From a virus: a stretch of 57,964 bases of DNA. The stretch is taken from IMG/VR virus record IMGVR_UViG_3300045988_085825; one strand, given 5' to 3'. The notes beneath the pieces were generated by a model. That model did no database searches. It was not told the origin of the DNA and saw only the letters and a list, made by a program, of their open reading frames with translations. Both the position numbers and the translations under genes were made by a program. Within the stretch, counting starts at the first letter, position 1. Each line of letters starts with the position of its first letter. This document shows positions 1-57,964 of the stretch, piece after piece.

Positions 1-55
1 GGCTGTTTTTATTTTATAAAAATTCGCAAAGTTGTGAGCGTAAAAATCAACAATG
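1..55. repeat. Terminal direct repeat, copy 1 (circular-closure overlap)
   Basis: nt 1-55 are identical to nt 57910-57964. The portal gene ends at 57904 and the scaffold gene starts at 107, so the operon runs across the junction. Confidence 0.95.
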
Positions 56-106
56 CTATCGGTGTCGTTGCACCGTAAAAAAACGTAAAGCATATCGGAG
101 GTAATC

Positions 107-664
107 ATGAAAAGAGAAGATTTAGTGGCTATGGGAATCAGCGAAGAAAACATTGAAAAAATCATTGCTGATTACGGAAAAGCAACTCAGAAAGCAAATG
201 CAGACATTGCTGCTCTTAGGGAGAAGGCAGGAAAAGCAGATGATCTTCAGAAAAAACTGGATGATCTGGAAGCTGGGCAGTTGACCGAAATTGAAAAAGC
301 CAACAAAGCTCTGGAAGCAGCAAATAAGACTATTGCTGACATGCAGAAGTCTAATGCCATCAGAGATCAAAGAGAAGCAGCTATGACCAATTTCAAAATC
401 ACTGCTGAACAGGCGAAAACCATTGTGAAAGACGATGGAAGCCTTGATTATGCAGAGCTTGGAAAGATTATGTCCGAAAAAGAAACCGCAGCAGCACAGG
501 CGAAAGAACAGGAGATTGCGAAAAATCAGGATATTCCTGGCGGCGGTGCTGGCGGTGATAAAGGAAAGACAGAAGCGGAAAAGACAGCAGAAGCTATTGG
601 TAAAAACCTTGCTGGAACGAATAAAGCCGCTGAGTCCATTGTAAACAGCTATATAGGAGGTTAA
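107..664 (+). CDS. Capsid scaffolding protein
   Basis: 185-aa Ala/Lys/Glu-rich coiled-coil protein between the portal and capsid genes, with a GGAGG RBS. Position and composition are typical of a phage scaffold. Confidence 0.7.
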   Translation: MKREDLVAMGISEENIEKIIADYGKATQKANADIAALREKAGKADDLQKKLDDLEAGQLTEIEKANKALEAANKTIADMQKSNAIRDQREAAMTNFKITAEQAKTIVKDDGSLDYAELGKIMSEKETAAAQAKEQEIAKNQDIPGGGAGGDKGKTEAEKTAEAIGKNLAGTNKAAESIVNSYIGG

Positions 665-668
665 AAAG

Positions 669-1007
669 ATGAAATTTACAGAGTCAACTGTAACAACTCA
701 GAAAGAAATTCTGAAAAGACGTCTCGGAGGGGAGCTTTTCGAGGAAATCACTCTTGATTCTACTGCATTCACGAATGGTGTCTGCAAAGCAGGTAACCCT
801 ATCGATGCTACTGGAAAAAAAGTAAATGCAGCATCTTCTGACGGTGCAGCCGTAGGTATTTTGCTTAATGATGTGTATGATTCTAACCCTAACGGAACCA
901 TCGTAAAAGCATTCGCGTGTGTAAACGAAGCAAATGCAAATGCAAATGCTGGAATTACGATCGCATCAGGAGTCAAAACAGCATTATCGCTGATTGTATT
1001 TGAATAA
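669..1007 (+). CDS. Head decoration / minor capsid protein (tentative)
   Basis: 112-aa protein directly upstream of the major capsid gene. Assigned by synteny only. Confidence 0.4.
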   Translation: MKFTESTVTTQKEILKRRLGGELFEEITLDSTAFTNGVCKAGNPIDATGKKVNAASSDGAAVGILLNDVYDSNPNGTIVKAFACVNEANANANAGITIASGVKTALSLIVFE

Positions 1008-1074
1008 GCAAAACCGGTCGTAAAAATTTGCGGCCGCTGACCGAAAACAGTTATCGGTAGAAAGTGAGGAAATA

Positions 1075-2142
1075 ATGAACATTAGAGACGCTTATAATTC
1101 AAAAGCGATTGCACTTGTGCAGACAGAAGTAGCAAGTAACAAAATTGCTTACCTTGGAGCTGGACTCTTTCCGGCTAAAAAGAAAATGGGTCTTGATCTG
1201 AAATGGATTAAGACATCCAAAGGACTTCCGGTTTCTTTAGCACCGTCCAATTTTGATGCGGTATCCACTCTGAGAAGCCGTGAGGGATTCAAACTGACAG
1301 AAACCGAAATGGCATTCTTCCGTGAGTCTATGCTTATTAAAGAAGCAGATGAACAGGAAATCATGCGTGTTAAAGACAGTACAGACCCGTATGCGGCAGA
1401 TGTTCTGAGCAGAATTTTCGATGATGCAAATACCCTGATCGACGGCGCGGATGTTGTGCCGGAAAGAATGATTATGCAGCTGCTTGCTCCAACTGATGGT
1501 TCACCGAAAATTTCTATTCAGGCAAACGGAGTAACATATGCTTACAACTATGACCCGAATAGCACATACAAGACAAAGAACTTTGCAAGCCTGACAACTG
1601 ACACTGACAAGTGGTCTGATACTACAAATTCTGACCCGATGGACGATGTGTCTGTTGCACTGGATGCTGTAGAAGCAGAAACTGGTGATAGACCGTCTAT
1701 TATGATCGTTTCCAGAAAGACCATGGACTATCTGAAACAGAATGCAAAGATCAAATCTGCAATTCTGGCTCAGAACGTTACTGCCAATGTATTCATGACG
1801 GACAATCGAGTAAAAGAGATCTTCTCTAGCGAACTTGGAATCAGTATCATCGTGTACTCAAAACAGTACAAGAAAGAGGATGGAACTGCAGCCAAATTCT
1901 ACCCGGATGGTTTTGCAACTCTTATTCCGTCCGGTGCACTTGGTAATACTTGGTACGGAACCACTCCGGAAGAGAGAACCCTTATGGGAAGCGGAGAGGC
2001 AGATGTATCCATTGTTAATACAGGTGTAGCTGTGGCAGTTACCGTCACAAACGACCCGGTACATACGAAGACTACTGTATCTGAGATCGTTCTTCCGTCC
2101 TACGAGAGAATGGACAGCACCTACGTTATCAAGTGTTACTAG
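1075..2142 (+). CDS. Major capsid protein (gpE-like family, from recall)
   Basis: 355 aa, with a strong RBS (GAGGAAATAATG), located after the scaffold and decoration genes. Confidence 0.8.
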   Translation: MNIRDAYNSKAIALVQTEVASNKIAYLGAGLFPAKKKMGLDLKWIKTSKGLPVSLAPSNFDAVSTLRSREGFKLTETEMAFFRESMLIKEADEQEIMRVKDSTDPYAADVLSRIFDDANTLIDGADVVPERMIMQLLAPTDGSPKISIQANGVTYAYNYDPNSTYKTKNFASLTTDTDKWSDTTNSDPMDDVSVALDAVEAETGDRPSIMIVSRKTMDYLKQNAKIKSAILAQNVTANVFMTDNRVKEIFSSELGISIIVYSKQYKKEDGTAAKFYPDGFATLIPSGALGNTWYGTTPEERTLMGSGEADVSIVNTGVAVAVTVTNDPVHTKTTVSEIVLPSYERMDSTYVIKCY

Positions 2143-2156
2143 GAAGGGGTGGACTT

Positions 2157-2396
2157 ATGGTTTTCGATCATAAAGTCAAATACAAAGGTAAATGGTATCT
2201 TCCTGGTGAAGAAATCGAAGAGGTAGAGGAATCTGCCTCTTCTTTGCCTTTTGAGAAAGCGCATACCAAAACAGAAATTAACAGAATGAGCGTTGATGAT
2301 CTGAAAGCTCTGGCGGCAGAGAATGACGTTCCGGGATATGAGGATATGACCGGTACGGCTCTGAAAGAGTATTTTATCAATCTGCTCAATTTGTAG
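2157..2396 (+). CDS. Hypothetical protein with C-terminal Rho-N/SAP-like motif
   Basis: Start moved to ATG 2157. The C-terminal SVDDLKALAAENDVPGYEDMTGTALKEYF resembles a Rho N-terminal/SAP helix pair. Confidence 0.45.
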   Translation: MVFDHKVKYKGKWYLPGEEIEEVEESASSLPFEKAHTKTEINRMSVDDLKALAAENDVPGYEDMTGTALKEYFINLLNL

Positions 2397-2408
2397 GAGG
2401 TTATCCTT

Positions 2409-2762
2409 ATGGCATACACGATGGTTGAGCAGGTGAAAATCCGGTTAAAACAATTTCATATTGATGCTGACGATTCTGTTGTGTTTGACCATAAAGAAGA
2501 TAATCCTCTGATTGAGCAGTTGGTTGAGCAGGCACAGCAGGAAGTAACGAGCAGACGGATGTATCCGAGCAGTTATACGCAGGAACAGATCGACAGTGAT
2601 ATGAAGAATTATGAGGGAGTCATAGTTAATCTTGCTGTGTATGACAAGTCACAGGCAGGCGAGGCTTACATGGCTGCTTACACAGAAAATGGTGTGAGCA
2701 GAACATGGAAAGACCGTGAAAATCTTTTTGCCGGTGTATATCCGTTTGTAAAAGCACTTTAA
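2409..2762 (+). CDS. Head-tail connector/adaptor (gp6-like, tentative)
   Basis: 117 aa, GGAGG RBS, positioned after the capsid genes. Confidence 0.55.
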   Translation: MAYTMVEQVKIRLKQFHIDADDSVVFDHKEDNPLIEQLVEQAQQEVTSRRMYPSSYTQEQIDSDMKNYEGVIVNLAVYDKSQAGEAYMAAYTENGVSRTWKDRENLFAGVYPFVKAL

Positions 2763-2860
2763 CCTATCTGCCATGAGCAGAAAAGAAATCCGGTTTTTGT
2801 AATGCATTTACCGGTTTTGAAGATTGAGCGTTGCCGGAAGGTAGCAGGGGCGTGCTATAG

Positions 2861-3223
2861 GTGGTGGAGGGCAGCACGCAAAATTATAGTAGGAAGGCGG
2901 TATATGATGTGACGATACAGGTATCGGCAGCAATCATTATAAGCGTGTTATCACTGAGTTTTTCCGTCTTTATGGGTCTGAAAAGTGATAAGCGGACAGA
3001 CACAAAGGATATTGAGGAACGTGTAAAAGAAAATACACGCATTAACATGAAACTGGATGCAATATCGAATAACACAACTGAAATCAAAAACGAGGTTTTG
3101 GAAATGAGGAAAGAGATCAATTCCCATGATGGAAGAATCGTTAAGGTTGAGGAAAGTGTAAAGTCGGCGCATCACAGATTGGACGGCTTGGAAGAGCGTC
3201 TTAATGAGTATAAGGAGGTATAG
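2861..3223 (+). CDS. Membrane-anchored coiled-coil protein (possible lysis accessory)
   Basis: N-terminal TM helix AAIIISVLSLSFSVFMGL followed by a heptad-rich region. It lies immediately upstream of the holin-like gene. The GTG start is uncertain. Confidence 0.45.
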   Translation: MVEGSTQNYSRKAVYDVTIQVSAAIIISVLSLSFSVFMGLKSDKRTDTKDIEERVKENTRINMKLDAISNNTTEIKNEVLEMRKEINSHDGRIVKVEESVKSAHHRLDGLEERLNEYKEV

Positions 3224-3226
3224 ATT

Positions 3227-3496
3227 ATGGACATCACACAGATTGGAACATCTTTAGCAATCATCGTTATCTGCTATCTGATCGGATTGGGAGCTAAGAC
3301 TATTCCGAGCATTAAAGATAATCTTATTCCGGTTATCGTCGGAGTGTCCGGCGGAATCCTTGGTGCAATTGGAATGTATGTTATGCCGGAGTTTCCGGCA
3401 AGTGACATTATGACAGCAATTGCAGTTGGAATTGTGAGCGGTCTGGCCAGCACCGGAGTAAATCAGGTCTACAAACAGGTAAAGAAAGATGCTTGA
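3227..3496 (+). CDS. Holin-like protein
   Basis: 89 aa with three hydrophobic segments and a charged C-terminus (NQVYKQVKKDA). It resembles clostridial phage holins of the Hol44/Hol3626 type (recall). Confidence 0.6.
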   Translation: MDITQIGTSLAIIVICYLIGLGAKTIPSIKDNLIPVIVGVSGGILGAIGMYVMPEFPASDIMTAIAVGIVSGLASTGVNQVYKQVKKDA

Positions 3497-3914
3497 CATC
3501 AATAAGCAGTTGATGAAGTATTCGCAGCACGGTCAAAAAGTCACCATCTATGAGAAAGATGAGGATGGAAACATCAAATACTACGTGGATGGTGACGGTA
3601 ACAAAATCCCTTTGATTGCAGATGAAAAAGTTGGTTTTTCAGAACCAAAAGAGTTCTATGCCAATATCAGTAATAAGTTGAGTGAAGTTCTGGTAAAAGA
3701 GTTTGGAGTTGACGACAGTAGCACTTATGTACAGATCGTTACCGATAAAGGATACCTTCCTTTGAAAGCCGGTGATGTGGTATGGAAGAAGTCGGAAGTC
3801 GGTTATGATGATTCTGGACTCGTGGACAGCACAACAGCTGATTATGAGGTTAAGGGAGTTGCTGATGAGGGCCTGACTGTTGATCTGTTTTTGCTCCAGA
3901 AAGTTGTGAAGTGA
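3489..3914 (+). CDS. Structural protein of unknown role (head-tail joining region)
   Basis: 141-aa ORF overlapping its neighbours within the morphogenesis operon. Confidence 0.4.
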   Translation: MLDINKQLMKYSQHGQKVTIYEKDEDGNIKYYVDGDGNKIPLIADEKVGFSEPKEFYANISNKLSEVLVKEFGVDDSSTYVQIVTDKGYLPLKAGDVVWKKSEVGYDDSGLVDSTTADYEVKGVADEGLTVDLFLLQKVVK

Positions 3915-3915
3915 T

Positions 3916-4419
3916 ATGTCAAAAACCATTTCAGTATCATTGTCAGAGAAATCATTCAGGGATGCATCAAAAGAGATTTTGAAGTACAAAAAAGAAATCA
4001 TTGCAAAGTGCCGGACGTTTGCGGAGCGTCTGGCAGAACGTGGTGTAGAAATTGCTCAAATGAAAATTCAAAGTCACAACGTAGTTTATACTGGCGAATT
4101 GTGGGCGAGCATACAAAAGACTCCTGGAATGGTTTTACAGTATGGCAGCACCTATATCGTCTACACGGATTGTCCGTGGGCGAAATATGTTGAGTTTGGT
4201 ACTGGTATTACCGGTTTGCATAATCCTCACCCGAATGCATCTGTATCAGGTTGGAAATATGATGTTAATGAGCATGGGGAATCCGGCTGGTTTTACTACA
4301 GAGACGGAGAGTGGCACTGGACAAAAGGAATGCCGTCCAGACCGTTCATGTACGAGACCGATCTGGAACTGATACTGGAAATTTCAAAGATTGCAAAGGA
4401 GGTGTTCGGCAATGGCTAG
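3916..4419 (+). CDS. HK97 gp10-like head-tail joining / tail completion protein
   Basis: The motif WAKYVEFGTG is typical of the HK97 gp10 family. Confidence 0.7.
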   Translation: MSKTISVSLSEKSFRDASKEILKYKKEIIAKCRTFAERLAERGVEIAQMKIQSHNVVYTGELWASIQKTPGMVLQYGSTYIVYTDCPWAKYVEFGTGITGLHNPHPNASVSGWKYDVNEHGESGWFYYRDGEWHWTKGMPSRPFMYETDLELILEISKIAKEVFGNG

Positions 4420-4810
4420 TGGTAATCAATGGGCATTTGATATTGAAACCAATGTGTTTTCAAAAATCTATGCTCAACTTCATGAGAAGTACCCAAAAGC
4501 ACTTATCACCCGTGATGAGCAGTCGAGCACCACACCTACATTCCCAACGATTCTTATACAGGCATTAGAGCCGGTAGAACGGAATCCAGATCTGGAAACG
4601 CAGATCAATAGCGTGCTGTTTAGTGCACAAATCACAGTAACTACAAACAAAAGCAGAAGTGAAGCCATGAGCATAGCAAGCGAAGTGGCAAAGCGTTATA
4701 AGGATTTATCGTTTCAGTTAATCGGAATGCCTTATTGTCGAAAAGAAGATAAGCTGTGGGAAGCTACCTTCCGGGCAAGACGAACATTCGATTGGAACGA
4801 CAGATTATAA
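4412..4810 (+). CDS. Tail terminator-like structural protein (tentative)
   Basis: Start moved to ATG 4412, 9 nt after AAGGAGG. It is the last gene before the major tail gene. Confidence 0.4.
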   Translation: MASGNQWAFDIETNVFSKIYAQLHEKYPKALITRDEQSSTTPTFPTILIQALEPVERNPDLETQINSVLFSAQITVTTNKSRSEAMSIASEVAKRYKDLSFQLIGMPYCRKEDKLWEATFRARRTFDWNDRL

Positions 4811-4836
4811 AGAGCAGCAATGCTCTTATTTTTTTA
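4811..4836 (+). terminator. Intrinsic terminator-like hairpin upstream of the major tail gene
   Basis: AGAGCA-gcaa-TGCTCT followed by TATTTTTTT. Confidence 0.6.
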
Positions 4837-4859
4837 CTTATTTTTAGGAGGTAAGAATT

Positions 4860-5360
4860 ATGGCAACAGGCTTAAAAAGTAGAATTGCTTATAAGGAACC
4901 GAGTTCCAGCGCGGTAGCAGGTGCTTACTGGGCAGGAACCTATAAGCTGCTTATCAGAGCAAAATCAATCCCGTCCCCGTTCGGCTCCCAGAACATGGTA
5001 GATACTTCCACTCTGGAAGACCTTGTTGAGACTCAGGAGATGGGAAGACGTTCTGCTGGTTCCATGGAAGTTGAAGGTGCTTTTGAGAAAAAGTACAAAG
5101 ATGAGATGGTTCAGAATGAGGGCAAGAAGCTCGACTTCATTATCCTGTACGGTACTGACGGAAAAGGTTCTGAAGGTATTTGCGGATTCATTGGGCAGGA
5201 GGCTTTTGCTCCCGGTGAGGCTTCTGACGATCATCTGACCGGTACTGCTACGGTTTCCGTACAGACCGTCCCGAAGTGGATTGAGGATGACTATGATGTT
5301 GCGGTAACAGAGGATGAGAACGGTTATCCGACTGCTATTACCCTGACAAAAAAATCATAA
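4860..5360 (+). CDS. Major tail protein
   Basis: 166 aa, AGGAGG RBS, located between the head-tail genes and the chaperone pair. Confidence 0.6.
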   Translation: MATGLKSRIAYKEPSSSAVAGAYWAGTYKLLIRAKSIPSPFGSQNMVDTSTLEDLVETQEMGRRSAGSMEVEGAFEKKYKDEMVQNEGKKLDFIILYGTDGKGSEGICGFIGQEAFAPGEASDDHLTGTATVSVQTVPKWIEDDYDVAVTEDENGYPTAITLTKKS

Positions 5361-5508
5361 GCCAGTCCGCTAAAAGCAGAAAAGCCGTGGTGACTGGCTA
5401 CGATGACGAAACGGCTGAGTCGGAAGTTGATATGTGGTAAATGTGAAATGTGGGGCGGTCTACGGACTGCCCCCTTTCCTATAACAGATTCATGGAAAGG
5501 GAAAAGAA

Positions 5509-5967
5509 ATGAAAGAAATTACAGTTAATGGAAATGACTACAAATTAGAGTTTAGCTTTGAAGCGGCAGAAAGAAAAGACTTTGTGTCTATGATGTTCCG
5601 CATTGTCTCCGGTGCAGCACTTCTGGAAGATGCAGCTGACATGGAAAACCCGACACCCAAAGACATGATTAACGGAACAATCAACATGGTATCTGATATT
5701 CCGCACATCTGCCGTACAGGATTTTTTGTTGGTCTGATGGAAAATAATCCGGTACCGGAAGCAGAAGCAAAAGCTCTGATGAAATCATATATGAAAGAGA
5801 ATAAAATCGGCTATGCAGACCTGTATGAAGACCTGCGTAAATGCATGGAGGAGGACGGTTTTTTCGAGCTGTCAGGAATCACCAAAATGCTGAACCAGAT
5901 GGCAGAGAATCAGAAGCAGAGAAAAGTGCCGCAGGATCACAAGCAGAAATCAACTGGCACAAAATAA
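5509..5967 (+). CDS. Tail assembly chaperone (G-like)
   Basis: 152-aa acidic protein directly upstream of an overlapping -1 frame ORF and the tape measure region. Confidence 0.65.
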   Translation: MKEITVNGNDYKLEFSFEAAERKDFVSMMFRIVSGAALLEDAADMENPTPKDMINGTINMVSDIPHICRTGFFVGLMENNPVPEAEAKALMKSYMKENKIGYADLYEDLRKCMEEDGFFELSGITKMLNQMAENQKQRKVPQDHKQKSTGTK

Positions 5968-6323
5968 TCTGGGAAGAATACTTCCCGGTGGCTTTTTCCA
6001 TCGGAATTTCAATAGAGGAGTTCAAGCATCTTAATCCCACGAAGCTTGGATATTGCCTGAAAGGCTATGCAATCCAGGAACGTAGGAAAGATGCACAGAT
6101 GTGGGCATGGTTAGGAAATTACGGCTTGTCTGCCGTGTCTACAGCCATTGAACATAATTTTTCAAAACATCCGAAGTCCAAATACATTGAAAAACCGATG
6201 CTTCAAGACGAAAAAGAAAATACTTCTGGTAACAGCGAGTCGAGAGAGGAATGTGCTGTGTATGAAATGAAGCAGAGAATCAATCTTCTTCGGCAGCAAG
6301 GTTTACCAGAAAGTCCTGATTAG
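5841..6323 (+). CDS. Tail assembly chaperone -1 frameshift extension (T-like)
   Basis: A -1 frame ORF overlaps the 3' end of 5509..5967. A zero-frame slippery T TTT TTC lies at 5859..5865, with an alternative A-run at the stop. Confidence 0.6.
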   Translation: MHGGGRFFRAVRNHQNAEPDGRESEAEKSAAGSQAEINWHKIIWEEYFPVAFSIGISIEEFKHLNPTKLGYCLKGYAIQERRKDAQMWAWLGNYGLSAVSTAIEHNFSKHPKSKYIEKPMLQDEKENTSGNSESREECAVYEMKQRINLLRQQGLPESPD

Positions 6324-6337
6324 GAGGAAATATTATT

Positions 6338-7051
6338 ATGAGAATTAATGTACATGCCGGACATAACCCGGCAGGAAAGGTAGCTTGCGGAGCAGTAGGA
6401 CTTATCAATGAGTCAACCGAGGCCAGAAGAGTAAAGGATGAGGTAATCAGTCAGTTCCGGCAGCTGGGACATACGGTCTATGACTGTACCGTGGATAATG
6501 GCACGGGACAGAAAGACGTATTACAGAAAATCGTGCAGAAATGCAGACTGCATGAAGTTGATCTGGATGTATCTATCCACTTCAATTCCGGCGCGAATGA
6601 TAAATCTGGCAATGGTAAGACAACCGGAGTCGAGGTACTGGTCTACTCTGCGTCCAGCAAAGCAAAAGTCTATGCTGAAAAAGTCTGTGCTGCTATTGCA
6701 AGATTAGGCTTCCGGAATCGTGGTGTAAAGGTAAATTCCAGTCTGTATGTGCTGAAAAATACCAAGGCGCCTGCAATGCTGGTTGAGTGCTGCTTCGTGG
6801 ACGATAAGGACGATGTGAAGCTCTACAATTACTATGAGATGGCATCCGCTATCGTTTACGGAATCACCGGCGAGAAGGTCTCTGCGACCTCTGAAACCGA
6901 AAAGGCAGATGCAGGTGAGGAAACTACCACTGGCAATCCAAAAGCTCTTTATCGGGTGCAGGTGGGCGCATACGGGGTAAAAGAAAATGCGCAGGCAATG
7001 GCAGACAAACTGAAAAAGGCCGGTTTTGATGCGGCAATCGTGCAGGCATAA
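6338..7051 (+). CDS. N-acetylmuramoyl-L-alanine amidase endolysin with C-terminal SPOR domain
   Basis: Amidase_3-like N-terminus (MRINVHAGHNP...VSIHFNS...ECCFVDD) and a SPOR-like tail (YRVQVGAYGVKENAQAMADKLKKAGFDAAIV). Confidence 0.85.
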   Translation: MRINVHAGHNPAGKVACGAVGLINESTEARRVKDEVISQFRQLGHTVYDCTVDNGTGQKDVLQKIVQKCRLHEVDLDVSIHFNSGANDKSGNGKTTGVEVLVYSASSKAKVYAEKVCAAIARLGFRNRGVKVNSSLYVLKNTKAPAMLVECCFVDDKDDVKLYNYYEMASAIVYGITGEKVSATSETEKADAGEETTTGNPKALYRVQVGAYGVKENAQAMADKLKKAGFDAAIVQA

Positions 7052-7068
7052 TTTTAGTCTGATTTTAT

Positions 7069-7105
7069 GGGGCAGTAGGTGTCAAAGCTTACTGCCCTTT
7101 TTTGC
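7069..7105 (+). terminator. Intrinsic terminator after the endolysin gene
   Basis: GGGCAGTAGG...CTTACTGCCC stem followed by TTTTTTG. Confidence 0.7.
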
Positions 7106-7117
7106 TTATAACGAGCG

Positions 7118-7155
7118 ACCGGACACCGTTTTAGGTGTTCGCTAACCATCTAAAA
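7118..7155 (+). promoter_or_regulatory. ACCG-hairpin-CGCTAACC element, copy 1 (before the tape measure gene)
   Basis: ACCG, stem CGGACACC/GGTGTTCG (one G-U pair), loop GTTTTA, then CTAACC ATCTAAAA. Confidence 0.5.
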
Positions 7156-7177
7156 ACTAATGGTGGAGGTGAAATAA

Positions 7178-10100
7178 ATGGCAGCAACCACGATTGATGA
7201 TCTTCAGATCAAGATTGAAGCGGATGCGAAAACCGCTTCTGATAAGCTGGATGCACTTGCTCAAAGCATGGTGAAACTGGCATCAAGCCTGAGCATCAAC
7301 GTTGGCAAGATGTCTGGTGTTGCTATTGGACTTAATAGCATTACCAGAGCTTCACAGAATCTCAATTCCAGAAATATAACAACACTGGCAACTGCTATGG
7401 GGAAAGTAGCAGGTGTGGATTCTGCTCAGATTTCCAGAGTAGCGGGTTCTATGACACAGCTCAAAAACAGCGTTTCTGGCGGTTTTAATACCGACATGAC
7501 CGGAATAGTGAATGTTGCTAATTCACTGTCAAAATTGGGCGGCAAGAACGCTACACAGGGCGCACAGAACCTTGTGCTGATAAAAGATCAGCTTGCTCAA
7601 TTTGTGCAGGGGATGAACAGCGTAGGAACATTTACGTTTGACCCAACAGGTCTGACAAACACAATTAAAGCTATTGCGAAGCTGGGCGGAAAGACCGCAA
7701 CGCAGGCAACGGCAAATCTTCCGAGCATTTCTGCTCAATTGCAGAATTTTGTCCGGCAGATGAACCAGATTGGCTCTATGTCGTTTGACAATAAGAATCT
7801 GACCGACCTTGTAACGTCCATAGGCAGGTTAGGAAGCGTTGCAAGTGGGAGAGCGGTAAATAATATACCTTTGCTTGCAAACAACCTTAAATACCTGTTT
7901 GAGACGCTTTCAAAAGCACCATACATCAGCCAGAACATTATCCAGATGACTACGGCACTGGCTAATCTGGCACGTACAGGAGCATCTAGTGGTACTGCGT
8001 CAAGATCACTGGGGACAAGTCTTTTCTCCTTCTCAAAATCTGCCGGTAACGCAAGAAAGAGTGCATTTTCTTTGGCAGGTGCTATCGGTAAGTTTTACGC
8101 AACTTACTGGATGGTCATTAGAGGACTTGGACTTTTCCGAAATGCTATTGATATCTCATCCGATTTAACAGAGGTTGAGAACGTTGTCCGTACCACGTTC
8201 GGAAATATGGAGTACAAGGTTAATGACTTTGTGCAAAACTCCATTCAGCAGTTCGGTATGTCCGAGCTTTCCGTTAATCAGTATGCCAGTACATTCCAGG
8301 CTATGGGAACTGCTATGGATGTCGGCGGCAAACAGATTGAGAACGCAAACAGGTTCTTAAATGGTGCCACAGACGGATATATTGGATTGTCAGATTCTAT
8401 GTCAGATGTGTCTTTGAATCTTACTAAACTGACTGCGGATATGGCATCTTTCTACGACAAAGATCAGGCAGATGTTGCCAAAGACCTGCAATCTGTATTC
8501 ACCGGAATGGTAGTTCCGCTACGTAAATATGGACTTGATCTGACGCAGGCCACTCTGAAAGAGTGGGCAATGAAGAACGGCATGGATGCTGATATTAAGT
8601 CCATGACGCAGGCAGAAAAGGCAATGCTGCGGTATCAGTACGTATTAGCAAATACCACGGCAGCACAAGGGGATTTCGCCCGGACAGCAGATACTTGGGC
8701 GAACCAAGTACGAATTTTGAAACAGAACTTCCAGCAGTTAGGCGGCATTATTGGTGGTGCGCTGATTAACGCATTCAAACCGTTTTTACGGACTCTGAAT
8801 TTTGTTATGCAGAAGGTAATCAGCTTTGCAACAACGGTAACAAATGCCCTTGGTGCAATCTTCGGTTGGAAATTTGAAGTGTCCGGCGGTGGTGTAGCTG
8901 AGGACTGGTCAGATGCGGCAAGTTCAGCTGATGATCTGGCAGACAGTACCGGTAAAGCAGCTGACAATACAAAGAAGATGAAGAACAATCTTCATGCACT
9001 GGATGAGTTGAATATTAACAATGGTTATGATAACGGAACAGGTTCCGGCGGTTCTGGTTCCGGTGCAGGTGGTGCAGGTGGCGGTGCTGGCTCTGGTGGT
9101 TTGGTTAAGACAGACACTATCTGGAAAGATTTTGAAAGTAATATCAAAGACCTGTATCAGTTGGGCGAGTATATCCGTGATGCACTTATCGGTGCAATGG
9201 AAAGTATTGACTGGGATAGTGTATATGAGAAAGCAAGAAACTTTGGTACTGGTCTGGCACAGTTCCTTAATGGACTTTTTGCTGGATCTAACGGAATTAC
9301 TCTGTTTGGAGAAGTTGGAAAAACCATTGCGAGCGCATTAAATACGGTAGTTTATGCAACACTGTCATTTGGCAAAGAATTTAATTTTGAACAGTTTGGA
9401 TACAACATAGCTGATGGAATCAATAACTTTTTTGCTACTTTTGACTTTGCAGCATTGGCAGAAACCTTGAATACTTGGGCAAATGGAATACTAAAAGTTG
9501 CAAGCGAATCTATTACAAATATAGATTGGAAAAAAGTATTTGAAGGTGTTGGAAACGTAGTTTTTAATCTGGATGCATCTGCTATTGTTGAAGTCGCTTT
9601 ACTCTCATTGACTTGGAAAAACAAAACGCAAATTCTTAAAACCGCAGGCACGACTTTGCTAAATATTTTTACTGGAGGTATTACACTCACAAAGGTATTA
9701 GTCAGCCTTAAAAAAATAAGTTTTGCTCTTCCTGGGACACCTGCATTTGATGTTGTCGCTACTAGCATATTAGATACTATTGGAGAATGCATCAAAAACT
9801 TAATTCCAGACTGGGCAAACAGAGCTTTAAGTAGAATTGGAGCTGGCTTGGTTGCTGGAGCTGTTGGTGGATCATGGTTTCCTGGAGTAGGCACAATTGC
9901 AGGAGCAATTATTGGAGCAATTACTGGTGCGATATCTGCAATAGAAATTGACGGGCAAAGTATCCTCAAAATTATTTTTGATAAAATTTTTAATTTTGAT
10001 TTGACATCTTCGATGTTTGATTCCGCAAGAGAAAATTTTGCCAAAGGTGGTATAAATATTGTTCTTGGTATCATTGACGGGATAGCAGGAGTGCTTGATT

Positions 10101-11431
10101 TTGTTATTGAGCCTATAGCAGATTTATTCACATGCGTATGGGATGCTTTATGTAATGTGTTTGGCATTCATAGCCCAGCAGAGACAATGAAGCCAATAGG
10201 AAGATATATTGTTCTCGGAATAATTGAAGGCTTAAGCAATACAATAGATGAATTTATTGGAACATTGGAAAATTTTGCCAGCAGATCAATAGCTTATCTG
10301 AACGAAAAAGTTCCAGAAATTATAAACAGCATATCAATTTTTTTCAGAGAAGATTTGCCCAAAAACATTAAAGAAGCATTTGATAATGTTATGAAAAAAT
10401 TTTCTGAATGGAAGAACAATGCTGTTTTATTTGTAACTGAAAAAGTTCCAGAAATAGCAAACGGAATTATAGATGCATTCAAAAATCTTAAAGATAATTT
10501 GTTTGACATTGGGGAAAATGCTATAAATGGTCTTTGGGATGGCATGAAAAATACCTGGGATACAGTCAAAACAGGAATTTCGGATTTTGTTTCTGGAATA
10601 ACAACCGGCTTTACGGATGGTCTTGACATCCATAGCCCAAGCCGTGTCATGGCTGAAATAGGCGGATATACGATAGCCGGATTTAACAACGGAATTATCG
10701 AAAATATCCAGACAACCATGAACTCAATTCATGAGTGGATATCTAACATTGAAGCAGTATTAGTTCCTGAGGTATGGGCAAATATTTTTAATAATATAAT
10801 CCGTGGTTTCCAATATAAATGGTTGGAGTTCCGCACATTTTGGAATAGCAGCTTGAACGCATGGTGGAATGCGAATGTTACTCCGTGGTTTGCAGTCGCA
10901 AAATGGACTGCACTTGGAAATAACATGAAGAACGGATTGTATTATGGATTCAAGGGAATCGTGCAGATGATAGGATCTGTTATGAATGGTATGATAGATG
11001 TATTTAATGCCGGTCTTTCTCGAATCAAGAATGCAATGAACAGTCTTATAAGCGATTATAATTCTGTTGCTGGTGAGCTTGGCGTTTCAAAACTTCCTCA
11101 TGTGAATGTTGCTACAATCTCAAAAGTCAATATTCCAAAATATGAAGTTGGTGGATTCCCTGAGGACGGTCTGTTTTTTGCAAACCATAATGAAATGGTT
11201 GGTCAGTTTTCTAACGGAAAAACAGCGGTTGCAAACAATGAGCAGATTGTTGCAGGAATCCGTGAAGGAGTAAAAGCAGCAGTTGCAGAGGCCCTGGCTC
11301 CGTATCTGTCAGATATTGCAGACAGCAATAGAGAGATTGCTGAAAAAGATACATCTTTCACGGTGGACGGTAGAGAGCTTGTAAAAGCAATCACCGAAAG
11401 AGAAGCAAGGAATGGTTTCAGTTTTACGTAA
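7178..11431 (+). CDS. Tape measure protein
   Basis: 1417 aa with helical repeats, a Gly-rich linker (GSGGSGSGAGGAGGGAGSGG) and hydrophobic segments. It follows the chaperone pair. Confidence 0.9.
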   Translation: MAATTIDDLQIKIEADAKTASDKLDALAQSMVKLASSLSINVGKMSGVAIGLNSITRASQNLNSRNITTLATAMGKVAGVDSAQISRVAGSMTQLKNSVSGGFNTDMTGIVNVANSLSKLGGKNATQGAQNLVLIKDQLAQFVQGMNSVGTFTFDPTGLTNTIKAIAKLGGKTATQATANLPSISAQLQNFVRQMNQIGSMSFDNKNLTDLVTSIGRLGSVASGRAVNNIPLLANNLKYLFETLSKAPYISQNIIQMTTALANLARTGASSGTASRSLGTSLFSFSKSAGNARKSAFSLAGAIGKFYATYWMVIRGLGLFRNAIDISSDLTEVENVVRTTFGNMEYKVNDFVQNSIQQFGMSELSVNQYASTFQAMGTAMDVGGKQIENANRFLNGATDGYIGLSDSMSDVSLNLTKLTADMASFYDKDQADVAKDLQSVFTGMVVPLRKYGLDLTQATLKEWAMKNGMDADIKSMTQAEKAMLRYQYVLANTTAAQGDFARTADTWANQVRILKQNFQQLGGIIGGALINAFKPFLRTLNFVMQKVISFATTVTNALGAIFGWKFEVSGGGVAEDWSDAASSADDLADSTGKAADNTKKMKNNLHALDELNINNGYDNGTGSGGSGSGAGGAGGGAGSGGLVKTDTIWKDFESNIKDLYQLGEYIRDALIGAMESIDWDSVYEKARNFGTGLAQFLNGLFAGSNGITLFGEVGKTIASALNTVVYATLSFGKEFNFEQFGYNIADGINNFFATFDFAALAETLNTWANGILKVASESITNIDWKKVFEGVGNVVFNLDASAIVEVALLSLTWKNKTQILKTAGTTLLNIFTGGITLTKVLVSLKKISFALPGTPAFDVVATSILDTIGECIKNLIPDWANRALSRIGAGLVAGAVGGSWFPGVGTIAGAIIGAITGAISAIEIDGQSILKIIFDKIFNFDLTSSMFDSARENFAKGGINIVLGIIDGIAGVLDFVIEPIADLFTCVWDALCNVFGIHSPAETMKPIGRYIVLGIIEGLSNTIDEFIGTLENFASRSIAYLNEKVPEIINSISIFFREDLPKNIKEAFDNVMKKFSEWKNNAVLFVTEKVPEIANGIIDAFKNLKDNLFDIGENAINGLWDGMKNTWDTVKTGISDFVSGITTGFTDGLDIHSPSRVMAEIGGYTIAGFNNGIIENIQTTMNSIHEWISNIEAVLVPEVWANIFNNIIRGFQYKWLEFRTFWNSSLNAWWNANVTPWFAVAKWTALGNNMKNGLYYGFKGIVQMIGSVMNGMIDVFNAGLSRIKNAMNSLISDYNSVAGELGVSKLPHVNVATISKVNIPKYEVGGFPEDGLFFANHNEMVGQFSNGKTAVANNEQIVAGIREGVKAAVAEALAPYLSDIADSNREIAEKDTSFTVDGRELVKAITEREARNGFSFT

Positions 11432-11439
11432 AACTAAGG

Positions 11440-11474
11440 CGGTGGGGTAAAACCTACCGACTCTTTTATTTTGT
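11440..11474 (+). terminator. Terminator-like hairpin after the tape measure gene
   Basis: CGGTGGG-gtaaaa-CCTACCG (one G-U pair) followed by ACTCTTTTATTTT. Confidence 0.55.
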
Positions 11475-11483
11475 CATTTTTCG

Positions 11484-11492
11484 TGGTATAAT
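11484..11492 (+). promoter_or_regulatory. Extended -10 promoter for the moron gene
   Basis: TGgTATAAT, 30 nt upstream of the start at 11523. Confidence 0.4.
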
Positions 11493-11522
11493 CTGGATAT
11501 ATTTTTATTGGAGGAAAAGTTA

Positions 11523-12149
11523 ATGAAAGAAAACAACGGAGCCAAAGTATGTAAGTATTGCCAGACAGAAATCTCCAAAAAAGCAAAAGTGTGCCCTAAT
11601 TGCAAGCGTAAGCAGGGAGGTATAGGATGTTTAGGAGTAATTTTAATAGTTGCATTTGCACTTATTTTTATTGATACATTTGCTTCTTCAATGAGTAAAG
11701 ACAAAAATCCTGAAAAAGTTGGAGAAGTGGGATCTGAATTATCAGAAATTGGTACGCAATCAATTGACAATACTTTCAATGTTGGCGATGTAGTTGAAAC
11801 AGATAATTTTAGAATTACTTATGAGTCCGCAGGGGAGTATACAAACGGAAATGAATTTTTGCAGCCAAAAGATGGATGTGTATACTTTCAGTTTACATTT
11901 AAGTTTGAAAATATTTCAGATACAGACCAAGCGATTTCAACTATGATTGATTGGGAATGTTATGCAGACAATTCAAAAGTAGATCAAACATGGATTGTTG
12001 ATGATAATGGACTTGATGGAAAACTGTCCTCTGGGAGAGAAGCAGAAGGATCTGTATATTTTGAAGTTCCAGAAGATGCTGAGAGCGTTGAACTTGAATA
12101 CGATATTAACTTTTGGCAGAGCGATAAAATTATATTTGTTGGAAAGTGA
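11523..12149 (+). CDS. Zinc-ribbon, single-pass membrane protein with DUF4352-like extracellular domain (moron)
   Basis: CKYCQTEI..CPNCKRK, then the TM segment GVILIVAFALIFI, then a DUF4352-like pattern (FNVGDVVETDNFRITY...GSVYFEVPEDAESVELEY). The start is ATG 11523 after GGAGG. Confidence 0.7.
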   Translation: MKENNGAKVCKYCQTEISKKAKVCPNCKRKQGGIGCLGVILIVAFALIFIDTFASSMSKDKNPEKVGEVGSELSEIGTQSIDNTFNVGDVVETDNFRITYESAGEYTNGNEFLQPKDGCVYFQFTFKFENISDTDQAISTMIDWECYADNSKVDQTWIVDDNGLDGKLSSGREAEGSVYFEVPEDAESVELEYDINFWQSDKIIFVGK

Positions 12150-12155
12150 CAATTT

Positions 12156-12187
12156 AAGGGCAGAGAAATCTGCCCTTTATTTTTTTG
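12156..12187 (+). terminator. Strong intrinsic terminator after the moron gene
   Basis: AAGGGCAGA-gaaa-TCTGCCCTT followed by a T-run. Confidence 0.8.
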
Positions 12188-12407
12188 TTAGGTCAAAGTC
12201 CTGTTTGAAAAATTTTTTGCTTGTTTCGTTGCTCAATATAGTTGCATAGGGCGGTTTGCGCCGCCCTAGTTGGTGAACTAACTGAGAAGTCTATTATGCA
12301 TCTTGATTCTTTAGCATCTTAGCATCTGACGGAATAAGTGGAGTAGCAACATAATTAGCAAATCCTAATGCAGAACCAACTTTTCTTCAATGCATCTTCT
12401 CAAATAA

Positions 12408-13016
12408 TTATTTCTTTAATCCGATAAAATAACTTACATAGAGGTTCCCATTAATCGCTGCGTTTGTGTATAATTCTATTCTCCCATCTTTATAATTTGA
12501 TGGTACAACAGTCATCCCATATCGCTGTGTTCCAACTATCATAGCAATACATATAGGTTCTTTCTCATATTCGGGGTAATGATTATATGGAAGATATCCA
12601 ATGCCACCGTTAAAATCTATTGCGGATGTACCAATTATGATTTTATCTGCGTCTATCTTCTCAGTTAGTTCACGAGCTTCTGAAAGAATTTTCGTTGCCT
12701 TTACGTGGCTTTCATCCCATGCACCGGCTGGATGGGCAGTGGTGAATTTCCATACTTTGTTATTGTGAATAGTATAATCACCAACAGCATAATCAACTTC
12801 TGGATTAAATTCATCCCCAATGTCGTCGTATGCCTGATTAACAGCAGCATTGGTTTCATTCATATTCTTTGCAGAGAAAGTGCTTCCAACAGATTGATAA
12901 TCAGTAACATCTTCCAGAGATTTTGTTCCATTGCTGTTTTCGGTAACATTATACTGCCGTTTTCCGTTCATAGATTCTGCTAAAATATCATCTGTAAAAT
13001 TTGTTTTTAATGCCAT
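12408..13016 (-). CDS. Tail fibre / receptor-binding protein (tentative)
   Basis: Last gene of the minus-strand tail-tip operon. The motif YAVGDYTIHNNKVWKFTTAHPAGAWDESHV resembles a CBM5/12-type carbohydrate-binding repeat (recall). Confidence 0.5.
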   Translation of the reverse strand: MALKTNFTDDILAESMNGKRQYNVTENSNGTKSLEDVTDYQSVGSTFSAKNMNETNAAVNQAYDDIGDEFNPEVDYAVGDYTIHNNKVWKFTTAHPAGAWDESHVKATKILSEARELTEKIDADKIIIGTSAIDFNGGIGYLPYNHYPEYEKEPICIAMIVGTQRYGMTVVPSNYKDGRIELYTNAAINGNLYVSYFIGLKK

Positions 13017-13423
13017 TATACTTGCACTCCTTTCATATTTCCAAATCTAAAAGCCAATCTTATAAGTCCGGCTTTTTGCCTGTCTAATAAATTGTACATG
13101 TTTAGTATTGCTGACTCGATTCTGTTCAGTTCATCGTATGTAATAAATACACCATTTGGTACAAATGTCTGCCTGTCACCAAAATCTTGAGTAAAAATAT
13201 TTTGATTTATTTTTTCAAGATTTTCTTCAAATTTGTTTATTTCGCTTGCGTAGATATAATCTACATAGGTTTTTTCTGGGCCCATGTCTCGTGTGTTAAA
13301 AGACATATAAAGGGTTTCCGCTTTATTTTTCAGAAAATCCAGGTTTCCTTTTATGCGGTTGTAATCAGATATATTAAATCTGTCACTGACCGTCCAGTTC
13401 GTTTTTAGTTGAATCCACGCCAT
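13016..13423 (-). CDS. Tail fibre-associated protein
   Basis: 135 aa, start/stop-coupled to both neighbours within the tail-tip operon. Confidence 0.35.
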   Translation of the reverse strand: MAWIQLKTNWTVSDRFNISDYNRIKGNLDFLKNKAETLYMSFNTRDMGPEKTYVDYIYASEINKFEENLEKINQNIFTQDFGDRQTFVPNGVFITYDELNRIESAILNMYNLLDRQKAGLIRLAFRFGNMKGVQV

Positions 13424-13424
13424 A

Positions 13425-15659
13425 TCACAGCACCGCCTTTCTTGCTTTCAATAATCCACTCCATGCAGCAGAAAATTTTAATTCATTCTGATAAGCACGC
13501 ACCATTGTATTTTCTCTGTTTTTTAGCTCTAAAAAGAAAAGATCGTTTGCATCAGTCCTCGGATCTCCGTTCCATGATATTTCATATTCCACATCACCTA
13601 AATAGTATGTAGACAACCATTTTTCAATGTCCACAGCCATTTCCAATGAGCTTACCAGAGGATTTTTCCATGTTTTTTCGGTTCCTGTCTGATTGTGAAT
13701 TTTTGAATAGGTTTGCGTATCTTGCAAATATTCCTGCCCGCTTACAGAAATCCTCACTTTTTCTCCTACGGTTCCGACAATATTTACTTTTACAAAATAG
13801 CTGCTGCTATCAATGATTGACAATGTTGTATTAGCAGATTCCGTGGATACTGAGAATCCGTAAGAAGCTTTTGCAAGATATACTGTATACTCCTGCGTTG
13901 CTGATTCTAAAAGCACCTCTTCCGATGTAAGCTCTTTTATGGCTTCTGGATTTTCTTTGTAAATCGTTCTTTCTACGGATATAGATTTTATTCTTTCTTG
14001 CCGTGTTTCTCTTGGAGAAGTAGAAAGATTAAAGTCTCTGGATAAAACGTAATCCGTTGAATCTCCAAATATAATATTGTCTATCGTTACTCTGGCATTT
14101 GGATGCCCTTTCGTAAACTCAATTTCTACTTTGTCGAATCGGTCTAATTGTCCAAGGTATCCTTGTTGTAATTCTGGATTTGACACGGTGTATTCTAATA
14201 CAGTGGTTCCCAAGTAAGAAGTTTTTACTGAGTATTCTGCCGGAGCAACATTCCTAAAATAAATCATCATTCCGTAGCAGATATATCCTGATTCTAATGT
14301 GATCGTGATTTTCGGATTGTTTTGAAAATTACCATTTTCGTCAGCCAATTCGCTACTTACATATCCTATATTATCAATATATTTGCCGTTTTCCGGTACA
14401 AATTTCACAGTCCCGTTCACAGAAGAAAAATCATTACTTCCCATTGCATATGCTTCTTTTTGACTGTAACTAAGTATGTTTTGAGATCTGCTAAACTCGG
14501 TTTCTCCGTTGGTTTCTGCTGTCATATCAGGGACAAAAGATGATTTGATGTTAATTCGCCCTTTCCGATCCACGCTTAAAACACAACGTCCGGCATTAGA
14601 TATAATCTGTAATGCTTCAGAATGCTTTACTGCCGGAACAGGATTGTATACGATTACGTTTTTCAAATATTCGTCTATATAGTATTCCTCATCCTTCATT
14701 CCGGCATCTGTGAAAACATCAACAGCCAAGTCATATAAAGATATTCCGCTGTTCCGATATAAACCATTGTAATACACGGTATTTAACTTCCAGTAAAACA
14801 CATCAACCATGGTAAATTCTGCTTGTACATCGTTTGCGCTCCATGACTTAAGGTATGTAGTAATTTCTGGAACCCATTCAATATCACCTTTTCCAGTTAC
14901 ATCGTATCCAAACGTGACTTTCATTTCCTGCCCTTGTTCAAGATATGCAATAGCTGATTCTGAATTTTCAGGACTGTAATATAGGTTCTGGTTATCCACA
15001 ACAAGGGTCATGTCTTGACTTGGTACAGATTCACAAATCGGAGATACAAAATCTTTATAAGAAAAAGATTTGACCTCGTTATTTGAGAAAGTATTGGAAA
15101 TTCCGCAGGTAAACTGTAAAATCCGCATTCTTCCCTGCCCATTAACCATAGCTACCGGTGTTATCCGCAGGAACGTTACCGCATCGAATGTGTCCTCGGT
15201 AACAAATATTTTTCCAGAATTTTCATAGGTTTTCGTTCCGTTATCCGACTGTATTGTAAAAGATGTCGGGTGACATTCTCCGAAATCAATCGTGAGTCCT
15301 TTGATATCAGCAAAGTTCCCAACAAAAGAAATATATATTGATTCCAGAAGCCCAGAAGTTACCATTCCGTTGTTATAAAAATCATAATCAGAATATTCTT
15401 CTGGCAAAAAATACATTGTCCCATCAACTTTAGAAAAATCTTGCTCCATAGTTGCATATATCTTCTTTACAGTATTATCTTTGAAAGGAGCAGTATTGTT
15501 TGCGAAATAAGCAAAAACATTATTTTTATCATCCGCAATTATATTTTCTGTAGCAATTGAACTGACAATTCCAATTCTGGCAGATATATATCCTCGGTTC
15601 CTAAATGGCTTCTTCATTGCGTCTTTGTATTCTTTACTTGCATTTTGCATGTTAATCAC
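13425..15659 (-). CDS. Tail tip / baseplate protein (Tal-like)
   Basis: 744 aa, second gene of the tail-tip operon. It contains two similar internal segments (SKVDGTMYFLPEE.. and SSVNGTVKFVPENG..). Confidence 0.55.
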   Translation of the reverse strand: MINMQNASKEYKDAMKKPFRNRGYISARIGIVSSIATENIIADDKNNVFAYFANNTAPFKDNTVKKIYATMEQDFSKVDGTMYFLPEEYSDYDFYNNGMVTSGLLESIYISFVGNFADIKGLTIDFGECHPTSFTIQSDNGTKTYENSGKIFVTEDTFDAVTFLRITPVAMVNGQGRMRILQFTCGISNTFSNNEVKSFSYKDFVSPICESVPSQDMTLVVDNQNLYYSPENSESAIAYLEQGQEMKVTFGYDVTGKGDIEWVPEITTYLKSWSANDVQAEFTMVDVFYWKLNTVYYNGLYRNSGISLYDLAVDVFTDAGMKDEEYYIDEYLKNVIVYNPVPAVKHSEALQIISNAGRCVLSVDRKGRINIKSSFVPDMTAETNGETEFSRSQNILSYSQKEAYAMGSNDFSSVNGTVKFVPENGKYIDNIGYVSSELADENGNFQNNPKITITLESGYICYGMMIYFRNVAPAEYSVKTSYLGTTVLEYTVSNPELQQGYLGQLDRFDKVEIEFTKGHPNARVTIDNIIFGDSTDYVLSRDFNLSTSPRETRQERIKSISVERTIYKENPEAIKELTSEEVLLESATQEYTVYLAKASYGFSVSTESANTTLSIIDSSSYFVKVNIVGTVGEKVRISVSGQEYLQDTQTYSKIHNQTGTEKTWKNPLVSSLEMAVDIEKWLSTYYLGDVEYEISWNGDPRTDANDLFFLELKNRENTMVRAYQNELKFSAAWSGLLKARKAVL

Positions 15660-16069
15660 TCCAGACCTGCATCAATAAGATTAAATTTACAATTCTCATA
15701 CTTTGTAACAATGTGAGAATCTTGGTCTGCAAATAATGGAACACCGGTCCTGTCTCCAGGATACATTGTAACGGTGATCGGTTTTCCTGTCCGGTAGTCC
15801 TCAAAAGTTACCGGCACATAAAATGGTTCTACTGCCTTTAACATTCTTTGCCATGTTTCTGCATCCAGCATTGCCCATTCCAGATTGTTCAGCTTAAAAA
15901 TGTCTCTTCCTACTCGCTGTCCAATAACTGCATTGTTGGCATTTCGTCCAGAATTTACCGTTGTGCTGATAATATATGAAAATCCAACTCTCGGGCACGG
16001 AAAATCCACTCCATTTACATTCAAAAACGATGACATTCCTCCGCCCGATCGCACAGTCCTTATTGCCAT
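15656..16069 (-). CDS. Distal tail protein-like, first gene of the tail-tip operon
   Basis: 137 aa with a GGAGGTG RBS. Assigned by position upstream of the Tal-like gene. Confidence 0.4.
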   Translation of the reverse strand: MAIRTVRSGGGMSSFLNVNGVDFPCPRVGFSYIISTTVNSGRNANNAVIGQRVGRDIFKLNNLEWAMLDAETWQRMLKAVEPFYVPVTFEDYRTGKPITVTMYPGDRTGVPLFADQDSHIVTKYENCKFNLIDAGLE

Positions 16070-16120
16070 GTAGGCACCTCCATTCTTGGCAGAGGTGCCA
16101 TCAGGCAGTCTGCCAGTATC

Positions 16121-16160
16121 TTTTTCTGGTTAGCGGATACCTGCATCTTCGGCACCCGGT
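16121..16160 (-). promoter_or_regulatory. ACCG-hairpin-CGCTAACC element, copy 4 (minus strand, before the tail-tip operon)
   Basis: The reverse complement reads ACCG GGTGCC gaagatgca GGTATCCG CTAACC AGAAAAA. The stem has two G-U pairs. Confidence 0.5.
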
Positions 16161-16166
16161 ATGTTT

Positions 16167-16979
16167 TTACTCTATCAATTTTGCTTTTAAGTTCCGGCGG
16201 ATAGAACCGGACATAAAGTGGGACAGGCTCTTTTCTATGCCCTCCCGGTATTTCGCCTGCATGTACATATCAATTAACGGTATGTACTGGTCCAGCGTCC
16301 ACACATCATCCATGATTCCGTATTCGTCCTCGTCTTGATGCAGGTAATTGTATACGATATTGCTAATAGCCGGTCGTGTGAGTGGCTTATGCGGCTTTCC
16401 TTGCGTTCTGGCATATTCATTTACAAAGTATTCGGTTATGTCTTTCAACTCTTCTCTATAACCGCTAGCAAGAGCTTCCCCTTCTTCCGTCATTGCCTCG
16501 TTAATAGCTTTTGTAACCATAGGAGATAACGTACCTCTTTCAGATGATGGTGAGACCTCTTTTTCCCCAGAAAAAGAGCATACTCTCATACTATTATCTT
16601 CTATATTTCTATCTATTTTACTATCTATATGTCTTTGTTCTATTTTTTGAGATGGAGACTCACTTTTTTTATCATCCAGACTACTAAATTTTGTTAGGCA
16701 GACTCTCAAAAATCGTTTGCGTCCATCAAATTTGCCAATTTTTACGTATCTAAGTTTAATTAACTTGCTGATACTAGCAGATACTTTGGATACACTGCAC
16801 TGGCAAAATTCTGCCAAATATTCATTGCTAGCATAGCATCCTCCATTTTCCTCGACATCTAAGCTGTTGATCTCTGCCAGAATAAATTTATCAATTGCGC
16901 TTAATTTATCATCAAGCCAAACTTCCTTTGGAATAAAAATCCCCTTAAAATCTCTTGGATACTCAAATCCCTTTTCCAT
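16167..16979 (-). CDS. HTH DNA-binding protein (replication-initiator/DnaD-like N-terminus)
   Basis: The N-terminal pattern FIPKEVWLDDKLSAIDKFILAEI..ASNEYLAEFCQCSVSKVSASISKLIKLRYV resembles initiator-type winged HTH domains (recall). AGGAGG RBS. Confidence 0.5.
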   Translation of the reverse strand: MEKGFEYPRDFKGIFIPKEVWLDDKLSAIDKFILAEINSLDVEENGGCYASNEYLAEFCQCSVSKVSASISKLIKLRYVKIGKFDGRKRFLRVCLTKFSSLDDKKSESPSQKIEQRHIDSKIDRNIEDNSMRVCSFSGEKEVSPSSERGTLSPMVTKAINEAMTEEGEALASGYREELKDITEYFVNEYARTQGKPHKPLTRPAISNIVYNYLHQDEDEYGIMDDVWTLDQYIPLIDMYMQAKYREGIEKSLSHFMSGSIRRNLKAKLIE

Positions 16980-17096
16980 ATACTCTACCTCCTACAAATA
17001 GACTCCTACATTTATGAAAAACAACTGGCAGGCGGTGTAGGATTTCCGCTTTTCGTGTTGCAATCACTAGCCAGTTGGTTTTACCAATTTCAGACA

Positions 17097-17285
17097 AACA
17101 AAAAACGCTCACCAGACACAGTATTTCTACCATGTCCAGTGAGCGTGATTCTCAAAAAGTTTGCCGTCCTTGCTCGATTCGCCCTATCCTTTGCGCCCCG
17201 TTCTCCCCTCAACGGCAAGCCGGGCGGAGCTGGCGGATTCGGTTAAATTTTCTTATATTGTAACATTTTTTTTAATTTATATCAA
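17097..17285 (-). promoter_or_regulatory. Promoter, GC-rich structured leader and intrinsic terminator (leader B)
   Basis: On the minus strand: TTGATA-17-TACAAT (17285..17257), a leader of about 110 nt, then the stem CGCTCAC/GTGAGCG (17145..17106) plus a U-run. It shares GAGCAAGGACGG with the terS leader. Confidence 0.55.
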
Positions 17286-17289
17286 GAAG

Positions 17290-18054
17290 TTATTGGTCGA
17301 TTACTAATGCAACATAACCAATTACATTATCAATGTCAGATTCGGAGCATCTGAATCTGTTATCCCTGATGCTCACATATTCAAACTTCCCATTTCCGCA
17401 AGGACTTCTACGGGCAATAAAGACATTGTTGCCATAAATGATAATGCTGTCCTCAGCAGGACGTGGATTGCGATCATTGGCAATCAGGAGAATGTCATAT
17501 GGAGAATAATGCGGCATATAGTTGTCAACCGATGTTTTTATGCCCATGAAAATTTGCGGCTTGATATTTTGCGGAATATCAGTGATATCAAGGGATTCAA
17601 AATCGCCGGAAACATGTAACGTTCCGTCTGGATGTTCCTCCAGATTCATCACAGGGACGGTCTTTCTTCCTTGCCTGAAACCGCCTAAAGAAAGATTGTA
17701 TTGCCTGCGGACGAACCAACGGACAAAATACTGGGAATGTCCTGGCATTTGCCGAAACATGGTGATACAATCCATGTCCTCTTCTGAAATTGTGTCAAGA
17801 CCGATCAATTCATCCACTGTAACACCTATAGCCTTTGCTAAGAGTGCAGCAGTGGACAGCTTGCAATCTTTTGAGTTTTGATACAACAGATTTTTAAGCG
17901 TGTCAAATGAAATGCCAGCGGATTCAGCCAGTTCATGAATGGTAATATCTGAATGCTTTAAGCAGATGTCTAAATTATAACGCAAATTTTCTGCAAAGCT
18001 ATCGTTTTCTTTGGTAAAATATTCCGATAAGTTATACAGATTTTCCTTTTTCAT
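17290..18054 (-). CDS. CI-like repressor (XRE HTH plus S24/LexA-like C-terminal domain)
   Basis: HTH segment ITIHELAESAGISFDTLKNLLYQ. The C-terminus aligns by eye to the S24 fold, but the Ser/Lys positions appear to be replaced. Confidence 0.7.
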   Translation of the reverse strand: MKKENLYNLSEYFTKENDSFAENLRYNLDICLKHSDITIHELAESAGISFDTLKNLLYQNSKDCKLSTAALLAKAIGVTVDELIGLDTISEEDMDCITMFRQMPGHSQYFVRWFVRRQYNLSLGGFRQGRKTVPVMNLEEHPDGTLHVSGDFESLDITDIPQNIKPQIFMGIKTSVDNYMPHYSPYDILLIANDRNPRPAEDSIIIYGNNVFIARRSPCGNGKFEYVSIRDNRFRCSESDIDNVIGYVALVIDQ

Positions 18055-18164
18055 GGTGTTTCATCCTCCCTCGTTATGATGTTAAAATTAGCTTGTCTCA
18101 ATTAAGAGACATCAACTTCTGGCTGGGGGAGCACTAATCCGCAAGGTGTTCCCTCATAATATAA

Positions 18165-18193
18165 ATTTTACTTTTTTAGAAAAAATCTGTCAA
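18165..18193 (-). promoter_or_regulatory. Candidate promoter of the CI-like repressor
   Basis: On the minus strand: TTGACA (18193..18188), 17-nt spacer, TAAAAT (18170..18165). Confidence 0.5.
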
Positions 18194-18254
18194 TATTTCC
18201 AGATGCCCAATCGTTTTACATATTACTGCATAATTCGACATAATTTGATATATA

Positions 18255-18284
18255 TTGACAAAATAAGAACATATGTTCTATAAT
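18255..18284 (+). promoter_or_regulatory. Early promoter with embedded GAAC-N4-GTTC (Cheo/LexA-type) palindrome
   Basis: TTGACA 18255..18260, 18-nt spacer, TATAAT 18279..18284. The perfect palindrome AGAACATATGTTCT lies at 18266..18279. Confidence 0.6.
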
Positions 18285-18335
18285 TATATTAAGCTACTTT
18301 ACGGCACATGCGGATTTTTGATTGGAGGTTTTTTA

Positions 18336-18464
18336 GTGAATGAAAAAGAAGAGTACAGGAAACAGATCATCGAAATGATTGAGAATGTAAAAAGAAAAGA
18401 TATTCTATTATACATTTTTAATATTACAAAGGATATTATCAAGGAGGATAAAGAAAATGAGTAA
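18336..18464 (+). CDS. Small hypothetical protein (42 aa)
   Basis: Start moved to GTG 18336, 7 nt after GGAGG, because the tracked ATG 18273 lies inside the promoter spacer. Confidence 0.4.
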   Translation: MNEKEEYRKQIIEMIENVKRKDILLYIFNITKDIIKEDKENE

Positions 18465-18714
18465 AAATTTATCAAATATTGTAATAAAGTCAAACGAAGA
18501 GAAGGGATATACAGAGATTTTTGTTGACGGGCATAAATTAAAAGGGGTTCGTAGTTTTGAGCTTAAAGAAGATGTCTCTGGCGCACCAACATTAACCGTA
18601 GACCTAAATGCCATAAATTTAAGCGTGGACTGCTTGTGTTTTATGCGTCATAAAGGCTACGGTGATATGAAGATAACATTCATTGATGATGTTGGACACG
18701 AAATGGATATATAG
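18457..18714 (+). CDS. Hypothetical protein
   Basis: 85-aa ORF overlapping the previous stop. Confidence 0.5.
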   Translation: MSKNLSNIVIKSNEEKGYTEIFVDGHKLKGVRSFELKEDVSGAPTLTVDLNAINLSVDCLCFMRHKGYGDMKITFIDDVGHEMDI

Positions 18715-18719
18715 TACCA

Positions 18720-18926
18720 TTAGATATTATGTGGTGCTTTTTCCATGATAGGACATTTATTTGCCCGTTTGCATCCATAGGATTTTTGATAACAGCAGTC
18801 AAAACGTTCTTTGGAAAATATTTCTTTTGTTTCCAGAGCATTGTCACCACAATATGTTACTGAAACAGAGTAGTCTTTCTGCTGCGTAGGACAGAATCCT
18901 ACGAAATCTTTATTCATATAACTCAT
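18720..18926 (-). CDS. Cys-rich hypothetical protein
   Basis: 68 aa. Its RBS (GAGGTG) lies inside the end of the upstream XRE gene. Confidence 0.5.
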   Translation of the reverse strand: MSYMNKDFVGFCPTQQKDYSVSVTYCGDNALETKEIFSKERFDCCYQKSYGCKRANKCPIMEKAPHNI

Positions 18927-18928
18927 AT

Positions 18929-19264
18929 TTACACCTCGCTAAGCACGTCGATAGTATCAATGACGTGCTTTTTCTTTCTGCCTGATAGTCTCATATACTT
19001 TTCCAATGCGTTCAACAGTTCCTTATCGTTTCTGATGGAAATCCACAGATCAGCCTGTGCTGACAACGGTATTTCTTTCTCTTTTCCGGTTAATAAATAA
19101 TCTGTACTTACATTGAAAAACTCTGCAATATTTCTAATTCTGCTACTTGGAATATCTTTTGCTTTTGCAAGAGAACCATTGCTGTATTCTAATATTTGCT
19201 CAAGTGTAGTAATGCTGATGCCTTTTTCTTTGCATAGTGTTTTTATGCGCTCTAGTACTGTCAT
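18929..19264 (-). CDS. XRE-family HTH repressor
   Basis: HTH segment ISITTLEQILEYSNGSLAKAK...NIAEFFNVSTDYLL. Transcribed divergently from a Cro-like gene. Confidence 0.8.
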   Translation of the reverse strand: MTVLERIKTLCKEKGISITTLEQILEYSNGSLAKAKDIPSSRIRNIAEFFNVSTDYLLTGKEKEIPLSAQADLWISIRNDKELLNALEKYMRLSGRKKKHVIDTIDVLSEV

Positions 19265-19283
19265 ACAATCACCTCTTAAAAAC

Positions 19284-19453
19284 TAGAAGAAAATCTATAA
19301 AAATGCTTGACAAACTAGAACATAACCTATATACTAGCCTTATCAACTAGAAAATGTTCTACAAAAGACATAGTAAATAGAAAATGTTCTTATCATGTGT
19401 GGTAGCTTAATTATAGAATATATTCTAATAAAATGTCAATAGAACATTATCTA
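19284..19453. promoter_or_regulatory. Operator array (six TAGAA-N4-TTCTA-like sites) with a rightward promoter
   Basis: Sites at 19284, 19316, 19348, 19378, 19414 and 19440. Those at 19348 and 19414 have perfect arms. TTGACA 19307..19312, 17-nt spacer, TATACT 19330..19335. Confidence 0.6.
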
Positions 19454-19477
19454 AATAAAAAGAAAGGAGGATGTTTG

Positions 19478-19666
19478 ATGATTTACAGAAAGATTATTAA
19501 ATACTGCGAAGAGAACAATATCTCGATTGCTGCGCTTGAGAAAAAGTGCAATATCGGTAACGGAACTATTGGAAAGTGGGAAAAAGGAGGAAAACCTTCA
19601 CTTGACACTCTGGAAAAAATCTCAAAGGTAACGGGAATCACGGTATCAGAGCTTGTAAGCAATTGA
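19478..19666 (+). CDS. Cro-like XRE HTH protein
   Basis: Start at ATG 19478, 7 nt after AAAGGAGG. HTH segment ISIAALEKKCNIGNGTIGKWEKG. Confidence 0.75.
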   Translation: MIYRKIIKYCEENNISIAALEKKCNIGNGTIGKWEKGGKPSLDTLEKISKVTGITVSELVSN

Positions 19667-19676
19667 AAGGAGAAAA

Positions 19677-19859
19677 ATGAAAGAATCATATGGATATGAA
19701 GTTGATGGAAATAGCATGACTTTGTCCGACAGTGTAGAGTGCATAGCACTTATGATTGCAGAAGAGTGCTATAGCGGTGAGAAGAGAATCGAAGAAATTC
19801 AGCAAAGATGCAAAATCCTTGATTCTCTTTCAACGGCACTACTGGCAGTTAAAAAATAG
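19677..19859 (+). CDS. Hypothetical protein
   Basis: 60-aa ORF with a GGAG-type RBS. Confidence 0.4.
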   Translation: MKESYGYEVDGNSMTLSDSVECIALMIAEECYSGEKRIEEIQQRCKILDSLSTALLAVKK

Positions 19860-20043
19860 TATTTTTACTGCGCATTGGGTTGGTAGCTGCTTCGCATCTT
19901 GCTGGTTCTGGTTTTTCTTCCGGTAAAGACTTGATGATTTCGGAATAGTATTGGTCGTACAGGCTCTTGAAATCATCGAATGTTCCGGCATATCCGCAGA
20001 TTTTAGCAATGGCATAAGCAGATACGTAATCTTTGGCATCCAT
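19849..20043 (-). CDS. Hypothetical protein
   Basis: 64 aa with a strong minus-strand RBS (AAGGAGG). Confidence 0.5.
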   Translation of the reverse strand: MDAKDYVSAYAIAKICGYAGTFDDFKSLYDQYYSEIIKSLPEEKPEPARCEAATNPMRSKNTIF

Positions 20044-20101
20044 GAATTTTACCTCCTTAATTGTTTTAAGGAGATTATATCACAGGAAGGAAGTGAATTG
20101 A

Positions 20102-20245
20102 ATGAGTGAAAGAGAAAAGCAGGTAGTTGAGAAGCTGAAAGATGAAATTCCGAAGATGTCAGATTTTGACAAGGGTTATATTCTTGGGAAAGTTGAGAGC
20201 ATGGCAGAACAGAAGGAGAAAGATAAGCTCGACAAGAAAGAGTAG
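20102..20245 (+). CDS. Small hypothetical protein (47 aa, not in ORF track)
   Basis: ATG 20102 after GGAAGGAAG. Lys/Glu-rich. Confidence 0.4.
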   Translation: MSEREKQVVEKLKDEIPKMSDFDKGYILGKVESMAEQKEKDKLDKKE

Positions 20246-20253
20246 GTGGTCAG

Positions 20254-20448
20254 ATGCGTAATGCACCATGTCTGAACTGCGAACGGAGAGGATGCGGAAG
20301 CTACCATGATGAGTGTGAGAAGTACAAGGCATTTGTTGAAGAACAGAATATTTTGAAAAACAAAAGGCTGGAAGCAAACACTAAAGTAGTTCCACCGAGA
20401 CCGTATCGCAGCCATAAGGTAACACCGATTAAGTGCCATAAGAGATGA
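20254..20448 (+). CDS. Small Cys-rich protein
   Basis: 64 aa, with CLNCERRGCGSYHDEC. Confidence 0.45.
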   Translation: MRNAPCLNCERRGCGSYHDECEKYKAFVEEQNILKNKRLEANTKVVPPRPYRSHKVTPIKCHKR

Positions 20449-20463
20449 AGAAAGGAGAAGTGA

Positions 20464-20709
20464 ATGGCAAATCATATGGAAGAAATCCAGAAGAGCTATT
20501 TTGAAAATCTTTCAAAAGATTTATGCAGTACCTGTGAAGGGTCACAGTTCATGGCAAAATACATGACTTCGAGAAGTGCTATCTCTGATTTGGAGAAAAA
20601 GGTACTGGAAGTAATCAAAGATAGCGACATCTCAACAGCAGAAGCCATCGGCTTCATGGAGTACATGAAACATGTAATTACCAAATGTTCATGTCCTCGA
20701 AAGAAATAA
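20464..20709 (+). CDS. Hypothetical protein
   Basis: 81 aa, AAAGGAG RBS. Confidence 0.5.
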   Translation: MANHMEEIQKSYFENLSKDLCSTCEGSQFMAKYMTSRSAISDLEKKVLEVIKDSDISTAEAIGFMEYMKHVITKCSCPRKK

Positions 20710-20899
20710 AGATTTCGTCCCCGTTGTTGTCTTTTTCAGAATCAGGTATTTGAGAAGCGGTTTTCATCAAATCAACAACCTTGTCAGAGAAAGACGGGAT
20801 TTTCCCACAGTTAGGACACGAAATCTTATCCAAGGACAGTGTGTTGCTAATTGTGTAGGAACAGTAGCAGGAACATTTGATTTTTAGACCTAAAGTCAT
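20678..20899 (-). CDS. Zinc-ribbon hypothetical protein
   Basis: 73 aa, with CSCYC...CPNCG and an AAGGAGG RBS on the minus strand. Confidence 0.5.
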   Translation of the reverse strand: MTLGLKIKCSCYCSYTISNTLSLDKISCPNCGKIPSFSDKVVDLMKTASQIPDSEKDNNGDEIFISFEDMNIW

Positions 20900-20952
20900 A
20901 TGATGTGACCTCCTTATAAAAGATAAGGAAATTATACCATGAAAGAAGGTGA

Positions 20953-21708
20953 ATGGAAATGAATGAATTGGAGCAGAAAACGCTTACTTCAATGGAAGTG
21001 GCTGAGATGACAGGAAAGTTACATAAAAATCTTTTGGCAGATATCAGAGGATATGAGGAAGAACTTAACGAGCTGAACATTCAGCCGGTAGAATTTTTTA
21101 TGAAAAGCACTTACAAAGATGCAAAAGGGCAAACACGCCCATGCTACAACGTCACCAAGAAAGGATGCGAGTTTATCGCTCATAAGTTGACCGGCATTAA
21201 AGGAACGGAGTTTACGGCGAAATACATAAACAGATTCCATGAGATGGAAGAAGTTATAAGAACACAGATTCCGACCGGGAAAGAACTGCTGGCATTGGCA
21301 GTGATAGAAGCTCAGAAAACTATTGACAGTTTGAAGGAGCATAACACAAAGCTGATAGAGGACTGTGAGCGGATGAAACCGAAAGAGATATTTGCTGATG
21401 CGGTGTCTGCCAGTAAGACATCCATACTGATCGGAGACCTTGCAAAACTGATCTGTCAGAATGGTTGCCAGATCGGGCAGAAGAGGTTATTCGAGTGGAT
21501 GAGAGCTAACGGGTATCTGATCCTGAGGAAAGGGTCTGATTACAATATGCCGACTCAGAGGAGCATGGAGATGGGTCTTTTCGAGATTAAGGAAAGCACA
21601 CATCTCAATGGAGATGGACTGAACGTGATAAGCAAAACTCCAAAAGTTACAGGAAAAGGTCAGCAGTATTTTATCAACAAATTTATGAAACAGGCGGAGG
21701 CGGTATGA
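20953..21708 (+). CDS. Antirepressor (Rha-like N-terminus, KilAC/ANT-like C-terminus)
   Basis: N-terminal TSMEVAEMTGKLHKNLLADIR...YNVTKKGCEFIAHKLTG. The C-terminal IFADAVSASKTSILIGDLAKLI...QKRLFEWMRANGYL is typical of the KilAC domain. Confidence 0.8.
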   Translation: MEMNELEQKTLTSMEVAEMTGKLHKNLLADIRGYEEELNELNIQPVEFFMKSTYKDAKGQTRPCYNVTKKGCEFIAHKLTGIKGTEFTAKYINRFHEMEEVIRTQIPTGKELLALAVIEAQKTIDSLKEHNTKLIEDCERMKPKEIFADAVSASKTSILIGDLAKLICQNGCQIGQKRLFEWMRANGYLILRKGSDYNMPTQRSMEMGLFEIKESTHLNGDGLNVISKTPKVTGKGQQYFINKFMKQAEAV

Positions 21709-22181
21709 AAAGGATGATAACAGCGGTAATAATCGTAATATTGTTGTTTGCCGGTTTTGCTCTGATTGCGAATGCCGGGAGTGATCATCAGGGTGATTGG
21801 AAGGAGTATATCGAAAGACTCTGCGAGGACAAAGACATTTTGCCTGAGCTGGTGGAGGCAATGATTGAAAAGGAATCCAGCTGGAATCCGGCGGCGGTAA
21901 ACGGTAACTGTGTAGGACTCATGCAGGTGAATAAAGAGATCCACAAAGAGTTGATAGGCGACCTTGATATGACAGATCCATACGACAACATTTACGTGGG
22001 AGTAACGATTCTGGAAGAACTGCTTCACAAATATGGTGAAGCGGCACCGGCATTGATGTTCTACAACGCAGGATATTCCGATAATTACGGAGTCGGAGCG
22101 TATGAGGATGAAAAGCTTAGCAACTATGCTGATGAGATTTTGAAGCGTGCAGAGGAACTGGAAAGGATGCACGGGAAATAG
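21705..22181 (+). CDS. Signal-anchored lytic transglycosylase (SLT domain)
   Basis: TM segment ITAVIIVILLFAGFALI, then the motifs EKESSWNP, GLMQV and FYNAGY. Confidence 0.8.
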   Translation: MKRMITAVIIVILLFAGFALIANAGSDHQGDWKEYIERLCEDKDILPELVEAMIEKESSWNPAAVNGNCVGLMQVNKEIHKELIGDLDMTDPYDNIYVGVTILEELLHKYGEAAPALMFYNAGYSDNYGVGAYEDEKLSNYADEILKRAEELERMHGK

Positions 22182-22191
22182 GAGGTAGGAC

Positions 22192-22362
22192 ATGTCAAAG
22201 AACAGATTGTTTTTGTTTGAGCTTGAAATGGAAGGAGTAAAAGGACCATACAGAATTGAATCTGGAGTCAGATCAATGACTCTGAATGGTGCGGTACGAA
22301 AACTGTACCAGACAATGCCGAAAAATTTTAGAGGCATCAAGAAAATTTTACAGGAGGTATAG
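22192..22362 (+). CDS. Small hypothetical protein (56 aa, not in ORF track)
   Basis: ATG 22192 after GGAGGTAGG. Confidence 0.4.
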   Translation: MSKNRLFLFELEMEGVKGPYRIESGVRSMTLNGAVRKLYQTMPKNFRGIKKILQEV

Positions 22363-22365
22363 ACC

Positions 22366-22476
22366 ATGACAATTTATATTCCGGAATTTTGGGTAGGCTT
22401 TATGGCCTGCATTATTGCAGAAATTACAGCAATCGTGGCATATACCTGGTATGTTTCGCGGAGAAAGAAAAGATGA
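22366..22476 (+). CDS. Small membrane peptide (36 aa, not in ORF track)
   Basis: ATG 22366 after CAGGAGG. It has a single hydrophobic helix and an ATGA overlap with the next gene. Confidence 0.35.
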   Translation: MTIYIPEFWVGFMACIIAEITAIVAYTWYVSRRKKR

Positions 22477-22655
22477 AGCAGCCGAAACGCCTCACAAGAG
22501 AGCAAAAAGAAGCTGTGGCAGCGTCCAGGTTGAATCCAAATAATTGGATGCTGGCAGGAGAAACAGAATTTTACTTAAAGGTGATCCATAAAGAGAGCGG
22601 AATTATTCGATCCGTGGATAAATTCAGAAGATTGGAAAGAAGGAGAACAAGATGA
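22473..22655 (+). CDS. Hypothetical protein (DUF6906-like, recall)
   Basis: Internal start at MKQPKRLTREQKEAVAASRLNPNNW. Confidence 0.5.
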   Translation: MKQPKRLTREQKEAVAASRLNPNNWMLAGETEFYLKVIHKESGIIRSVDKFRRLERRRTR

Positions 22656-22759
22656 AAAAGGAAATGACAGTGCAGGAATGCGTAGAAAGATTTGAAAAGA
22701 GCGGAAAAACCGTTGAAATCAATGACGGGAAGGTTGAGTATGCGGAGGACGAAAAATGA
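22652..22759 (+). CDS. Small hypothetical protein (35 aa, not in ORF track)
   Basis: ATGA overlaps at both ends. AGGAG RBS. Confidence 0.35.
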   Translation: MKKEMTVQECVERFEKSGKTVEINDGKVEYAEDEK

Positions 22760-23019
22760 AGGAAGTCGAGCTTAGAGAAGACGAATATGTCTGCATCAGA
22801 AAAGACACATACGACAGACTTCTTGACATCGAAACAAGAGTTGATGTTCTTGTTGATTTACTGGCAGCAGATAAGCATGTCGATGTAGAGCTGGAATTGA
22901 GGATTCTTGGAACAGAATTAGCAATCACAACAGCAAATGAGATAAAAGCTGAAAGGGAGAGGGAATATGAAGCTTATAAAAATGGTTCTTCGCAACTTCA
23001 TGGCGTATCTGGAAGCTGA
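22756..23019 (+). CDS. Hypothetical protein
   Basis: 87-aa acidic ORF. Confidence 0.45.
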   Translation: MKEVELREDEYVCIRKDTYDRLLDIETRVDVLVDLLAADKHVDVELELRILGTELAITTANEIKAEREREYEAYKNGSSQLHGVSGS

Positions 23020-24895
23020 AATTGATTTTTCAGATATTACTAAAATTTCTGGAAGGAACGGAGCTGGAAAGTCCAGTATTGCAAGCGCATACACATGGGT
23101 GCTTTTTGACTGCGACTACAATTTGAAAAGCAGTCCGGCAGTCCGTAGGGAAGTTGACGGGGAACCGGTAATGGATTCTGATGTAGAAGTAACACTGGTT
23201 TTTGGTATGGATGGGAAAGAAATTTCCATGCGAAAGGTACAGCACCGGACGATCAGCAAGGACGGAGCATCTTACAAAGATGATAATAAATATTTTATCA
23301 ATGATGTTCCAAAGAAAAAAGCTGAATTTGAATCATATCTTGGAATTGATATGGGACTTTTGAAAAGCTGCTCGAATCCGGAAGCTTTTTTAGTAAAAAA
23401 AGCAGATGAAATGAGAGCATATTTGTTTTCTCTATCAAAAGAATTTTCGGATTTGTATGTTTGCCGGGAGAACGAAAGCCTACATGGACTGGCAGAAAAG
23501 CTGAAAGATTATTCAGTTGAGGAATTATCTGCCATGAATAAGAAAAAGAAATCGGATATTGAGAAAGAGCTTCCGGTTCTGGACGGACAGATTAAGGAAA
23601 AAGAACGAGACATCAAGTTGAAATCCGACATTGATGTATCTGATCTGGAATTGCAGAGAAATACATTGAAAGAACAGATTGCAGAGAATCTGAAAAAACA
23701 GGCTGATAGTCAAAACATTTTGAAAGATTATGAATCTGCGACTGCCGGAATTATGGAGCTGAAATTCAAACTGTCAGATATGCAGAATCAGGCGAATAAT
23801 GCTCTTTCTGAAAAAGTCAGGGAAATCAGGAGCGAGATTTCAGAAAAAGAAAGAGACAAGAGAAACATGGAAATCAAATCCGATGATTGCAGCAGAAATG
23901 TTAGGCTTTTGACGGCTTCCGTTAAAAAGCTGTCTGAGGAAAAACAAAATCTTGCAAATCTGTGGAAGCAAGAGAAAACCAGAGTTTTTGATGAAAGTAG
24001 CACCGTATGCGTGTACTGCGGGCAGGAATATCCAGAGGACAAGAAAGAACAGCTCCGGTCAGAGTTCGCTGTCAGAAAAGAAGCTGAGTTAAAGCGGATT
24101 ACTGATAAAGGAATGTCGCTGAAAAAGACGATTGAAGAAGATGAACAGGAAGTCGAGAAACTGAATGATTATTTGAAAGAGGCAACTGAAGATATAAGAA
24201 ATATTGAAGAAGAGATTCGGTTTCTCAGAGAAAAAGAAGCAAAAATTCCGGTTGCTGCGGATATTTCAGGTAATGAAGAATATAAGAAAATCCAGAACCA
24301 GATTACTGAAAAGGAAAAGTACCTGGAACAGTTTGGAAACGCTTCTGATCTGAAAGAACAGCTCAGACAAGAAGAATCGAATCTGAACGAGCAGCTGAGA
24401 ACCTGCGAACAGAAAATTGCACAGTCGGATACTTCAGCAGAAGAAGAACGACTGGAAGAACTGAAAGCAAGAAAGCTTGACTTGGGGCAGAAAAAGACGG
24501 ATGCAGAGCATATACTTGACCTTCTGGCAGAACTGGAAAAGAAGAAAAATGAGCTGCTTTCCGATGAAATCAACAGCCATTTTGGACTGGTTAAGTGGAA
24601 GTTGTTCGAGAATGCAAAGAACGGAAATTATAAATCTGCATGCATTCCACAGGTTGATGGAAAGTCCATTCTGACCACCATAAGCAATAAGGGAAACCGG
24701 ATTCTCGGAAAACTGGATATTTGCCGGAGCATCCAGAAAATCGAAGTAATTTCAGTGCCGATCTGGTTGGATGATTGTGAGTCGTTGGACTCTGAAAACC
24801 AGAAGAAGGTTATTGATATGGTGGACGGACAGCTGATTATGCTGATCGTAAATGATGGAAAAGAATTAAAAGTGGATGGGGAGCACTATGAATGA
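22967..24895 (+). CDS. SMC/Rad50/SbcC-like ATPase with central CxxC hook
   Basis: Walker A GRNGAGKSS, a long coiled coil, the mid-coil VCVYCGQEYPE, and the C-terminal IWLDDCESLD. Confidence 0.8.
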   Translation: MKLIKMVLRNFMAYLEAEIDFSDITKISGRNGAGKSSIASAYTWVLFDCDYNLKSSPAVRREVDGEPVMDSDVEVTLVFGMDGKEISMRKVQHRTISKDGASYKDDNKYFINDVPKKKAEFESYLGIDMGLLKSCSNPEAFLVKKADEMRAYLFSLSKEFSDLYVCRENESLHGLAEKLKDYSVEELSAMNKKKKSDIEKELPVLDGQIKEKERDIKLKSDIDVSDLELQRNTLKEQIAENLKKQADSQNILKDYESATAGIMELKFKLSDMQNQANNALSEKVREIRSEISEKERDKRNMEIKSDDCSRNVRLLTASVKKLSEEKQNLANLWKQEKTRVFDESSTVCVYCGQEYPEDKKEQLRSEFAVRKEAELKRITDKGMSLKKTIEEDEQEVEKLNDYLKEATEDIRNIEEEIRFLREKEAKIPVAADISGNEEYKKIQNQITEKEKYLEQFGNASDLKEQLRQEESNLNEQLRTCEQKIAQSDTSAEEERLEELKARKLDLGQKKTDAEHILDLLAELEKKKNELLSDEINSHFGLVKWKLFENAKNGNYKSACIPQVDGKSILTTISNKGNRILGKLDICRSIQKIEVISVPIWLDDCESLDSENQKKVIDMVDGQLIMLIVNDGKELKVDGEHYE

Positions 24896-25428
24896 CAGAT
24901 ATTTTGTAGAACGACAATTCAAGCATATGGGATATGAATGTGTTGTTACATTCGGAGTGTTAGGGCATAGATGCGGATATGTTGGTATTCCTAAAACGCA
25001 CTCTTTATATGGAAAAACATTGTTCTGATTACTTGGAAATCAAAAAGAAAGATTTAGTAGATAGAGAGATAAGCGGAATTTTTCCTTTACTGTGTGCTTG
25101 TTTCGATGAAGATGAAAGACTAAAAATTGAAGCATATTTCCAATGTCACGGCGGTATTACCTTTGCAGGCGGCGGTAAAAACTCAAGCTATCCGATTGAA
25201 AGTGATTTATGGTGGTTTGGCTTTGACTGTGGACATTGTGACGATGGGAAAGAATTGGAACTTGCCTATGAAAGATTTCCTAATTATAGAAAAAGTCTTT
25301 CTATGCAAATTGAGATTGAAAGTAAATTTCATATTGATGGTTTAATTGTTCGCACAGAAGAATATGTGGCAGAAGAGTGTAAGAAATTAGCGGAGCAGTT
25401 AAAAGCGTTTGAAGAAAGTGAGGAGTAA
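24888..25428 (+). pseudogene. Conserved phage gene split by a frame change at an A5 run
   Basis: A 46-codon ORF starts at ATG 24888, which overlaps the upstream stop by 8 nt. It ends at 25028, and the rest continues in the +1 frame from the A5 run at 25013..25017 (CHGGITFAGG...WWFGFDCGHCDDG). Confidence 0.55.
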
Positions 25429-25430
25429 AA

Positions 25431-26030
25431 ATGAGTAAAGCATTGGATATGGCAAGGAAACTGGTTAAGAAGCTGGAAGAAGAGGAAAAACAGTCGAAAG
25501 TGCAGCTTTCAACTTTGAATCCGGGAGATGTATTCAAAATTGGAGAGCATGATTTTATTGTACTGACGCAGTACAGAGAGGAAACGGCAGTAATTTCCAA
25601 AGGATTCATGGCTGAAAATGTGAAATTTGATGAGGATTCGAGAAACTATAAAGAGTCAAATCTGAAAAAGGTTATCGAAAATCTGATCCAGCCGGTTATT
25701 GAGAAGGAAGTCGGATCAAAAAACCTTATTGAGCATGAGGTTGATCTGACAAGTGTAGATATGCAGGACGAATTAGGAAGAGATAGATGCAAAGTCAGAC
25801 CTATAACATTTGATGAAGCACGACAGTATAACGATTTACTGGTTAATAAAAACCTTAATGATTGGTGGTGGACATGCACACCTTGGAGCACAGAAGACAG
25901 AGGATGGAAATATTCAATTGCCGTTGTTGCTCCGACCGGCATTATCTACGACAACGATTGCGATTTCAGCCGCGGTGTTCGCCCGTTTTGTATCTTAAAA
26001 TCTAATATCTTTGTATCGAAGGGAGAATGA
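25431..26030 (+). CDS. DGR target protein (DUF6273-like C-type-lectin-fold candidate, recall)
   Basis: 199 aa. The C-terminus WWWTCTPWS...VVAPTGIIYDNDCDFSRGVRPFCI carries the VR. Confidence 0.8.
   Translation: MSKALDMARKLVKKLEEEEKQSKVQLSTLNPGDVFKIGEHDFIVLTQYREETAVISKGFMAENVKFDEDSRNYKESNLKKVIENLIQPVIEKEVGSKNLIEHEVDLTSVDMQDELGRDRCKVRPITFDEARQYNDLLVNKNLNDWWWTCTPWSTEDRGWKYSIAVVAPTGIIYDNDCDFSRGVRPFCILKSNIFVSKGE
25918..25994 (+). repeat. DGR variable repeat (VR)
   Basis: 65/77 identity to 26534..26610. All mismatches but one correspond to adenines in the other copy. Confidence 0.85.
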
Positions 26031-26814
26031 AAATGGGATTAACAATGAAAGCATTGCAGGAACAGATTGATGTGTTAAAAAAGAAATGGAAGAGCTGAGA
26101 AGCGGCCAGAAAGTAGAATGCAACAAGAAATTTTCCAAATTTCTTACTATTGGTGAAACATTTGAACTGGCGGGAGTTAATTGGAAGATTATTGATATCA
26201 CAAGTGACGGTCATGTTTGCCTGTCTGATTCTATAGGTGAAATGAAATTCAGCTCTGAAAACAATGACTGGAGAACCAGCAATCTTCGGAAGTATTTGAA
26301 TGAAGAATTTTTGAAAAAGATTGAATCAGAAATCGGAGCAGGTAATCTGATAGGATTTGAAAGAAATCTTCTTTCTTTGGACGGCCAGACGGAGTACGGA
26401 ACCTGTGATGATAAAGTGTCACTTTTGACAGTGGATGAGTACCGGAAATACAGAAGGCTGATTCCAAATACAGGTGATTGGTTCTGGTTGATTTCTCCGT
26501 GGAGTACACCTTGCAATGATTTCAAAAACAGTGTTACCGTTGTTGCTCCGACCGGCAATATCAACAACAACAATTGCAATAACAGCAACGGTGTTCGCCC
26601 ATTCTGTATCAAACAGATAGTTAGAGTAGGCAGTAAGCCGAAATCAGAAAAAGATACAAAAAAGTGTATGACCTTCCCGAATAGGGTAAATACAAAGGAA
26701 TTTTTACAATGGATAAAGATGTTATATGCAGCTATGAAAATCTGTATAAGGCATACCGGAAGGCTAAAACTGGCAAAGGTTTTAATGGAAGCTGTGCAAA
26801 ATTTCAGACTATGA
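26027..26814 (+). CDS. Paralogue of the DGR target carrying the TR; needs a -1 shift at A AAA AAG
   Basis: The start (ATGA-coupled 26027, or ATG 26033 after GGGAG) opens a 21-23 codon frame. The heptamer AAAAAAG at 26077..26083 leads into the long ORF tracked from 26086. Confidence 0.55.
26534..26610 (+). repeat. DGR template repeat (TR)
   Basis: Adenine-rich, reading G N I N N N N C N N S N G in frame. It lies 98 nt upstream of the RT start. Confidence 0.85.
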
Positions 26815-27734
26815 ATCTGGAAGGACTTCACTTATTGAAAGAACAACTGGAAAATCAGACATACCGGTTGAATCCGTACAACGAATTTAAGGTTTACGAA
26901 CCGAAAGAAAGAGTGATTAAATCGTGTTCTTTCAAAGACAAAATAGTCCAGCATTGTTTATGTGATGAAATTCTGCATCCTGCATTAAAGGATCGTTTTA
27001 TCAGTACGAATTATGCCGGGCAGCAGGGGAAAGGTACTCATTTTGGAATGGATTGCTTGAAAGAGCAAATGATTGATTTTTATGAAGAACATAGACTTGA
27101 TGGCTGGATTCTTAAATGTGACATTAAAAAGTTTTTCTACCAGATAGACCATGAGATCCTAAAAAGAATTGTTGACTATCACTTTCCAGATGAGTACACC
27201 AAATGGTTGAATCACCTGTTTATTGACAGTACAGAAGGTTTGGGGCTTCCACTCGGGAATCAAGTAGCTCAGGTATATGCACTTCTGATGCTAGATGGTA
27301 TGGATCACTTCATTACCGAAACACTTGGAATTTCCAGATATGGAAGATACATGGATGATTTTTACCTGATTTATACAGATAAAGAGTATTTGAAGTTTTG
27401 CTTGGAGCAGATTCGAGATTTTCTTGGAAGTCTGGGACTTGAATTGAATGGAAAGACACAGATTGTCCCATTCAAATGCGGAATAGCATTTACAGGTTTT
27501 CATCACTACGTAACATTGGACGGAAAATACATAAGAAAATTGAGCGGCACAAACAAACGAAAGATGCGTAAGAAAATCAGGAAATGGTCAGAACTGATTA
27601 GGTCCGGGAAAATGACGGAAGAAAAATTTTTTGAGAAGTACAACGCTTGGAAAAACCATGCATTACATGGAAATTGCATTAAATTGTGCCACTCGATGGA
27701 TTTATATGTAAAAGAATTATTGGAGGAAAAGTAA
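26709..27734 (+). CDS. DGR reverse transcriptase
   Basis: 341 aa with a YMDD box (GRYMDDFYLI) and the DGR-type motif LPLGNQVAQVYALLML. Confidence 0.9.
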   Translation: MDKDVICSYENLYKAYRKAKTGKGFNGSCAKFQTMNLEGLHLLKEQLENQTYRLNPYNEFKVYEPKERVIKSCSFKDKIVQHCLCDEILHPALKDRFISTNYAGQQGKGTHFGMDCLKEQMIDFYEEHRLDGWILKCDIKKFFYQIDHEILKRIVDYHFPDEYTKWLNHLFIDSTEGLGLPLGNQVAQVYALLMLDGMDHFITETLGISRYGRYMDDFYLIYTDKEYLKFCLEQIRDFLGSLGLELNGKTQIVPFKCGIAFTGFHHYVTLDGKYIRKLSGTNKRKMRKKIRKWSELIRSGKMTEEKFFEKYNAWKNHALHGNCIKLCHSMDLYVKELLEEK

Positions 27735-27736
27735 TT

Positions 27737-28483
27737 ATGGCAGATACACAGGTAGCAGTAACAGAGGAAAAGAAAGAAGTATCAAGAAATAAAGTGACGG
27801 ATTACAGTCTTGGAATTTTTGGAACGTCAGATAACTTCATTATGGCTATGCAGATGGCAAAAGCATTGTCAAGTTCAACGATAGTGCCACAAACGTTCCA
27901 GAGAAACGAAGCGAATTGTCTGATTGCCATTGAGCAGGCGCAGAGATTACACGTAAGTCCACTTATGGTAATGCAGAATCTCAATGTGATTCAGGGAAGA
28001 CCGTCATGGAGTTCCAAGTTTTTGATTGCTGCGATCAATAACAGCGGAAAATTTGATACAGAATTACAGTTCGAGGAGAAGAAGGACAAGGATGGAAAGC
28101 CATTTTCTTGCACAGCATGGGTAATGAAGAATGGTAGAAAAGTTGAAGGAATGACGGTTGACATGGACATGGCGAGAGCAGAGGGATGGCTTAGCAAAAA
28201 CGGAAGCAAATGGAAAACCATGCCACAGCTGATGCTTCGTTACAGAGCGGCATCTTTTTTTTCCAGTCTTAATTGCCCGGAACTGACAATGGGTCTGTAC
28301 ACAAAAGAAGAGATTATTGACGGTGATTTCAAAGAATACAAGATTGAAGATGTACAGGAGCAGGCTCATGAAGAGATCGTTAAGAATGCAAATTCTATGG
28401 ATTTTGAACCGGAAGAAACTGCTGGAACAGTTACCGAACCGGACGGGCAGCAGGCAATGCCGGAGTTCATGCAGGAGGGATAA
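27737..28483 (+). CDS. recT: RecT-family single-strand annealing protein
   Basis: Start at ATG 27737 after GGAGG. The pattern ANCLIAIEQAQRLHVSPLMVMQNLNVIQGRPSWSSKF is typical of RecT. Confidence 0.85.
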   Translation: MADTQVAVTEEKKEVSRNKVTDYSLGIFGTSDNFIMAMQMAKALSSSTIVPQTFQRNEANCLIAIEQAQRLHVSPLMVMQNLNVIQGRPSWSSKFLIAAINNSGKFDTELQFEEKKDKDGKPFSCTAWVMKNGRKVEGMTVDMDMARAEGWLSKNGSKWKTMPQLMLRYRAASFFSSLNCPELTMGLYTKEEIIDGDFKEYKIEDVQEQAHEEIVKNANSMDFEPEETAGTVTEPDGQQAMPEFMQEG

Positions 28484-28484
28484 G

Positions 28485-28760
28485 ATGAGAGTAATTTCGC
28501 AGGATGGAACGATTGATGTTCCGTATGAAAATTTTGTATTTGGAATAACTTTAGATAATTATATATCGGCGGTTATAAATACAGCAGTAAGACCAACTGA
28601 AGTCGTGAATGGAATTATGGCTAAATATTCATCCAGAGAAAAAGCACTGAAATCCATGGAAATGCTGAGAAAAGCATGGTTAGGAGAAAGTGTAGAGTTT
28701 GAAAACGGATTTTACCATAAAAATTGCGTTTTCCGGTTTCCGGCAGACGATGAGGTGTAA
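28485..28760 (+). CDS. Hypothetical protein
   Basis: 91 aa, with an internal ATG after GGAGGGA. Confidence 0.5.
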   Translation: MRVISQDGTIDVPYENFVFGITLDNYISAVINTAVRPTEVVNGIMAKYSSREKALKSMEMLRKAWLGESVEFENGFYHKNCVFRFPADDEV

Positions 28761-28762
28761 GT

Positions 28763-28972
28763 ATGACTCTTAAAGAACGGGTGATCGTAGAAGCCTACAC
28801 AGGTTACTGTATGACAACAGGCGAGGAAAAAGAAGAACTCTATAAATACATAGCAAATACTATGGGCAGACCGATTTTTTCCCATGAACTTGCAGATGAA
28901 GAAATCATAAGCGAGTTGCATGATAAAGTTAAAACGGATTTTATCAGGCTTTGCAGAGGAGAGGATGTGTAG
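28763..28972 (+). CDS. Hypothetical protein
   Basis: 69 aa, GAGGTG RBS. Confidence 0.5.
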   Translation: MTLKERVIVEAYTGYCMTTGEEKEELYKYIANTMGRPIFSHELADEEIISELHDKVKTDFIRLCRGEDV

Positions 28973-28974
28973 GT

Positions 28975-29289
28975 ATGAGACAGAATCCATGCAGGTATTG
29001 CTCATCGTCAGTGGATATAAAAGGGAAGCATTTCGCAGGTTTTTCGGAAAAATGTTGTGAATGTGATTACAGGAAGCAACACATGGAATATCTGAAAAAG
29101 AATCGGAAATTTGAGGAAGGCGAACCAATAACAAGCCTTGAAGAATTGCTGAAACAGGAATGGGTTATGTGGTATCACAACACAAAGCATATTGAAGTGA
29201 TTAAGCATACTCAACTTTCAACCGTTTTGATATGGCTTGATAAGGGTGCTTTTCACAAGACTATCAGGAAGGAAAGCGAGGTGATGTAA
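28975..29289 (+). CDS. Cys-rich hypothetical protein
   Basis: Start at ATG 28975. Contains CRYC...CCECDY. Confidence 0.5.
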   Translation: MRQNPCRYCSSSVDIKGKHFAGFSEKCCECDYRKQHMEYLKKNRKFEEGEPITSLEELLKQEWVMWYHNTKHIEVIKHTQLSTVLIWLDKGAFHKTIRKESEVM

Positions 29290-30016
29290 TGCTCAAACTG
29301 TTATGTTGCGGAACCGGAAGTTCTGGAAATTCTTATGCGCTTAAAACAGGAACGGAAACACTTCTGCTTGATGCAGGAATGCCGATTAAGGATATTAAGA
29401 GAATGTGCGGATGGAATGTGAGGGACATTTCCGGCTGTGTTGTAACTCATGAGCATGGTTAGGAGACCATAGCAAATCGATGAAAGAATTAGAAGCAATG
29501 GGAATGCCTGTATTTGCTCCGTATAGAGATGATATCGGTGCGAAATTCAAAGGCAGATGGAAAATCAGAGCATTTAATTTGACCGATTTAAACGGCAAAT
29601 GGACTCATACAAACGGTGATGGATCTGAATGCCAGTGTTACGGCTTTTGGATTCAACACCCGGAGATGGGGACAATGATTTACGCAACTGACACAGAGTT
29701 GATTAAGTGGCGGTTCAAAAATGTCAATCACATTCTTCTAGGAGTAAATTATGACCCGGAAGTGGTGTCTGGTGATGACGCAAAGAAAAACCATGTTGTC
29801 CGTGGACACATGAGCATTGATACGGCTTGCGACTTTGTAAAAGCCAATGTGTCAGATCAGTTGCAGAACGTGATTATGTGTCATTTATCAAGTGAAAATG
29901 CCGACAAGGATAGTTTTATAGAGAAAATGAATAGAACCGTTCCAAACGTCAATGTGTGCGTTGCGGAGCCTGGCATGGAATTAAAATTAAGAAATCCGGG
30001 CGAATGCCCGTTTTGA
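29289..30016 (+). pseudogene. MBL-fold metallo-hydrolase split inside the HxHxDH motif
   Basis: The N-fragment ends ...VVTHEHG-TAG at 29462. The next frame continues GDHSKS... The 5 extra nt TAGGA lie at 29460..29464. Confidence 0.7.
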
Positions 30017-30023
30017 GGTGAAA

Positions 30024-30254
30024 ATGGCGAGAACAAAAGGATTAGGTGTAAACCCAATTACAAATACGATCTATTACGGAACGCAGGATACAGAAAAACA
30101 TATGTGGGTAGGAAATAAAACAGATGTCACAGACAGTGCTATTGCAGCTGTGTTTGAATGGCTTATTGGAAATTTTGATGATTCTATGGAAGAATTTACA
30201 ATTACATATCCAAATTCAGAATATGAAATGGTGATTAGAAGAAAGGTGGAATGA
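30024..30254 (+). CDS. Hypothetical protein
   Basis: ATG 30024 after GAGG. 76 aa. Confidence 0.5.
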   Translation: MARTKGLGVNPITNTIYYGTQDTEKHMWVGNKTDVTDSAIAAVFEWLIGNFDDSMEEFTITYPNSEYEMVIRRKVE

Positions 30255-30266
30255 CTTATCAATAAA

Positions 30267-30695
30267 GTGATTTTAACAGGTAGATTCGCGAAAGACCATG
30301 ACGTTAGATACTCAAACGGAGAGAAAACAACTGCTGTTGCGAGATTTACTCTGGCAGTAGACAGGAGATTCAAAGGTGATGGAAATCCGACAGCTGATTT
30401 TATCAACTGTGTAGCGTTCGGAAAATCCGGGGAGTTTATCGAAAAATATTTCCGTAAAGGTATGAAAGCTAATATTTGCGGACGGATTCAGACCGGTTCT
30501 TATACGAATAAGGACGGAAACAAGGTCTACACTACAGATGTTCTGGTGGAAGAGATTGAGTTTGGCGAAAGTAAGAACAGCAATCAGCAGAGCGCAGCTC
30601 CGGCTAATCCAAATAATGCAGTTAATCCAATGACTGATGAAAATGGTTTCATGAACATCCCAGATGGAATTGACGAAGAGTTACCGTTTGCTTGA
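30267..30695 (+). CDS. ssb: Single-stranded DNA-binding protein
   Basis: OB-fold pattern VILTGRFAKDHDVRYS...FINCVAFGK and an acidic tail (DEELPFA). GTG start. Confidence 0.85.
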   Translation: MILTGRFAKDHDVRYSNGEKTTAVARFTLAVDRRFKGDGNPTADFINCVAFGKSGEFIEKYFRKGMKANICGRIQTGSYTNKDGNKVYTTDVLVEEIEFGESKNSNQQSAAPANPNNAVNPMTDENGFMNIPDGIDEELPFA

Positions 30696-30711
30696 TAGAG
30701 AGGGTGAGAAA

Positions 30712-31404
30712 ATGAAAAAATTTGAACTCACAGCAGAATATGTGACTAATATTTTTGGAAAGAAATTATTTAGAATCAAGGCTCTTGTAGAATTTGGAAT
30801 TGTGAAAGAAGGAGAACTCGGAGGATTTGTAGAGAAAGAAAGTAACATTGATGATGACGGCAATGCATGGGTCTCAGGAAATGCACAAGTTTTCGGCAAT
30901 GCAAAGATCTCCGGCAATGCACAAGTCTATGGAAATGCAAAGGTTTTCGGGAATGCATGGGTCTACGGGAATGCATGGATCTCTGGAAATGCACAGGTCT
31001 ATGGAAATGCATGGATCTCTGGAAATGCACAGGTCTATGGAAATGCATATGTCGCTGGAAATGTACAGATATCCGAAAATGCACAGGTCTACGGAAATGC
31101 ATGGATCTCTGGAAATGCACAGGTCTACGGAAATGCATGCGTCGCCGAAAATCTGGATTATGCAATAGTAGGAGGGTTTGGCAGTGAGCAGCAGACAATT
31201 ACATTCTTCTGCCAGAAAGACGGATCTGTGGGAGCCAAATGCGGATTCTTTTACGGAACACTGGAAGAATTTCGAGAAAAAGTACTGGAAACTCATGGGG
31301 AAAGCAAATACGCGCGGGAATACCTGATGATTGCTGATCTGATAGAATTACATTTTGCAGGAGGCTGTGATGGCAATGATAAAGACAACCATTCATGTCT
31401 GTAA
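30712..31404 (+). CDS. Hexapeptide-repeat (beta-helix-like) protein
   Basis: About 16 consecutive GNAxVx/GNAxIS hexads. Start at ATG 30712. Confidence 0.6.
   Translation: MKKFELTAEYVTNIFGKKLFRIKALVEFGIVKEGELGGFVEKESNIDDDGNAWVSGNAQVFGNAKISGNAQVYGNAKVFGNAWVYGNAWISGNAQVYGNAWISGNAQVYGNAYVAGNVQISENAQVYGNAWISGNAQVYGNACVAENLDYAIVGGFGSEQQTITFFCQKDGSVGAKCGFFYGTLEEFREKVLETHGESKYAREYLMIADLIELHFAGGCDGNDKDNHSCL
30859..31152 (+). repeat. Tandem 18/36-bp coding repeats
   Basis: The unit GGAAATGCACAGGTCTATGGAAATGCATGGATCTCT is repeated with variants. All six frames are open here. Confidence 0.8.
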
Positions 31405-31531
31405 AAAGTGCAGATTCAGTGAATGGGGTAACAATGCAAATGTAACATGTGGTTACTACACAACAACTGGTAGCCACAGAAATTGTGAAATTGGCTGGTG
31501 CGACAAGTACCAGCCGAGGAAGAAGAAATGA
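31370..31531 (+). CDS. Small zinc-finger protein (53 aa, not in ORF track)
   Basis: ATG 31370, 5 nt after AGGAGG. Contains CKKC...CGYY...CEIGWC. Confidence 0.4.
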   Translation: MAMIKTTIHVCKKCRFSEWGNNANVTCGYYTTTGSHRNCEIGWCDKYQPRKKK

Positions 31532-31800
31532 AAGTAGTAGACAGATTGACCGAATATGTTGACGAGCGGCATTTCCGGGTTATCGGATCAAAGGTAATCA
31601 GATCCCGGAAGCCACGGATCACGCAGGTTATTGATACGGCTCTGGCAAAGCTGTTTGAGCTGGAGGAAGCCGGAGCGGACTATAAATTTACATATACCAT
31701 TTGCGGTATATGCGACATGGAATACCGGGATCCGGTGAATGCGCCGTTTGAGTATTGCCCGTATTGCGGTCAGAAACGAAAAAGAAAGGAGTCTATGTAA
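31528..31800 (+). CDS. Hypothetical zinc-ribbon protein
   Basis: ATGA-coupled start. The C-terminus has CGIC...CPYCG. Confidence 0.5.
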   Translation: MKVVDRLTEYVDERHFRVIGSKVIRSRKPRITQVIDTALAKLFELEEAGADYKFTYTICGICDMEYRDPVNAPFEYCPYCGQKRKRKESM

Positions 31801-31804
31801 AACA

Positions 31805-31918
31805 ATGGATTTTGAACAAAAAGCAATTGAAAGAATACAGATTGCGTCAGAAATGAGCCTGCATCATTATAATGCTCCATTAATCTGCACCTATTCCGGC
31901 AGCAATGGTCAGAGCTAA
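31805..31918 (+). pseudogene. Remnant of a PAPS-reductase-like (PP-loop) gene
   Basis: A 37-codon ORF, MDFEQKAIERIQIASEMSLHHYNAPLICTYSG..., stops where the SGGKDS PP-loop is expected. About 95 nt of unassigned sequence follows. Confidence 0.45.
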
Positions 31919-32013
31919 TCTGCCAGAGCTTTGTGTGGCGGAGAGAATGCCGAATATGCGGATACAGACAGAACAGACCGGGCAGCTCCGGTTTGCGTAA
32001 GTGAGGTGAAAAG

Positions 32014-32220
32014 ATGGGAAGCATTTTTTATGGCGGAACGCCAATAGAACAGGTTGACTTTGAAAAAGAGTTTGAGAAGGAGCTTCAGCAGCTTACAGAC
32101 AATATCAACCAGTTAAAAGTCAGAAAGTATACAGGGAAAAAGATAGATTACCATTACTGGACTCTGAAATTAAATAAGGCGAACAGAGCACTGGAGATTG
32201 GAACGGTTGTACCTAGTTGA
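32014..32220 (+). CDS. Hypothetical protein
   Basis: 68-aa ORF with a GAGGTG RBS. Confidence 0.45.
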   Translation: MGSIFYGGTPIEQVDFEKEFEKELQQLTDNINQLKVRKYTGKKIDYHYWTLKLNKANRALEIGTVVPS

Positions 32221-32234
32221 TTGGAGCGGAAAAT

Positions 32235-32828
32235 ATGGAGCAGATAACAATAGAGGACTACTTGAAAAACCAGAGAACATCAAAGATGGGTTGTGGTGAG
32301 TGTATCTGCAAGAAGTGCCTATACTGGTGGTCTGGAAGATGTCCACATGGCGGTTGTTATGATAATTTCCGAGCAAAGGATGAGCCGTATAACAAAGCTC
32401 ATCCGGGACTGCCACCGAGGACATTATGGTCTGACTGGAACAAACCGGGAGAACAAGCGCACTGGTGTCGCGGAGGTACATTCTATCCGACCCGTTATTG
32501 TGAACATTATGTGAGATATGAGGGTCAGACAATAGAACCATGTATTCGTGAAAACGTTCAGATTTTCCAGGATGGCTATATGAGATGCAACCTAAAGGAG
32601 CAGATCAGCTGCGAAGCCTGCATTGACGAGGATAGCCACAGAAACATCTACAACTGCCAATATATGACTGACTCCGGATGTGAACGAATGATAACAGCGA
32701 AAAGCCTTATTCTGGATGAAATTGCGGAAGGGCAAGATATTGAGTTGTGTACTGAACAGTGCTGCATTGGATGCACGAAGATATGCGGATATAGATGCGG
32801 ACAAGCATATGCACGTAACTCAACTTAA
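32235..32828 (+). CDS. Cys-rich hypothetical protein
   Basis: 197 aa with more than 20 Cys. Start at ATG 32235. Confidence 0.5.
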   Translation: MEQITIEDYLKNQRTSKMGCGECICKKCLYWWSGRCPHGGCYDNFRAKDEPYNKAHPGLPPRTLWSDWNKPGEQAHWCRGGTFYPTRYCEHYVRYEGQTIEPCIRENVQIFQDGYMRCNLKEQISCEACIDEDSHRNIYNCQYMTDSGCERMITAKSLILDEIAEGQDIELCTEQCCIGCTKICGYRCGQAYARNST

Positions 32829-32863
32829 CTCGAGTTAACTCAATTAACGAGTTAAATTAACTC
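32816..32863. repeat. Cluster of six TTAACTC/GAGTTAA heptamers
   Basis: Four direct copies (32816, 32826, 32836, 32858) and two inverted copies (32832, 32849), including the palindrome AACTCGAGTT. Confidence 0.6.
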
Positions 32864-32886
32864 GGCTGACGAATTGGAGGATGATT

Positions 32887-33153
32887 ATGCCAAATAGGAG
32901 ACTTGTGTATAAATGTGATTGTGAATACTGTGGAAAAAAATTTTGGAGCTTGAGTGAATGCGAAGAACATGAAAAGTCGCATCTCCGAAATTATCAGCAG
33001 GAGGATACGGATGAAATTATCCGGGCATTAAGACATTTGGGAGAAATTGCCTATAGATATCACATGGGACACATGGTTTTTGATATGCCAGTGAGCAATT
33101 TTGAAAGCCTGATGGAAGCAACTGCAAAGAGGTTAGAGGAGGAGAGAAGCTGA
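32887..33153 (+). CDS. C2H2-type zinc-finger protein
   Basis: YKCDCEYCGKKFWSLSECEEHEKSH. Confidence 0.5.
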   Translation: MPNRRLVYKCDCEYCGKKFWSLSECEEHEKSHLRNYQQEDTDEIIRALRHLGEIAYRYHMGHMVFDMPVSNFESLMEATAKRLEEERS

Positions 33154-33353
33154 TGGAGAAACTTAAACCGTGCCCGTTCTGTGGTTGTCATGATCGCAGA
33201 GTGGGAATCAGAAAAATGGGGAAGACAGGATACAAAGTGATTTGTAGCAGGTGTGGAAGTTCTGGGCCGTATATAAGAATTGCAGATTGCACAAGCAAGA
33301 TGGATACACAGGAAGAGACGAAGAGAGCATGGAACAGGAGGGCAAGCGGATGA
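33153..33353 (+). CDS. Lar-like restriction-alleviation family protein (recall)
   Basis: LKPCPFCG...CSRCG...EETKRAWNRRA pattern. Confidence 0.6.
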   Translation: MEKLKPCPFCGCHDRRVGIRKMGKTGYKVICSRCGSSGPYIRIADCTSKMDTQEETKRAWNRRASG

Positions 33354-33493
33354 TATGGTATCAGAAAATTAAACCATTCGTTCCAAAATACGCAAATTAC
33401 GATTATACGAAAGTTTACGACAGAAACGACAGATGTATTGGATGGATAAGGATTTATTACGAGTATAGGAGGGTGAATAATGAGATTGATTGA
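33350..33493 (+). CDS. Small hypothetical protein
   Basis: ATGA-coupled, 47 aa. Confidence 0.4.
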   Translation: MIWYQKIKPFVPKYANYDYTKVYDRNDRCIGWIRIYYEYRRVNNEID

Positions 33494-33788
33494 TGCGGAC
33501 ATGCTGATAGAAGAAATTGAAAAAATAGCTCTGGAAGTCGAACAACAGACGCAGAGCAGGAGAAATGGAAAAACACTTGCACAAGGTATTTTGTTTGGTT
33601 TTGGTGCTATGCGGAAAACAGTTTTGGAGCAACCGACCGCCTACGATGTGGATAAGGTTGCCGCACAGTTAGAAAGAGATAAATTTATTGATATCGAGAC
33701 TACGCTATCAGATGTACATCAGGGATATAACGCTGGAATAAGCAGAGCTATTGAAATCGTGAAAGGCGGTGGAGTAGATGGCAATTAA
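33480..33788 (+). CDS. Hypothetical protein
   Basis: 102-aa ORF. Confidence 0.5.
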   Translation: MRLIDADMLIEEIEKIALEVEQQTQSRRNGKTLAQGILFGFGAMRKTVLEQPTAYDVDKVAAQLERDKFIDIETTLSDVHQGYNAGISRAIEIVKGGGVDGN

Positions 33789-34404
33789 ACCTATTTTATT
33801 CAATACCGAGATGGTGCGCGCGATTCTGGACGGCAGAAAGAGTTGCACTAGGAGGATATGCAAAGATGCAAATGAGTATACAGTACCGGATATGGATTTT
33901 TATAATGCTGACAGGCGGACTTATGCAGTACATAACTATGCTGATCGAGAACAGACAGAGAAGTTAAGCATATCAGAGAGAAACTGTCCTATATGTCCGG
34001 GAGATATCCTGTATGTTCGGGAAACATTCATTCAGATAGCAGCTCACACCTTTTGGTACAAGGCAGATGGTAAATCATGGATGTTAAAAGATTTGCGTTG
34101 GAAACCATCCATCCACATGCCGAAAGAAGCTGCTCGAATCTGGCTGAAGGTTACGGATGTACGGGTGGAGCGATTGCAGGAGATTACCGAGGATGGAGCA
34201 AAGGCAGAAGGCGCGATAGATAACAGAGGATTTATCCACAGTCCTGAGAATGAATATGATCGCATACATACAGCCAGAGAAAATTTTATTGAAATCTGGG
34301 ACAGCACCATCAAGAAATCCGACTTTGACAGTTATGGGTGGGCTGCAAATCCATGGGTGTGGGTCATCGAATTTGAGCGCTGTGAGAAACCGCAGGAGGT
34401 GTGA
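33778..34404 (+). CDS. ASCH-like domain protein
   Basis: N-terminal KPILFNTEMVRAILDGRKSCTRR pattern. Confidence 0.55.
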   Translation: MAIKPILFNTEMVRAILDGRKSCTRRICKDANEYTVPDMDFYNADRRTYAVHNYADREQTEKLSISERNCPICPGDILYVRETFIQIAAHTFWYKADGKSWMLKDLRWKPSIHMPKEAARIWLKVTDVRVERLQEITEDGAKAEGAIDNRGFIHSPENEYDRIHTARENFIEIWDSTIKKSDFDSYGWAANPWVWVIEFERCEKPQEV

Positions 34405-34405
34405 G

Positions 34406-34822
34406 ATGGAGAGATTAACACAAACAAGTGACAAAGGTGGCGTTGCTTTTACTTTTTATTTGACCATATCCTGTGAGCCGAATGAAGCTAAGAAGATTTT
34501 GAAAGTAGCTGAGAAATTAAAACAATACGAAGATCTGGAAGAGCAGGGACGGCTGCTGCGGTTGCCGTGTAAAAAAGGTGACATTGTGTGGGAGTTGTGT
34601 GAGTGCGATGACGGAGTTTTTCGGATTTTCCCGATGGAAGTCAAAGTTGTTGCTGCGTTCGGTGAACTCCTTCGGACAAGCAGTAGATGCCGTGTGTGGA
34701 ACATCTATGCAGAAAGTGATTATACCAAGATGTATAAGAGTTTCTACGATATCGGAACGTCTGTGTTTCTTACCCGCGAGGAAGCCGAAGCCAAGCTGAA
34801 AGAAATAGAGGAGTCCCTATGA
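34406..34822 (+). CDS. Hypothetical protein
   Basis: Start at ATG 34406 after GGAGGTG. Confidence 0.5.
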   Translation: MERLTQTSDKGGVAFTFYLTISCEPNEAKKILKVAEKLKQYEDLEEQGRLLRLPCKKGDIVWELCECDDGVFRIFPMEVKVVAAFGELLRTSSRCRVWNIYAESDYTKMYKSFYDIGTSVFLTREEAEAKLKEIEESL

Positions 34823-35205
34823 GCAGAAAAACAATTCCGAAAAAGACAAGACTGGAACTGTATGAAAAATACAATCACAGATGCGGCTACTGTGGCTGCG
34901 AAATAGCCTATAAGGACATGCAGGTGGATCACCTTAAGCCGGTATATGTGCACGGTGAATATCTGGGAGATATGGATTCAGAGCAATTAAACGACATATC
35001 AAATTTTATTCCGGCATGTAGGCAGTGCAATTTGTATAAATCCACTTTCGAGCTGGAAGAGTTCCGGGAACGCTTAAAGGTTACGATGATGGAAAATCTC
35101 AGGAAGGATTTCCGGTACCGACTGGCAGTGAAATATGGATTGATAGAAGAAAAAGAACAACCGATTGTGTTTTATTTTGAAAAAATGGAGGAGAGCCATG
35201 ATTGA
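34819..35205 (+). CDS. HNH endonuclease
   Basis: HRCGYCGCEI...QVDHLKP...NFIPACRQCNLYK. Confidence 0.8.
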   Translation: MSRKTIPKKTRLELYEKYNHRCGYCGCEIAYKDMQVDHLKPVYVHGEYLGDMDSEQLNDISNFIPACRQCNLYKSTFELEEFRERLKVTMMENLRKDFRYRLAVKYGLIEEKEQPIVFYFEKMEESHD

Positions 35206-35614
35206 AAAAGATATAAGCCAGTATTTATCACTGGAGCAACGAGCAAGAAATTTATTTGGTGAAAATTATGATCTGGAGAACTGTGTTGAAGAACTTAGGC
35301 AGTACCGAAATACCACGTTATCACCGGAACAAGTGAGAACTCTTCAAAAACGTTTTTTAGATGTATCCCTTCGGTTGGACGAATATATGGCAATCGGTAC
35401 GCCGGAAGAATGGAGGGAAGCGGTTACGAAGCAGATATCAAGACATCCGGTCGATAAAACGAAGCCAGATAGTGGATATGGAAATTATTATGAAAATGCT
35501 CGTGTAATCGTGTGCCCTAACTGCAATGGAAGATTAAAATTGAAATCTAAAGGAAAATATTGTGATAAATGCGGGCAAAAACTAAGCTGGGAGAATCATG
35601 ATGTCACGAAATAA
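35198..35614 (+). CDS. Hypothetical zinc-ribbon protein
   Basis: Start at ATG 35198. Contains CPNCNG...CDKCG. Confidence 0.5.
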   Translation: MIEKDISQYLSLEQRARNLFGENYDLENCVEELRQYRNTTLSPEQVRTLQKRFLDVSLRLDEYMAIGTPEEWREAVTKQISRHPVDKTKPDSGYGNYYENARVIVCPNCNGRLKLKSKGKYCDKCGQKLSWENHDVTK

Positions 35615-35996
35615 AGAAGAACGAGCAAGAATGGAGGGCATGGCACAGGCTCTACGAATTGCCAAGGAAAAATGTGTCGAAGGACTTGAGGAAGAATTAA
35701 GGATGAGGAATATTGTTGATCTTCCGTGTGCCGTCAGTAAGTCTGCCATGAATGAATGCATTATGCAGATAAAGAACAATACAGTTGATACAGTCACTAT
35801 TTTATCGGCATATATTCTTCATGAAAAATTTGGTTTTGGGAGAACAAGATTAGATAGATTTATCCATGAATTTAATTTCCAGGCAGAATGTCTGATGGAT
35901 GATTATTTCACATGGGACGACCAGATCGAAGTTCTCCGTCAGGAATGCGGACTTAACCTTGAAATCGGGAAGAATGATAAGGATGTGAGAATTTGA
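35598..35996 (+). CDS. Hypothetical protein
   Basis: 132-aa ORF. Confidence 0.5.
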   Translation: MMSRNKEERARMEGMAQALRIAKEKCVEGLEEELRMRNIVDLPCAVSKSAMNECIMQIKNNTVDTVTILSAYILHEKFGFGRTRLDRFIHEFNFQAECLMDDYFTWDDQIEVLRQECGLNLEIGKNDKDVRI

Positions 35997-36592
35997 CAAA
36001 GGATTTTAGAAAAGTGTTTGCAATGAAATCAGAGCGCGAAAAAAGAACTAAGAAAATTTGTCCCGACATCCCTAATTCCAGTGGAATATATGTATTTTAC
36101 AGGATTGATGAAGCTGGAATCAGGAGAGCTTATTGCGGACAGGCAGTAAATCTGCTGGAAAGATGCGCGTCACATTTAGGAGAGTATGACCATATAGCAT
36201 TAAGCCTTAAAAAACACGGATTTTACAGTAATGAGAATCCATACGGCTGGAAACTGGATTACAGGACATATCCTAAGTCAGAATTGGATGATAAGGAAGT
36301 TGAAACTATTAAATCGTTTGCGGATAAAGGTTTTCAAATGTATAACGTCACAGCGGGAAGTCAAGGAAAAGGGAAACAGGTAACAGGGCAGTACAAGCAG
36401 CCTAAGACGTACTCGCAGGGCATACAACAGGGTAGAAAGAATATGGCTAGGGAATTATCGTCTATAGCAGAAAAACACCTTAAAATCGAGCTGAGAGCGG
36501 ATAAGGCTAATAATAAGGTGTCACAGAAACAGTATGAGAAATTTATGGATTTATTGAAAGCGGGTGATGGTAATGTTGATTCCAAAAGTTAA
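35993..36592 (+). CDS. GIY-YIG nuclease domain protein
   Basis: SGIYVFYRIDEAGIRRAYCGQAVNLLERCASH. Start codon uncertain (TTG 35993 or ATG 36023). Confidence 0.65.
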   Translation: MTKDFRKVFAMKSEREKRTKKICPDIPNSSGIYVFYRIDEAGIRRAYCGQAVNLLERCASHLGEYDHIALSLKKHGFYSNENPYGWKLDYRTYPKSELDDKEVETIKSFADKGFQMYNVTAGSQGKGKQVTGQYKQPKTYSQGIQQGRKNMARELSSIAEKHLKIELRADKANNKVSQKQYEKFMDLLKAGDGNVDSKS

Positions 36593-36866
36593 AGCCAAAG
36601 AATTTGAAAAATTCGGATTTAAGAAGTGCAAGGGTGAATATGGCAAGAATGGTTGTTATTACCTTTGCGTTGCAAGAGGTGTAAAAATGCTTTTTGTGAG
36701 CAATGTGATTTTTGATGTTAATGATTGGATAGATAATGACCCAAGAATACATAAAGACGCAAATTGCAGATACAGAGACCGCAGGACATATCTTGATATT
36801 ATTTATGAGCTAATCAAGGAAAATATGCTTGTAAGTGATTGTTTGAAAGAAGGTAGGAGTGAATGA
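36564..36866 (+). CDS. Hypothetical protein
   Basis: 100-aa ORF. Confidence 0.45.
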   Translation: MMVMLIPKVKAKEFEKFGFKKCKGEYGKNGCYYLCVARGVKMLFVSNVIFDVNDWIDNDPRIHKDANCRYRDRRTYLDIIYELIKENMLVSDCLKEGRSE

Positions 36867-37216
36867 GCGAAATTAAAGGCTATACAGCGGAAGAAATCGC
36901 ACGAAATGCAAAGCAAAAACTTATTAGCGATTATGAATTTTGCAAGTGTAATTTAGCTGAAATCAGACGGCGTGAAAAAGAAATTGCAGATATAAGACTT
37001 GATTACAATTTAAAGATAATAAAGTACAGGATGAAAAGCGCAAACAGAGTTCTTGACTTCATAAGAAGTGAATATAGGGCAGGTAGAATTTGCGACCTTG
37101 AAACGCTATTGTGTCACTGTCAAAACAAGTTGAATGGCAATCTTGACGGAACAGAACTAGACCTTGATGAGCATTTAAGAGGAGTTTCCTTTAAGAAAGT
37201 TGGTAAAGATGACTAA
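36863..37216 (+). CDS. Hypothetical protein
   Basis: 117-aa ORF with an AGGAG RBS. Confidence 0.45.
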   Translation: MSEIKGYTAEEIARNAKQKLISDYEFCKCNLAEIRRREKEIADIRLDYNLKIIKYRMKSANRVLDFIRSEYRAGRICDLETLLCHCQNKLNGNLDGTELDLDEHLRGVSFKKVGKDD

Positions 37217-37388
37217 CAAAGACTATGACTGCCATTGTTGGAATGATTACCCCAACGAAATGCACAGATACAGAGGTCAAAAGCATTATAAGAATTGCAA
37301 ATGAAAATGTGTTGATTGCTACGAATATGTTGGCAAGTCTAAGTTTGGAGCAATGCATTGTAGAAAGAAAGTGAGTGATTCGGAATGA
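37209..37388 (+). other. 59-codon Cys-rich reading frame with one in-frame TGA
   Basis: The frame overlaps the upstream gene at its start and the downstream ATG (ATGA) at its end. The in-frame TGA is at 37302..37304. Confidence 0.3.
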
Positions 37389-37660
37389 AGATTTTAAGCA
37401 AGAAGAAATATAATAAACTTATTGAAGATTTTGAGAAATTGCAGGAAAAGGTCAAGGAACTTGAAAGGATAAACGAGAATATCGGGAAAAAGTTGGAAGA
37501 TAAAAAGACAAGCTACAAGCTGAATAGTGGAAAGAATTTCTGCTTTAAATGCAAAAACTCTTACAGATACAAGACATATTGGGTAGTGGCAGAAATCGAA
37601 ACATTCGGTTGCTTGCTTGATGTGTCTTGCGAGAATTTTAAGAGAAAAGAAAGTGAGTGA
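37385..37660 (+). CDS. Hypothetical coiled-coil protein
   Basis: 91-aa ORF. Confidence 0.45.
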   Translation: MKILSKKKYNKLIEDFEKLQEKVKELERINENIGKKLEDKKTSYKLNSGKNFCFKCKNSYRYKTYWVVAEIETFGCLLDVSCENFKRKESE

Positions 37661-37666
37661 TTCAGT

Positions 37667-37882
37667 GTGATAACTGAAAGAAATGAATGTTGCGGTTGCG
37701 CTGTTCCAGCATATCCTTGCCTTGGAGATAGTTGTCCTAGAAGACATACAGCAGTGCTGATCTGCGACGAGTGCGGGGATGAAGTAGAAACATTATACAA
37801 AGTGGACGGAATGCAGTTATGTAGCCGATGCGCTTTGAATGAACTGGAGGAAGTTGATTATGAAAGAGAAAGAGGCTATTGA
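37667..37882 (+). CDS. Cys-rich hypothetical protein
   Basis: 71 aa, GTG start. Confidence 0.4.
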   Translation: MITERNECCGCAVPAYPCLGDSCPRRHTAVLICDECGDEVETLYKVDGMQLCSRCALNELEEVDYERERGY

Positions 37883-38321
37883 ATATCTGAAAACAAAATA
37901 TTTGCACCCAGATAGTCCAGCTAATCCCTCAAAAGAGCTATGCATTATGCATAATGAGGCTCTTGATTTGGCAATTGCCGCCTTGAAAGAAGAGGATAAG
38001 CGGAAGAAAAAGAGCGTTACGTTAGAGCAGATCAAGGAAATTGTTGACTATTTGAATCAAGTATGCGAAACGAGATACAAATACAATAACAAGCAGACAC
38101 AATCTTACATAAATGCCAGATTTTCCGAAGGATATACGATGGAAGATTTCAAAAACGTGATCGACAAAAAGGCAAAGGAATGGAAAGGGACGCAGTTTGA
38201 ACAGTTTTTGAAGCCCGAAACGCTGTTTTGCACCAAATTTGAGGGATACGTCAATCAGAAAGAGAAAGTCTTCAGACCAAAAGGACAGCAGGACATTTTA
38301 GGCGAGTGGAGGGATAGCTGA
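37860..38321 (+). CDS. Replication protein with conserved phage C-terminal domain (DnaD/replisome-organizer-like, recall)
   Basis: The segment IVDYLNQVCETRYKYNNKQTQSYINARFSEGYTMEDFKNVIDKKAKEWKGTQFEQFLKPETLF matches the conserved phage C-terminus pattern. Confidence 0.6.
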   Translation: MKEKEAIEYLKTKYLHPDSPANPSKELCIMHNEALDLAIAALKEEDKRKKKSVTLEQIKEIVDYLNQVCETRYKYNNKQTQSYINARFSEGYTMEDFKNVIDKKAKEWKGTQFEQFLKPETLFCTKFEGYVNQKEKVFRPKGQQDILGEWRDS

Positions 38322-38872
38322 TGACCAGAGAAGAGACACAAAATCTTCTGGCAATGATGCAGGCAGCCTATCAGAATTACAATCCACCTAGCAAAACAGC
38401 TGCGGTAAATGTCTGGAATATGATGTTGCAGGACTTTGACTGGAAGATTGTGCAGGCGGCATTTGTGGCATTTGTCAGAGAAAACGCCAGCGGATTTCCT
38501 CCATCACCTGGGCAGATCGTCGAAAAAATTCAATTGCTCACTAAACCAGAAGATTTGAATGAAATGGAAGCATGGGCGTTGGTGAGTAAGGCTATCAGAA
38601 GGAGTGCTTATAATAGTCGGGAAGAGTATGAGAAGCTGCCAGAATCCGTGCAGAAAGCCGTAGGCTCCTCAAATCAGTTGTATGCTTGGGCAATGGATAC
38701 AGAATACAATGAAAGTGTTGTGAGTAGCCATTTTGTCAGATGTTATCGAACAATTATTGAACGGGAGAATACGGTTGCGAAGATGCCGGAGAATATCAGA
38801 AAACTTATAGGACGGGTAAACCAGAAATTGGATGGAATAGAAAGCAATGCGTATAGCATAGAAGAAAAATAA
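38321..38872 (+). CDS. G39P-like helicase loader (recall)
   Basis: The N-terminal TREETQNLLAMMQAAYQNYNP...AAVNVWNMMLQDFDW pattern. Confidence 0.6.
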   Translation: MTREETQNLLAMMQAAYQNYNPPSKTAAVNVWNMMLQDFDWKIVQAAFVAFVRENASGFPPSPGQIVEKIQLLTKPEDLNEMEAWALVSKAIRRSAYNSREEYEKLPESVQKAVGSSNQLYAWAMDTEYNESVVSSHFVRCYRTIIERENTVAKMPENIRKLIGRVNQKLDGIESNAYSIEEK

Positions 38873-38884
38873 ATATCGGAAGGA

Positions 38885-39412
38885 GTGAAGAGGTTTGTCC
38901 GGACAATAAAGCTGGCTTTACTCCGAGATAAAATGAAAAGCCAAAAGGAACGAAGTGCGGAACTATACAAAAGCAGAAAAGAAAGCGGTCTGTGTCCCAG
39001 ATGTGGGAAACCGCTAGATAGAGATGGACATTATTGTTCTGAGTGTTTGGAAAAAGAAAGAGAATATCGCAGTGAAACAAAAAAATTTTGTAAGGAAAAC
39101 GGAATTTGTCCGGTCTGCCATAAAGAAAAGTTGTATGGAGACGAGAAACAATGCATATTATGCAGAGAGTATCACTGGGAGTATGGCATAAAGAATCCAC
39201 TAACCGATCAGCAGAAAGAAAAGTACAGAAACCGTTTTCGTGAGACGCAAAAAAAATTATATGCAGAAAGAGTATCGAATGGTATATGCACCAGATGCGG
39301 AAAACTAAAAGTAGTTCCAGGAAGGAAAAAGTGTGGAATCTGCCTTGAAAAAGACATGATTTTGCACAGAAACAGGAGGGCTTATGAGGTCGAACTTCAA
39401 CAGACTAAGTAA
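38885..39412 (+). CDS. Multi-zinc-ribbon hypothetical protein
   Basis: Four CxxC pairs. Start uncertain (GTG 38885 or ATG 38933). Confidence 0.45.
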   Translation: MKRFVRTIKLALLRDKMKSQKERSAELYKSRKESGLCPRCGKPLDRDGHYCSECLEKEREYRSETKKFCKENGICPVCHKEKLYGDEKQCILCREYHWEYGIKNPLTDQQKEKYRNRFRETQKKLYAERVSNGICTRCGKLKVVPGRKKCGICLEKDMILHRNRRAYEVELQQTK

Positions 39413-39719
39413 GCCGGAAGTTGATTTTTTGTTAGATAACTGTAATTTTTCGGAAGATGAAATCATACTATTTAAAATGGCAAGTGCTGGAAGCAGCGAT
39501 GTTCAGATTGCGGAGAAACTGTGCATGTGCGTTTCCAGCATTACCAAGAAGAAAAAAATAGTCAGACGTAAAATAAAAGAGTTTTTGGAGGTATCTGGCA
39601 ATATGACTACAATCTATGTCAATGGTAAGCGTGTGACAAAAGAAGAACTCAAAAACAATGAAATTCAGATAGAGTCAGTAAAAAAAATACTGTCAGAGAA
39701 ATTGACGAAAAGTAAATAG
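39384..39719 (+). CDS. Sigma-70 region-4-like HTH protein (candidate late activator)
   Basis: SEDEIILFKMASAGSSDVQIAEKLCMCVSSITKKKKIVRRKIKEF. It is the last gene of the early operon. Confidence 0.55.
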   Translation: MRSNFNRLSKPEVDFLLDNCNFSEDEIILFKMASAGSSDVQIAEKLCMCVSSITKKKKIVRRKIKEFLEVSGNMTTIYVNGKRVTKEELKNNEIQIESVKKILSEKLTKSK

Positions 39720-39730
39720 AATTGTAGAAT

Positions 39731-39761
39731 ATGGCTAGAATAAAAACTAGCCATTTCTTTT
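39731..39761 (+). terminator. Intrinsic terminator before the integrase gene
   Basis: ATGGCTAG-aataaaaa-CTAGCCAT followed by TTCTTTT. Confidence 0.7.
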
Positions 39762-39775
39762 AGGAGGAATGGCAT

Positions 39776-41125
39776 ATGAGAAAACTTAATGTCGCGTATC
39801 TAAGAGTATCTACAGAAGCTCAGACTGAAAAGTACGGATTAGATGTGCAAAAACAAAAAATACTGGATCATTGTGAAAAAAAGGGAGTGGTAATAGACAA
39901 ATGGTATATTGACGGCGGATATAGTGGAAGTAAACTTGACCGACCGAAAATTCAAGAATTATTGGATGATGCAGAAAAAGGATTGATAGGGACTGTTTTT
40001 ATTTATAAGCTGGACAGGATGAGCCGAGATGTAATTGATACTCTTAATTTATTTTATAAGGTATTACCCAAGTATGGGGTTAAGGTCGTATCAATGACAG
40101 AAGATTTGCGGACAGAAAAACCTATGGATCGAGTCATGCTTACAATGAATGCCGCGATGAACCAGTATGAGCGTGAAGTTATTCGAATGAGAATGTCTGC
40201 AGGAATGTTGGAGCGCGTAAAAAAGGGACTCTGGATGGGCGGAGGACGCATTCCATGGGGATATTACTATGACAGAAACGACGGCATACTTCATGTAGAT
40301 GAAGAACAGGCTAAAATGGTGAGGAACGCATACAAACTTTATCTGAAAGGATATTCGTGCGACAAGATAGCCACTATGCTTGGATTCCGCGGCGAGCGAA
40401 TTGTTACGCAGATATTGAAAAGGAAATCAAATATAGGTCTTATAGAGTACAAAGGAAATGTATATCAAGGGAAGCATGAACCTATTGTTGATGAAAAATT
40501 GTTTTGGGATGTTCAAGATGCAATTAACAAGAGGAAATCAAATTCGCACATAAGCAATAATCATTTGCTTACAGGCCTTTGCTATTGCGGATATTGCGGA
40601 TCTAAAATGCGGTATCAGAAATGGGGAAGATCAGGACACAGGCTTGTTTGCTATTCGCATTACAAAAGCGGAAAACCTTATATGCGAAAAGTGGATAGTT
40701 GTATAAGCAAACCAGAAAGAGCAGATTTTTTAGAAAACGAAATTGAGGATGCTTTCAAAAAATTTGCAATTCATGTTGATGAAACCGAGAATGAATGTCT
40801 GGATCAGTCAATAATTCTTGAACGTACTATAAAATCGGAGCATGAGCGTCTAAAAAAAATGTACACTTTGTATATAAGCTGCATGAGCGACGATTTGTTG
40901 GAATTGATAAAGGAAAAAGAAGAAAGTATAAAAAAATTACAAAAACAACTTGAAGAGAATGAACGAGAGAAAGGATGCGATGTTGAAAAAATAGAGGAAA
41001 TCAAGCAGATGGCAGATGTCTGGGATTCCTTGACGGTAAAAGAGAAGAACCGAATATTAAAAGAATGTGTAGAAAAAATAATAATAAAAGGGAGCGACAT
41101 AGAAGTCAGCTTCGTTACTTTTTAA
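39776..41125 (+). CDS. Large serine recombinase (integrase)
   Basis: Resolvase-type N-terminus (VAYLRVSTEAQ...YKLDRMSRD), a recombinase domain, and a zinc-ribbon/coiled-coil C-terminus. Confidence 0.9.
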   Translation: MRKLNVAYLRVSTEAQTEKYGLDVQKQKILDHCEKKGVVIDKWYIDGGYSGSKLDRPKIQELLDDAEKGLIGTVFIYKLDRMSRDVIDTLNLFYKVLPKYGVKVVSMTEDLRTEKPMDRVMLTMNAAMNQYEREVIRMRMSAGMLERVKKGLWMGGGRIPWGYYYDRNDGILHVDEEQAKMVRNAYKLYLKGYSCDKIATMLGFRGERIVTQILKRKSNIGLIEYKGNVYQGKHEPIVDEKLFWDVQDAINKRKSNSHISNNHLLTGLCYCGYCGSKMRYQKWGRSGHRLVCYSHYKSGKPYMRKVDSCISKPERADFLENEIEDAFKKFAIHVDETENECLDQSIILERTIKSEHERLKKMYTLYISCMSDDLLELIKEKEESIKKLQKQLEENEREKGCDVEKIEEIKQMADVWDSLTVKEKNRILKECVEKIIIKGSDIEVSFVTF

Positions 41126-41135
41126 TATATTTCTG

Positions 41136-41167
41136 CTTCCTATATTCATTCCCGCGATTATAGGAAG
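41136..41167. promoter_or_regulatory. 32-bp palindrome next to the integrase gene (candidate attP core or recombinase site)
   Basis: CTTCCTATA-14 nt-TATAGGAAG, starting 10 nt after the integrase stop. No U-tract on either strand. Confidence 0.3.
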
Positions 41168-41293
41168 ACGAAAAAGCTGAAATGGCTAGTTTTTATTCTA
41201 TTTTTACAGTTTGTATATAGTTATTTTGCTGATATAGGACGGTTTTGCCGTCTTTTTTTATGCCAAAATGTAAGCAGAAGGAGGGAGAAAAGA

Positions 41294-41437
41294 ATGTTTT
41301 CAGATGAAATTTTAGAAAAGATTTTTGCCCGGAAAGAATTGCAGAGACTTGATCTACAGACACAGTCAGAAGTCATTCACGCAATAGAGGAAGTTTTGGA
41401 GGAGGTAAAAGAAAATGCCAGTTCCGTATCAGAATAA
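41294..41437 (+). CDS. Small hypothetical protein (47 aa, not in ORF track)
   Basis: ATG 41294 after GAAGGAGGGAG. Confidence 0.4.
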   Translation: MFSDEILEKIFARKELQRLDLQTQSEVIHAIEEVLEEVKENASSVSE

Positions 41438-41936
41438 TATGTATCCTCAGATGCCATATGGCCAGCAGCAATACGGTGTAAATTCATATCTTCCGTATAT
41501 GCAGCCGAGATTTCAGCAGCCGGAAGTTCCGGCGCAGCAGGTTCAGCAACAGACTCCACCGGTGCAACAGATGCCAAGGGGACTTAACGGAATGGTCGTG
41601 CAGGCAATCGAAAACGTGACAGCTGATTGTGTGCCTATGGACGGTTCAGCAGCTTTCTTCCCCAAGCAGGACTTGTCAGAAATCTATGTTAAAAGTTGGT
41701 GTGCTGATGGAACAATACGCACATTGACCTATAAACCGGTTCAACCAAATACACCTAAAGAAGTACAGGCTGGCGAAGATAAAATGGTTTCTGGACTCGC
41801 ACAGAACGTCACAGAGGTATTTGAGAGACACTTCAACGAGCTTTCCGAAAAGATTGACCGGTTGGAACTGTCAATAGCCAGACCGGGAACAAAAGGAAGA
41901 ACTGCCACAGTGAAAAAGGATGGTGAATCTGAATGA
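41415..41936 (+). CDS. Gln/Pro-rich hypothetical protein
   Basis: 173 aa. The N-terminal 55 aa are Q/P/Y/M low complexity. Confidence 0.5.
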   Translation: MPVPYQNNMYPQMPYGQQQYGVNSYLPYMQPRFQQPEVPAQQVQQQTPPVQQMPRGLNGMVVQAIENVTADCVPMDGSAAFFPKQDLSEIYVKSWCADGTIRTLTYKPVQPNTPKEVQAGEDKMVSGLAQNVTEVFERHFNELSEKIDRLELSIARPGTKGRTATVKKDGESE

Positions 41937-42160
41937 ATCCGATGAATTTAATGCAGATGTTTCAAAATCCACAGCAGTTTATGCAAAATATTATGGGTAA
42001 CAACCAAATCATGAGCAATCCAATGGCACAAAATGTCGTAAAGATGATGCAAAAAGGGGATGCACAGGGGATTGAGCAGATGGCAAGAAACCTGTGTAAA
42101 GAAAAAAATCTGAATGCAGATGAAGTAATGCAGCAGATAAAAAGTAAATTTAATCTTTGA
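41933..42160 (+). CDS. Met/Gln/Asn-rich small protein
   Basis: 75 aa, ATGA-coupled. Confidence 0.5.
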   Translation: MNPMNLMQMFQNPQQFMQNIMGNNQIMSNPMAQNVVKMMQKGDAQGIEQMARNLCKEKNLNADEVMQQIKSKFNL

Positions 42161-42233
42161 TAGCATATTAGAGGTTTGTGCACAAAACCTAGGGAATCTC
42201 TTTATGAATATATTTTACGGAGGTAAATCTAAT

Positions 42234-43007
42234 ATGTTTAATGGCAACAATACACCTTTTACGATGCCGGTAATGCCTGCTAACACAGGTGGTTACGGAA
42301 ATGGTGGAGCATGGGGAGACGGCGGATGGCTCTGGATCATCGTCGTATTCGCACTTCTTTTTGGCTGGGGTAACAACGGCTGGGGAGGATTTGGCGGAGG
42401 AAACGGCGGTGGTTATGTAGCAACAGCAGCTACCCAGGCAGACATCCAGCGTGGTTTTGATAATCAGGCGGTTATCAGCAAACTTGACGGAATTTCTAAT
42501 GGATTGTGTGATGGTTTTTATGCCGTGAATAACGGTATGCTTACCGGATTCAATGGAATCAACACAAACATCATGCAGACCGGATTTGGAATTCAGCAGG
42601 CAATCAATGCAGATACCATTGCCAATATGCAGAACACCAATGCATTGCAGGCACAGCTTGCAAATTGCTGCTGCGAAACCCGTGAAGCTATTCAGGGTGT
42701 AAACTACAATATGGCACAGAATACCTGCGCTTTGCAGAACACAATGAACAGCAACACCAGAGACATCATCGACAGTCAGAATGCAGGAACCCGTGCAATC
42801 CTTGACTATCTGTGCCAGGAGAAAATCTCTGCTCTTCAGGCAGAGAATAGTGATCTTCGTCGGGCAGCTTCTCAGGATCGCCAGAGCGCACTGCTCACCA
42901 ATGCAATGTCTGCTCAGACACAGCAGATCATTGATGCGGTACGTCCGACACCGGTTCCATCATATCCGGCATCTAACCTTTATGGTTATGCAGGTTGCGG
43001 ATGCTGA
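42234..43007 (+). CDS. Gly-rich membrane protein with Asn/Gln-rich coiled region and C-terminal CGC
   Basis: GGYGNGGAWGDGGW, the TM segment LWIIVVFALLFGW, GGFGGGNGGG, then an N/Q-rich region. Start at ATG 42234 after GGAGG. Confidence 0.5.
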   Translation: MFNGNNTPFTMPVMPANTGGYGNGGAWGDGGWLWIIVVFALLFGWGNNGWGGFGGGNGGGYVATAATQADIQRGFDNQAVISKLDGISNGLCDGFYAVNNGMLTGFNGINTNIMQTGFGIQQAINADTIANMQNTNALQAQLANCCCETREAIQGVNYNMAQNTCALQNTMNSNTRDIIDSQNAGTRAILDYLCQEKISALQAENSDLRRAASQDRQSALLTNAMSAQTQQIIDAVRPTPVPSYPASNLYGYAGCGC

Positions 43008-43110
43008 CAACAAAATAATTGTAACTTAACCAAACAGGTTATGTCTGCATAGCAGAATTACACAGGGCAGGCTTAACAGTCTGCCCTTATCATTTATGGA
43101 GGTAAATATT

Positions 43111-43533
43111 ATGGCTGAATTTGTAACTGTAGCTGCTCAGGAAGTAGCGCAGAACGGTAATGTGGTTTTTTCAAACACAGCGGTAAAAGCAGGAAACTGC
43201 ATCAAACACCGGGAAGGTTCCGGAATCATCACTTTAAGAGGACTTACTAACCAGTGTCGTGCAAGATATTTTGTGGATTTTTCCGCAAATATCGCAGTAC
43301 CGGCAGGTGGGACAGCAGGTGAAATTTCTCTGGCAATCGCAATCAGTGGAGAACCGGTTCTTTCATCTCAAATGCGTTCCACTCCGGCAGCAGTATCGCA
43401 GTATAACAACGTGTCCGCTGGAATCTATGTAGATGTACCGGCAGGATGTTGCGTGAACATTGCGGTTGAAAATACCAGTACGCAGGCTATTGACGTAGCA
43501 AATGCCAATATCGTTGTAACTAGGGAGGCGTAA
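43111..43533 (+). CDS. Beta-sandwich protein (BclA-C/C1q-like, tentative)
   Basis: 141 aa. The alternating beta pattern GSGIITLRG...YFVDFSANIAVPAGGTAGEISLAIAISG resembles exosporium BclA C-terminal domains (recall only). Confidence 0.4.
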   Translation: MAEFVTVAAQEVAQNGNVVFSNTAVKAGNCIKHREGSGIITLRGLTNQCRARYFVDFSANIAVPAGGTAGEISLAIAISGEPVLSSQMRSTPAAVSQYNNVSAGIYVDVPAGCCVNIAVENTSTQAIDVANANIVVTREA

Positions 43534-43538
43534 AAGCT

Positions 43539-44186
43539 ATGGATGTTAAGAGAATGTATTGCATGAGTGAAAAGCTGGCTGAATGTGCCGAGAAGCAGTT
43601 TGATGCCGGAATCGAAAATATTGATACTTCCGAGATGGGACAGGTCGTAGACATGATGAAAGATCTGGCAGAAGCTATGTACTATCGGGAGCTGACAAAA
43701 GCCATGCAGGAATTTGATGCAGAAGATGTAATGGAAATGCTTGACCGTTATGGAGATGGACGGAAGTTTTACGATCATTACCGGTATGCAGATGGAAGAT
43801 TTGCACCAAAAGGACGTGGAACATACCGCCGTGGCTATGAGGAGCCGCCTTACTACCACATGACACCGGAAATGTACCGGAATATGGAGCAGTACCGGGA
43901 TATGGACAGAGATTCTGGCAGAATGTATTATACAGAGCCGTCGATGAGTTCTGACTCTGGTAGTCACATGGAAAGCCGGTATGATATGGCTAAACGCAAT
44001 TATACCGAGAGCAAAGAACTTCACCGTGGCAATACGGCGGAAGACAAGGAACACAAAATGAAAGAGTTGGAAAAGTACATGCGTGAGATCGGTTCTGACA
44101 TCGCGGAAGTGATTTCTGATGCATCATCAGAGGAAAAAGCTCTTCTCAAGCAAAAACTGCAAGTTATCATGCAGAAAATCCAGTAA
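43539..44186 (+). CDS. Tyr/Arg/Met/Asp-rich hypothetical protein
   Basis: 215-aa low-complexity ORF. Confidence 0.5.
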   Translation: MDVKRMYCMSEKLAECAEKQFDAGIENIDTSEMGQVVDMMKDLAEAMYYRELTKAMQEFDAEDVMEMLDRYGDGRKFYDHYRYADGRFAPKGRGTYRRGYEEPPYYHMTPEMYRNMEQYRDMDRDSGRMYYTEPSMSSDSGSHMESRYDMAKRNYTESKELHRGNTAEDKEHKMKELEKYMREIGSDIAEVISDASSEEKALLKQKLQVIMQKIQ

Positions 44187-44234
44187 AAAGTGCAGGGTGG
44201 TGCGGTTTTGCATCACCCTTTTTGAGGTGCAATT

Positions 44235-44555
44235 ATGTTTGAAATCAATGGAGTAAAATGGAATATAGAATTTGTTCCGGTTACAAGTCCATTTCTGAAA
44301 CGCTCTGACGGCTCACAAAGCGTTGGTGTGACAGATGCCAATACTTCTACGGTTTACCTGTCAAACAGGATTAAAGGGGCATTTCTGCGCCGTGTGACGG
44401 CACACGAACTCTGCCATTGTTTCTGCTTTTCTTTCAACATACATATGCCAATGGAGCAGGAAGAATATCTGGCAGACTGGGTAAGCTTATACGGGACAGA
44501 TTTGATCTACTTACTGGATGATTTGATGGGAAGCCTGATCAGAAAATTTGCATAA
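44235..44555 (+). CDS. Putative HExxH metallopeptidase-like protein
   Basis: 106 aa with the motif TAHELCHCF. Confidence 0.5.
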   Translation: MFEINGVKWNIEFVPVTSPFLKRSDGSQSVGVTDANTSTVYLSNRIKGAFLRRVTAHELCHCFCFSFNIHMPMEQEEYLADWVSLYGTDLIYLLDDLMGSLIRKFA

Positions 44556-45181
44556 AAATGCAAAAAATTTTTTCGGTTTTTCAAAAAACTTATAGGAGAT
44601 TTTAATACCCCCCTATATCTCGTTTTCTCATCCAAAAATCGGTTACAGGGTCGGTGAAAAAGTGGTGAAATTTTGTGAAATTTTTTTTGAAATTTCCTTG
44701 TCACGGAAGGTGAGAAGGTCGAGCTGAACAGTCCGCCGGCTTTCCCCTGGTGCAATGCGGCAACATTAACACCGAAACCGGTGAGAAAGAATGCTATGAA
44801 TATATTTTTAATATACCACTACCGGCGCGCACCGTCAACCAGCACACGCCCGGCGGGCTTCTGTTTCTAATCATTTCCAGATCCTCCAAATTTTGCATAG
44901 CACGACCCGCCACCCGTCCGCGTCCCGTCCCACGGCTGATAGGGTGTTAGATCTGCGCTTTGCTGGACGATATCGCCGCCCGTTTGCGCTGCCTGACTCC
45001 GGCAGAGGGTGAAAGGGTTGACAAGTGCCCGGCTTGCTCCAGATCTGCGGACGGGCGCATGGATCCGGTGCAAGTGCTTTTTTGTTTGGCTGCCAAAAAT
45101 GCGCAGCTATGCCGCTATTAGATCGCGAATCTATCGCCGGACGTTATCCGAGTAGCGGAAAAAGGGCGGACAGAATCCACC

Positions 45182-45448
45182 CTATATCATGCAGAAATCA
45201 CCAGGAAAACCGGTTGCAACTATCATTTTCCCATCTGGGCGACGGTAAACAACCCCGCACCCGTCCGAAAAGGTTGACCATACAAGCCAACCTGGCGGCG
45301 TGAGGTTTTCGCCGGTCTTATAATCCCGGAACGCATAACGCGGAGTGATCCCGCTTTTTTCTTGCTCCAATGCGTTGTTAATCGCCTGCGATTCTGTCAC
45401 AAGCTCAACGCCGTTTTTTGTGTGCAAAGCATAGTTATTTTCTTTCAT
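45182..45448 (-). CDS. Hypothetical protein (GC-rich island)
   Basis: 88 aa, AAGGAG RBS on the minus strand. Confidence 0.5.
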   Translation of the reverse strand: MKENNYALHTKNGVELVTESQAINNALEQEKSGITPRYAFRDYKTGENLTPPGWLVWSTFSDGCGVVYRRPDGKMIVATGFPGDFCMI

Positions 45449-45521
45449 GTTTTATTTCTCCTTTTCAATTTCATAAAACCGCCGCCGGTAGTGATCCGGC
45501 GGGCATCCTCTGCGGCGGCTA

Positions 45522-45698
45522 TTAGGCTTTTTTATATCCGTTTTCGGCGGCGTATTTTTCAAGGTCTTGCAACGTTTCAAACGTTGCAATTGTCATTCCT
45601 ACGCTTTTAGTGATTCTTTCTATTGCGTACATTCCGCAATTATAAAAACATGCGTAAAATTTCATATTCCCTTTTTTGAGCAAAAATAATTTTTTCAT
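45522..45698 (-). CDS. Hypothetical protein (GC-rich island)
   Basis: Start moved to ATG 45698, 8 nt after AAGGAGG. Confidence 0.45.
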   Translation of the reverse strand: MKKLFLLKKGNMKFYACFYNCGMYAIERITKSVGMTIATFETLQDLEKYAAENGYKKA

Positions 45699-45711
45699 TG
45701 TCAATTCCTCC

Positions 45712-45984
45712 TTATTCGGTCGCTACCAGTTCTGAGCCCTCGCTTGCCACATCCGGAAGAAACGTCCCCAAGCATTCAACCGGAATAAATAAATTGTATC
45801 CTTCAAAACTCTTGAAGTGTGCCAGGCCTTCGCAGATGGAAATATATACATATTCGCGGAAGTCTGCAAAATTAAAATATAATCCGCCTATGTGGTAATA
45901 TTCGGCAGCTTCTGCGGCTGTCTCTTTCTTGACCTGTTCGAGGCTCATCGTAAGCCGTCCGTTTTCGTCCCTATATTTTTTCAT
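45712..45984 (-). CDS. Hypothetical protein (GC-rich island)
   Basis: Start moved to the internal ATG 45984 (MKKYRDENG). Confidence 0.5.
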   Translation of the reverse strand: MKKYRDENGRLTMSLEQVKKETAAEAAEYYHIGGLYFNFADFREYVYISICEGLAHFKSFEGYNLFIPVECLGTFLPDVASEGSELVATE

Positions 45985-46061
45985 GTTTTCCCTTTCTAGC
46001 CTACCATCATCAGAGCCGGGAGGCTGTCCCACGGCTGACGCCCTCACGGGCGTTTCGGCTG

Positions 46062-46319
46062 TTATGCTGTCAGCTTTTTAACTGCTTTCCGCTTTCTTTC
46101 GTTTTCTTTCTGGCTTATGCTGGAATCATCAAAAACCACTTTGAACCCGTCAAAAATAATTGTTGCGGCCATTTTGTACGGGTTGATCTCTGGAAAGCTG
46201 CAAACGTATTCTATAACGTTCATTCTAACCTGTCCCATTTCCTTACCGAGCCTTTCAAGGTCATTTTTGTAAAATTCAAACATCCTTTTTTCTTTCTGCG
46301 CTGCTGTTTCGTTTCTCAT
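46062..46319 (-). CDS. Hypothetical protein (GC-rich island)
   Basis: 85-aa ORF with an RBS. Confidence 0.5.
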   Translation of the reverse strand: MRNETAAQKEKRMFEFYKNDLERLGKEMGQVRMNVIEYVCSFPEINPYKMAATIIFDGFKVVFDDSSISQKENERKRKAVKKLTA

Positions 46320-46404
46320 GATATTCCCATTCCTTTCTATTTTGTGCCCTGTCTCATCGGTGCAGGTGGGGCAGTTCCTGCAGACCGCCGGGTGGCGGTT
46401 TCGA

Positions 46405-46785
46405 CTATGATATTTTCATGAAAATATCAATCGTGAGTTCTGCGGCGGCTCTTTTTCTGTCGATCCAGTAGCCGCGCCTTTTGCTTTTTAATGCCTTGGA
46501 TGCCGTCTGGAGGCTATTAACTCCAACGCTTGCGGCATCGTTTAATTTTTCCCATTCCTCCGGTGTGACTCTTATAGCTTTAAGAGTTGCCGGATTGATT
46601 TCATAATTTTCTTTATCTTCCGGGTGCAGGTCTTCGCATATCGGAATATATTCGTGTGTTCCCATGTTCTCGCCAATATTCCAGACAAAGAAGTTCGCCG
46701 GGATTCTTCCGACAATTTCGAATACATCCGTCTTTCCGAATGACTCGGAATATATTTTTCCGTTTTCAATTTTAATATTTACCAT
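46405..46785 (-). CDS. Hypothetical protein, first gene of the minus-strand island operon
   Basis: 126 aa, GGAGGAAAACAAA-ATG. Confidence 0.55.
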   Translation of the reverse strand: MVNIKIENGKIYSESFGKTDVFEIVGRIPANFFVWNIGENMGTHEYIPICEDLHPEDKENYEINPATLKAIRVTPEEWEKLNDAASVGVNSLQTASKALKSKRRGYWIDRKRAAAELTIDIFMKIS

Positions 46786-46827
46786 TTTGTTTTCCTCCGG
46801 TTCTTTATTTGATGGTTTTATTATATC

Positions 46828-47219
46828 AAATTAAGCACTAATTACAATTGACAAAATAAACAAAATTAAGCACTAACTATAAAAAGATTTTTGTGCATAA
46901 TTATTAAGCACTAAAAAAGTGTTGACAATTAATAGAAATAGCATCTATAATAAGGAAAACAGAAACAGGAGGATTGAACAAATGCCAGAAATGACAGCAG
47001 AAGAAAAAGCAATAAAGAACCGTGAAGCGGTGAAAAAATGCATGAAAAACAAAGATAGAATCAACGTAATTCTCCCACAAGGAACGATTGACCGAATAAA
47101 CTCATATGGATTGAAAACAAGTTCTTTTGCTAGAGAATTGATTCTATCAGAGCTTGATAAAATGGATAGAATGAAAAAATAAAATTAAGCACTAAAAAGT
47201 GTTGACAATTAAGCACTAA
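46828..47219. repeat. Five copies of ATTAAGCACTAA (candidate operators)
   Basis: Copies at 46828, 46863, 46901, 47182 and 47206. Three overlap or abut promoters: TTGACA 46922 with TATAAT 46946, and TTGACA 47202 with TATTAT 47225. Confidence 0.7.
46982..47182 (+). CDS. Ribbon-helix-helix (CopG/Arc-like) regulator
   Basis: Start at ATG 46982 after GGAGG. Beta-strand RINVILPQGTIDRIN followed by helices (SSFARELILSEL). Confidence 0.6.
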   Translation: MPEMTAEEKAIKNREAVKKCMKNKDRINVILPQGTIDRINSYGLKTSSFARELILSELDKMDRMKK

Positions 47220-47273
47220 AGTGCTATTATAATATTGTCGAAAGGCAATAGGCGAAAGCCGGAAAGGGGAAAT

Positions 47274-47408
47274 ATGGAAGATATGCAAATGACAGAAGTA
47301 GCACGGCTGATTGAAGGTCTCAGAGCTGCCGGATGGGATGAAAAGAAAATCAATGATTTTCTGCTTTACATTGAAACCGGCAAAGACGAGTACAAGCCGA
47401 CAAAGTAA
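47274..47408 (+). CDS. Small hypothetical protein (44 aa, not in ORF track)
   Basis: ATG 47274 after AAAGGGGA. Confidence 0.4.
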   Translation: MEDMQMTEVARLIEGLRAAGWDEKKINDFLLYIETGKDEYKPTK

Positions 47409-47458
47409 CACCACCGGGGCGGGCAACCGCCCCACACAATGGAAAGGGAGGGGAAAAA

Positions 47459-47647
47459 ATGGAACGTTTGAAGAATGTATATCTAGTAACTGCAAAAACT
47501 TCTGAAACTTGGGAAAAGAAGAAATATATATTTTCTCACAGCCCAGAAAATGCAGCTAAGAAAATGCGTGTATATGTCGAGAGATCCGGACAGAAGTTTA
47601 TAGATTTATTAAATGTCCAGCTTGTAATAAAAGATGTGATATATTGA
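47459..47647 (+). CDS. Hypothetical protein
   Basis: 62 aa, GGGAGGGG RBS. Confidence 0.45.
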   Translation: MERLKNVYLVTAKTSETWEKKKYIFSHSPENAAKKMRVYVERSGQKFIDLLNVQLVIKDVIY

Positions 47648-48006
47648 TATATTATGCATAAAATATGAATAACTATTCATATTTACTTTTTCACCTGGTA
47701 GTGATATTCTGAAATCACCGAAGAAGCCACCCCAATAGACTCATAGGCGTATTATATGAGCTGTACATTGATAACTAAATAGCAACTAGAACCAGAGCAG
47801 GCCAGCGGATCAAAATCCGGTTTAGGTCTGCTTTTTGTGTGCAAAAAACCGGCAGTTCTCGCGCGAATAATATAAACCTTTTATACAGTCTATAAGTATA
47901 TATAATATATAATACGTCTATAGATCTATGGGTCTTCTGAGGTAAAAGTAGTATATATAAATATATATAAGGCAATATATAAGCCAGGTAGATAAATAAA
48001 ACAGTA

Positions 48007-48201
48007 TTGACAAATTGAGAGATTATGGATATTATTATAACTAACTTAAGCCGAGGCGCGCAGGTTCTCCCAGAGTCCGTAGAGGGATAAAAGAGCCGAA
48101 CAACGCGAGAGGTAGTAAGAGCAAGGACGGACAGAAACACAAGCAAAGTGTAGCACGCTCGTAGATCAGACTTTAACAGGTCTTTTCTACGGGCGTTTTT
48201 T
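48007..48201 (+). promoter_or_regulatory. Promoter, GC-rich structured leader and intrinsic terminator upstream of terS (leader A)
   Basis: TTGACA 48007, 17-nt spacer, TATTAT 48030. The 10-bp stem 48156..48165/48186..48195 is followed by T6. It shares GAGCAAGGACGG (48119..48130) with leader B. Confidence 0.55.
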
Positions 48202-48234
48202 ATTTCCCAGAAATCCCAGAAGGAGGTGCAGAGC

Positions 48235-48888
48235 ATGGAAAAAGTAACAGACTTTCAACCGGATCAAGAAGTTTTTGAGACTAACATAGATATGTATCTG
48301 CGCCTGTACTGCGAAAGGCGAAATATAGAGGACATGAGAAAAGAGAGTCAGAGCATTTGGAATGCAGCACTTATGTTTATACGCCGTGAAGTATTTAGAG
48401 ATCGTGAAGCGTTTAGAAATAAGAATCTTATAACTGACACTAATTGTATTATGAACAGTACATGTAATACATATAACTATGATCTAATAGACAGAGTATG
48501 TGATCATTATATATATTTGTGTATGGAGTATGAGAAAGAAATAAGTGTTCTAGGTTTTAGTAATTTAACTGGAATACCTGATGGAACCATATATGATTGG
48601 GGCTACAATCCAAGGGAACTAAGCCGCAAGGGTTCCGAGATTCACAAAAAGCTGTTGAAATACAACGAGGAAAGTTTGGAAAATAAGCTTGCATCGGGCA
48701 AGGCCAACCCCGTTGGAGTGATTGCAATACTTAACAGGCGGCATGGCTGGGCAAGCCCATATACGGCAGATAGCAACCGCCAGAGGTCGCAGGCATTAAC
48801 GGCGGATCAGCTACCCCAATTGGGACAAAAAGACCTTGTTTGTCTGCCTGGGATGGACAAAAACGACAATAGCACAGAGACAAACTAA
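48235..48888 (+). CDS. terS: Terminase small subunit
   Basis: ATG 48235, 8 nt after AGGAGG. The segment GFSNLTGIPDGTIYDWG...NPVGVIAILNRRHGW is typical of TerS (recall). Confidence 0.65.
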   Translation: MEKVTDFQPDQEVFETNIDMYLRLYCERRNIEDMRKESQSIWNAALMFIRREVFRDREAFRNKNLITDTNCIMNSTCNTYNYDLIDRVCDHYIYLCMEYEKEISVLGFSNLTGIPDGTIYDWGYNPRELSRKGSEIHKKLLKYNEESLENKLASGKANPVGVIAILNRRHGWASPYTADSNRQRSQALTADQLPQLGQKDLVCLPGMDKNDNSTETN

Positions 48889-49078
48889 ATATAGTATAGC
48901 AAAAGCCATATACATACAATATCTAGTATATTTTTACAACATGTCGTCAAATAGTTATTTTGCGACATGTTCAAGGACCAGAAAAGCACAGGGGAGGGGG
49001 TCTGAATGGACCGGAAAAACCGCCCTACTAAGTCCCTCAAATTTCCGAAAAAACAAAAAGACCTTAAGGAGTAAAGCA

Positions 49079-49414
49079 ATGACCGGAAGCGAATATCAGA
49101 AATTAGCAATGCGGACATGTAATATACCGCCGGAGAATAAATCAGACAGATTTTATCATGCAGTATTTGGTTTGAACAGTGAAGCTGGCGAAGTAGCAGG
49201 AATCCTGCAAAAGAAATACCAGGGACATAAAGCAGATAAGCAGCACATGATGAAAGAGCTTGGTGACTGCCTGTGGATGATTGCCGAAGCCTGCGAAGCT
49301 ATTGGAACTAGCATGGATACGGTAATGGAAATGAACATTGAGAAATTGAAAGCACGGTATCCGGATGGATTTGAGGTGGAAAGATCACTTCACAGGGAAG
49401 ATGGGGATGTATAA
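49079..49414 (+). CDS. MazG-like nucleotide pyrophosphohydrolase
   Basis: YQKLAMRT...GLNSEAGEVAGILQK...ELGDCLWMIAEA. Start at ATG 49079 after AAGGAG. Confidence 0.75.
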   Translation: MTGSEYQKLAMRTCNIPPENKSDRFYHAVFGLNSEAGEVAGILQKKYQGHKADKQHMMKELGDCLWMIAEACEAIGTSMDTVMEMNIEKLKARYPDGFEVERSLHREDGDV

Positions 49415-49662
49415 TGGCAGACAATGTAAATCATCCGTCACACTACGAGACAGGAAAATTTGAGTGTATCGAGGTTATGCTGGAAACACAGGGGATTGAA
49501 GCTGTTAAGAATTTCTGCATCTGCAACGCGTTCAAGTATCTTTACCGGCACTGCGGGAAAAACGGACTGGAAGACGTGAAAAAGGCAGGATGGTATATCC
49601 GAAAATACATTGAGCTGAAAGAGGGTAATGTGAATGAAGATCGGGAGCAAGGAAATCAATGA
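49414..49662 (+). CDS. DUF3310-like protein
   Basis: NHPSHYETGKFECIEVM...FCICNAFKYLYR pattern. Confidence 0.65.
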   Translation: MADNVNHPSHYETGKFECIEVMLETQGIEAVKNFCICNAFKYLYRHCGKNGLEDVKKAGWYIRKYIELKEGNVNEDREQGNQ

Positions 49663-49795
49663 TGAATGCCAGAACTGCTCGGAAGTCCTACAATGCGAAT
49701 TGTTCCGTCAGGGGCATGGGATCGGACAGCAACGAGAAAATGTAGCTACTATGATCGTTTGCCAGTTGGAGCATCAGGGCAAGCGAAAGAAATAA

Positions 49796-49868
49796 TGGGG
49801 TATCGCCAAGTGGCTAAGGCACAGGATTTTGACTCCTACATTCGCCGGTTCAAATCCGGCTATCCCAG
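49796..49868 (+). tRNA. tRNA-Gln (anticodon UUG)
   Basis: Hand-folded cloverleaf: acceptor TGGGGTA/TATCCCA, T-arm GCCGG-TTCAAAT-CCGGC, anticodon loop TTTTGAC. Closely resembles bacterial tRNA-Gln. No encoded CCA. Confidence 0.85.
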
Positions 49869-50160
49869 TTTGGGAGTTGCCGCTCCCAGAAACCATATGG
49901 CATGTTTTTCATATAGTTTCTCCTTTTAAGACCCACTAGCGGAAAGCTGATTAAAGAGCCATCGCACGGCTCGGTGGGTTTTGGGTTTCGCTGCGGTAGT
50001 TACCCGTGGATTTCATCATTCCCTGTACAAAAGAATCGCAGCAGGCGATTGTATCAAAAGTGTGGTGCCTTGGCGCAATCGTCTCAGTTCGCCGTCAACG
50101 TAAAGGCTGGCAGGTGCTTGCATATCACCTAAAACGTCATGGAGCTGACATATGCAATTT

Positions 50161-50232
50161 TGGAACATAGCTCAGTGGTAGAGCTTCCGGCTTATATCCG
50201 GAGAGTCCCGGGTTCGATTCCTGGTGTTCCAA
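50161..50232 (+). tRNA. tRNA-Ile (anticodon UAU)
   Basis: Acceptor TGGAACA/TGTTCCA, D-arm GCTC-AGTGGTA-GAGC, anticodon arm TCCGG-CTTATAT-CCGGA, T-arm CCGGG-TTCGATT-CCTGG. Confidence 0.8.
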
Positions 50233-50301
50233 TTTTCTTTTGACAGCACATCAAGCTCATGGTGATGCTCTATCCCGAATTTTGAAATGGAGGGGAAGAA
50301 A

Positions 50302-50538
50302 ATGTTCAGAAAACTTTTCAACATGTGGATCAGATATAAAACAAAGAATCTCACCCGGATTCCGCTGTTTACAATGGTACTTGATTACCGGAAGTATCAG
50401 CAAGATGGCAAGCCGGGGAGCTGCACATTTTACGCTCACCCAGACATTGCTCAGGATGAATTTGTGAAAGAGAAACTTGGTGAAGTTGTTGACCATATCC
50501 GGGATAATTACGATCTGGATATTTTTACGAGGGTTTGA
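50302..50538 (+). CDS. Hypothetical protein
   Basis: Start at ATG 50302 after GGAGGGGAAG. Confidence 0.45.
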   Translation: MFRKLFNMWIRYKTKNLTRIPLFTMVLDYRKYQQDGKPGSCTFYAHPDIAQDEFVKEKLGEVVDHIRDNYDLDIFTRV

Positions 50539-50540
50539 AT

Positions 50541-50729
50541 ATGTGTGAATTTTGCGATGGCAGAGAGAAAAGGATTGAAAACGGGTTCACGTATGGAAAT
50601 GCTCATATAGTAAAAACTAATTATGGCTACACCTATTCGCTTCGCTATGACAATAGCGCTAATGAATACGGAGAAGGGGCATTTGAGATTAACTATTGCC
50701 CTATCTGCGGCAGAAAGTTGGTGGAATAA
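50541..50729 (+). CDS. Zinc-ribbon hypothetical protein
   Basis: CEFCDG...CPICG. Confidence 0.45.
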   Translation: MCEFCDGREKRIENGFTYGNAHIVKTNYGYTYSLRYDNSANEYGEGAFEINYCPICGRKLVE

Positions 50730-50893
50730 TGGAACATCGAAAAGAATGGCACACTTGCGACAGGTGCGGTGCAGAAATTAAAAAAGGAATATTGTGCGGA
50801 AATTCGATTACAAAGAATGGTATTTTAAATGTCACATACGACTTGTGTTGTAAATGCATGGAAGATTTTGAGAGGTTTATGAAGAGTGAGTAA
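50729..50893 (+). CDS. Zinc-ribbon hypothetical protein
   Basis: Start coupled by a TAATG overlap. Contains CDRCG...CCKC. Confidence 0.45.
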   Translation: MEHRKEWHTCDRCGAEIKKGILCGNSITKNGILNVTYDLCCKCMEDFERFMKSE

Positions 50894-51164
50894 GATTAAA
50901 GAAATACTTCATTGTCTGCGACTTGATAGCAGAATAAGGCACAATATAAGATATGCACAAAGAGAATGGTTCTTTTCGTACTTTAAACATTTTAGAAGAG
51001 ATTTAAACATACCACTACTCAATAGCATCAAACAAGCAAGAGGAATATCAAAAACTATTTTAGAGAGAGGGTATATGTCGGACCTTGTACATGATTCTGT
51101 AATGCGTATTAGATATTCAAGGAGATGCAACACTCGTGTGTGCAGGGCAGCTAGGAATGATTAG
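50886..51164 (+). CDS. Hypothetical protein (weak call)
   Basis: GTG start with no clear RBS. Confidence 0.3.
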   Translation: MSKIKEILHCLRLDSRIRHNIRYAQREWFFSYFKHFRRDLNIPLLNSIKQARGISKTILERGYMSDLVHDSVMRIRYSRRCNTRVCRAARND

Positions 51165-51177
51165 AGGTTTATGAGAA

Positions 51178-51555
51178 ATGAGCATGGCAGAAGTAATTGA
51201 GAGCATAGAGAAAGATATGTGGCGAGATTTGGAGAGTCGAAGCATACCGGAAAGCCAGCAGGAAATGATTGATTGTACGACTTTGGGAGAAGAGCCAAAT
51301 TCACAGCATATTTGTGGAAGAATATCTGGCGGCTATTCACCAAAAGTGCCGTGCATATGTAAAGATGATTCAATGCCGGAAGAACTCAGAAGAGGTGTCG
51401 AAGAAGCATTGAAAAAAAGGTATTGCTCAACATGCAGACATTACATAGAGCATGACGAAGAGTGTTGCAATACAGATTCTGATTACTGCGGTGGATTCAG
51501 AGGTTTAGATGATTCATGCGAACATTGGGAGGTATGGAAAAATGGCAAAGTATAG
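51178..51555 (+). CDS. Cys-rich hypothetical protein
   Basis: 125-aa ORF. Confidence 0.45.
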   Translation: MSMAEVIESIEKDMWRDLESRSIPESQQEMIDCTTLGEEPNSQHICGRISGGYSPKVPCICKDDSMPEELRRGVEEALKKRYCSTCRHYIEHDEECCNTDSDYCGGFRGLDDSCEHWEVWKNGKV

Positions 51556-51838
51556 AAAAAAGCCAGTTGTCGTAGAAGCGTTTCGGTATGACGGCGATCT
51601 GATTTACTCAAATGGTGAATGGTACTGCCCAGACTGGGCTAGAGATGCATTCCAGAATGGAACCATGTATTTTGATTCTCTGGACTGTGAGGAACCGCCG
51701 GTAGAGCTGTTCATAGATACGCTGGAAGGTAAACACCATGTTTCAGTTGGAGATTTTATTATCCGTGGCGTTCATGGTGAACTGTATCCGTGCAAACCGG
51801 ATATTTTTGCAAAGACATATGAACTTGTAGAAGAGTAA
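51542..51838 (+). CDS. Hypothetical protein
   Basis: The start MAKYRKKPVVVEAFRY is a common phage small-protein pattern (recall). Confidence 0.5.
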   Translation: MAKYRKKPVVVEAFRYDGDLIYSNGEWYCPDWARDAFQNGTMYFDSLDCEEPPVELFIDTLEGKHHVSVGDFIIRGVHGELYPCKPDIFAKTYELVEE

Positions 51839-51856
51839 ATTGGTGGAGGTATAAAA

Positions 51857-52261
51857 ATGTTTACATTAGGACAATGGATTGTTTTAGGAGTTTTATTATT
51901 AGTAGGAATTGCTGCTGGTATACTTCTTTTTCCGGCCTGCGATAGCAAAACGGCAGGAATTGTAACTATTATTGGTACTGTGGTAATTGTTGGAGCGTTG
52001 GCATTTGGAATGAACTGGTACAATACATCAACTGCCAGCGGAATAAGAGGACTGAAAGACTTTAAGTCTGAACTGACAAACGGAATTGAACGGGAAATTA
52101 CGATAACCGCAGAGGATGGACGAGAAATCTTTCACTATCAAGGAAAAGTTGATGTAGAAAGCGATCATACCGACAATTACATTAAATTTGAGAGTGAAGA
52201 AGGGAAACGGTACTTGATCTATTATGGCATTCAGGACACCATAACGATTATTGAAAAATGA
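51857..52261 (+). CDS. Membrane protein (two TM helices)
   Basis: WIVLGVLLLVGIAAGILLF and IIGTVVIVGALAFGM. Confidence 0.5.
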   Translation: MFTLGQWIVLGVLLLVGIAAGILLFPACDSKTAGIVTIIGTVVIVGALAFGMNWYNTSTASGIRGLKDFKSELTNGIEREITITAEDGREIFHYQGKVDVESDHTDNYIKFESEEGKRYLIYYGIQDTITIIEK

Positions 52262-52319
52262 AAATGAATTATCGGATGATGAAAGATGTGACAACGGCCA
52301 GTTAAAAAAGGAGGCAAGC

Positions 52320-52499
52320 ATGCTTACTAAATTTAATCGTTTTGCTATTTTCCCAAGGATGTGTAGTTCATGTCATAGATATATATTTCTGGAAAAATAT
52401 CGTAGAGCAGATGTTTTTCATCATTTTGCAGATGTTCCTAATGGACATCCGTTTTGGAAGGAAAACATTTGCCGGGAATGTATAAAAAAGTATAGTTGA
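52320..52499 (+). CDS. Small Cys-rich protein
   Basis: ATG 52320 after AAGGAGG. Confidence 0.45.
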   Translation: MLTKFNRFAIFPRMCSSCHRYIFLEKYRRADVFHHFADVPNGHPFWKENICRECIKKYS

Positions 52500-52506
52500 A
52501 ACAATT

Positions 52507-52542
52507 ACCGACTGAATATTGGTTCAGTCGCTAACCTAGAAA
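52507..52542 (+). promoter_or_regulatory. ACCG-hairpin-CGCTAACC element, copy 2
   Basis: ACCG, stem CGACTGAA/TTCAGTCG (perfect), loop TATTGG, then CTAACC TAGAAA. Confidence 0.5.
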
Positions 52543-52579
52543 GTTAAATGTAGAAGATTATCGGTTTAGGAGCGATAGA

Positions 52580-53224
52580 ATGAATATAATTCAGATACCG
52601 TCTGACCATAAAATGTTTAATGAAGAATTTGAAGGTTCATTAGAAAATTTTATTTATGATGAATTTGCACTCATGTATACAGAAGGCGATAACATAATTC
52701 TTGGATTTACAGTATTTTTCGACCCTTTTGTTGAAAAATTAGAATTTTATCTTTTGAATTATTTTGGAGAATGGATACGAGACGTGGTTTATCGAATAGA
52801 ATTGAACGATAAGATGAATTGCGGATACAATGTATATTGTAATAAAAGTGAAAATAAATATCTTGAAATCGGACATGAACTTGGTGGAATTGTTTTGAGG
52901 ACAATGCTGTACATAATGAACACACCGAGAGAAAGAACAGAAAGACCGAAAAGCACTAAAATTCCTAACACACAAAAAGCCGAAAGTAAAGTAAATAGAG
53001 AGAATAAGATTTATTTACTTGATGAAATTGTTGATTATGTCAACCAAAACGGATTATGTAGCATTAAAAATAACAGCCATAAGATAAAATGCCCTTGCTG
53101 GAGTGTTAGAGGACATTACAGACATTATAAGAGTGGGAAAATTACGTTTATAAAAAACTACGAAAAAGGAAAAGAAAAAGAAAAAGGGAAAGTCAAGCCA
53201 AAAGACAAGACTTACACAATTTGA
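52580..53224 (+). CDS. Hypothetical protein (AT-rich cassette)
   Basis: 214 aa with a Lys-rich C-terminus. Confidence 0.5.
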   Translation: MNIIQIPSDHKMFNEEFEGSLENFIYDEFALMYTEGDNIILGFTVFFDPFVEKLEFYLLNYFGEWIRDVVYRIELNDKMNCGYNVYCNKSENKYLEIGHELGGIVLRTMLYIMNTPRERTERPKSTKIPNTQKAESKVNRENKIYLLDEIVDYVNQNGLCSIKNNSHKIKCPCWSVRGHYRHYKSGKITFIKNYEKGKEKEKGKVKPKDKTYTI

Positions 53225-53240
53225 AAGGAAGGAATTTGAT

Positions 53241-53618
53241 ATGCTTATAGAAAAATTTGAGAAATTTATTGTTAAATGTTACATAAAAAGAATAGCAAAA
53301 AAAAACGCTGAAAAATATAAGAGTATTGCAAATGAAAGTTATTACAAATGCGCATTTAAAATGTTAAGGGAATATTTTCCAAATCTTTCAGAAAAACAAT
53401 ATAGTCAAGTATACAGTAAAATCGAAGGTTTATTAGTTACAAAAATTTTTGATTTGACAACGAACAAATCATATGTATCATATAGAGATAATGGAAGATT
53501 TTTGCGTGATTTTGCATACATATGTGATTTTTTAAAATCTGAGCAAGAGACAGACGAAGATTCTTACAAAAAGATTCTTTCAGAAAGGAAAACCAGCGAT
53601 GGACCATCTTGTATTTGA
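53241..53618 (+). CDS. Hypothetical protein (AT-rich cassette)
   Basis: 125-aa ORF. Confidence 0.45.
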   Translation: MLIEKFEKFIVKCYIKRIAKKNAEKYKSIANESYYKCAFKMLREYFPNLSEKQYSQVYSKIEGLLVTKIFDLTTNKSYVSYRDNGRFLRDFAYICDFLKSEQETDEDSYKKILSERKTSDGPSCI

Positions 53619-53814
53619 GAAAGCTAATATTCCAGTGGCAGTTGCTGCAAAGGCTTTGAACGTTGATGCTCAGACAGTACGTTTGTTATTGCAGAATAAG
53701 CTTGTTGATTGGGGAATAGCTTATAAAAGACCGGGAAGTAGCCAGTACAGTTACATAATTTATCCTAAAAAATTTTATGAAGAAACCGGATTTTATTATA
53801 GCGGAAAAGAATAA
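53599..53814 (+). CDS. Small HTH-like protein (AT-rich cassette)
   Basis: VAVAAKALNVDAQTVRLLLQNKLV. Confidence 0.45.
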   Translation: MDHLVFEKANIPVAVAAKALNVDAQTVRLLLQNKLVDWGIAYKRPGSSQYSYIIYPKKFYEETGFYYSGKE

Positions 53815-53821
53815 TGTAAAA

Positions 53822-53858
53822 ACCGACTAACAACAGGAGTTAGCCGCTAACCTAGAAA
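53822..53858 (+). promoter_or_regulatory. ACCG-hairpin-CGCTAACC element, copy 3 (before terL)
   Basis: ACCG, stem CGACTAAC/GTTAGCCG (one A-C mismatch), loop AACAGGA, then CTAACC TAGAAA. Confidence 0.5.
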
Positions 53859-53917
53859 AATTATAGGCAGAGGTCTTACAAGCACCTTTGCTTTTTGAAA
53901 GTGGAGGTGCTTTTCTA

Positions 53918-55666
53918 TTGGCAAGTTCAAGCCTGATTTCCACGATAAACGGATATGAAAATTACATAGAGAGAAAAGGGATAGATGAACAGGTTATTGA
54001 CGCATACATACAAGCTGTAGCTGTAGCATTAAGAACAGAACATGATATTGATTATGGGTTAAAAGTATCAGAAAGGGCAAAACGGCTTATAGCTCAATTT
54101 GTTAAAGAACATACAGGTAAAGGAATTGCAAATTTAGAGGTTTATGCAAGCGGACATGATACGACATACAAAGTGCTTCAACAATTTTATGATGTTTTAA
54201 TGTATGAATCTGCCTATTTGGTCGATAGTTTTTTCTATTACATCGAAATAGATGAAAAAGATCCATGGAAGAGATTTTATTTTCCCAGAAGAGAAGTCTT
54301 GAAACCGGTAGTAGGAGCATATCAGGAAATTTATGACGGAAAACTAGATTTTCTTTCTGTTTCACAGCCAAAACGTACCGGGAAAACAACCGGAGGATTA
54401 AAACTGGCACAGATGATGGGTGGGAGAGATCCGGACGGGAGTATTTTTGGTGTTGGAAAAGGAGAAGGACTAGTAAAGAGGTTTTATGGTGGACTTTTAC
54501 AAGGTTTTGAGACAGAAAGCACATACAAAAGATTTTTAAGCGTTTTTCCTGAAGCAACAAAAATCAGCAAAGATGGTTATAAAAGTGCGGAGAATCTTTC
54601 AATAGACCTTAAAAGCAAAAATATTTTTCCGACATTTACTTGCAGACCTATTGATGGTGCAATCGTAGGATGTACAGAAGCAAATGTTCTTGTCTATATT
54701 GATGACTGCGTAAAGAATCACGAGGAGGCAAGAAATAGAGACAGATTAGAGTTCCTGTGTGAAAAGGTTACAGACGATGTTCTTGGACGAAGGCTAGAGG
54801 GCACACCTATCATTATTCAGGGCACAAAATACAGCCTATATGACCCTATTACAGCATTGCAGAACAAAGCTGATGAACTTGGCTGGAGATGGAAAGAAAT
54901 TGCAATTCCGGCCCTGGACCCAATAACGGACGAAAGCAACTGGGAAATCTATCGTAAAGATAAAAAAGGATTACGGAAGATATTCACAACTGATTATTAT
55001 CGAAAAGAGCGGAAACTAGTATCGGAAGAAACGTGGGCTGCGGAGTTCCAGCAGGAGCCATTTGAAGCAAAAGGACGGATGTTTGCAGAGAATGAGTTGA
55101 ATTATTTTGAAGAACTTCCAGTTGATAGAGAACCAGATGCAATCATGGCGGCATGTGATAGCGCAGACAAAGGGGATGATAGCTGTTCTATGCCGGTTGG
55201 ATACATATATGGAAATGAAGTATATGTTGTGGATGTAGTATTTGACAACGCTGGAACACAGTTCACAAAACCGGAATGTGCAAATATGCTCATTAAGCAT
55301 AATGTTAAAACGGTCACATTTGAAAGCAATAGTGCTGGCGAATATTTTGGGCGAGATGTAATGGACATCGTTAAAGAGCGTGGCGGCAGATGTAGCGCAA
55401 GGTTCAAGTTTAATTGTGCGAACAAGATAACAAGAATGGAAAACGCAAGGGACAATATCATTCGTGATTATTATTTTCGCGATTTTAAAAAAATGGATAG
55501 GCAAAGCCAGTATTACAAGTTTATGAAAGAACTTACAACCATGACGAGAAGCGGAAAAGTTAAGCATGATGACGCGCCTGATTCTATTTCATTGTTTGAA
55601 AACGAAATGAGAACAGGAACGCCGGCAAAAGCAGAAGCAGCGGTAAACCCGTTTAGGAGGATGTAA
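53918..55666 (+). CDS. terL: Terminase large subunit
   Basis: Walker A SQPKRTGKTT, a Walker B-like VLVYIDD, and the C-terminal nuclease motif KHDDAPDS. There is no in-frame ATG near the 5' end. The likely start is TTG 53918, 10 nt after GGAGG; the ORF is open from 53888. Confidence 0.85.
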   Translation: MASSSLISTINGYENYIERKGIDEQVIDAYIQAVAVALRTEHDIDYGLKVSERAKRLIAQFVKEHTGKGIANLEVYASGHDTTYKVLQQFYDVLMYESAYLVDSFFYYIEIDEKDPWKRFYFPRREVLKPVVGAYQEIYDGKLDFLSVSQPKRTGKTTGGLKLAQMMGGRDPDGSIFGVGKGEGLVKRFYGGLLQGFETESTYKRFLSVFPEATKISKDGYKSAENLSIDLKSKNIFPTFTCRPIDGAIVGCTEANVLVYIDDCVKNHEEARNRDRLEFLCEKVTDDVLGRRLEGTPIIIQGTKYSLYDPITALQNKADELGWRWKEIAIPALDPITDESNWEIYRKDKKGLRKIFTTDYYRKERKLVSEETWAAEFQQEPFEAKGRMFAENELNYFEELPVDREPDAIMAACDSADKGDDSCSMPVGYIYGNEVYVVDVVFDNAGTQFTKPECANMLIKHNVKTVTFESNSAGEYFGRDVMDIVKERGGRCSARFKFNCANKITRMENARDNIIRDYYFRDFKKMDRQSQYYKFMKELTTMTRSGKVKHDDAPDSISLFENEMRTGTPAKAEAAVNPFRRM

Positions 55667-56082
55667 TGGAGACAAAGAATTACCTTGGCCAGATCAAAAG
55701 ATATGACCGCATGATTGCGAATAAAATTGAAGAAATCAAGAATCTACGGGCGAGCATATACGGGATGCCGTCATTTTCCGCCGGAGAACGTGTGCAGACT
55801 TCCGGCACAAAAGACATTGTTGGCAGCGGAGCACCTAAAATTGCTGATATGGAGTCAGAGGTGAGGACTCTTTCACGGAAAAGAGAGGAGATTGTCCGGC
55901 AGATTGAGAAGATCCCGGATACGGATATGTACGATGTGCTTGCAAAGCGGTTTGTGCTGGACAAAGATTTTAAGGTAATTAGCGTCGAAATCAAGAAATC
56001 AAAGCGTCAGACGTTTTTCATTTACGATAATGCCATTGATACGTTTGAGAAAATGTTTGGATACCTGTACATGGGGGATTAA
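55666..56082 (+). CDS. Sigma region-4-like / DUF1492-like regulator (recall)
   Basis: The N-terminus is YLGQIKRYDRMIANKIEEIKNLRA. The C-terminus is IPDTDMYDVLAKRFVLDKDFKVISVEIKKSKRQTFFIYDNAIDTFEKMF. Confidence 0.5.
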   Translation: METKNYLGQIKRYDRMIANKIEEIKNLRASIYGMPSFSAGERVQTSGTKDIVGSGAPKIADMESEVRTLSRKREEIVRQIEKIPDTDMYDVLAKRFVLDKDFKVISVEIKKSKRQTFFIYDNAIDTFEKMFGYLYMGD

Positions 56083-56191
56083 CTGCACCAAAACGCATAA
56101 AATAGCATAAAAACGTATATTTTCTTTAAAAAATAAGTGGTATACAATATGATTGTAAAGTTTTAAGAAACTTTTCTCCCATCGGTAAGAG

Positions 56192-56228
56192 AGAGCATTG
56201 CTGGAAACGGCAGTGCTCTTTTCTTTTG
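56192..56228 (+). terminator. Intrinsic terminator upstream of the Com-like and portal genes
   Basis: AGAGCATTGC-tggaaacg-GCAGTGCTCT followed by TTTCTTTTG. Confidence 0.65.
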
Positions 56229-56246
56229 CAGAAATGAGGAAAAAAC

Positions 56247-56444
56247 ATGGAATACAAACCAAAAACGATATATTGTCCACGGTGTGGCCGGAAAGTTGCT
56301 ACATGGGACGGGCGTTCTTCTGTGCCGGTGATCGGCAGGTGTAAGAAGTGCAATAAACGAGTTGTCTATTACGTAGACAATGGGGAGACAGAAATTAAAG
56401 ATATCCCGCAGAGAAAATGTTCTTCCGGGGTTACTTATATGTAG
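56247..56444 (+). CDS. Zinc-ribbon protein (Mu Com-like architecture, tentative)
   Basis: 65 aa, with CPRCGRKV...GRCKKCNKRV. Confidence 0.4.
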   Translation: MEYKPKTIYCPRCGRKVATWDGRSSVPVIGRCKKCNKRVVYYVDNGETEIKDIPQRKCSSGVTYM

Positions 56445-56452
56445 GTGAAAAC

Positions 56453-57904
56453 ATGGATTTTGCAAGAAACACAATGTATTTTCAAGACCTTGTAAAAGGA
56501 AATTATGGACGAAAAATTGCATATACGGATGCTGAACGAATCACATCTGACAATGTGGTGAAGGTAATTGGACAGTGCATTGGTGTTTTTTATGGTAATA
56601 AATCAGCCATAAGATACCTTTGGCGGTACTACAAAGGAGATCAGCCGGTACTTTACCGGAAAAAGATTTCTAATGAGGACATCACAAACAAAATCCTTGA
56701 AAACCATGCGTATGAGATTGTCCAGTTCAAAGTAGGACAGACATATGGCGAGCCAGTTCAATTCATTAGCAGGAAAGATGATGATGCGATCAACAATGCT
56801 GTGGATGAGTTAAATGATTTTATGACGGATGCCAATAAGCAGGAAAAAGACATTAAGTCCGGTGAATGGCAGTCCGCTACGGGCACATCTTTCAAAGCTA
56901 TCCAGTCTAAAAAAGGGGAAATCCCGTTCAGAATCACAGCACCTAGTCCGTTGAATACTTTTGTTATCTATAACAGAAGCACGGAAGAACCGGTTCTTGC
57001 TGTGCAGGAATTGAAGGATGAGGACGGAAGATACTACAAACTGGCTTTTTCCGAAACGATGTCATTTAAGATTGTTGGCAGCACTGTGGTTGAAAGAAAA
57101 CTGCATACCTATGGCGGAATCCCGATTGTAGAGTATCCAAACAATCACGAACGTATTTCGGACATTGAACTTGTCATTTCTATGTTGGATGCGATCAACA
57201 ATATGCAATCAAACCGCATGGACGGGATTGAACAGTTCGTTCAGTCATGGATTAAATTTGTAAACTGTGATGTAGACGAAGAACAGTTTGCAAAAATGAA
57301 AATGAACCATGCTCTCGTCGTCAAGTCCATCAACAAAGATAACAAGTCAGATGTCGACATTATGACACAGGAACTTAACCAGACCCAATGTCAGGTAGCG
57401 AAAGATGACCTTTGGGACAATGCATTATCCATTCTGGCAATTCCTACTAAGCAGAGTAATACAGGCGGAGACACGCAGGGAGCCGTCGAATTACGTAACG
57501 GCTGGGATTTCTCGAAAACTCGTGCAAAATTGAAAGACCCAATTGTAAAATCATCTGAAAAACGTCTTGCCACAGTTGTTCTTAATACTCTTCGGGTATC
57601 CGGAAACGATTTAAAATTGTCTATCCGGGATTTTGAAGTCCAGATCAACCACAGTCCGCAGGATAACATGTACACCAAGTCCCAGACGCTATTACAGCTC
57701 TTACAGTGCGGTATTCACCCGATTGTGGCTATTAAGACCGTTGGCCTGTGGGGAGATGCAGAAAAGACATTCATGTTGTCAAAACCGTACCTGGATAATC
57801 TGTGGAAAACCATAGATGATGTGGAAGAGCAGGAGCGCAAAGCACAAGAGATTGTAGAAAAATTAAATAATCAAAACCCAACAAATAAGGCAGTCAACGA
57901 GTAA
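56453..57904 (+). CDS. Portal protein (SPP1 gp6-like)
   Basis: Start at ATG 56453. 483 aa, located between terL and the scaffold gene. Confidence 0.85.
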   Translation: MDFARNTMYFQDLVKGNYGRKIAYTDAERITSDNVVKVIGQCIGVFYGNKSAIRYLWRYYKGDQPVLYRKKISNEDITNKILENHAYEIVQFKVGQTYGEPVQFISRKDDDAINNAVDELNDFMTDANKQEKDIKSGEWQSATGTSFKAIQSKKGEIPFRITAPSPLNTFVIYNRSTEEPVLAVQELKDEDGRYYKLAFSETMSFKIVGSTVVERKLHTYGGIPIVEYPNNHERISDIELVISMLDAINNMQSNRMDGIEQFVQSWIKFVNCDVDEEQFAKMKMNHALVVKSINKDNKSDVDIMTQELNQTQCQVAKDDLWDNALSILAIPTKQSNTGGDTQGAVELRNGWDFSKTRAKLKDPIVKSSEKRLATVVLNTLRVSGNDLKLSIRDFEVQINHSPQDNMYTKSQTLLQLLQCGIHPIVAIKTVGLWGDAEKTFMLSKPYLDNLWKTIDDVEEQERKAQEIVEKLNNQNPTNKAVNE

Positions 57905-57909
57905 TCGGC

Positions 57910-57964
57910 GGCTGTTTTTATTTTATAAAAATTCGCAAAGTTGTGAGCGTAAAAATCAACAATG
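57910..57964. repeat. Terminal direct repeat, copy 2
   Basis: Identical to nt 1-55. Confidence 0.95.

Follow-up and report, generated by a model that had tools for sequence, protein, structure and literature searches.

The window analysed here is a stretch of viral DNA of 57,964 nucleotides (IMG/VR record IMGVR_UViG_3300045988_085825), in which five copies of a short element are found, all of them intergenic and in the same orientation as the gene downstream. The first copy, E-cap (1013..1064, plus strand), sits inside the 67-nt gap before the major capsid gene, whose identity is given by Pfam Phage_cap_E. E-tmp (7118..7170, plus strand) lies before the tape-measure gene, starting 12 nt after the end of the intrinsic terminator of the amidase gene (7069..7106, plus strand), a 12-bp stem followed by a T-run. 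E-tip (16106..16160, minus strand), which has orthologues in 14 relatives, heads a tail-tip operon, a label that appears reasonable since the first gene of this operon directly follows the tape-measure gene in relatives. The last two copies, E-cas (52507..52557, plus strand) and E-terL (53822..53874, plus strand), bound an AT-rich cassette (52549..53821, plus strand) with a GC content of 0.27-0.32; E-cas heads this cassette, and E-terL, which precedes terL, is kept in essentially all relatives. A sigma-70-type site matching at 9 of 12 positions ends 10 nt upstream of E-cas (52507).

Four of these copies had been reported in a preliminary description of this DNA, and their coordinates, strands, stems and mismatches all hold when checked in the sequence, whereas the total rises to five with E-cap. 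Exact matches to CGCTAACC occur four times in the 58-kb window, compared with 0.73 expected from dinucleotide-preserving shuffles, and coincide precisely with the four sites already described, with none elsewhere in the window; E-cap, in which the box reads CGCTGACC, surfaced once one mismatch was permitted. Covariance models built from the copies recover the five window sites with scores of 43-73 bits and E values of 1e-9 to 1e-22. The first model scores them at 43-56 bits and nothing else in the window above 12.6 bits, while the second, which includes a downstream hairpin, gives 45-73 bits against 12 bits for the next best site in the window. The many copies in coding regions that, according to the preliminary description, would have spoken against the element did not appear, as the model scan returned the five intergenic sites.

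The element is an RNA fold of about 55 nt composed of two hairpins, P1 and P2, with the consensus 5'-AC / CGR-N5 (loop 6-9) N5-YCG / CU(A/G)(A/C) / CCNN (loop rAAAAnrUUA) NNGG / YRGA. P1 has 8 bp whose sequence is free apart from a conserved C-G/G-C base and an R·Y wobble at the third pair; its loop varies between copies both in length (6-9 nt) and in sequence. P2, which was found by folding the leaders and comparing the paralogous copies, is formed when the CC that ends the box and the next two bases pair with two bases and a GG about 13 nt downstream; it comprises 4-5 bp (CCNN/NNGG) and a 9-nt A-rich loop ending in UA, is followed by a purine-rich GGYRGA and is thermodynamically weak. What had been taken for an A-rich tail is, on folding and copy comparison, the 9-10 nt loop of this second hairpin of 4-5 bp.

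With regard to the individual copies, E-cap (49.7 bits with the second model) reads ACCG-GTCGTA/aaaatt/TGCGGC-CGCTGACC, with P1, which holds two G·U pairs, at 1015-1022/1029-1036, the box at 1035-1042 and P2 at 1041-1044/1054-1057 (CCGA/TCGG). P2 is followed by GGTAGAAAG and by the Shine-Dalgarno (SD) sequence GTGAGGA, and the copy ends 11 nt before the capsid ATG at 1075. In E-tmp (45.2 bits), P1 occupies 7120-7127/7134-7141, the box 7140-7147 and P2 7146-7149/7160-7163 (CCAT/ATGG), directly followed by the SD GGAGGTG at 7165-7171 and by the tape-measure ATG at 7178. E-tip (51.3 bits) has P1 at 16158-16151/16141-16134, again with two G·U pairs, the box at 16135-16128 and P2 at 16129-16126/16116-16113 (CCAG/CTGG). 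The P1 of E-cas (45.6 bits; 52509-52516/52523-52530) is perfect and its box lies at 52529-52536, while its P2 is degenerate, with 3 bp at best. E-terL scores highest (72.8 bits), with P1 at 53824-53831/53839-53846 containing one A·C, the box at 53845-53852 and P2 at 53851-53854/53864-53867 (CCTA/TAGG), followed by GGCAGAGG. The spacing from ACCG to CGCT in the five window copies is 18, 18, 19, 21 and 18 nt.

Both helices are supported by covariation. The inner pairs of P2 covary among the window copies, in the four combinations given above, and further variants are found in relatives (CCAA/TTGG, CCGC/GCGG, CCTT/AAGG, CCTG/CGGG and CTGC/GCAG), including TTAC/GTAA, where even the CC/GG itself is swapped. 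For the main test, 26 diverse copies were aligned with MAFFT without fitting to a structure. In this alignment, pairing over the 12 base pairs of P1 and P2 reaches 95.8%, with compensatory double changes in 10 of them, and the covariation score of 0.637 compares with 0.198±0.025 for shuffled alignments and with at most 0.125 when the partners are slid by 1-3 columns. Alignments of 97 matches fitted to the model, which are biased towards the model's own structure, agree with this result. Among 56 distinct sequences, 39 have G·U and 7 have A·C as the third pair of P1, both of them wobble geometries, and elsewhere in P1 the ratio of G·T to A·C is 19:6, an excess indicating that only the sense strand folds well. 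Outside the helices, ACCGG is present in 99 of 139 copies and a box reading CGCTAACC, CGCTGACC or CGCTACCC in 115 of 139. Conservation begins sharply at ACCG, the flanks upstream being unrelated between relatives and consisting of the ends of different ORFs, with a stop codon 6-14 nt before ACCG. The earlier proposal that stem covariation points to a structured RNA is therefore borne out, as both helices covary and G·U pairs are found on the sense strand only; as judged from the sequence comparisons, the element is a structured RNA and not a promoter, a cruciform or a terminator.

A cruciform DNA site and a late-promoter element had also been put forward, and neither finds support here. G·U pairs are favoured on one strand, and a stem of 4 bp with a 9-nt loop is unable to extrude; the sense-strand-only folding and the shortness of P2 exclude the cruciform and the promoter readings of the helices alike. 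A palindromic protein site is also unlikely, since positions that the protein does not recognise would not need to stay complementary. A late promoter read as DNA by a phage sigma factor, an activator or an RNA polymerase, in the manner of an N4-like hairpin, is very unlikely. Such a promoter would fit an oriented, multi-copy element that lies directly before structural genes with short leaders, at module joints as the stem-loops of T4 known as PeSLs do, and often immediately after a terminator. On this last point, 14 of 137 distinct copies, E-tmp included, fall within a few nt of an upstream intrinsic terminator under a strict hairpin and T-run test, the share among non-terL copies being nearer 30% by eye, and the order of terminator then element recurs with unrelated sequences (L031/L045/L064/L065, L346, L347, L370 and L395). 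However, P1, with its loops of 6-9 nt, is no more able to extrude from duplex DNA than P2, the covariation includes G·U on one strand only, and the distance from ACCG to the box varies between 18 and 21 nt. Moreover, scans of two regions for sigma-70/sigma-A promoters (hexamers 16-18 bp apart) gave no site inside the copies, so that sigma-type hexamers at a workable spacing are lacking, and none of the ORFs tested revealed an RNA polymerase or sigma domain.

Several specific promoter classes were considered and rejected. An ECF-sigma promoter, with ACCG as the -35 and CGCTAAC as the -10, is at odds with a spacing of 18-21 nt and with a spacer that is a covarying helix, given that ECF-sigma promoters have a fixed spacer of 16-17 bp whose sequence is unconstrained. 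The motif TAnnGG, found 8-10 nt after CTRACC, is the 3' arm of P2, and its reading as the end of a T7/SP6-like promoter or as a -10, 13 nt past the box, fails because its two variable bases covary with the two that follow CC. The sequence TGGCAG...TTGC, which could be read as a sigma-54 site in the terL and tail-tip copies, lacks conservation in relatives. A sigma-A promoter upstream, with transcription starting at the A of ACCG, is contradicted by unrelated flanks without a consistent TAnnnT, and an N4-type hairpin or single-subunit RNA polymerase promoter by loops of 6-10 nt and by the absence of a polymerase domain in the large ORFs. Searches of Pfam, NCBIfam, PHROGs and PDB with the ORFs tested found no phage RNA polymerase and no sigma, NusG/LoaP-, Q- or ANTAR-type protein. 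The two proteins previously considered sigma-region-4-like (39384..39719 and 55666..56082) have no sigma match in Pfam even at E<=5, and one of them (55666..56082) matches PHROG 36, annotated as a transcriptional regulator.

Known RNA classes do not seem to account for the element either. A search of the whole window with Rfam 15 at the gathering threshold returned two tRNAs, int-alpA and Hammerhead_II, none of them at the copies, and a search at E<=10 over 52480..53940, which includes two copies, gave no match on either of them; a hammerhead ribozyme lies elsewhere in the same genome. No model of known ribozymes (hammerhead, twister, pistol, hatchet, HDV-like) matches at the copies. As had been stated from the sequence, no U-tract follows the copies, which holds for all five and speaks against an intrinsic terminator. 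A terminator scan flags only weak look-alikes of the copies on the minus strand, where the G·U pairs turn into A·C mismatches, and a minus-strand terminator was rejected on these mismatches and on an inconsistent U-run. The sole match to RF00522 (14.5 bits) lies elsewhere, at an unrelated spot. A preQ1-I fold was rejected since P2 pairs with the linker and not with the P1 loop, so that no H-type pseudoknot is formed; the likeness to this class, in the form of a hairpin, an A-rich tract and CUA...GG, is superficial. More generally, a small-molecule riboswitch aptamer in which P2 would be the switching helix is most unlikely. The compact fold, about 20 conserved unpaired or junction nucleotides and a weak terminal helix that overlaps the SD or the anti-sequestor strand, as in OFF riboswitches, are what such an aptamer would show. 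On the other hand, the element is multi-copy and so far phage-restricted (the sole genuine match in GTDB among those listed is a prophage), its topology is that of two adjacent hairpins instead of a pseudoknot, and PreQ1 and all other Rfam models fail on it even at E<=10.

The preliminary description had suggested a covariance-model search of related phages, and this search shows that both the fold and the box recur in relatives. Among the TerL relatives in IMG/VR (80 loci, 89-99% identical), 97 model matches were found, all co-oriented with terL, and practically all of the 80 loci have a copy located 30-75 nt before terL; the capsid, tape-measure and cassette copies are found in only some of these genomes. 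Every match in the relatives retrieved by protein similarity runs in the direction of the gene downstream. The longest stop-free frame across the element has a median of 34 codons versus 158 in random windows, which places the elements in non-coding gaps. When IMG/VR was scanned with a pattern and the output filtered with the model, at least 96 further matches were obtained, many of them from clearly different phages with 2-3 copies per 8-14 kb. In total, the element occurs 1-6 times per genome, and about 140 distinct copies are found among the matches listed, in related and unrelated gut-phage contigs; the relatives are metagenomic contigs, mostly from one large gut data set and many of them closely related, and the counts of distinct sequences are not counts of independent events. 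No copy was found in MT835537, whose TerL is 48% identical, and Dulem virus 39 (TerL 33% identical) has one doubtful copy. A scan of GTDB genomes with a degenerate pattern yielded mostly chance matches, and the one genuine case among the matches listed is a prophage of Eubacterium sp. 14-2 (Lachnospiraceae) which, together with its relatives, carries one copy before an unrelated tape-measure gene. This prophage suggests that the hosts of the element-bearing phages are probably gut Clostridia.

The genes directly downstream of these approximately 140 distinct copies fall into 17 protein families. TerL follows 66 copies, the tape-measure protein 19 and the Dit-position protein phrog_1194 12, and other families include the major tail proteins of phrog_158, the tail protein phrog_6616 and three unrelated major head families (Phage_cap_E, phrog_422 and phrog_544). 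A few accessory cassette genes located just before terL also follow copies; some have no known function, and two look, from their sequences, like a DNA methyltransferase and RtcB. A compact RNA module is thus reused before the TerL, head, tail-tube, tape-measure and baseplate genes of phages that have non-homologous structural proteins. The tail-tip gene is instructive in this respect: in genomes where it follows the tape-measure gene co-directionally, after a 14-nt gap, the element is absent there, whereas in window-type genomes the tail-tip operon is inverted, stands behind a different gene and is headed by the element. None of the proteins tested is common to all element-bearing phages. The window-type phages and the Eubacterium prophage locus share only the core of the tape-measure protein and a PGDYG-like ORF of 109 aa, which is absent from most relatives. 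An Arg-rich ORF of 92 aa lies at 50886..51164 of the window, and zinc-ribbon ORFs lie at 38885..39412 and 35165..35614.

The position of the element relative to the ribosome-binding site is constrained as well. The spacing between P2 (3' end) and the start codon has a bimodal distribution, at about 8-20 nt or 42-49 nt. In the short class, the element lies 0-5 nt from the Shine-Dalgarno sequence or overlaps it: GGU is directly followed by AGAAAGGA (typically GGU-AGAAAGGA-N6-8-AUG), or alternatively the SD (AGGUGA, AAAGGAG) overlaps the 3' arm of P2. In the long class, which comprises the terL and tail-tip copies, the GGCAGA that follows P2 can pair with a C/U-rich strand that doubles as the 5' arm of a stable, SD-containing hairpin. 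In the terL leader (53866..53920, plus strand), a helix between GGCAGAGG at 53866-53873 and CCTTTGCT at 53885-53892 shares its GG with P2. The competitor of this helix is a terminator-like hairpin at 53880-53912, in which the SD GGAGGTG is embedded and after which TTTTCTATT comes; the true start of terL is likely the TTG at 53918, which is an ATG in relatives. Pairing across 14 sequence variants of this relay amounts to 98% in the competing helix and 91% in the SD hairpin; the strand common to both shows C/U changes only, which either G-rich partner tolerates. The SD hairpin is followed by a U-run and flagged as terminator-like by the terminator scan, and such a hairpin is conserved 6-16 nt past the terL copy in all relatives. 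The tail-tip leader (16067..16115, minus strand) has the same three-helix relay with a different sequence. Read from the sequence, its helix TGGCAGA 16115-16109 / TCTGCCA 16093-16087 has TGG in common with the 3' arm of P2, and its rival is an SD-sequestering hairpin formed by GGCACCTC at 16099-16092 and GAGGTGCC at 16080-16073, which is present in the MFE structure (z -3.5), the ATG lying at 16069. Taken together, the short and long architectures imply that the 3' strand of P2 always touches the ribosome-binding site, either directly or via a relay.

To our knowledge, late-gene control in temperate siphoviruses of gut Bacillota is essentially unstudied, and sequence evidence suggests that the element, present in hundreds of phages from the gut, is probably a late-gene control element that had not been characterised before. 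Of the roles proposed in the preliminary description, control at the RNA level stays viable, through either a Com-like RNA-binding translational regulator or nut/put-like antitermination, and the fusion of the element to the ribosome-binding site leans towards the Com-like, translation-linked role. The reading that we tentatively prefer is that of a factor-binding leader RNA, or operator, that would set the translation or the fate of the mRNA for each block of virion genes. The element would be transcribed within late polycistronic mRNAs, physically joined to the ribosome-binding site that serves the next virion gene, and a putative trans-acting factor, be it a phage or host RNA-binding protein or the ribosome, would dock on it. 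Docking might then set translation initiation, the stability of the downstream mRNA segment, or both, such that control would operate block by block on the head, tail and packaging genes. Where the leader is short, the element, bound or folded, would adjoin or overlap the SD, while in the long leaders of terL and the tail tip it is the 3' strand of P2 that would overlap the helix that competes with the SD-hiding hairpin. We infer the binding of a factor, the level of control (translation, decay or both) and its sign from these patterns, rather than observing them directly.

Contact with the SD region is the sole feature common to all architectures, which argues for an operator. Furthermore, conservation of the unpaired boxes and of the wobble pair calls for a specific partner and not for a generic hairpin, P2 appears too weak on its own, the element is specific to virion-gene leaders, with five co-oriented copies in the window, and the inverted, separate tail-tip operon has a copy while the co-directional one has none. 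Conversely, no RNA-binding partner was found among the proteins tested, and P2 often merely abuts the SD, which folding alone would leave accessible. The tight SD spacing could in part reflect compact intergenic regions, or the element and the SD could have spread together as one recombining module. The roughly 10-30% of copies that come right after an intrinsic terminator would be a better fit for a promoter or for the re-arming of an antiterminated polymerase than for a translational operator.

Phage translational control at leaders is exemplified by Mu Com/mom, the MS2 coat-replicase hairpin and the T4 RegA and gp32 operators, and translational operators consist of a small hairpin and flanking single-stranded bases beside the ribosome-binding site. 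As in these systems, occupancy of a hairpin site would decide whether an SD-hiding structure forms. Unlike them, the element occurs in one to six copies per genome before many non-homologous virion genes, and has two helices and conserved boxes of its own.

The main rival to the operator is nut/put-like antitermination, which we regard as rather unlikely. Here the nascent RNA, alone or with an N-like protein and Nus factors, would modify the polymerase, and the copies would re-arm it every 1-6 kb through the terminators of the late operon. The late region does contain several intrinsic terminators (2217, 4810, 5452, 7069 and 11440), and at the start of both late-oriented units a consensus sigma-A-type promoter precedes a structured leader with a strong terminator behind it, an arrangement that resembles the lambda PR'-tR' design; nevertheless, the first terminator of each unit lies before any copy of the element, and copies placed directly after a terminator cannot act on that terminator. 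The intergenic combination, on the sense strand, of a hairpin with a conserved single-stranded box, the terminator-like hairpin kept after the terL copy, and the need of an inverted operon, but not of a co-directional one, for its own copy are all compatible with antitermination. Yet antitermination does not call for a fixed fusion to the SD, a feature that recurs in more than 30 independent contexts. Searches of the ORFs tested turned up no N-, Q- or NusG-like protein; N proteins are small, disordered and undetectable by homology.

Like lambda nut, the rrn boxB-boxA, HK022 put, Bacillus EAR and conAn2, the element would be a cis-acting RNA of the nascent transcript in a terminator-containing operon, with an rrn-like order of hairpin then conserved box and, as in put, two adjacent hairpins. 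A lambda-type nut site was rejected since the P1 loops differ between copies and lack the conserved purine-rich pentaloop of boxB, and the box of the element, CGCU(A/G)(A/C)CC, agrees with lambda boxA (CGCUCUUA; consensus CGCUCUU(U)A) in the first four bases, CGCU, only. The element has 55 nt, as opposed to about 70 nt for put and about 120 nt for EAR, and unlike this group it is fused to the SD, with copies often found after terminators and not before them. The conAn2 of plasmid pLS20, at 260-600 bp, is far larger (PMC8191782).

Tandem pairs of small hairpins repeated in one gene cluster are also found in the ANTAR (EutV/AmiR) and PRD/RAT sites, where, as in the terL copy, a downstream strand competes with a terminator. 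The ANTAR dual hairpin has hexaloops with conserved A1/G4 and a second hairpin that overlaps the terminator, while the loops of the element have 6-9 nt and 9 nt and differ in length and sequence. This candidate was rejected on these grounds and because most copies have no downstream terminator, and the element lacks the defining features of RAT sites too; no ANTAR match in Pfam was obtained with the ORFs tested, and no ANTAR or PRD protein was found.

Another explanation, which we consider unlikely, is that the element is a processing site and 5' stabiliser. The late RNA would be cut just 5' of the invariant AC, by self-cleavage or by a host or phage RNase; P1, then lying 2 nt from the 5' end so created, would block 5'-exonucleolytic decay and insulate the ribosome-binding site, and the terminator hairpin would remain on the upstream fragment as a 3' protector. 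The abrupt start of conservation at ACCG after unrelated flanks, the onset of P1 2 nt from this boundary, the frequent location right after a terminator hairpin and the presence of the element before the major head and major tail genes, which are the most highly expressed, are all as expected of such a site, and the hammerhead in the same genome shows that RNA processing elements are in use. A generic stabiliser, however, would not need a conserved box, P2 loop and wobble pair, no RNase was identified and no known ribozyme model matches.

It is improbable that the element is a protein-independent catalytic or RNA polymerase-modifying RNA. In the catalytic variant, a possibility, a tiny self-cleaving ribozyme class would cut at its own 5' edge, just before the invariant AC, and thereby free each virion mRNA with a structured 5'-OH end, as a RiboJ-like insulator. 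In the other variant, also a possibility, the 55-nt put-like element alone would make RNA polymerase terminator-resistant. Both would accommodate the compact fold with about 20 conserved non-helical nucleotides, the kept wobble pair and the razor-sharp 5' edge of conservation, as well as the presence of a hammerhead in the same genome and the lack of a conserved protein partner across the unrelated phages tested.

No description of the box sequence or of similar motifs was found in the literature. Bulk screens of IMG/VR have yielded unnamed candidate RNAs upstream of large-terminase and major-capsid genes, for which counts and the genes they precede are given where that study mentions them (PMC10690425). 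As described there, these candidates share with the element the same source and the same kind of position, and the element may be among them. It would represent a new RNA family within the known kind of cis-regulatory leader RNA. If it is an operator, it would point to a post-transcriptional switch of virion production common to these phages and serve as bait in the search for the regulator; if an antiterminator, a stabiliser or a ribozyme, a new portable gene-expression part for Clostridia. Under any reading, the element is a ready marker of late and structural gene blocks in metagenomic phage contigs and makes the timing of virion synthesis in these phages directly testable.

The element also defines points of accessory-cassette exchange. 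In PeSLs, promoter-terminator stem-loops flank the shuffled genes of T4-type phages (PMC2839356, PMC4122927). The likeness lies in a conserved motif repeated at cassette boundaries, with recombination between copies adding or removing cassettes, and here too the repeated motif bounds insertions and deletions between close relatives. An identity with PeSLs was rejected, as these consist of a sigma-70 early promoter and a terminator hairpin, and neither promoter hexamers nor a U-tract is present in the copies; unlike PeSLs, the element has a second covarying helix and marks late and not early genes. Relatives that lack the AT-rich cassette (L004 and L005) carry a single hybrid element made of the left half of E-cas and the right half of E-terL, with the crossover inside CAG[T/C]CGCTAACCTAGAAA. 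The contrast between the cassette and this hybrid empty site indicates that the element also serves as a recombination joint. In two other relatives (L050 and L022), arrays of 3-4 copies with small cassettes and solo copies are found.

Two of the transcription units in the genome open with leaders that are homologous to each other, with an identity of 73%. The first leader (48008..48210, plus strand; promoter TTGACA-17-TATTAT) belongs to the unit from terS to terL, and the second (17285..17095, minus strand; promoter TTGATA-17-TACAAT) heads the one that leads into the inverted tail-tip operon. Both promoters are near-consensus and of the sigma-A type, and in both leaders they are followed by a structured domain of approximately 85 nt, the invariant sequence AGCAAGGACGG and, beyond a spacer, a strong intrinsic terminator. 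Compensatory changes affect 13 of the 33 pairs predicted for this leader type, as seen in ten sequences taken from relatives. The same type was also found before an antirepressor-like gene in other phages. Rfam holds no family for either leader. The arrangement looks like an attenuator or a riboswitch-like leader, or else a put/qut-type site.

Directly past the terminator of the minus-strand leader lies an int-alpA RNA motif (17009..17077, minus strand; RF02996, 51.7 bits), which precedes an HTH_36/replication-initiator-like gene of 270 aa and is located downstream of the CI-like repressor gene (17290..18054). The repressor is adjoined by divergent, near-perfect sigma-A-type promoters (18165..18284; TTGACA-18-TATAAT on the plus strand and TTGACA-17-TAAAAT on the minus strand), presumably the lysis-lysogeny switch. 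Within the unit leading to terL, genes for tRNA-Gln(UUG) (49796..49868, plus strand) and tRNA-Ile(UAU) (50160..50233, plus strand) are found past a MazG-like gene. With regard to the start region of terL itself (53888..53920, plus strand), the mechanical ORF start, TTG 53888, falls within the leader hairpin. Judging by the Shine-Dalgarno sequence GGAGGTG at 53903-53909 and by the ATG that relatives carry, translation probably begins at TTG 53918.

The inverted tail-tip operon (12408..16979, minus strand; compared with the relative L272) is opposite in orientation to the other virion genes in this genome, an arrangement shared by about 14 relatives; the 74%-identity group, which is larger, has the operon directly behind the tape-measure gene. 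The tape-measure gene is directly preceded by an amidase-SPOR (endolysin-like) gene that carries a strong terminator of its own (6338..7106, plus strand); lysis-type genes are not usually located there. The two-hairpin element directly 3' of this terminator may keep the tape-measure gene expressed. In some other phages, the element also precedes Gly/Cys-rich phrog_16490 proteins, represented here at 42204..43007 (plus strand) and in another phage contig at L327:2065; in the window it does not precede this gene.

The preliminary description had labelled two plus-strand proteins, 55666..56082 and 39384..39719, as sigma-region-4-like; neither gave a sigma or HTH Pfam match even at E ≤ 5. The former matches PHROG 36, 'transcriptional regulator'. 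The latter has a 63%-identical homologue adjoining the integrase gene in the distant phage Dulem virus 39, which is without a convincing two-hairpin element.

The early region contains a reverse transcriptase locus (25431..27734, plus strand; RVT_1, 341 aa), in which two DUF6273 proteins are followed by the reverse transcriptase and a RecT-like gene. The locus is possibly a retroelement, whether of the diversity-generating kind or another. A type II hammerhead ribozyme (45995..46060, minus strand; RF02276 in Rfam, 46.9 bits) sits amid small minus-strand ORFs. Furthermore, relatives including L016:19360, L021:19322 and L031:19323 share a conserved CTGCCC-CTTGCC-AATATA-GGGCAG-AAA-GGCAAGG, approximately 9.3 kb past the start of terL and directly before an ORF start. 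Its two interleaved complementary pairs resemble an H-type pseudoknot that overlaps the ribosome-binding site.

Follow-up and report, generated by a model that had tools for sequence, protein, structure and literature searches.

The 57,964-nucleotide stretch of viral DNA analysed here, which we call the window, carries a diversity-generating retroelement (DGR) that has lost the accessory gene avd together with the RNA segment upstream of its TR. Our analysis establishes directly that the locus is a DGR, of a kind already known from gut phages. We consider it quite probable that the element belongs to a family of gut Clostridia phage DGRs with small DUF6273 targets and that the copy in the window is a deletion derivative of this family. 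The cassette is probably inactive, a recently disabled copy. The sequence-only reading of this DNA had described a DGR with an adenine-specific TR/VR pair. Beyond that description, the element is a deletion derivative with a hybrid TR and a frameshifted second target gene, from which avd and the upstream RNA segment have been lost.

The cassette and its relatives

The genome is circular (57.9 kb) and, judged from a 55-nt terminal overlap, stems from a short-read assembly of the de Bruijn type. The features of the cassette are collected in Table 1. For comparison, we tabulated 98 related loci anchored by BLAST, which yielded 172 TR/VR pairs. A megablast search of positions 24900-28500 against the INPHARED phages returned zero nucleotide matches, and relatives of the cassette in INPHARED are found at the protein level only. 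The cassette is surrounded by early and recombination genes (encoding an SbcC-like ATPase, a RecT-like protein and SSB), not by tail genes. A functional coupling between the DGR and RecT was considered and dropped because a homologue of this RecT lies directly 3' of the RT in just 23 of 106 loci, a count that covers this one family of annealing proteins.

Table 1. Position and strand of the features of the DGR cassette in the window.
Feature	Position	Strand	Remarks
Target gene 1, 199 aa, DUF6273-type	25431..26030	+	Pfam DUF6273 E=3e-4; phrog_9958 E=5e-31
VR1, variable repeat	25918..25994	+	11/22 TR adenine positions substituted
GC-rich block GGTGTTCGCCC and IMH-like 3' end of VR1 GTTTTGTATC	25974..25994	+	TR counterpart ATTCTGTATC
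Target gene 2 remnant, paralogue of target 1	26027..26610	+	-1 frameshift; own VR2 and 3' end lost to TR
A6 run, frameshift site of target 2	26077..26082	+	A7 in the four closest relatives, L113 and L114
Present TR, VR2/TR recombination joint	26534..26610	+	TTACC start of target-2 type; adenine-rich body and 3' end of TR type
TR-RT spacer, conserved across the family	26611..26708	+	Hairpins 26629-26639 and 26676-26686
3' strand of the TR-bracketing duplex, AGTGTATGACCT	26663-26674	+	Partner strand deleted in the window
DGR-type RT, 341 aa, intact	26709..27734	+	PDB 8ub7_A E=6e-39; RVT_1 E=2e-17; phrog_1423 E=6e-105

Adenine-specific differences between TR and VR1

TR and VR1 are 77-nt direct repeats with 12 mismatches in 77 positions, 11 of which fall on adenines of the downstream copy, the TR, which contains 22 adenines in all. 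This match and the 11 adenine mismatches had been claimed previously, and we recovered every one of them at exactly the listed position; an independent repeat search of the window returned the same pair. By the hypergeometric distribution, 11 or more of the 12 mismatches would land on adenines with a probability of 1.1e-6. The same asymmetry is seen in the family, where 1688 of the 1739 mismatches (97%) in the 172 pairs from 98 related loci are located at TR adenines, and 54% of TR adenines are substituted as opposed to 0.7% of other bases. The adenine bias therefore withstood re-alignment in the window and the family alike. In frame, the TR reads GNINNNNCNNSNG and VR1 reads GIIYDNDCDFSRG, which bears out the readings given earlier. 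An adenine-tolerant scan of both strands found no further TR/VR copy in the window, and hence no second VR elsewhere.

Downstream of the GGTGTTCGCCC block, TR and VR1 differ at 26601 and 26604. Counting 26601 as an adenine site is acceptable: the four closest relatives have G at this position in every VR, and across the family it changes like other mutable adenines, with 61 cases of A>G and 9 of A>T beside 50 unchanged ones. The twelfth mismatch, C in the TR versus T in VR1 at 26604, is present at the 3' edge after the GC-rich block as had been reported. Non-adenine mismatches past this block are mostly C>T and T>G across the relatives, which is consistent with fixed differences between IMH and IMH*. 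Between the end of VR1 and the stop codon of ORF 25431-26030 there are 36 nt; the repeat is thus found where a DGR would have it, at the 3' end of the target gene with a GC-rich, IMH-like boundary. The sequence downstream of VR1 scored no better than shuffled sequence (z=-0.37) for a hairpin or cruciform such as that of BPP-1.

Target gene 1 is the sole intact DGR target in the genome. Its Pfam score for DUF6273, 21.1 bits, is slightly below the cut-off of 23.5. Among the 5014 homologues found, 116 full-length close homologues vary only at residues 164, 169, 171-176 and 178-181, and the hypervariable codons are only those with TR adenines. The residues seen at these codons match the adenine model, with T/A/S/P from NCC, I/V/F from NTC and S/G/C/R from NGC. 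The 12 randomised codons (eight AAY, two ACC, one ATC and one AGC) correspond to a peptide space of about 6.6e11 when counted with the genetic code. DUF6273 has been described as C-type-lectin-like in published models (PMC10743442; bioRxiv 10.1101/2024.10.15.618418). Our AlphaFold2 model of target 1 was unusable (mean pLDDT 42; input alignment of 21 nearly invariant sequences), and a search of PDB sequences with a profile made from the target alignment returned nothing below E=0.5.

A reverse transcriptase of the DGR type

Both motifs that had been reported for the RT are present, YMDD at residue 214 and the DGR-type LPLGNQVAQ at residue 180. Its top match among solved structures is BPP-1 bRT with 137 bits over residues 4-319, as opposed to at most 44 bits (E no better than 2e-10) for RTs of the group II and retron types, and BPP-1 bRT leads the next structural relatives by about 94 bits. 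The matched chain, 8ub7_A, shows 100% identity with BPP-1 brt in the 83 residues that we compared, and LPLGNQVAQ aligns with IPIGSLTSQ of bRT. RTs of the DGR clade have a motif of the type [I/L]GxxxSQ, whereas group II and retron RTs have QGxxxSP. The best-scoring NCBIfam model was group_II_RT_mat, although its 104 bits fall short of the cut-off of 300; the retron St85 model scored 40 bits, with a cut-off of 235. An Rfam scan of the window at the gathering threshold detected neither group II intron RNA nor retron RNA. A profile search had been suggested as a check; the match to phrog_1423 and the structure matches both favour the DGR type, and on sequence grounds we assign the enzyme to the DGR RTs. 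None of the outcomes named beforehand as refuting a DGR was seen.

The nearest annotated RTs are those of nd12 (48% identity), nd4, FP_Toutatis and Lelie. The identity to every annotated phage is below 50%, and an exact look-up of the window RT sequence returned no record. Compared with four close relatives, the RT has 11 synonymous private changes and one conservative change. Relaxed selection on the RT after the deletion was rejected, as these changes give no sign of decay. The undecayed RT could reflect a very recent deletion, or selection on the RT might persist.

Deletion of avd and the origin of the present TR

In all 107 evaluable related loci, the genes are arranged as target 1 (VR1), target 2 (VR2), avd, TR and RT, with an avd homologue immediately 5' of the TR and, in most of them, two VRs. 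In the related locus L001, a 123-aa ORF has matches to Pfam 23S_rRNA_IVP (E=3.6e-6) and to bAvd (E=1.3e-5), both below the gathering cut-offs yet spanning nearly the whole profile. The window from 25415 to 26610 is collinear with L001 2198-3395, comprising targets 1 and 2, and from 26536 onward it corresponds to L001 3828 onward, so that roughly 507 bp between VR2 and TR are absent from the window. A tblastn search found no avd anywhere in the 57.9-kb circular genome (best E 0.87), and the place beside the TR where a DGR would have its accessory gene lacks one. Some catalogued DGRs are without a recognisable Avd. For the present phage, Avd could come in trans from a co-resident related phage or prophage.

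Because avd and a covarying duplex strand lie between VR2 and TR in 107 of 107 relatives, the arrangement in the window is derived by deletion. The same junction occurs in ERZ1755788 NODE_8701 (A7), ERZ27333685 k113_64704 (A6) and ERZ1755170 NODE_17072 (A6), of which k113_64704 is a MEGAHIT contig built with k=113, exceeding the 77-nt repeat. The recurrence of the junction in three other assemblies, one of them with k=113, demonstrates that the deletion is real. Searches for the junction pattern gave no matches in IMG/VR and one match in the metagenome scan.

The deletion has left its trace in the TR and in target 2. The TR of the relatives is located 175 nt upstream of the RT as in the window, but it follows avd and starts with AAACC. 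In the window, the TR copy ends a second, damaged target gene, and the earlier statement that the similarity upstream of the repeat is only at paralogue level was correct: the two target ORFs are paralogues, about 38% identical over their full length. The N-terminal fragment of target 2 ends at a stop at 26098, and one added A restores a continuous frame. L113 and L114, which are contigs of the window's own lineage, have the A7 allele. The target 2 remnant matches Pfam DUF6273 with E=1e-9 and 38.9 bits. In the related loci, target 2 is an uninterrupted ORF around VR2 wherever VR2 was found.

The relatives also revealed what the window has lost at the RNA level. The segment upstream of their TR forms a 12-bp duplex with the spacer, in which 94.6% of the positions are paired as opposed to 31-45% in slid controls. 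Compensatory changes occur at nine of the 12 pairs, and none of 500 shuffles reached the observed values. In the family, the TR is thus bracketed by a covarying duplex. Of this duplex, only the spacer strand survives in the window, along with both spacer hairpins; the upstream strand is gone, and no substitute partner strand for 26663-26674 was found in the window, leaving the TR-flanking RNA elements of a DGR incomplete. The Bordetella avd:Sp duplex is known as the "cPRT Stop", and zero reverse transcription takes place there without the avd RNA segment (bioRxiv 10.1101/2023.10.23.563531). Inactivation of avd lowers retrohoming to about 1e-9 in the Bordetella prototype (PMC12875486). The need for Avd and the TR-flanking duplex has been demonstrated in BPP-1 only.

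VR1 among contigs of the deletion lineage

Adenine-directed diversification of VRs is clear in the family. Where avd-carrying relatives differ from each other at 0-4 positions of the 450-nt flank, 17 of 17 VR1 pairs and 22 of 23 VR2 pairs differ at 8-30 VR positions, as opposed to 0-3 positions in their TRs, and relatives with near-identical flanks have 8-17 VR1 differences. In the deletion lineage, by contrast, VR1 shows no difference among five contigs (the assemblies ERZ27333685, ERZ1755788, ERZ1755170 and ERZ914016, plus the window), a small set that possibly comes from related samples or one cohort. The same five contigs differ elsewhere, namely by the A6/A7 indel and in a divergent stretch at 23018-23110.

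The RNA of an intact member covers the TR together with the segment that precedes it and the spacer that follows, and the 12-bp duplex of the upstream and spacer strands brackets the TR. By analogy with BPP-1, RT and Avd would copy the TR into cDNA by cis-priming with misincorporation opposite adenines, and the cDNA would replace the 3' ends of both target genes as far as the GC-rich IMH. Since TR and VR are direct repeats, recombination can delete whatever lies between them. In the window, such recombination between VR2 and TR excised the intervening sequence of about 507 bp, taking avd, the upstream strand of the duplex and the native 3' end of target 2, the rest of which was fused to the TR. 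A -1 frameshift in target 2 (A7 to A6) came later. RT, spacer, TR body and VR1 are still intact. The cis-priming mechanism is inferred, as is the need of this family for Avd and the duplex, on which the inactivity depends. The cassette in the window most likely fails in cDNA synthesis, in which case VR1 would be frozen at its last diversified state, GIIYDNDCDFSRG. Mapping of reads to VR1 would probably yield no adenine-site polymorphism here, the DGR identity notwithstanding.

Alternative explanations

The earlier reading implicitly pictured an intact, active DGR in which the TR is located by design within a paralogous ORF and an accessory protein is unneeded. RT, TR body, spacer hairpins, VR1 and its IMH-like end are all intact, and the RT shows changes of the purifying type only, which speaks for this picture. 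However, the 107 relatives place avd and the covarying strand between VR2 and TR, the ORF bearing the TR is frameshifted, VR1 does not vary in five contigs of a lineage whose relatives turn it over rapidly, and the prototype cannot do without either Avd or the upstream RNA segment. We regard an intact element as very unlikely. We would give a still slightly smaller chance to an avd-less, two-component DGR that continues to work, the RT copying the TR at the 3' end of the target-paralogue transcript either without Avd and the duplex or with Avd supplied in trans. The missing avd could instead be an assembly artefact, the assembler having jumped from VR2 to a near-identical TR and skipped a 507-bp loop of a complete cassette. 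VR and TR repeats do complicate assembly graphs, the window comes from short-read de Bruijn assembly with its 55-nt terminal overlap, and the names of two supporting contigs point to a coverage of only about 2x. Yet the junction was produced independently by two assemblers in three other assemblies, including k=113, and its presence on both A7 and A6 alleles implies a history of its own. The exact identity of VR2 and TR normally extends over about 20-23 bases at the 5' end, too few for a collapse at k of at least 55; a collapse would need VR2 to equal the TR, which is very unlikely when 54% of the adenines are substituted per copy. We therefore find an artefact improbable to a high degree.

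The chance that no retroelement activity is involved at all, and that two paralogues diverged by mutation or gene conversion beside a retron- or group II-type RT, is close to nil. The two ORFs are indeed true paralogues, and a group II intron RT model is the best NCBIfam model for the RT. These points are outweighed by the confinement of 11 of 12 mismatches to adenines of one copy only (P about 1e-6) and by the 172 TR/VR pairs, a larger-sample test that ran against divergence without a retroelement. The group II and retron models stayed far below their cut-offs, the structural lead of BPP-1 bRT is about 94 bits, and neither RNA family was detected in the window.

Comparison with known systems

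The deletion derivative constitutes a natural knockout, present in several metagenome assemblies, in which avd and one duplex strand are gone and RT, TR and VR1 are kept. Together with its avd-carrying relatives, it offers a natural comparison for the need of Avd and the duplex outside the Bordetella prototype. The deletion between VR2 and TR provides one concrete route of DGR loss; a more speculative reading would make VR-TR recombination a recurrent natural off-switch of phage DGRs. The strong covariation of the duplex in Bacillota-phage DGRs supports the proposed conservation of the "cPRT Stop" architecture seen in Bordetella. In annotation work, the RT and the TR/VR pair would lead a DGR finder to list the locus as a DGR, though it is probably inactive. 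If the avd-less DGR did work, the phage would carry a naturally minimised two-component DGR.

DGRs with DUF6273 targets have already been described in the gut phages nd4 and nd12 (Baykov et al. 2023, PMC10743442), in the Faecalibacterium phages Lelie, CP11, Roos and Pioen (PMC11792537), and in Toutatisvirus (bioRxiv 10.1101/2024.10.15.618418), and the element type is not new. The present element shares with them the VR at the C-terminal end of DUF6273 targets, which are small single-domain proteins with short flanking helices, a TR that frequently serves more than one target gene, the order avd, TR, RT in intact members, and gut Clostridia hosts. Unlike the others, this sub-family has two tandem small paralogous targets immediately 5' of avd and a cassette placed among early and recombination genes, and avd, VR2 and the segment that precedes the TR are missing from the window copy.

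Compared with the prototype DGR of BPP-1 (mtd, avd, TR, brt), the window lacks avd and the upstream duplex strand through deletion, and we detected neither a hairpin nor a cruciform 3' of VR1. The targets are DUF6273 proteins of 199-206 aa, two in tandem, instead of the tail-fibre protein Mtd. The homologous RT, adenine-specific mutagenesis and the VR at the target 3' end with its GC-rich, IMH-like boundary are shared with BPP-1, as is the Avd homologue in the relatives of the window, whose duplex of upstream and spacer strands is analogous to the avd:Sp duplex of BPP-1.

Repeat pair and reverse transcriptase

Pairwise alignment of the 77-nt direct repeats, the template repeat (TR) and the variable repeat (VR1) at the 3' end of target 1, gave 12 mismatches. 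Eleven of these are adenine in the downstream copy, TR, and the twelfth is C versus T at 26604. With adenine at 22 of the 77 TR bases, chance would place 11 or more of the 12 mismatches on A with a probability of 1.1e-6 (hypergeometric). In frame, TR reads GNINNNNCNNSNG and VR1 reads GIIYDNDCDFSRG. An independent repeat search of the window recovered the same pair, and an A-tolerant scan of both its strands found no third copy.

The best solved-structure match of the reverse transcriptase (RT) was 8ub7_A (E=6e-39, 137 bits), which is 100% identical to Bordetella phage BPP-1 brt over the 83 residues checked, versus at most 44 bits for group II intron and retron-type RT structures. NCBIfam group II, retron and DRT models all scored far under their cut-offs, an RNA family scan of the window detected no group II or retron RNA, and PHROGs assigned the RT to phrog_1423 (E=6e-105). 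The sequence-only reading had proposed a diversity-generating retroelement (DGR) here; its repeat coordinates, 11 adenine mismatches, C/T difference and YMDD and LPLGNQVAQ motifs were all recovered exactly, confirming its observation in full. The RT being nearest to BPP-1 brt rather than to group II or retron enzymes, and the adenine bias persisting on re-alignment in the window and in 172 family pairs, the evidence is consistent, and the locus is a real DGR.

Features of the phage genome discussed in the text
Feature	Position	Strand	Remark
Terminal direct repeat	1-55 = 57910-57964		exact, 55 nt
int-alpA RNA motif	17009-17077	-	RF02996, 51.7 bits vs 35.8; between minus-strand ORFs
Extra segment, ~520 bp	24876-25428		phrog_2164 ORF, 149 aa
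Target 1 ORF	25431-26030
VR1	25918-25994
A6 tract, target-2 remnant	26077-26082		A7 in relatives
TR	26534-26610
Spacer hairpins	26629-26639; 26676-26686
Spacer duplex strand	26663-26674
RT ORF	26709-27734
RecT-like gene	27737-28483		starts 2 nt after RT stop codon
Metallo-beta-lactamase-fold hydrolase gene	29289-30016		phrog_392; split near 29461
Tandem 18-nt units, ~19	30823-31164		inside ORF 30664-31404
Type II hammerhead ribozyme	45995-46060	-	RF02276, 46.9 bits vs gathering 37; full-length
tRNA-Gln(TTG)	49796-49868	+	phage-encoded
tRNA-Ile(TAT)	50160-50233	+	phage-encoded

Family architecture and adenine-directed variation

We retrieved 80 related IMG/VR loci (RT 70-99% identical) and 30 from Clostridia metagenome-assembled genomes (RT 53-58% identical). 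An ORF of 120-123 aa lies immediately upstream of TR in all 107 loci long enough to judge. In L001, one of the closest relatives, this ORF matched Pfam 23S_rRNA_IVP (3.6e-6) and bAvd (1.3e-5), both under gathering cut-offs; since both matches span nearly the whole profile, the ORF is assigned as a homologue of the accessory gene avd. Most loci carry two VRs, approximately 507 and 1120 nt upstream of TR, within tandem paralogous genes, and the VR2-spanning ORF (target 2) was unbroken, at 170-254 aa, in 85/85 cases scored. The canonical order is target 1 (VR1), target 2 (VR2), avd, TR, spacer, RT.

The closest relatives are flanked by an SbcC-like ATPase gene upstream and a RecT-like gene downstream; among 106 related loci, only 23 carry a homologue of the window RecT behind the RT. 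The extra segment separating the SbcC-like gene from target 1 is missing in L001-L004 and found in L112. ORF 24876-25028, in a different frame, may encode the N-terminal portion of its product and would then point to a split gene.

The target protein has 5014 homologues. Among 116 full-length ones, 86-94% identical, variability is confined to residues 164, 169, 171-176 and 178-181, exactly the codons holding TR adenines, with almost invariant sequence elsewhere. ACC-type codons gave T/A/S/P, ATC gave I/V/F, AGC gave S/G/C/R and AAY a broad spread, a spectrum that fits adenine randomisation. At the DNA level, counted up to the GC block in 172 TR/VR pairs from 98 loci, TR adenines account for 1688 of 1739 mismatches, with 54% of TR adenines substituted versus 0.7% of other bases. 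One locus (L062, at 2114-2190) bears three VRs on one TR. In about a dozen relatives a VR is 3 nt longer than TR within the AAC-repeat part, and 5 nt longer in L002 (gapped VRs: L002, L010, L012, L034, L043, L049, L054, L056, L061, L065, L076, L087, L106); RT slippage or later TR change could account for this.

A deletion between VR2 and TR

The window at 25415-26610 is collinear with L001 2198-3395, from target 1 through VR2, and from 26536 onward with L001 3828 onward, TR and beyond. The two alignments overlap in the repeat itself, and approximately 507 bp from VR2 to TR are missing. No avd was found anywhere in the window (tblastn, best E=0.87). The terminal repeat shows the window to be a complete, circularly closed phage genome of 57,909 bp, the overlap probably originating from k=55 de Bruijn assembly, so avd does not simply lie beyond the window.

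The window TR starts with TTACC, as in target 2, instead of the AAACC of TR, and continues as adenine-rich TR followed by a normal spacer; judged by its sequence, it is a VR2/TR recombination joint at the 3' end of target 2. The earlier remark of no more than paralogue-level similarity between the copies upstream of the block was correct, and the joint explains it. The DGR part of that reading stood, whereas it had missed the deletion-derived cassette, the joint and the loss of avd. The A6 tract imposes a -1 frameshift on the target-2 remnant; adding one A restores a continuous ORF through TR and spacer. Private RT changes (11 synonymous, one conservative) reveal no decay, so either the deletion happened recently or selection still acts on the RT.

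The missing segment could alternatively be an assembly error. However, the same junction occurs in three further assemblies. A junction-specific pattern search returned one metagenome contig, OHUN01008701.1, equal to the window over 2252 nt apart from A7, and exact-protein look-ups added ERZ1755170 NODE_17072 (A6) and ERZ27333685 k113_64704, a 30-kb MEGAHIT contig (A6) equal to window 23111-29314 and divergent upstream of 23110. In MEGAHIT contig names, "k113" denotes a graph built from 113-mers, which exceed the 77-nt repeat and thus cover the entire joint. Moreover, VR2 and TR normally share about 20-23 exact bases, too few for collapse at k=55 or above. We therefore regard the VR2-TR deletion as very probably real. 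Because the junction occurs with both A7 and A6, the deletion came first and the frameshift later. The first 129 nt of OHUN01008701.1 (2381 bp) do not align to the window, the remainder being identical; this stretch may stem from a chimeric end of the contig or mark a breakpoint of recombination within the RT gene.

Loss of the TR-bracketing duplex and predicted inactivity

In the Bordetella DGR, ~20 nt upstream of TR pair with the spacer as the "cPRT Stop" duplex, and no reverse transcription occurs without the TR-upstream segment (bioRxiv 10.1101/2023.10.23.563531). The relatives have a similar duplex: in repeated RNAduplex predictions, the 12 nt immediately preceding TR paired with a segment of the spacer (AGGTTATGCGCT and AGTGCATGACCT in L001). 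In a 34-sequence alignment, the 12-bp helix was 94.6% paired with compensatory changes at 9 of 12 pairs, and sliding the partner strand lowered pairing to 31-45%. Covariation was also seen in two short hairpins of the spacer, and for the three-helix structure as a whole 500 shuffles never attained any of the observed values. The window keeps the spacer strand and both hairpins; the upstream strand is deleted, and the window holds no substitute complementary strand.

Inactivation of avd in the BPP-1 prototype lowers retrohoming to about 1e-9 (PMC12875486). As avd and the upstream RNA segment are needed in Bordetella, we infer that the window cassette would be unable to make cDNA. Where contigs of two avd-carrying relatives have 0-4 differences over the 450 nt preceding a VR, 8-17 VR1 and 11-30 VR2 positions differ and TR differs at 0-3, save for one exceptional pair, probably the same phage. 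The five assembled contigs of the deletion lineage, from possibly related samples, all share one VR1 sequence though they differ elsewhere, which fits lost cDNA synthesis. The element is a natural avd-deleted derivative and, if the Avd requirement extends from Bordetella, probably inactive. VR2 x TR recombination would have excised the segment including avd and the upstream duplex strand, an A7 to A6 frameshift would have followed in the target-2 remnant, and, without avd and that strand, no cDNA would form and VR1 would no longer be diversified.

Other features of the genome

The genome encodes structural genes, a 1417-aa ORF of tape-measure size, ORFs of terminase and portal size, and two tRNAs. 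The int-alpA motif may point to a temperate phage or to regulation of the integrase region. The tandem units encode hexapeptides GNAxVY/GNAWIS in a protein of the function-unknown family phrog_7964. The hydrolase gene is broken inside its HxHxDH motif (CATGAGCATGGT-TAGGA-GACCAT), and HEHGDH is regained when 5 nt are taken out; as L001 and L003 share the identical interruption, it is not a private error, and the site may mark a pseudogene or a recoding event.

Comparison with known systems

Metagenome-assembled genomes of Oscillospiraceae, Acutalibacteraceae, Ruminococcus and Faecousia contain related prophages, which makes a host among the gut Clostridia probable. The element offers a natural knockout of avd, a way for DGRs to decay through VR-TR deletion, and covariation supporting a conserved TR-bracketing duplex. 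The structure prediction of target 1 reached pLDDT 42, so its fold assignment draws on Pfam DUF6273 and on published work, in which AlphaFold models are C-type-lectin-like and place the VR at the C-terminal end of the domain (PMC10743442; bioRxiv 10.1101/2024.10.15.618418). DGRs diversifying DUF6273 proteins, often with two targets, are known from phages nd4 and nd12 (PMC10743442), Faecalibacterium phages Lelie, CP11, Roos and Pioen (PMC11792537) and Toutatisvirus (bioRxiv 10.1101/2024.10.15.618418). The nearest annotated RT, from nd12, shares 48% identity with the window RT, and the DGR belongs to this already known gut-phage family.

Follow-up and report, generated by a model that had tools for sequence, protein, structure and literature searches.

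Among DGRs, the B1 architecture (avd-TR-RT), with targets lying upstream, was classified by Wu et al. 2018 (PMC5758913), and its prototype is that of Bordetella phage BPP-1. In the Bordetella phage DGR, cDNA synthesis needs both Avd and 20 nt upstream of the template repeat (TR) (10.1101/2023.10.23.563531; PMC12875486). About a quarter of known DGRs have no avd (PMC5758913), so that losing Avd need not kill a DGR. DUF6273 proteins are C-type-lectin-like and serve as DGR targets (PMC10743442, PMC11792537), and paired DUF6273 targets have been reported in gut Clostridia phages, namely the Faecalibacterium prophages Lelie and CP11 (PMC11792537), and nd4 and nd12 (PMC10743442). Degenerate DGR loci with missing or pseudogenised parts have also been described, for example, in Thiohalocapsa PB-PSB1 (10.1101/2023.09.22.558884).

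Here we analyzed a DGR locus in the IMG/VR virus record IMGVR_UViG_3300045988_085825, the whole 57,964-nt stretch of which is called the window below. The window has a reverse transcriptase (RT) of the RVT_1 family beside a TR, adenine-specific differences between the TR and a variable repeat (VR), and a lectin-like target with a C-terminal VR; the accessory gene avd and a cPRT-Stop-like upstream:spacer duplex are absent. Comparison with relatives makes it very probable that the locus is a recently decayed DGR, in which a 507-nt deletion between a second variable repeat (VR2) and the TR was followed by the shortening of an A7 tract to A6 in the fused gene.

Layout of the locus and of its relatives

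All features of the locus lie on the plus strand. Target gene 1 (T1; 25431..26030) is intact and encodes a 199-aa protein with a Pfam match to DUF6273; it carries VR1 (25918..25994), which was delimited by alignment to the TR and is the sole variable repeat remaining, no further VR or TR copies having been found elsewhere in the window. The stop codon of T1 is overlapped, as ATGA, by the ATG of target gene 2 (T2) at 26027. The original frame of T2 (26027..26098) translates as MKMGLTMKALQEQIDVLKKKWKS and ends at a premature stop at 26096..26098, and its codons TTA AAA AAG (26075..26083) hold an A6-G tract, formally the slippery heptamer A AAA AAG (26077..26083), in the zero frame. The T2 body (26083..26535, up to the recombination junction) continues in the -1 frame and matches DUF6273 (Pfam, E = 1e-9). 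A long ORF of 242 aa in the same frame (26086..26814) crosses the 77-nt TR (26534..26610), which is fused in frame to T2 with all of its adenines kept, and the 98-nt TR-RT spacer (26611..26708), and overlaps the RT start at 26709. The RT gene (26709..27734) is intact and encodes 341 aa (Pfam RVT_1, E = 2e-17; YMDD at 27348), and a RecT-family recombinase gene (27737..28483; Pfam RecT, E = 1e-5) follows directly downstream. T1 and the -1-frame product are 36% identical over 183 aa (E = 8e-28) and both match Pfam DUF6273. Mismatches between VR1 and the TR within 26536..26601 fall on TR adenines in 11 of 11 cases. The preliminary description of this DNA, made from its letters alone, had these elements right: the target ORF, the ATGA overlap, the zero-frame stop, the heptamer, the -1 ORF running through the TR and spacer to 26814, and a shifted product reading ..VLKK-EMEELRSGQ.. 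were all recovered.

Directly upstream of T1 lies gene X (24876..25428), which is split into 24876..25028 and 24979..25428. An extra A in the window (A5 at 25013..25017) breaks its frame; the same A5 is present in L101, one of the related contigs, and gene X is single-frame in L083, L087, L008 and L062, which have A4 or CAA at that site. This homopolymer break, ~1 kb upstream of the A6 lesion, marks a second broken gene and fits decay.

In ~70 related gut-phage contigs with an RT, the cassette has the order T1-T2-avd-TR-RT. T1 and T2 are paralogous DUF6273 targets, each ending in a variable repeat of its own, and T1 was found in nearly all relatives. The T2 proteins of close relatives share ~88-93% amino-acid identity with the T2 body of the window, and their N-terminus reads continuously as MKMGLTMKALQEQIDVLKKEMEEL... 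In L001, the RT of which is 99% identical to that of the window, an ORF at 3432..3803 matches Pfam bAvd and 23S_rRNA_IVP. The TR of the intact relatives occupies the usual non-coding position, with avd on one side and the RT on the other. The RTs of ~80 related cassettes are 70-99% identical to the window RT, and VRs vary between distinct sequences among these relatives and the TR remains adenine-rich. When 99 distinct loci were anchored on the RT start, the TR frame was open to +100/+103 inside the RT gene in 67, and by this count the reading frame was already open across the TR and spacer in the ancestor. The nearest cellular relatives of the RT, in MAGs of Clostridia, Oscillospiraceae and Ruminococcus, are 53-59% identical and served for host range and covariation, not for comparison of the lesions. 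A blastn search of a phage record collection returned one weak unannotated match (72% identity over 21% of the query). Some sister contigs carry other deletions in the cassette, including deletions of the RT, and in one the TR has been overwritten by a VR copy.

Recombination between VR2 and TR and loss of Avd

Pairwise alignment of the window with L001 gave a clean 507-nt gap reaching from VR2 to the TR start. The repeats lie at offsets -140, +477 and +984 in intact cassettes versus -140 and +476 in the window, and the TR occupies the VR2 offset in the window and in three further contigs (L101, L102 and L109), this deletion lineage having the T2-TR junction k-mer TTCAAAAACAGTGTTACCGTTGTTGCTCCGACCGGCAATATCAAC. 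Comparison of the flanks, including those of L116, which shares its exact TR with the window, placed the crossover within the 5' block shared by VR2 and TR, ACCGTTGTTGCTCCG(A)CCGGC (26536..26557 by alignment with L001), in which the exact VR2/TR identity extends over only ~15-22 nt. Among RT-bearing layouts, only those of the window and its own lineage are without Avd. The T2::TR arrangement, as judged from these contigs, does not represent the element in its native form and is confined to one lineage.

In a first step, which the comparison with relatives shows, direct-repeat recombination between VR2 and TR in the shared 5' block deleted the 507 nt (lengths relative to L001) and joined the T2 body in frame to the TR. 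Lost with this stretch were the variable portion of VR2, the T2 3' end, the entire avd gene and the RNA segment preceding the TR. The fused ORF continues to 26814 as a matter of course, since VR and TR are in one codon register and the frame across TR and spacer happens to be free of stops in this family. The neighboring RecT is a possible agent of the repeat recombination. A cDNA-mediated crossover was considered from its position at the extreme 5' edge of the homology and was rejected: GTTACC is native to the T2 of several relatives, so that an ordinary exchange inside the identity block of 15-22 nt suffices. In text searches of the literature, no natural VR-TR deletion was seen described, which is not proof of absence; what came up on VR-TR recombination were only statements that homologous recombination between the two does not account for retrohoming.

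These findings alter how the gene should be understood. The earlier view that the TR lies inside a paralogue of the target gene is right in that a coding fusion exists, with the similarity to T1 given above (36% over 183 aa), and does not hold for the native state, the TR of intact relatives being non-coding. Another proposal, a recently decayed duplicate, came closest in recognizing decay, but missed the key event: a true second DGR target, T2, was fused to the TR by the 507-nt VR2-TR deletion, and avd was lost too.

avd was found neither at the locus nor elsewhere in the window (best tblastn E = 0.87). Covariation analysis of 73 relatives revealed an upstream:spacer duplex of 12 bp that is 98% paired, with 177 double-change cells versus about 50 expected; in a control with the partner slid, 31-52% were paired. 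A small hairpin in the TR-RT spacer (26674..26686) also covaries across the 73 relatives. In the window, the 3' arm of the duplex, GTGTATGACCT (26664..26674), is orphaned inside the spacer, the 5' arm, AGGTTATGCGC, is missing, and the best upstream:spacer pairing is no better than that of shuffled sequence (p about 0.21). Because Avd and the duplex 5' arm have both been lost, the RT would probably be unable to make TR cDNA, and we infer that the DGR is probably inactive; as a consequence, VR1 would no longer change, and nothing would keep the T2::TR fusion, by then a pseudogene, from decaying. Because the RT remains intact, the loss is recent. The deletion lineage itself shows no divergence. 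Identity of VR1 in the four deletion contigs was downgraded as proof of inactivity: the flanks are also essentially identical and some intact-cassette strains likewise recur with identical VRs, so that VR1 stasis is weak evidence.

It is very unlikely that the collapsed cassette is still an active DGR, either Avd-free or using Avd supplied in trans by a co-resident relative, with the TR carried in mRNA. The RT, TR, spacer, VR1 and IMH-type ends are all intact, and related phages are common in the same habitat and Avd-less DGR lineages exist (PMC5758913), but Avd has been kept in ~70 RT-bearing relatives and VR1 is invariant in four contigs. Moreover, the deleted 5' arm of the covarying duplex acts in cis, which leaves no supply in trans, and the Bordetella phage DGR cannot do without its counterpart (10.1101/2023.10.23.563531).

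The A tract and the frame of T2

The tract at 26077..26082 is A7 in all 12 aligned close relatives, and each of the 29 other loci that contain the A-run context (19 distinct sequences) had A7 with a continuous T2 ORF; these loci were searched with a pattern that would have missed A8. A6 is restricted to the deletion lineage, namely, the window, L101 and L102. The fourth member, L109, is the same as the window over 2252 nt save for A7, and has the deletion and a continuous 263-aa ORF, which indicates that the deletion preceded the frameshift. Beyond window position 27398, L109 may be chimeric, because its right-hand end of 129 nt matches nothing among the sequences compared; this tail was also checked as a further RT deletion, with no match giving support. 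In the second step, likewise shown by the comparison of these contigs, the A7 near the T2 start lost one A within the deletion lineage. The original frame now ends after 23 codons, and the premature stop at 26096..26098 is due to the change from A7 to A6.

The A6/A7 polymorphism on an otherwise identical 2.2-kb background, in a tract near the 5' end of the gene as at contingency loci, could suggest a reversible ON/OFF switch for T2, acting by phase variation or transcriptional slippage with A6 as the OFF state. We regard such a switch as highly improbable: the 29 other loci (19 distinct) are all A7, with neither A6 nor a broken frame among them (A8 being unmatched by the pattern), A6 was seen only after the deletion had wrecked T2, and the data point to a single A7 to A6 event on one background, with no recurrent switching of the tract among close relatives. 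For efficient slippage, moreover, a tract of A7 is short.

Homopolymers and near-repeats are classic sources of error, and L109 differs from the window solely in the length of the A run, so that A6 might be a homopolymer miscall, as the preliminary description had also considered, and VR2 might have been collapsed onto the TR by an assembler. The exact 242-aa ORF was found, however, in two ENA assemblies, ERZ27333685 (contig k113_64704) and ERZ1755170 (NODE_17072), whose contig names are MEGAHIT-style and SPAdes-style, respectively, and both contigs have A6 and the T2-TR junction of the window. The VR2/TR identity block of ~15-22 nt falls short of the k-mer lengths that the contig names imply, all three repeats were correctly resolved in >20 other contigs, and no other widely contradicted coding frameshift indels occur across 17.3-31.7 kb (~14 kb). 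An artefact is thus extremely improbable. The sharing of A6 by the window and two independently assembled contigs indicates that A6 is a true mutation and not a miscall.

The heptamer A AAA AAG is that of dnaX-type -1 programmed frameshift sites, and the preliminary description had suggested that frameshifting there might gate the entry of ribosomes into the TR-bearing gene. An X XXY YYZ heptamer does stand in precise zero-frame register, and the product of a shift there aligns collinearly with T1 and the T2 of relatives, but neither the heptamer nor the two-frame layout is conserved: A7 gives one continuous ORF in the 29 loci (19 distinct) and in L109. A single ORF through A7 is the outcome that the preliminary description had named as refuting, and it is seen here in relatives rather than in reads. 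Folds of 26084..26143 and 26084..26183 gave z = -0.09 and +0.36, respectively, so that the 60-100 nt following the heptamer hold no significant structure, and a GGAGG-like, SD-like motif is absent from the 20 nt upstream. A 101-nt fold including the heptamer (z = -2.8) was not counted: it encloses the slip site, and its sequence is the same in the A7 relatives. As the flanks of the heptamer are identical in those relatives, nothing there evolved for frameshifting; furthermore, the gene is a deletion product whose 67-aa tail comes from non-coding spacer. Programmed frameshifting is therefore largely refuted by the comparison, and as an explanation of this locus it is scarcely credible. On the contig evidence, A6-G resembles a dnaX-type heptamer simply because A7 lost one base, and the tract would at most permit unselected, low-level slippage that gives back the ancestral reading.

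Equally hard to credit is a living cassette in which the RT copies the TR inside the mRNA, and premature termination at A6 with occasional -1 or transcriptional slippage shields the template from ribosomes and yields a trickle of T2::TR protein; if true, it would be a natural Avd-independent DGR with translation-gated template use.

Implications and comparison with known systems

In the two-step reading, deletion followed by loss of one A, the locus is an example of ordinary decay and not of new translational control, as far as sequence comparison can tell. It calls for caution on two counts: a slippery heptamer in perfect register that bridges two collinear frames can come from A7 losing one base, and a TR inside a coding paralogue can come from VR-TR recombination. 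Its value is modest, and lies in a dated two-step collapse of a multi-target DGR cassette, by deletion and then pseudogenization of the fusion gene. A repeat-mediated deletion can remove avd and the cis RNA element together, and the sister contigs show other routes to collapse. The covariation across the relatives gives added support to a cPRT-Stop-like pairing of upstream RNA with the spacer in these gut Clostridia phage DGRs, which form a large family.

Compared with the dnaX-type site, the window has the same heptamer in the correct register, but has neither stimulators nor conservation, its heptamer having arisen from A7 by the loss of one A. The degenerate locus of Thiohalocapsa PB-PSB1 is similar in that some parts of the cassette are retained and key machinery has been lost; transposons are largely blamed there, whereas a VR-TR deletion and then a homopolymer frameshift account for the window. 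As compared by description, Lelie, CP11, nd4 and nd12 resemble this family in having two targets per cassette, DUF6273 with a C-terminal VR, and a human-gut origin, and differ in that the targets here are small (about 200 aa) tandem paralogues. The B1 DGRs share with the window an RVT_1 RT bearing YMDD, a TR placed just before the RT with about 100 nt of spacer between them, TR/VR mismatches confined to adenines, and a lectin-like target whose C-terminus carries the VR. In the relatives of the window, avd immediately precedes the TR, and RNA upstream of the TR pairs with the spacer in a duplex like the cPRT Stop of BPP-1. Unlike B1 DGRs, the window is missing avd and the RNA arm upstream, and the body of a target gene runs into its TR. 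It thus superficially mimics the avd-less architecture A, and, on the evidence of its relatives, is derived from B1 by deletion.

The window locus and its intact relatives

The window locus is a genuine diversity-generating retroelement (DGR). Its first target gene, T1 (25431..26030, 199 aa), matches Pfam DUF6273, and its stop overlaps (ATGA) the start of a short frame, MKMGLTMKALQEQIDVLKKKWKS, which ends at a stop codon at 26096..26098. The heptamer AAAAAAG at 26077..26083 is read TTA AAA AAG in this frame. A long open -1 frame extends from 26086 to 26814, crossing the adenine-rich 77-nt template repeat (TR, 26534..26610) and the 98-nt TR-RT spacer and overlapping the start of the reverse transcriptase gene (RT, 26709..27734, 341 aa, Pfam RVT_1 match). 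The preliminary description placed the TR inside a full-length target paralogue readable only through a -1 shift; all of its sequence features were found in the window, and the geometry is real. T1 and the shifted product alike match DUF6273, share 36% identity over 183 aa (E = 8e-28) and are true paralogues. The variable repeat of T1, VR1 (25918..25994), differs from TR at 11 positions within the repeat, every one at a TR adenine. The window copy has the RT, TR/VR and target expected of a DGR, and it lacks the accessory gene avd and the upstream RNA duplex because of a deletion.

Searches with the RT protein as query yielded 80 IMG/VR loci at 70-99% identity, the long ORF as query added 20 further loci, and architectures were derived by mapping the component proteins onto every locus. 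One layout was found in ~70 contigs: SMC-like gene - (optional small gene X) - T1 - T2 - Avd - TR - RT - RecT, where T2 is a second DUF6273 target with its own repeat, VR2. In the closest relative, L001, whose RT is 99% identical to that of the window, T2 is a continuous 206-aa DUF6273 ORF with its own variable repeat (2811..3431), followed by a 123-aa ORF with Pfam bAvd and 23S_rRNA_IVP matches, then TR, then RT. Offsets from the A-run in intact cassettes are -140 for VR1, +477 for VR2 and +984/985 for TR; VR1 and VR2 vary among distinct sequences beside a TR that remains adenine-rich, the signature that would be expected of an active two-target DGR. The closest cellular RT relatives are in MAGs of Clostridia, Oscillospiraceae, Acutalibacteraceae and Ruminococcus. 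At the RT stop (window 27720..27740), the window has GAG GAA AAG TAA (..EEK*) and L001 has GAG GAA TAA (..EE*), and the RT-RecT junction shows a 1-nt length difference in 21 relatives; both are minor C-terminal and intergenic variation.

A deletion between VR2 and TR

Global alignment of window 25431..26830 with L001 2215..4125 was collinear and >95% identical, apart from one base missing from the window A-run and a single 507-nt gap in the window, corresponding to L001 3321..3827. The gap covers the variable part of VR2, the 3' end of T2, the whole of avd and the sequence up to TR, and the window TR lies at +476 from the A-run, i.e., at the position of VR2. Flank comparison with L116, whose cassette is intact and whose TR is the same as in the window, mapped the exchange within the shared 5' block ACCGTTGTTGCTCCG(A)CCGGC (window 26536..~26557); all TR adenines are kept in the fused repeat. 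Neither an Avd homologue nor a further repeat copy was found anywhere in the 58-kb window. Because TR occupies the VR2 offset, the exchange falls in a shared block and the window has no Avd or extra repeat, the TR inside a full-length paralogue is in fact T2 joined to TR: recombination between VR2 and TR deleted 507 nt, avd included, and fused the two. The suggestion of a recently decayed duplicate was right in spirit, but it missed this decisive deletion, which is visible solely through comparison with relatives. Text searches of the literature turned up no account of a VR-TR deletion arising naturally.

The extension of the ORF through TR and spacer, previously regarded as notable, is inherited. 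Of 99 distinct related loci, 67 have an uninterrupted TR-register frame that runs from a stop shortly before TR to +100/+103, within the RT gene, and an in-frame fusion lengthens the ORF automatically, since VR and TR necessarily have a common codon register. This open frame spans -173 to +103 relative to the RT start in L001-L080 and similar loci (window 26534..26814), no start codon lies ahead of it in intact cassettes, and it closes before the RT start in MAG relatives at 53-59% identity. Candidate causes of the open TR-spacer frame are chance, composition (43% A) and descent of TR and spacer from a target 3' end.

Cassettes that keep both targets yet have lost the diversifying machinery seem to be common. 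By one decay route in the close clade, T1-T2 is followed by just a 39-44-aa C-terminal RT remnant and then RecT (L081, L082, L083, L086, L093), as also in L108, L114, L125 and L128, of which L108 and L114 were shown to be separate records. By another, T1-T2 is followed by the first 21 codons only of avd, ~0.5 kb of other sequence and RecT, with no RT (L084, L085, L087, L092, L113, L119, L123, L124, L130). In a further relative, L103, a VR seems to have replaced the TR: the TR position (~1592..1663), between normal TR flanks in an otherwise intact cassette, holds an exact 72-nt copy of VR2 (~1084..1155), whose variable part has only 5 adenines. This is either another sign of VR/TR exchange among related cassettes or an assembly mis-join. 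In the single contig recorded as L002, L090 and L121, T2 residues 1-179 and 189-206 match in different frames; no copy of VR2 can be recognised at L121 ~3626..3712, T2 is disrupted within the variable repeat, and the rest of the cassette is intact. VR heterogeneity breaking the assembly, or a real lesion, could account for this.

Origin of the A6 run

Comparison of the heptamer and both frames among relatives, proposed in the preliminary description, was informative. The A7 form, TTAAAAAAAG, is present in 12 of 12 aligned close relatives and reads ..VLKKEMEEL.. in a single frame. An exact-pattern scan permitting A6 or A7 (18 metagenome loci and 12 viral loci) returned A7 in every matching locus, amounting to 29 different loci (19 distinct sequences), and A6 is limited to the window lineage. 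Exact look-up of the 242-aa ORF matched two independent ENA assemblies, L101 (ERZ27333685, contig k113_64704, 30 kb) and L102 (ERZ1755170, a SPAdes-style NODE contig), in which A6, the junction, VR1 and TR are all as in the window; L101 and the window agree at 100% identity across 23111..31012 and diverge at the edges only. Another contig, L109 (OHUN01008701.1), matches the window base for base across 2252 nt (25148..27398) save for A7, and carries the deletion with an unbroken T2::TR ORF of 263 aa. Because L109 has the deletion yet retains A7 on an otherwise identical background, we infer that the deletion came first, and that the A7 tract then lost one A within this lineage, breaking the T2::TR frame. 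The last 129 nt of L109 (past window 27398) leave the window sequence mid-RT gene and matched none of the sequences compared; they may belong to a chimeric contig end or to another rearrangement, one that truncates RT.

A homopolymer miscall, which would make A6 an artefact, is unlikely and was rejected, because independent assemblies (L101 and L102) repeat A6 and no other widely contradicted coding frameshift indel occurs across 17.3-31.7 kb. Programmed -1 frameshifting that gates translation of the TR donor was also rejected: the sequence downstream of the heptamer folds no better than shuffles (60 nt, z = -0.09; 100 nt, z = +0.36), no SD-like element lies just upstream, relatives with A7 have a single frame, the heptamer flanks are the same in these relatives, so that nothing in them evolved to stimulate slippage, and the -1 product equals the ancestral protein solely through the loss of one A from TTA AAA AAA GAA. 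Some unselected slippage is possible, whether at A AAA AAG or, during transcription, along the A6 tract. The outcome would be no more than a restored fusion protein, with an Asn-rich 'VR' that does not vary and a 67-aa tail translated from the spacer RNA.

In both the window and L101, one additional A (A5 at 25013..25017) divides gene X, a small gene of unassigned function immediately ahead of T1 (24876..25428), into two frames; the relatives L083, L087, L008 and L062 have a single frame there. With it, the lineage has two homopolymer frameshifts within 1.1 kb. Elsewhere, window 30858..31137 is an 18/36-nt tandem array (15.6 copies of 18 nt) within an ORF that bears a faint beta-solenoid (YdcK-like) label in the contig index; 21 of the 37 differences between the window and L101 fall in 31013..31076, within the array, and this clustering suggests repeat shuffling.

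Functional state and relation to known DGRs

In the Bordetella phage DGR, cDNA synthesis requires Avd and also 20 nt of RNA immediately upstream of TR, which pairs with the spacer in the 'cPRT Stop' duplex (bioRxiv 10.1101/2023.10.23.563531), and avd nonsense mutations bring retrohoming down to background (PMC12875486). DGR lineages without Avd exist elsewhere (PMC5758913). In intact relatives, L116 included, AGGTTATGCGC, ~8 nt upstream of TR, pairs with GTGCATGACCT in the spacer, ~52 nt past TR. Covariation is strong across the 73 distinct sequences aligned, which come from phage contigs and, for 26 of them, from MAGs of Clostridia with RT identity of 53-59%. A 12-bp duplex (alignment A3 columns 33-44 with 205-216) and an adjacent 3-bp hairpin (columns 218-220 with 237-239) are 98% paired, with 177 double-change cells compared with ~50 in shuffles; pairing falls to only 31-52% with the partner slid, and compensatory changes occur in 9 of the 12 pairs of the long helix. 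By position, this duplex is the counterpart of the cPRT Stop duplex. The window keeps its 3' arm (26664..26674), the 5' arm fell in the deleted segment, and pairing by the T2-derived sequence that has taken its place upstream does not exceed that of shuffles. Because Avd and the 5' arm, whose counterparts are needed in the Bordetella phage DGR, are gone, the window cassette is probably no longer capable of cis-primed reverse transcription. VR1 would then be frozen and the T2::TR fusion free to decay, with which the A7-to-A6 frameshift after the deletion is consistent. The four deletion contigs share one VR1 sequence, but their flanks are just as uniform, and some intact strains likewise recur with identical VRs. 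The event is recent, since RT is still intact.

The main value of this locus is as a clean example of DGR cassette collapse, and it warns that slippery-looking heptamers can be created by homopolymer loss. DUF6273 is a known C-type-lectin-like DGR target domain, and paired targets are known from phages of gut Clostridia (PMC11792537, PMC10743442). The intact relatives correspond to architecture B1 (avd-TR-RT) of Wu et al. 2018, who described the TR as not translated (PMC5758913), and the window is a recently degenerated member of this known DGR family.

Follow-up and report, generated by a model that had tools for sequence, protein, structure and literature searches.

In phage lambda, the arginine-rich N protein acts on nascent RNA at nutL and nutR, two homologous sites that lie on opposite strands, each downstream of a promoter and upstream of terminators. 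Two homologous leaders, here called A and B, are arranged in the same way in the 57,964-nucleotide viral sequence of IMG/VR record IMGVR_UViG_3300045988_085825 (the whole of which is referred to as the window), where they head two late transcription units. The mechanism proposed below is alike as well, in that a phage factor acting on nascent RNA would coordinate processive read-through into two gene sets of divergent orientation. The RNAs themselves are different. Each nut site consists of a short boxA and a 15-nt boxB hairpin, to which N binds, and serves an early unit, whereas the leaders carry a 90-nt pseudoknotted RNA and serve late units. They contain no boxA (CGCUCUUA-like)/boxB arrangement, CGCUC being present only as the terminator base, and HMM scans of the window proteins recover no N-like protein.

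The putL and putR elements of phage HK022 are also structured, cis-acting nascent RNAs near promoters. They form a homologous pair, one on each strand of a temperate phage genome, and are thought to act on RNA polymerase (RNAP) itself. A put element forms two adjacent stem-loops with no pseudoknot. It works without regulatory input on early operons, and the promoters of these operons are controlled by repressor. The leaders instead combine one long irregular hairpin and a pseudoknot with operator-free promoters and an invariant terminator that abuts the RNA. In an unfiltered search of the complete HK022 genome, R1, a covariance model built from relatives of the leaders, scores no higher than 8.3 bits (E=3.3), and there is no sequence or structure homology to put.

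The pR'-qut-tR' region of lambda, which gives rise to 6S RNA, resembles the leaders in anatomy. In both cases a constitutive-looking promoter is followed by a short terminated leader and then by the late operon, although promoter and terminator activity are predicted here. The lambda leader is approximately 150-190 nt long, and processive read-through needs a factor made in the lytic cycle. This factor, Q, recognises promoter DNA and a sigma-dependent pause; the structure of the leader RNA is irrelevant. In contrast, the RNA fold described here is under strong selection and occurs in two leaders instead of one, and no Q-family protein is found among the ~60 window proteins in PHROG, Pfam and NCBIfam scans.

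In Gram-positive bacteria, the RNA elements conAn2 (pLS20), canT (Tn916) and EAR (B. subtilis eps) enable RNAP to bypass terminators over long operons, and conAn also employs a protein as a processivity factor (PMC8191782, PMC11658703). These elements are 120-450 nt long, structurally ill-defined and located in conjugative elements or host operons, whereas the leader RNA is small, specific to phages and defined by covariation. Rfam scans, which presumably cover EAR, detect no similarity to conAn2, canT or EAR. Transcriptional riboswitches share with the leaders a conserved pseudoknotted aptamer-like domain and an intrinsic terminator within a 5' leader. Unlike them, the leaders have no conserved antiterminator pairing, join the two elements by a variable linker, serve phage late genes only and match no Rfam family.

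In layout and presumed function, the leaders therefore most resemble lambda nutL/nutR and pR'-tR', and as a kind of RNA they most resemble put, EAR, conAn2 and canT. The leader RNA is not a member of the put, EAR, conAn2, canT, nut or pR'-tR' families, because it has no match in Rfam, no match in HK022 and a different fold.

Leaders A and B in their genomic context

The window is an essentially complete genome of a siphophage, which is temperate since it carries a large serine recombinase gene (39776-41125) and a CI/Cro-like switch. The CI-like (18929-19264, minus strand) and Cro-like (19433-19666, plus strand) genes are separated by operators of the form TAGAA-N6-TTCTA, and the same motif recurs at 18264-18408. 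Distant terL relatives indicate that the host is probably a member of the Bacillota and not E. coli. The late operon follows leader A on the plus strand with genes for a terS-like protein, MazG, tRNA-Gln, tRNA-Ile, terL (53888-55666) and portal (56417-57904). It then runs across the window ends and continues at 107-11431 with the major head, neck, major tail, endolysin (6338-7051) and tape-measure genes.

The first-pass annotation of this sequence had described a promoter, a GC-rich RNA and a terminator in each leader, and all of these are present where it had placed them. The predicted promoter of leader A (48007-48035, plus strand) consists of TTGACA (48007-48012), a 17-nt spacer and TATTAT (48030-48035). 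Its hexamers match the sigma-70 consensus at 11 of 12 positions, and both are kept in relatives. GC content rises from 0.21-0.24 immediately upstream to 0.55 over 48050-48149. The structured RNA (48042-48134) scores 78.6 bits with R1 (E=2.8e-21), and constrained folding and covariation place its helices P1a at 48050-52/48111-13, P1b at 48057-60/48104-07, P2 at 48063-68/48092-97 and P3 at 48069-71/48084-86. The pseudoknot joins GTCCGT (48075-80) to ACGGAC (48127-32), and the tail includes an invariant 12-mer, GAGCAAGGACGG (48119-48130).

A predicted intrinsic terminator follows in leader A, with a hairpin at 48155-48196, T6 at 48196-48201 and the base ACGCUC.../...GGGCGU. Its stem has two tiers, a lower one of 11 bp and an upper one of 6 bp, in both the MFE and the centroid structures. 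Compensatory variants of this stem occur in relatives (CUCGUAG/CUACGGG versus CUCACAG/CUGUGGG). Beyond the terminator lie a GGAGG RBS (48222-48226) and the first late gene, which begins with the ATG at 48235 and ends at 48888. Its product is called terS-like here; the GP3_package match, at 21 bits, is below the Pfam cut-off. A gene of this family comes after the leader in nine of 11 divergent phage groups.

Leader B lies on the minus strand. Its predicted promoter (17285-17257) begins 5 nt past the stop codon of an HTH_26 regulator gene (17290-18054) and consists of TTGATA (17285-17280), a 17-nt spacer containing TG, and TACAAT (17262-17257). The structured RNA (17160-17251) scores 85.8 bits with R1 (E=1.9e-23). 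Its helices are P1a (17242-41/17184-83), P1b (17238-35/17189-86), P2 (17230-25/17200-195) and P3 (17224-22/17208-06), and its pseudoknot joins TTGCCGT (17218-12) to ACGGCAA (17167-61). The tail again carries GAGCAAGGACGG (17175-64); these are the only two occurrences of the 12-mer in the window. The predicted intrinsic terminator is a 19-bp hairpin (17146-17105) with a T-run at 17104-17099.

Between this terminator and the first gene of the minus-strand unit (unit B) sits an int-alpA RNA motif (RF02996; 17009-17077, minus strand), which scores 51.7 bits against a gathering threshold of 35.8 and had previously gone unmentioned. Its closing stem and U5 form a second terminator-like structure after leader B. 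Unit B (12408-16979) converges on the tape-measure gene. The gene for an HTH_36 protein (16167-16979) comes first and precedes four unannotated genes, namely 15656-16069, 13425-15659 (encoding a 744-aa tail-hub-like protein with CBM32-like modules), 13016-13423 and 12408-13016 (CBM_5_12). The first-pass annotation had placed leader B upstream of the gene at 16979-16167 and a tail-tip operon. That position is right, but 16167-16979 is an HTH_36 gene and not a tail gene, and the tail-tip assignment depends on a medium-confidence structure model. In this AlphaFold (AF2) model of the 744-aa protein (pLDDT 64), Foldseek finds PDB matches to phage tail-associated lysin (Tal), Mu-type baseplate hub proteins and CBM32 modules. 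In addition, the window has no distal-tail genes 3' of the tape-measure gene on the plus strand. It is reasonable for both reasons to regard unit B as a putative set of tail-tip genes.

Fold, covariation and distribution of the RNA

The RNA starts approximately 10-20 nt from the predicted transcription start and folds into a long irregular hairpin, P1a-P1b-P2-P3, with a pseudoknot between its loop and the tail. P1a, usually CC/GG, is separated from P1b by a small GA/A internal loop. P1b has 4-7 bp and leads into a junction that is usually CAG, and P2, with 5-6 bp, has a bulge of 4-5 nt on its 3' side. P3 (CCC/GGG and variants) closes a 12-13-nt loop whose GCCGU pairs with ACGGC of the nearly invariant 3' tail GAGCAAGGACGGCAAA; the invariant single-stranded tail spans 16 nt. 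An additional hairpin is present in some lineages, located where P1b meets P2 (L370 type) or within P2 itself (L452). Two motifs that had been listed as common to both leaders acquire a structural role in this fold. The GAGGG of the (A/T)GAGGG(A/G) box is the 3' strand of P3, and the CACGCTC at the entry to the terminator is the conserved 5' base of that stem. Likewise, the long-range helix with a compensatory change that had been proposed is real, and corresponds to the pseudoknot of the hairpin loop with the 3' tail.

Covariation among relatives, which had been suggested at the outset as a check, is strong. In a raw MAFFT alignment of 20 variants, 81% of the cells at paired positions can pair, versus 31-48% when the partners are slid, and double-sided changes are found at 17 of 25 pairs. 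The model alignment of 55 distinct sequences gives 81% versus 35-45%, with double changes at 19 of 25 pairs. The covariation score of the latter is 0.35 (0.05-0.10 for slid partners), a value that none of 500 shuffles attains. P1b alone is represented by CGCG/CGCG, AUCC/GGAU, GUUCCG/CGGGAC, GUUUCG/CGGAAC, AUCAC/GUGAU and GUUGC/GCAAU. When single sequences are folded with only the pseudoknot strands held unpaired, P1a-P1b-P2-P3 is recovered in 21 of 21 divergent variants, and all of them could form a pseudoknot of 5 bp or more. The core of the pseudoknot is invariant and its flank covaries, being U:A in leader A, G:C elsewhere and U:G in one lineage. Pairs of the G:U type are frequent on the sense strand, which favours an RNA over a DNA structure.

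Homologues were gathered by four routes. An exact pattern scan of IMG/VR yielded close relatives with both leader types. Loci were also fetched through the terS-like protein; wherever these extended upstream of the gene, a leader was present, in some cases in a far more divergent version. A third scan was anchored on the tail and terminator; the fourth route combined a scan anchored on the aptamer only with a metagenome scan. With R1, real copies score 47-92 bits and chance matches no more than 24 bits. Within the window only leaders A and B qualify, and the next match, at 20 bits, was rejected as a coding-sequence coincidence. Nearly all matches of a loose DNA pattern in IMG/VR are due to chance, and the matches found in JGI environmental and GTDB sequences are likewise due to chance; a GTDB genome scan with a GC-rich pattern was dominated by coding coincidences in Streptomyces and other GC-rich genomes, with R1 scores of no more than 22.6 bits.

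The family comprises more than 100 distinct copies, which lie in phage contigs of the human gut; all real copies derive from human-gut viromes or metagenomes. Two copies in a genome are usual: many contigs contain a pair, and at least 11 carry both a terS-type and a tail-tip-type leader. The gene downstream is either terS-like or encodes an antirepressor-like (Rha, ORF6N or Bro-N type) or HTH_36-type protein, in which case tail-tip genes follow. In terS-type leaders the order of promoter, RNA, terminator and first gene is strict, with the gene 25-36 nt beyond the terminator. Every real copy found occurs in a phage late-gene context, and none precedes a metabolic or transport gene. Among phages with protein identities of only 30-60%, approximately half of the RNA nucleotides do not vary.

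Leaders A and B thus belong to one real, well-supported structured RNA family, as the homologues, the covariation, the independent folding of variants and the strict synteny demonstrate. The first-pass annotation had envisaged one such family heading both late units and placed to control read-through, and this idea is supported by more than 100 loci, by covariation, by 21 variant folds and by synteny. Its failure to match the leaders to any riboswitch class also holds in Rfam 15, where a whole-window scan at gathering thresholds and scans of both leaders at E<=10 return no family that matches the leader RNA, nor do scans of nine homologous leaders at E<=5. The absence of an Infernal/Rfam family indicates novelty and does not refute the claim of a single family. 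Neither leader A together with terS nor leader B has a blastn match among GenBank phages, and literature searches on the 12-mer and related themes turned up only systems that are unrelated or analogous. Within the reach of Rfam 15 and of the searchable literature, this RNA class has not been described previously.

Terminators, promoters and candidate regulators

Each of the 102 distinct copies that are intact has a strong hairpin and U-run after the RNA (median dG about -26 kcal/mol). The only exceptions are three distinct sequences at four loci, where recombination has joined the aptamer to the 3' end of a DUF4352 gene. The linker from tail to terminator is 13-25 nt and varies in both length and sequence. 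In contrast, the terminator base, (C)ACGCUC... paired with ...G(G/A)GCG, is invariant, also in sets gathered without using that sequence. Its sole invariant complement is GAGC in the tail. This 4-bp GAGC:GCUC pairing appears in truncated-transcript folds of 10 of 16 variants and is too weak for a conventional antiterminator; no other conserved antiterminator or alternative helix is found in the folds of these 16 variants. In terS-type leaders the start codon lies only 22-36 nt past the U-run, which leaves no space for another promoter.

Consensus scans predict further terminator-like hairpins downstream, at 17009-17077 on the minus strand and at 53880-53912, 2217-2242, 5452-5473 and 7069-7098 on the plus strand, in numbers only modestly above the shuffled expectation. 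The last of these precedes the tape-measure gene.

A pairwise comparison of promoters A and B reveals nothing in common except the hexamers. The CI/Cro operator motif (TAGAA-N6-TTCTA) is absent from both, and no operators common to the two were found. Scans of the ~60 window proteins against PHROG, Pfam and NCBIfam identify no Q, N, NusG/LoaP, sigma, RinA/ArpU or RNA-binding family members. Two sets of upstream genes were considered as regulators and rejected. Clustering of upstream ORFs shows that an Arc/RHH-like gene is syntenic with terS-type leaders, but its operator repeats differ in each phage and never match the leader, and it is treated as a separate module. The window ORFs 5' of leader A (41.3-44.6 kb) that are conserved in divergent phages with the leader encode low-complexity, coat-like proteins without matches.

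Possible mechanisms of late gene control

The anatomy of both regions suggests that the leaders probably decide whether RNAP reads through into the late units, and we are fairly confident that they act in cis to control read-through. Control seems to be exerted after initiation, with termination as the default, because the promoters are near-consensus and operator-free, the RNA and terminator are the only common element, and an endolysin is encoded in the late operon. The endolysin gene (6338-7051) also means that control needs to be tight. Since the promoters look constitutive, an input in trans would be required. We infer default termination, regulated read-through, a processive effect and the need for a trans-acting factor from this arrangement.

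A factor-dependent, processive antitermination module acting in cis is the reading that we prefer, and we judge its chances to be about even. A strong, apparently unregulated sigma-70-type promoter would fire, and the initial ~90 nt of the transcript would fold into the conserved pseudoknotted RNA. By default, RNAP would stop at the strong intrinsic terminator 13-25 nt further on, and the late genes, endolysin included, would be silent in the lysogen. Once lytic growth is under way, a factor supplied in trans, most likely one of the phage's own proteins, would engage the folded leader on the nascent transcript. The elongation complex would become resistant to terminators and pass the leader terminator as well as the internal hairpin/U-run sites of the operons. 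With one and the same RNA at the head of the two oppositely oriented units, a single factor would jointly switch on the packaging, head, tail and lysis genes and the tail-tip genes, in the manner of nutL/nutR. Processivity is plausible given the predicted hairpins downstream, although these may be ordinary attenuators that set stoichiometry. The HMM scans of the window proteins, which offer no candidate antiterminator, count against the proposed module. An invariant terminator base would also be left unaccounted for if the RNA did nothing except modify RNAP. Finally, invariance of about half of the RNA is more readily explained by a conserved host target or a small ligand than by a phage-specific protein.

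The very high nucleotide conservation keeps a host factor or ligand in play as the target. It is possible, though doubtful, that the leader senses or acts autonomously and has no partner protein from the phage. It would then represent a new class of riboswitch for a host metabolite or second messenger, or a new RNAP-binding antiterminator gated by a host factor, and the invariant GAGCAAGGACGGCAAA tail and the invariant terminator base would belong to the switch. A riboswitch for a small molecule or ion, whose pseudoknotted aptamer would change the efficiency of the adjacent terminator upon ligand binding and tie the late genes to the metabolic or second-messenger state of the host, appears unlikely. 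The compact pseudoknot fold, the invariant nucleotides in loops and junctions (including the 16-nt tail), the independence of RNA conservation from protein divergence, and the covariation-supported aptamer-like domain with an intrinsic terminator directly 3' in every intact copy would all suit such a switch. So would the complementarity of GAGC to the terminator-base GCUC. However, 4 bp cannot outcompete a terminator of 11-19 bp, and there is no conserved mutually exclusive helix. The variable linker, the restriction of all copies to phage late genes and the lack of an Rfam riboswitch match point the same way. A riboswitch would moreover act on its own terminator alone, yet further terminator-like sites lie downstream. 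Processive antitermination thus fits better than a classical riboswitch, because there is no conserved alternative pairing, the linker is modular and variable, and hairpins are predicted downstream.

An RNA of the put/EAR/canT type, which would bind host RNAP as it emerges and need no phage protein, with timing set elsewhere, seems quite unlikely. The orientation-specific position of the element at the extreme 5' end of the transcript, right after the promoter, would suit it, as would the two homologous copies on opposite strands (compare putL and putR), the predicted internal terminators of the downstream operons, and the strong nucleotide conservation that a host RNAP target predicts. RNA-only precedents exist in mobile elements (PMC11658703, PMC8191782). 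But an antiterminator that is always active, when combined with operator-free consensus promoters, would leave endolysin and structural genes on in lysogens and make the adjacent, strongly conserved terminator pointless, and the best R1 score of 8.3 bits on HK022 gives no homology to put. It is improbable that each leader is instead a gene for a trans-acting small RNA, an abundant ~150-nt product that sequesters or guides a host or phage factor and whose position before late genes is incidental. The predicted strong promoter and strong terminator do make a complete transcription unit for a highly structured, conserved RNA, and lambda pR'-tR' produces an analogous short RNA. Every intact copy, however, is placed on the same strand directly upstream of the first gene of a late unit, these first genes have no other promoter, and genomes keep two diverged copies, each tied to an operon. 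Most improbable is an element of a different nature, such as a pac/cos or terS-binding site, a recombination hotspot or a new self-cleaving ribozyme. Leader A does lie just upstream of terS, a frequent place for pac sites; the aptamer is the recombination junction with the DUF4352 gene fragment in four contigs; and a hammerhead ribozyme is also present in the same phage. Against these points, the second copy lies on the opposite strand far from packaging genes, the compensatory changes with their many G:U pairs make sense only in sense-strand RNA, no known ribozyme family in Rfam matches, and homologous exchange among dispersed copies best accounts for the recombinant ones.

If the preferred antitermination module operates as proposed, the RNA and terminator would stand in for a promoter-level activator, and the duplicated module would synchronise two operons on opposite strands. 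If the RNA responds instead to a ligand or host factor, it would be a direct RNA link from host state to phage lysis, and under the autonomous-sensor reading whether a temperate gut phage commits to making virions and to lysis would depend directly on host physiology as read by RNA. The 90-nt RNA offers a well-defined object for finding an antiterminator protein, a ligand or a mode of RNAP binding. It could also serve as a sequence marker of late-operon starts in uncultured gut phages and is a candidate portable read-through switch.

To our knowledge, the timing of late gene expression in temperate phages of gut Bacillota-type hosts is little understood outside sigma-like and RinA/ArpU activators. 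R1 finds no match in Clostridium phage Maintenon or in MT835537. Maintenon, a cultured phage that is a distant relative, encodes a sigma factor upstream of terS and lacks the RNA, a contrast that points to the RNA module as another means of controlling late genes.

Leader copies and the late operons

At four loci (L403, L451, L397 and L413, the last at 12311-12402 on the minus strand), the leader RNA is recombinant. Directly past GGACGGCAAA, the promoter and the conserved pseudoknotted aptamer are fused to a DUF4352 gene's 3' end together with that gene's terminator. This gene is a homologue of the DUF4352 moron that lies at 11508-12149 in the window, between the tape-measure gene (7178-11431, plus strand) and the putative tail-tip module (12408-16069, minus strand), which are convergent on opposite strands. 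Because the aptamer is joined to the DUF4352 gene end in these leaders, their sequences suggest that dispersed leader copies serve as recombination junctions.

Within the tail-tip module, a 744-aa protein models as a Tal/baseplate-hub protein with CBM32-like modules. The endolysin gene (6338-7051, plus strand) is located inside the structural operon, with tail genes on one side and the tape-measure gene on the other. A strong hairpin followed by a T-run (7069-7098, plus strand) is found 3' of this gene.

RNAs and repeats near the leaders

An int-alpA RNA (RF02996; 17009-17077, minus strand; 51.7 bits) resides between the terminator of leader B, the minus-strand leader, and the HTH_36 gene. The closing stem of this RNA, together with the U5 tract, resembles a second terminator. 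In relatives (L005) with a Rha gene inserted behind the leader, the int-alpA RNA still accompanies the HTH_36-like gene. A type II hammerhead ribozyme (45995-46060, minus strand; 46.9 bits against a gathering threshold of 37) occurs within a minus-strand cassette of small genes upstream of leader A, the terS-type leader, where it overlaps with the beginning of ORF 45712-46047.

In the region 46820-47230, an Arc/RHH-like gene (46982-47182) has five AATTAAGCACTAA repeats on its two sides (46830, 46865, 46903, 47184 and 47208), along with two perfect or near-perfect predicted sigma-70 promoters (46922-46951 and 47202-47230). Most relatives have a member of this gene family in the syntenic position ahead of the terS-type leader, with different repeats in each. 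Tandem 11-12-nt repeats are present a few hundred nucleotides upstream of the terS-type leader in the relatives L145 (three copies of GGCAACCATCT, 1993-2032) and L227 (seven copies of GAACCACCAGAC, 4493-4699). These may be packaging or terS-binding sites.

Other elements of the genome

Two additional palindromes like the CI/Cro operators (TAGAA-N6-TTCTA; 18264-18281 and 18391-18408) occupy a second divergent promoter region, between a 254-aa HTH_26 gene and ORF 18457-18714.

The plus-strand segment 25431-27734 is a probable diversity-generating retroelement. Two DUF6273 proteins (25431-26030 and 26086-26814) are encoded ahead of a reverse transcriptase (RVT_1; 26709-27734), all on the plus strand, and related 12-mers GAGCAACAACGG at 25921 and 26537 could be the VR/TR repeats.

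Downstream of the integrase, Q/N/G-rich, coat-like proteins without family matches are clustered at 41415-44555 (plus strand), a region that also encodes a small HExxH protein (44235-44555, plus strand). This cluster is kept across several groups of leader-bearing phages.
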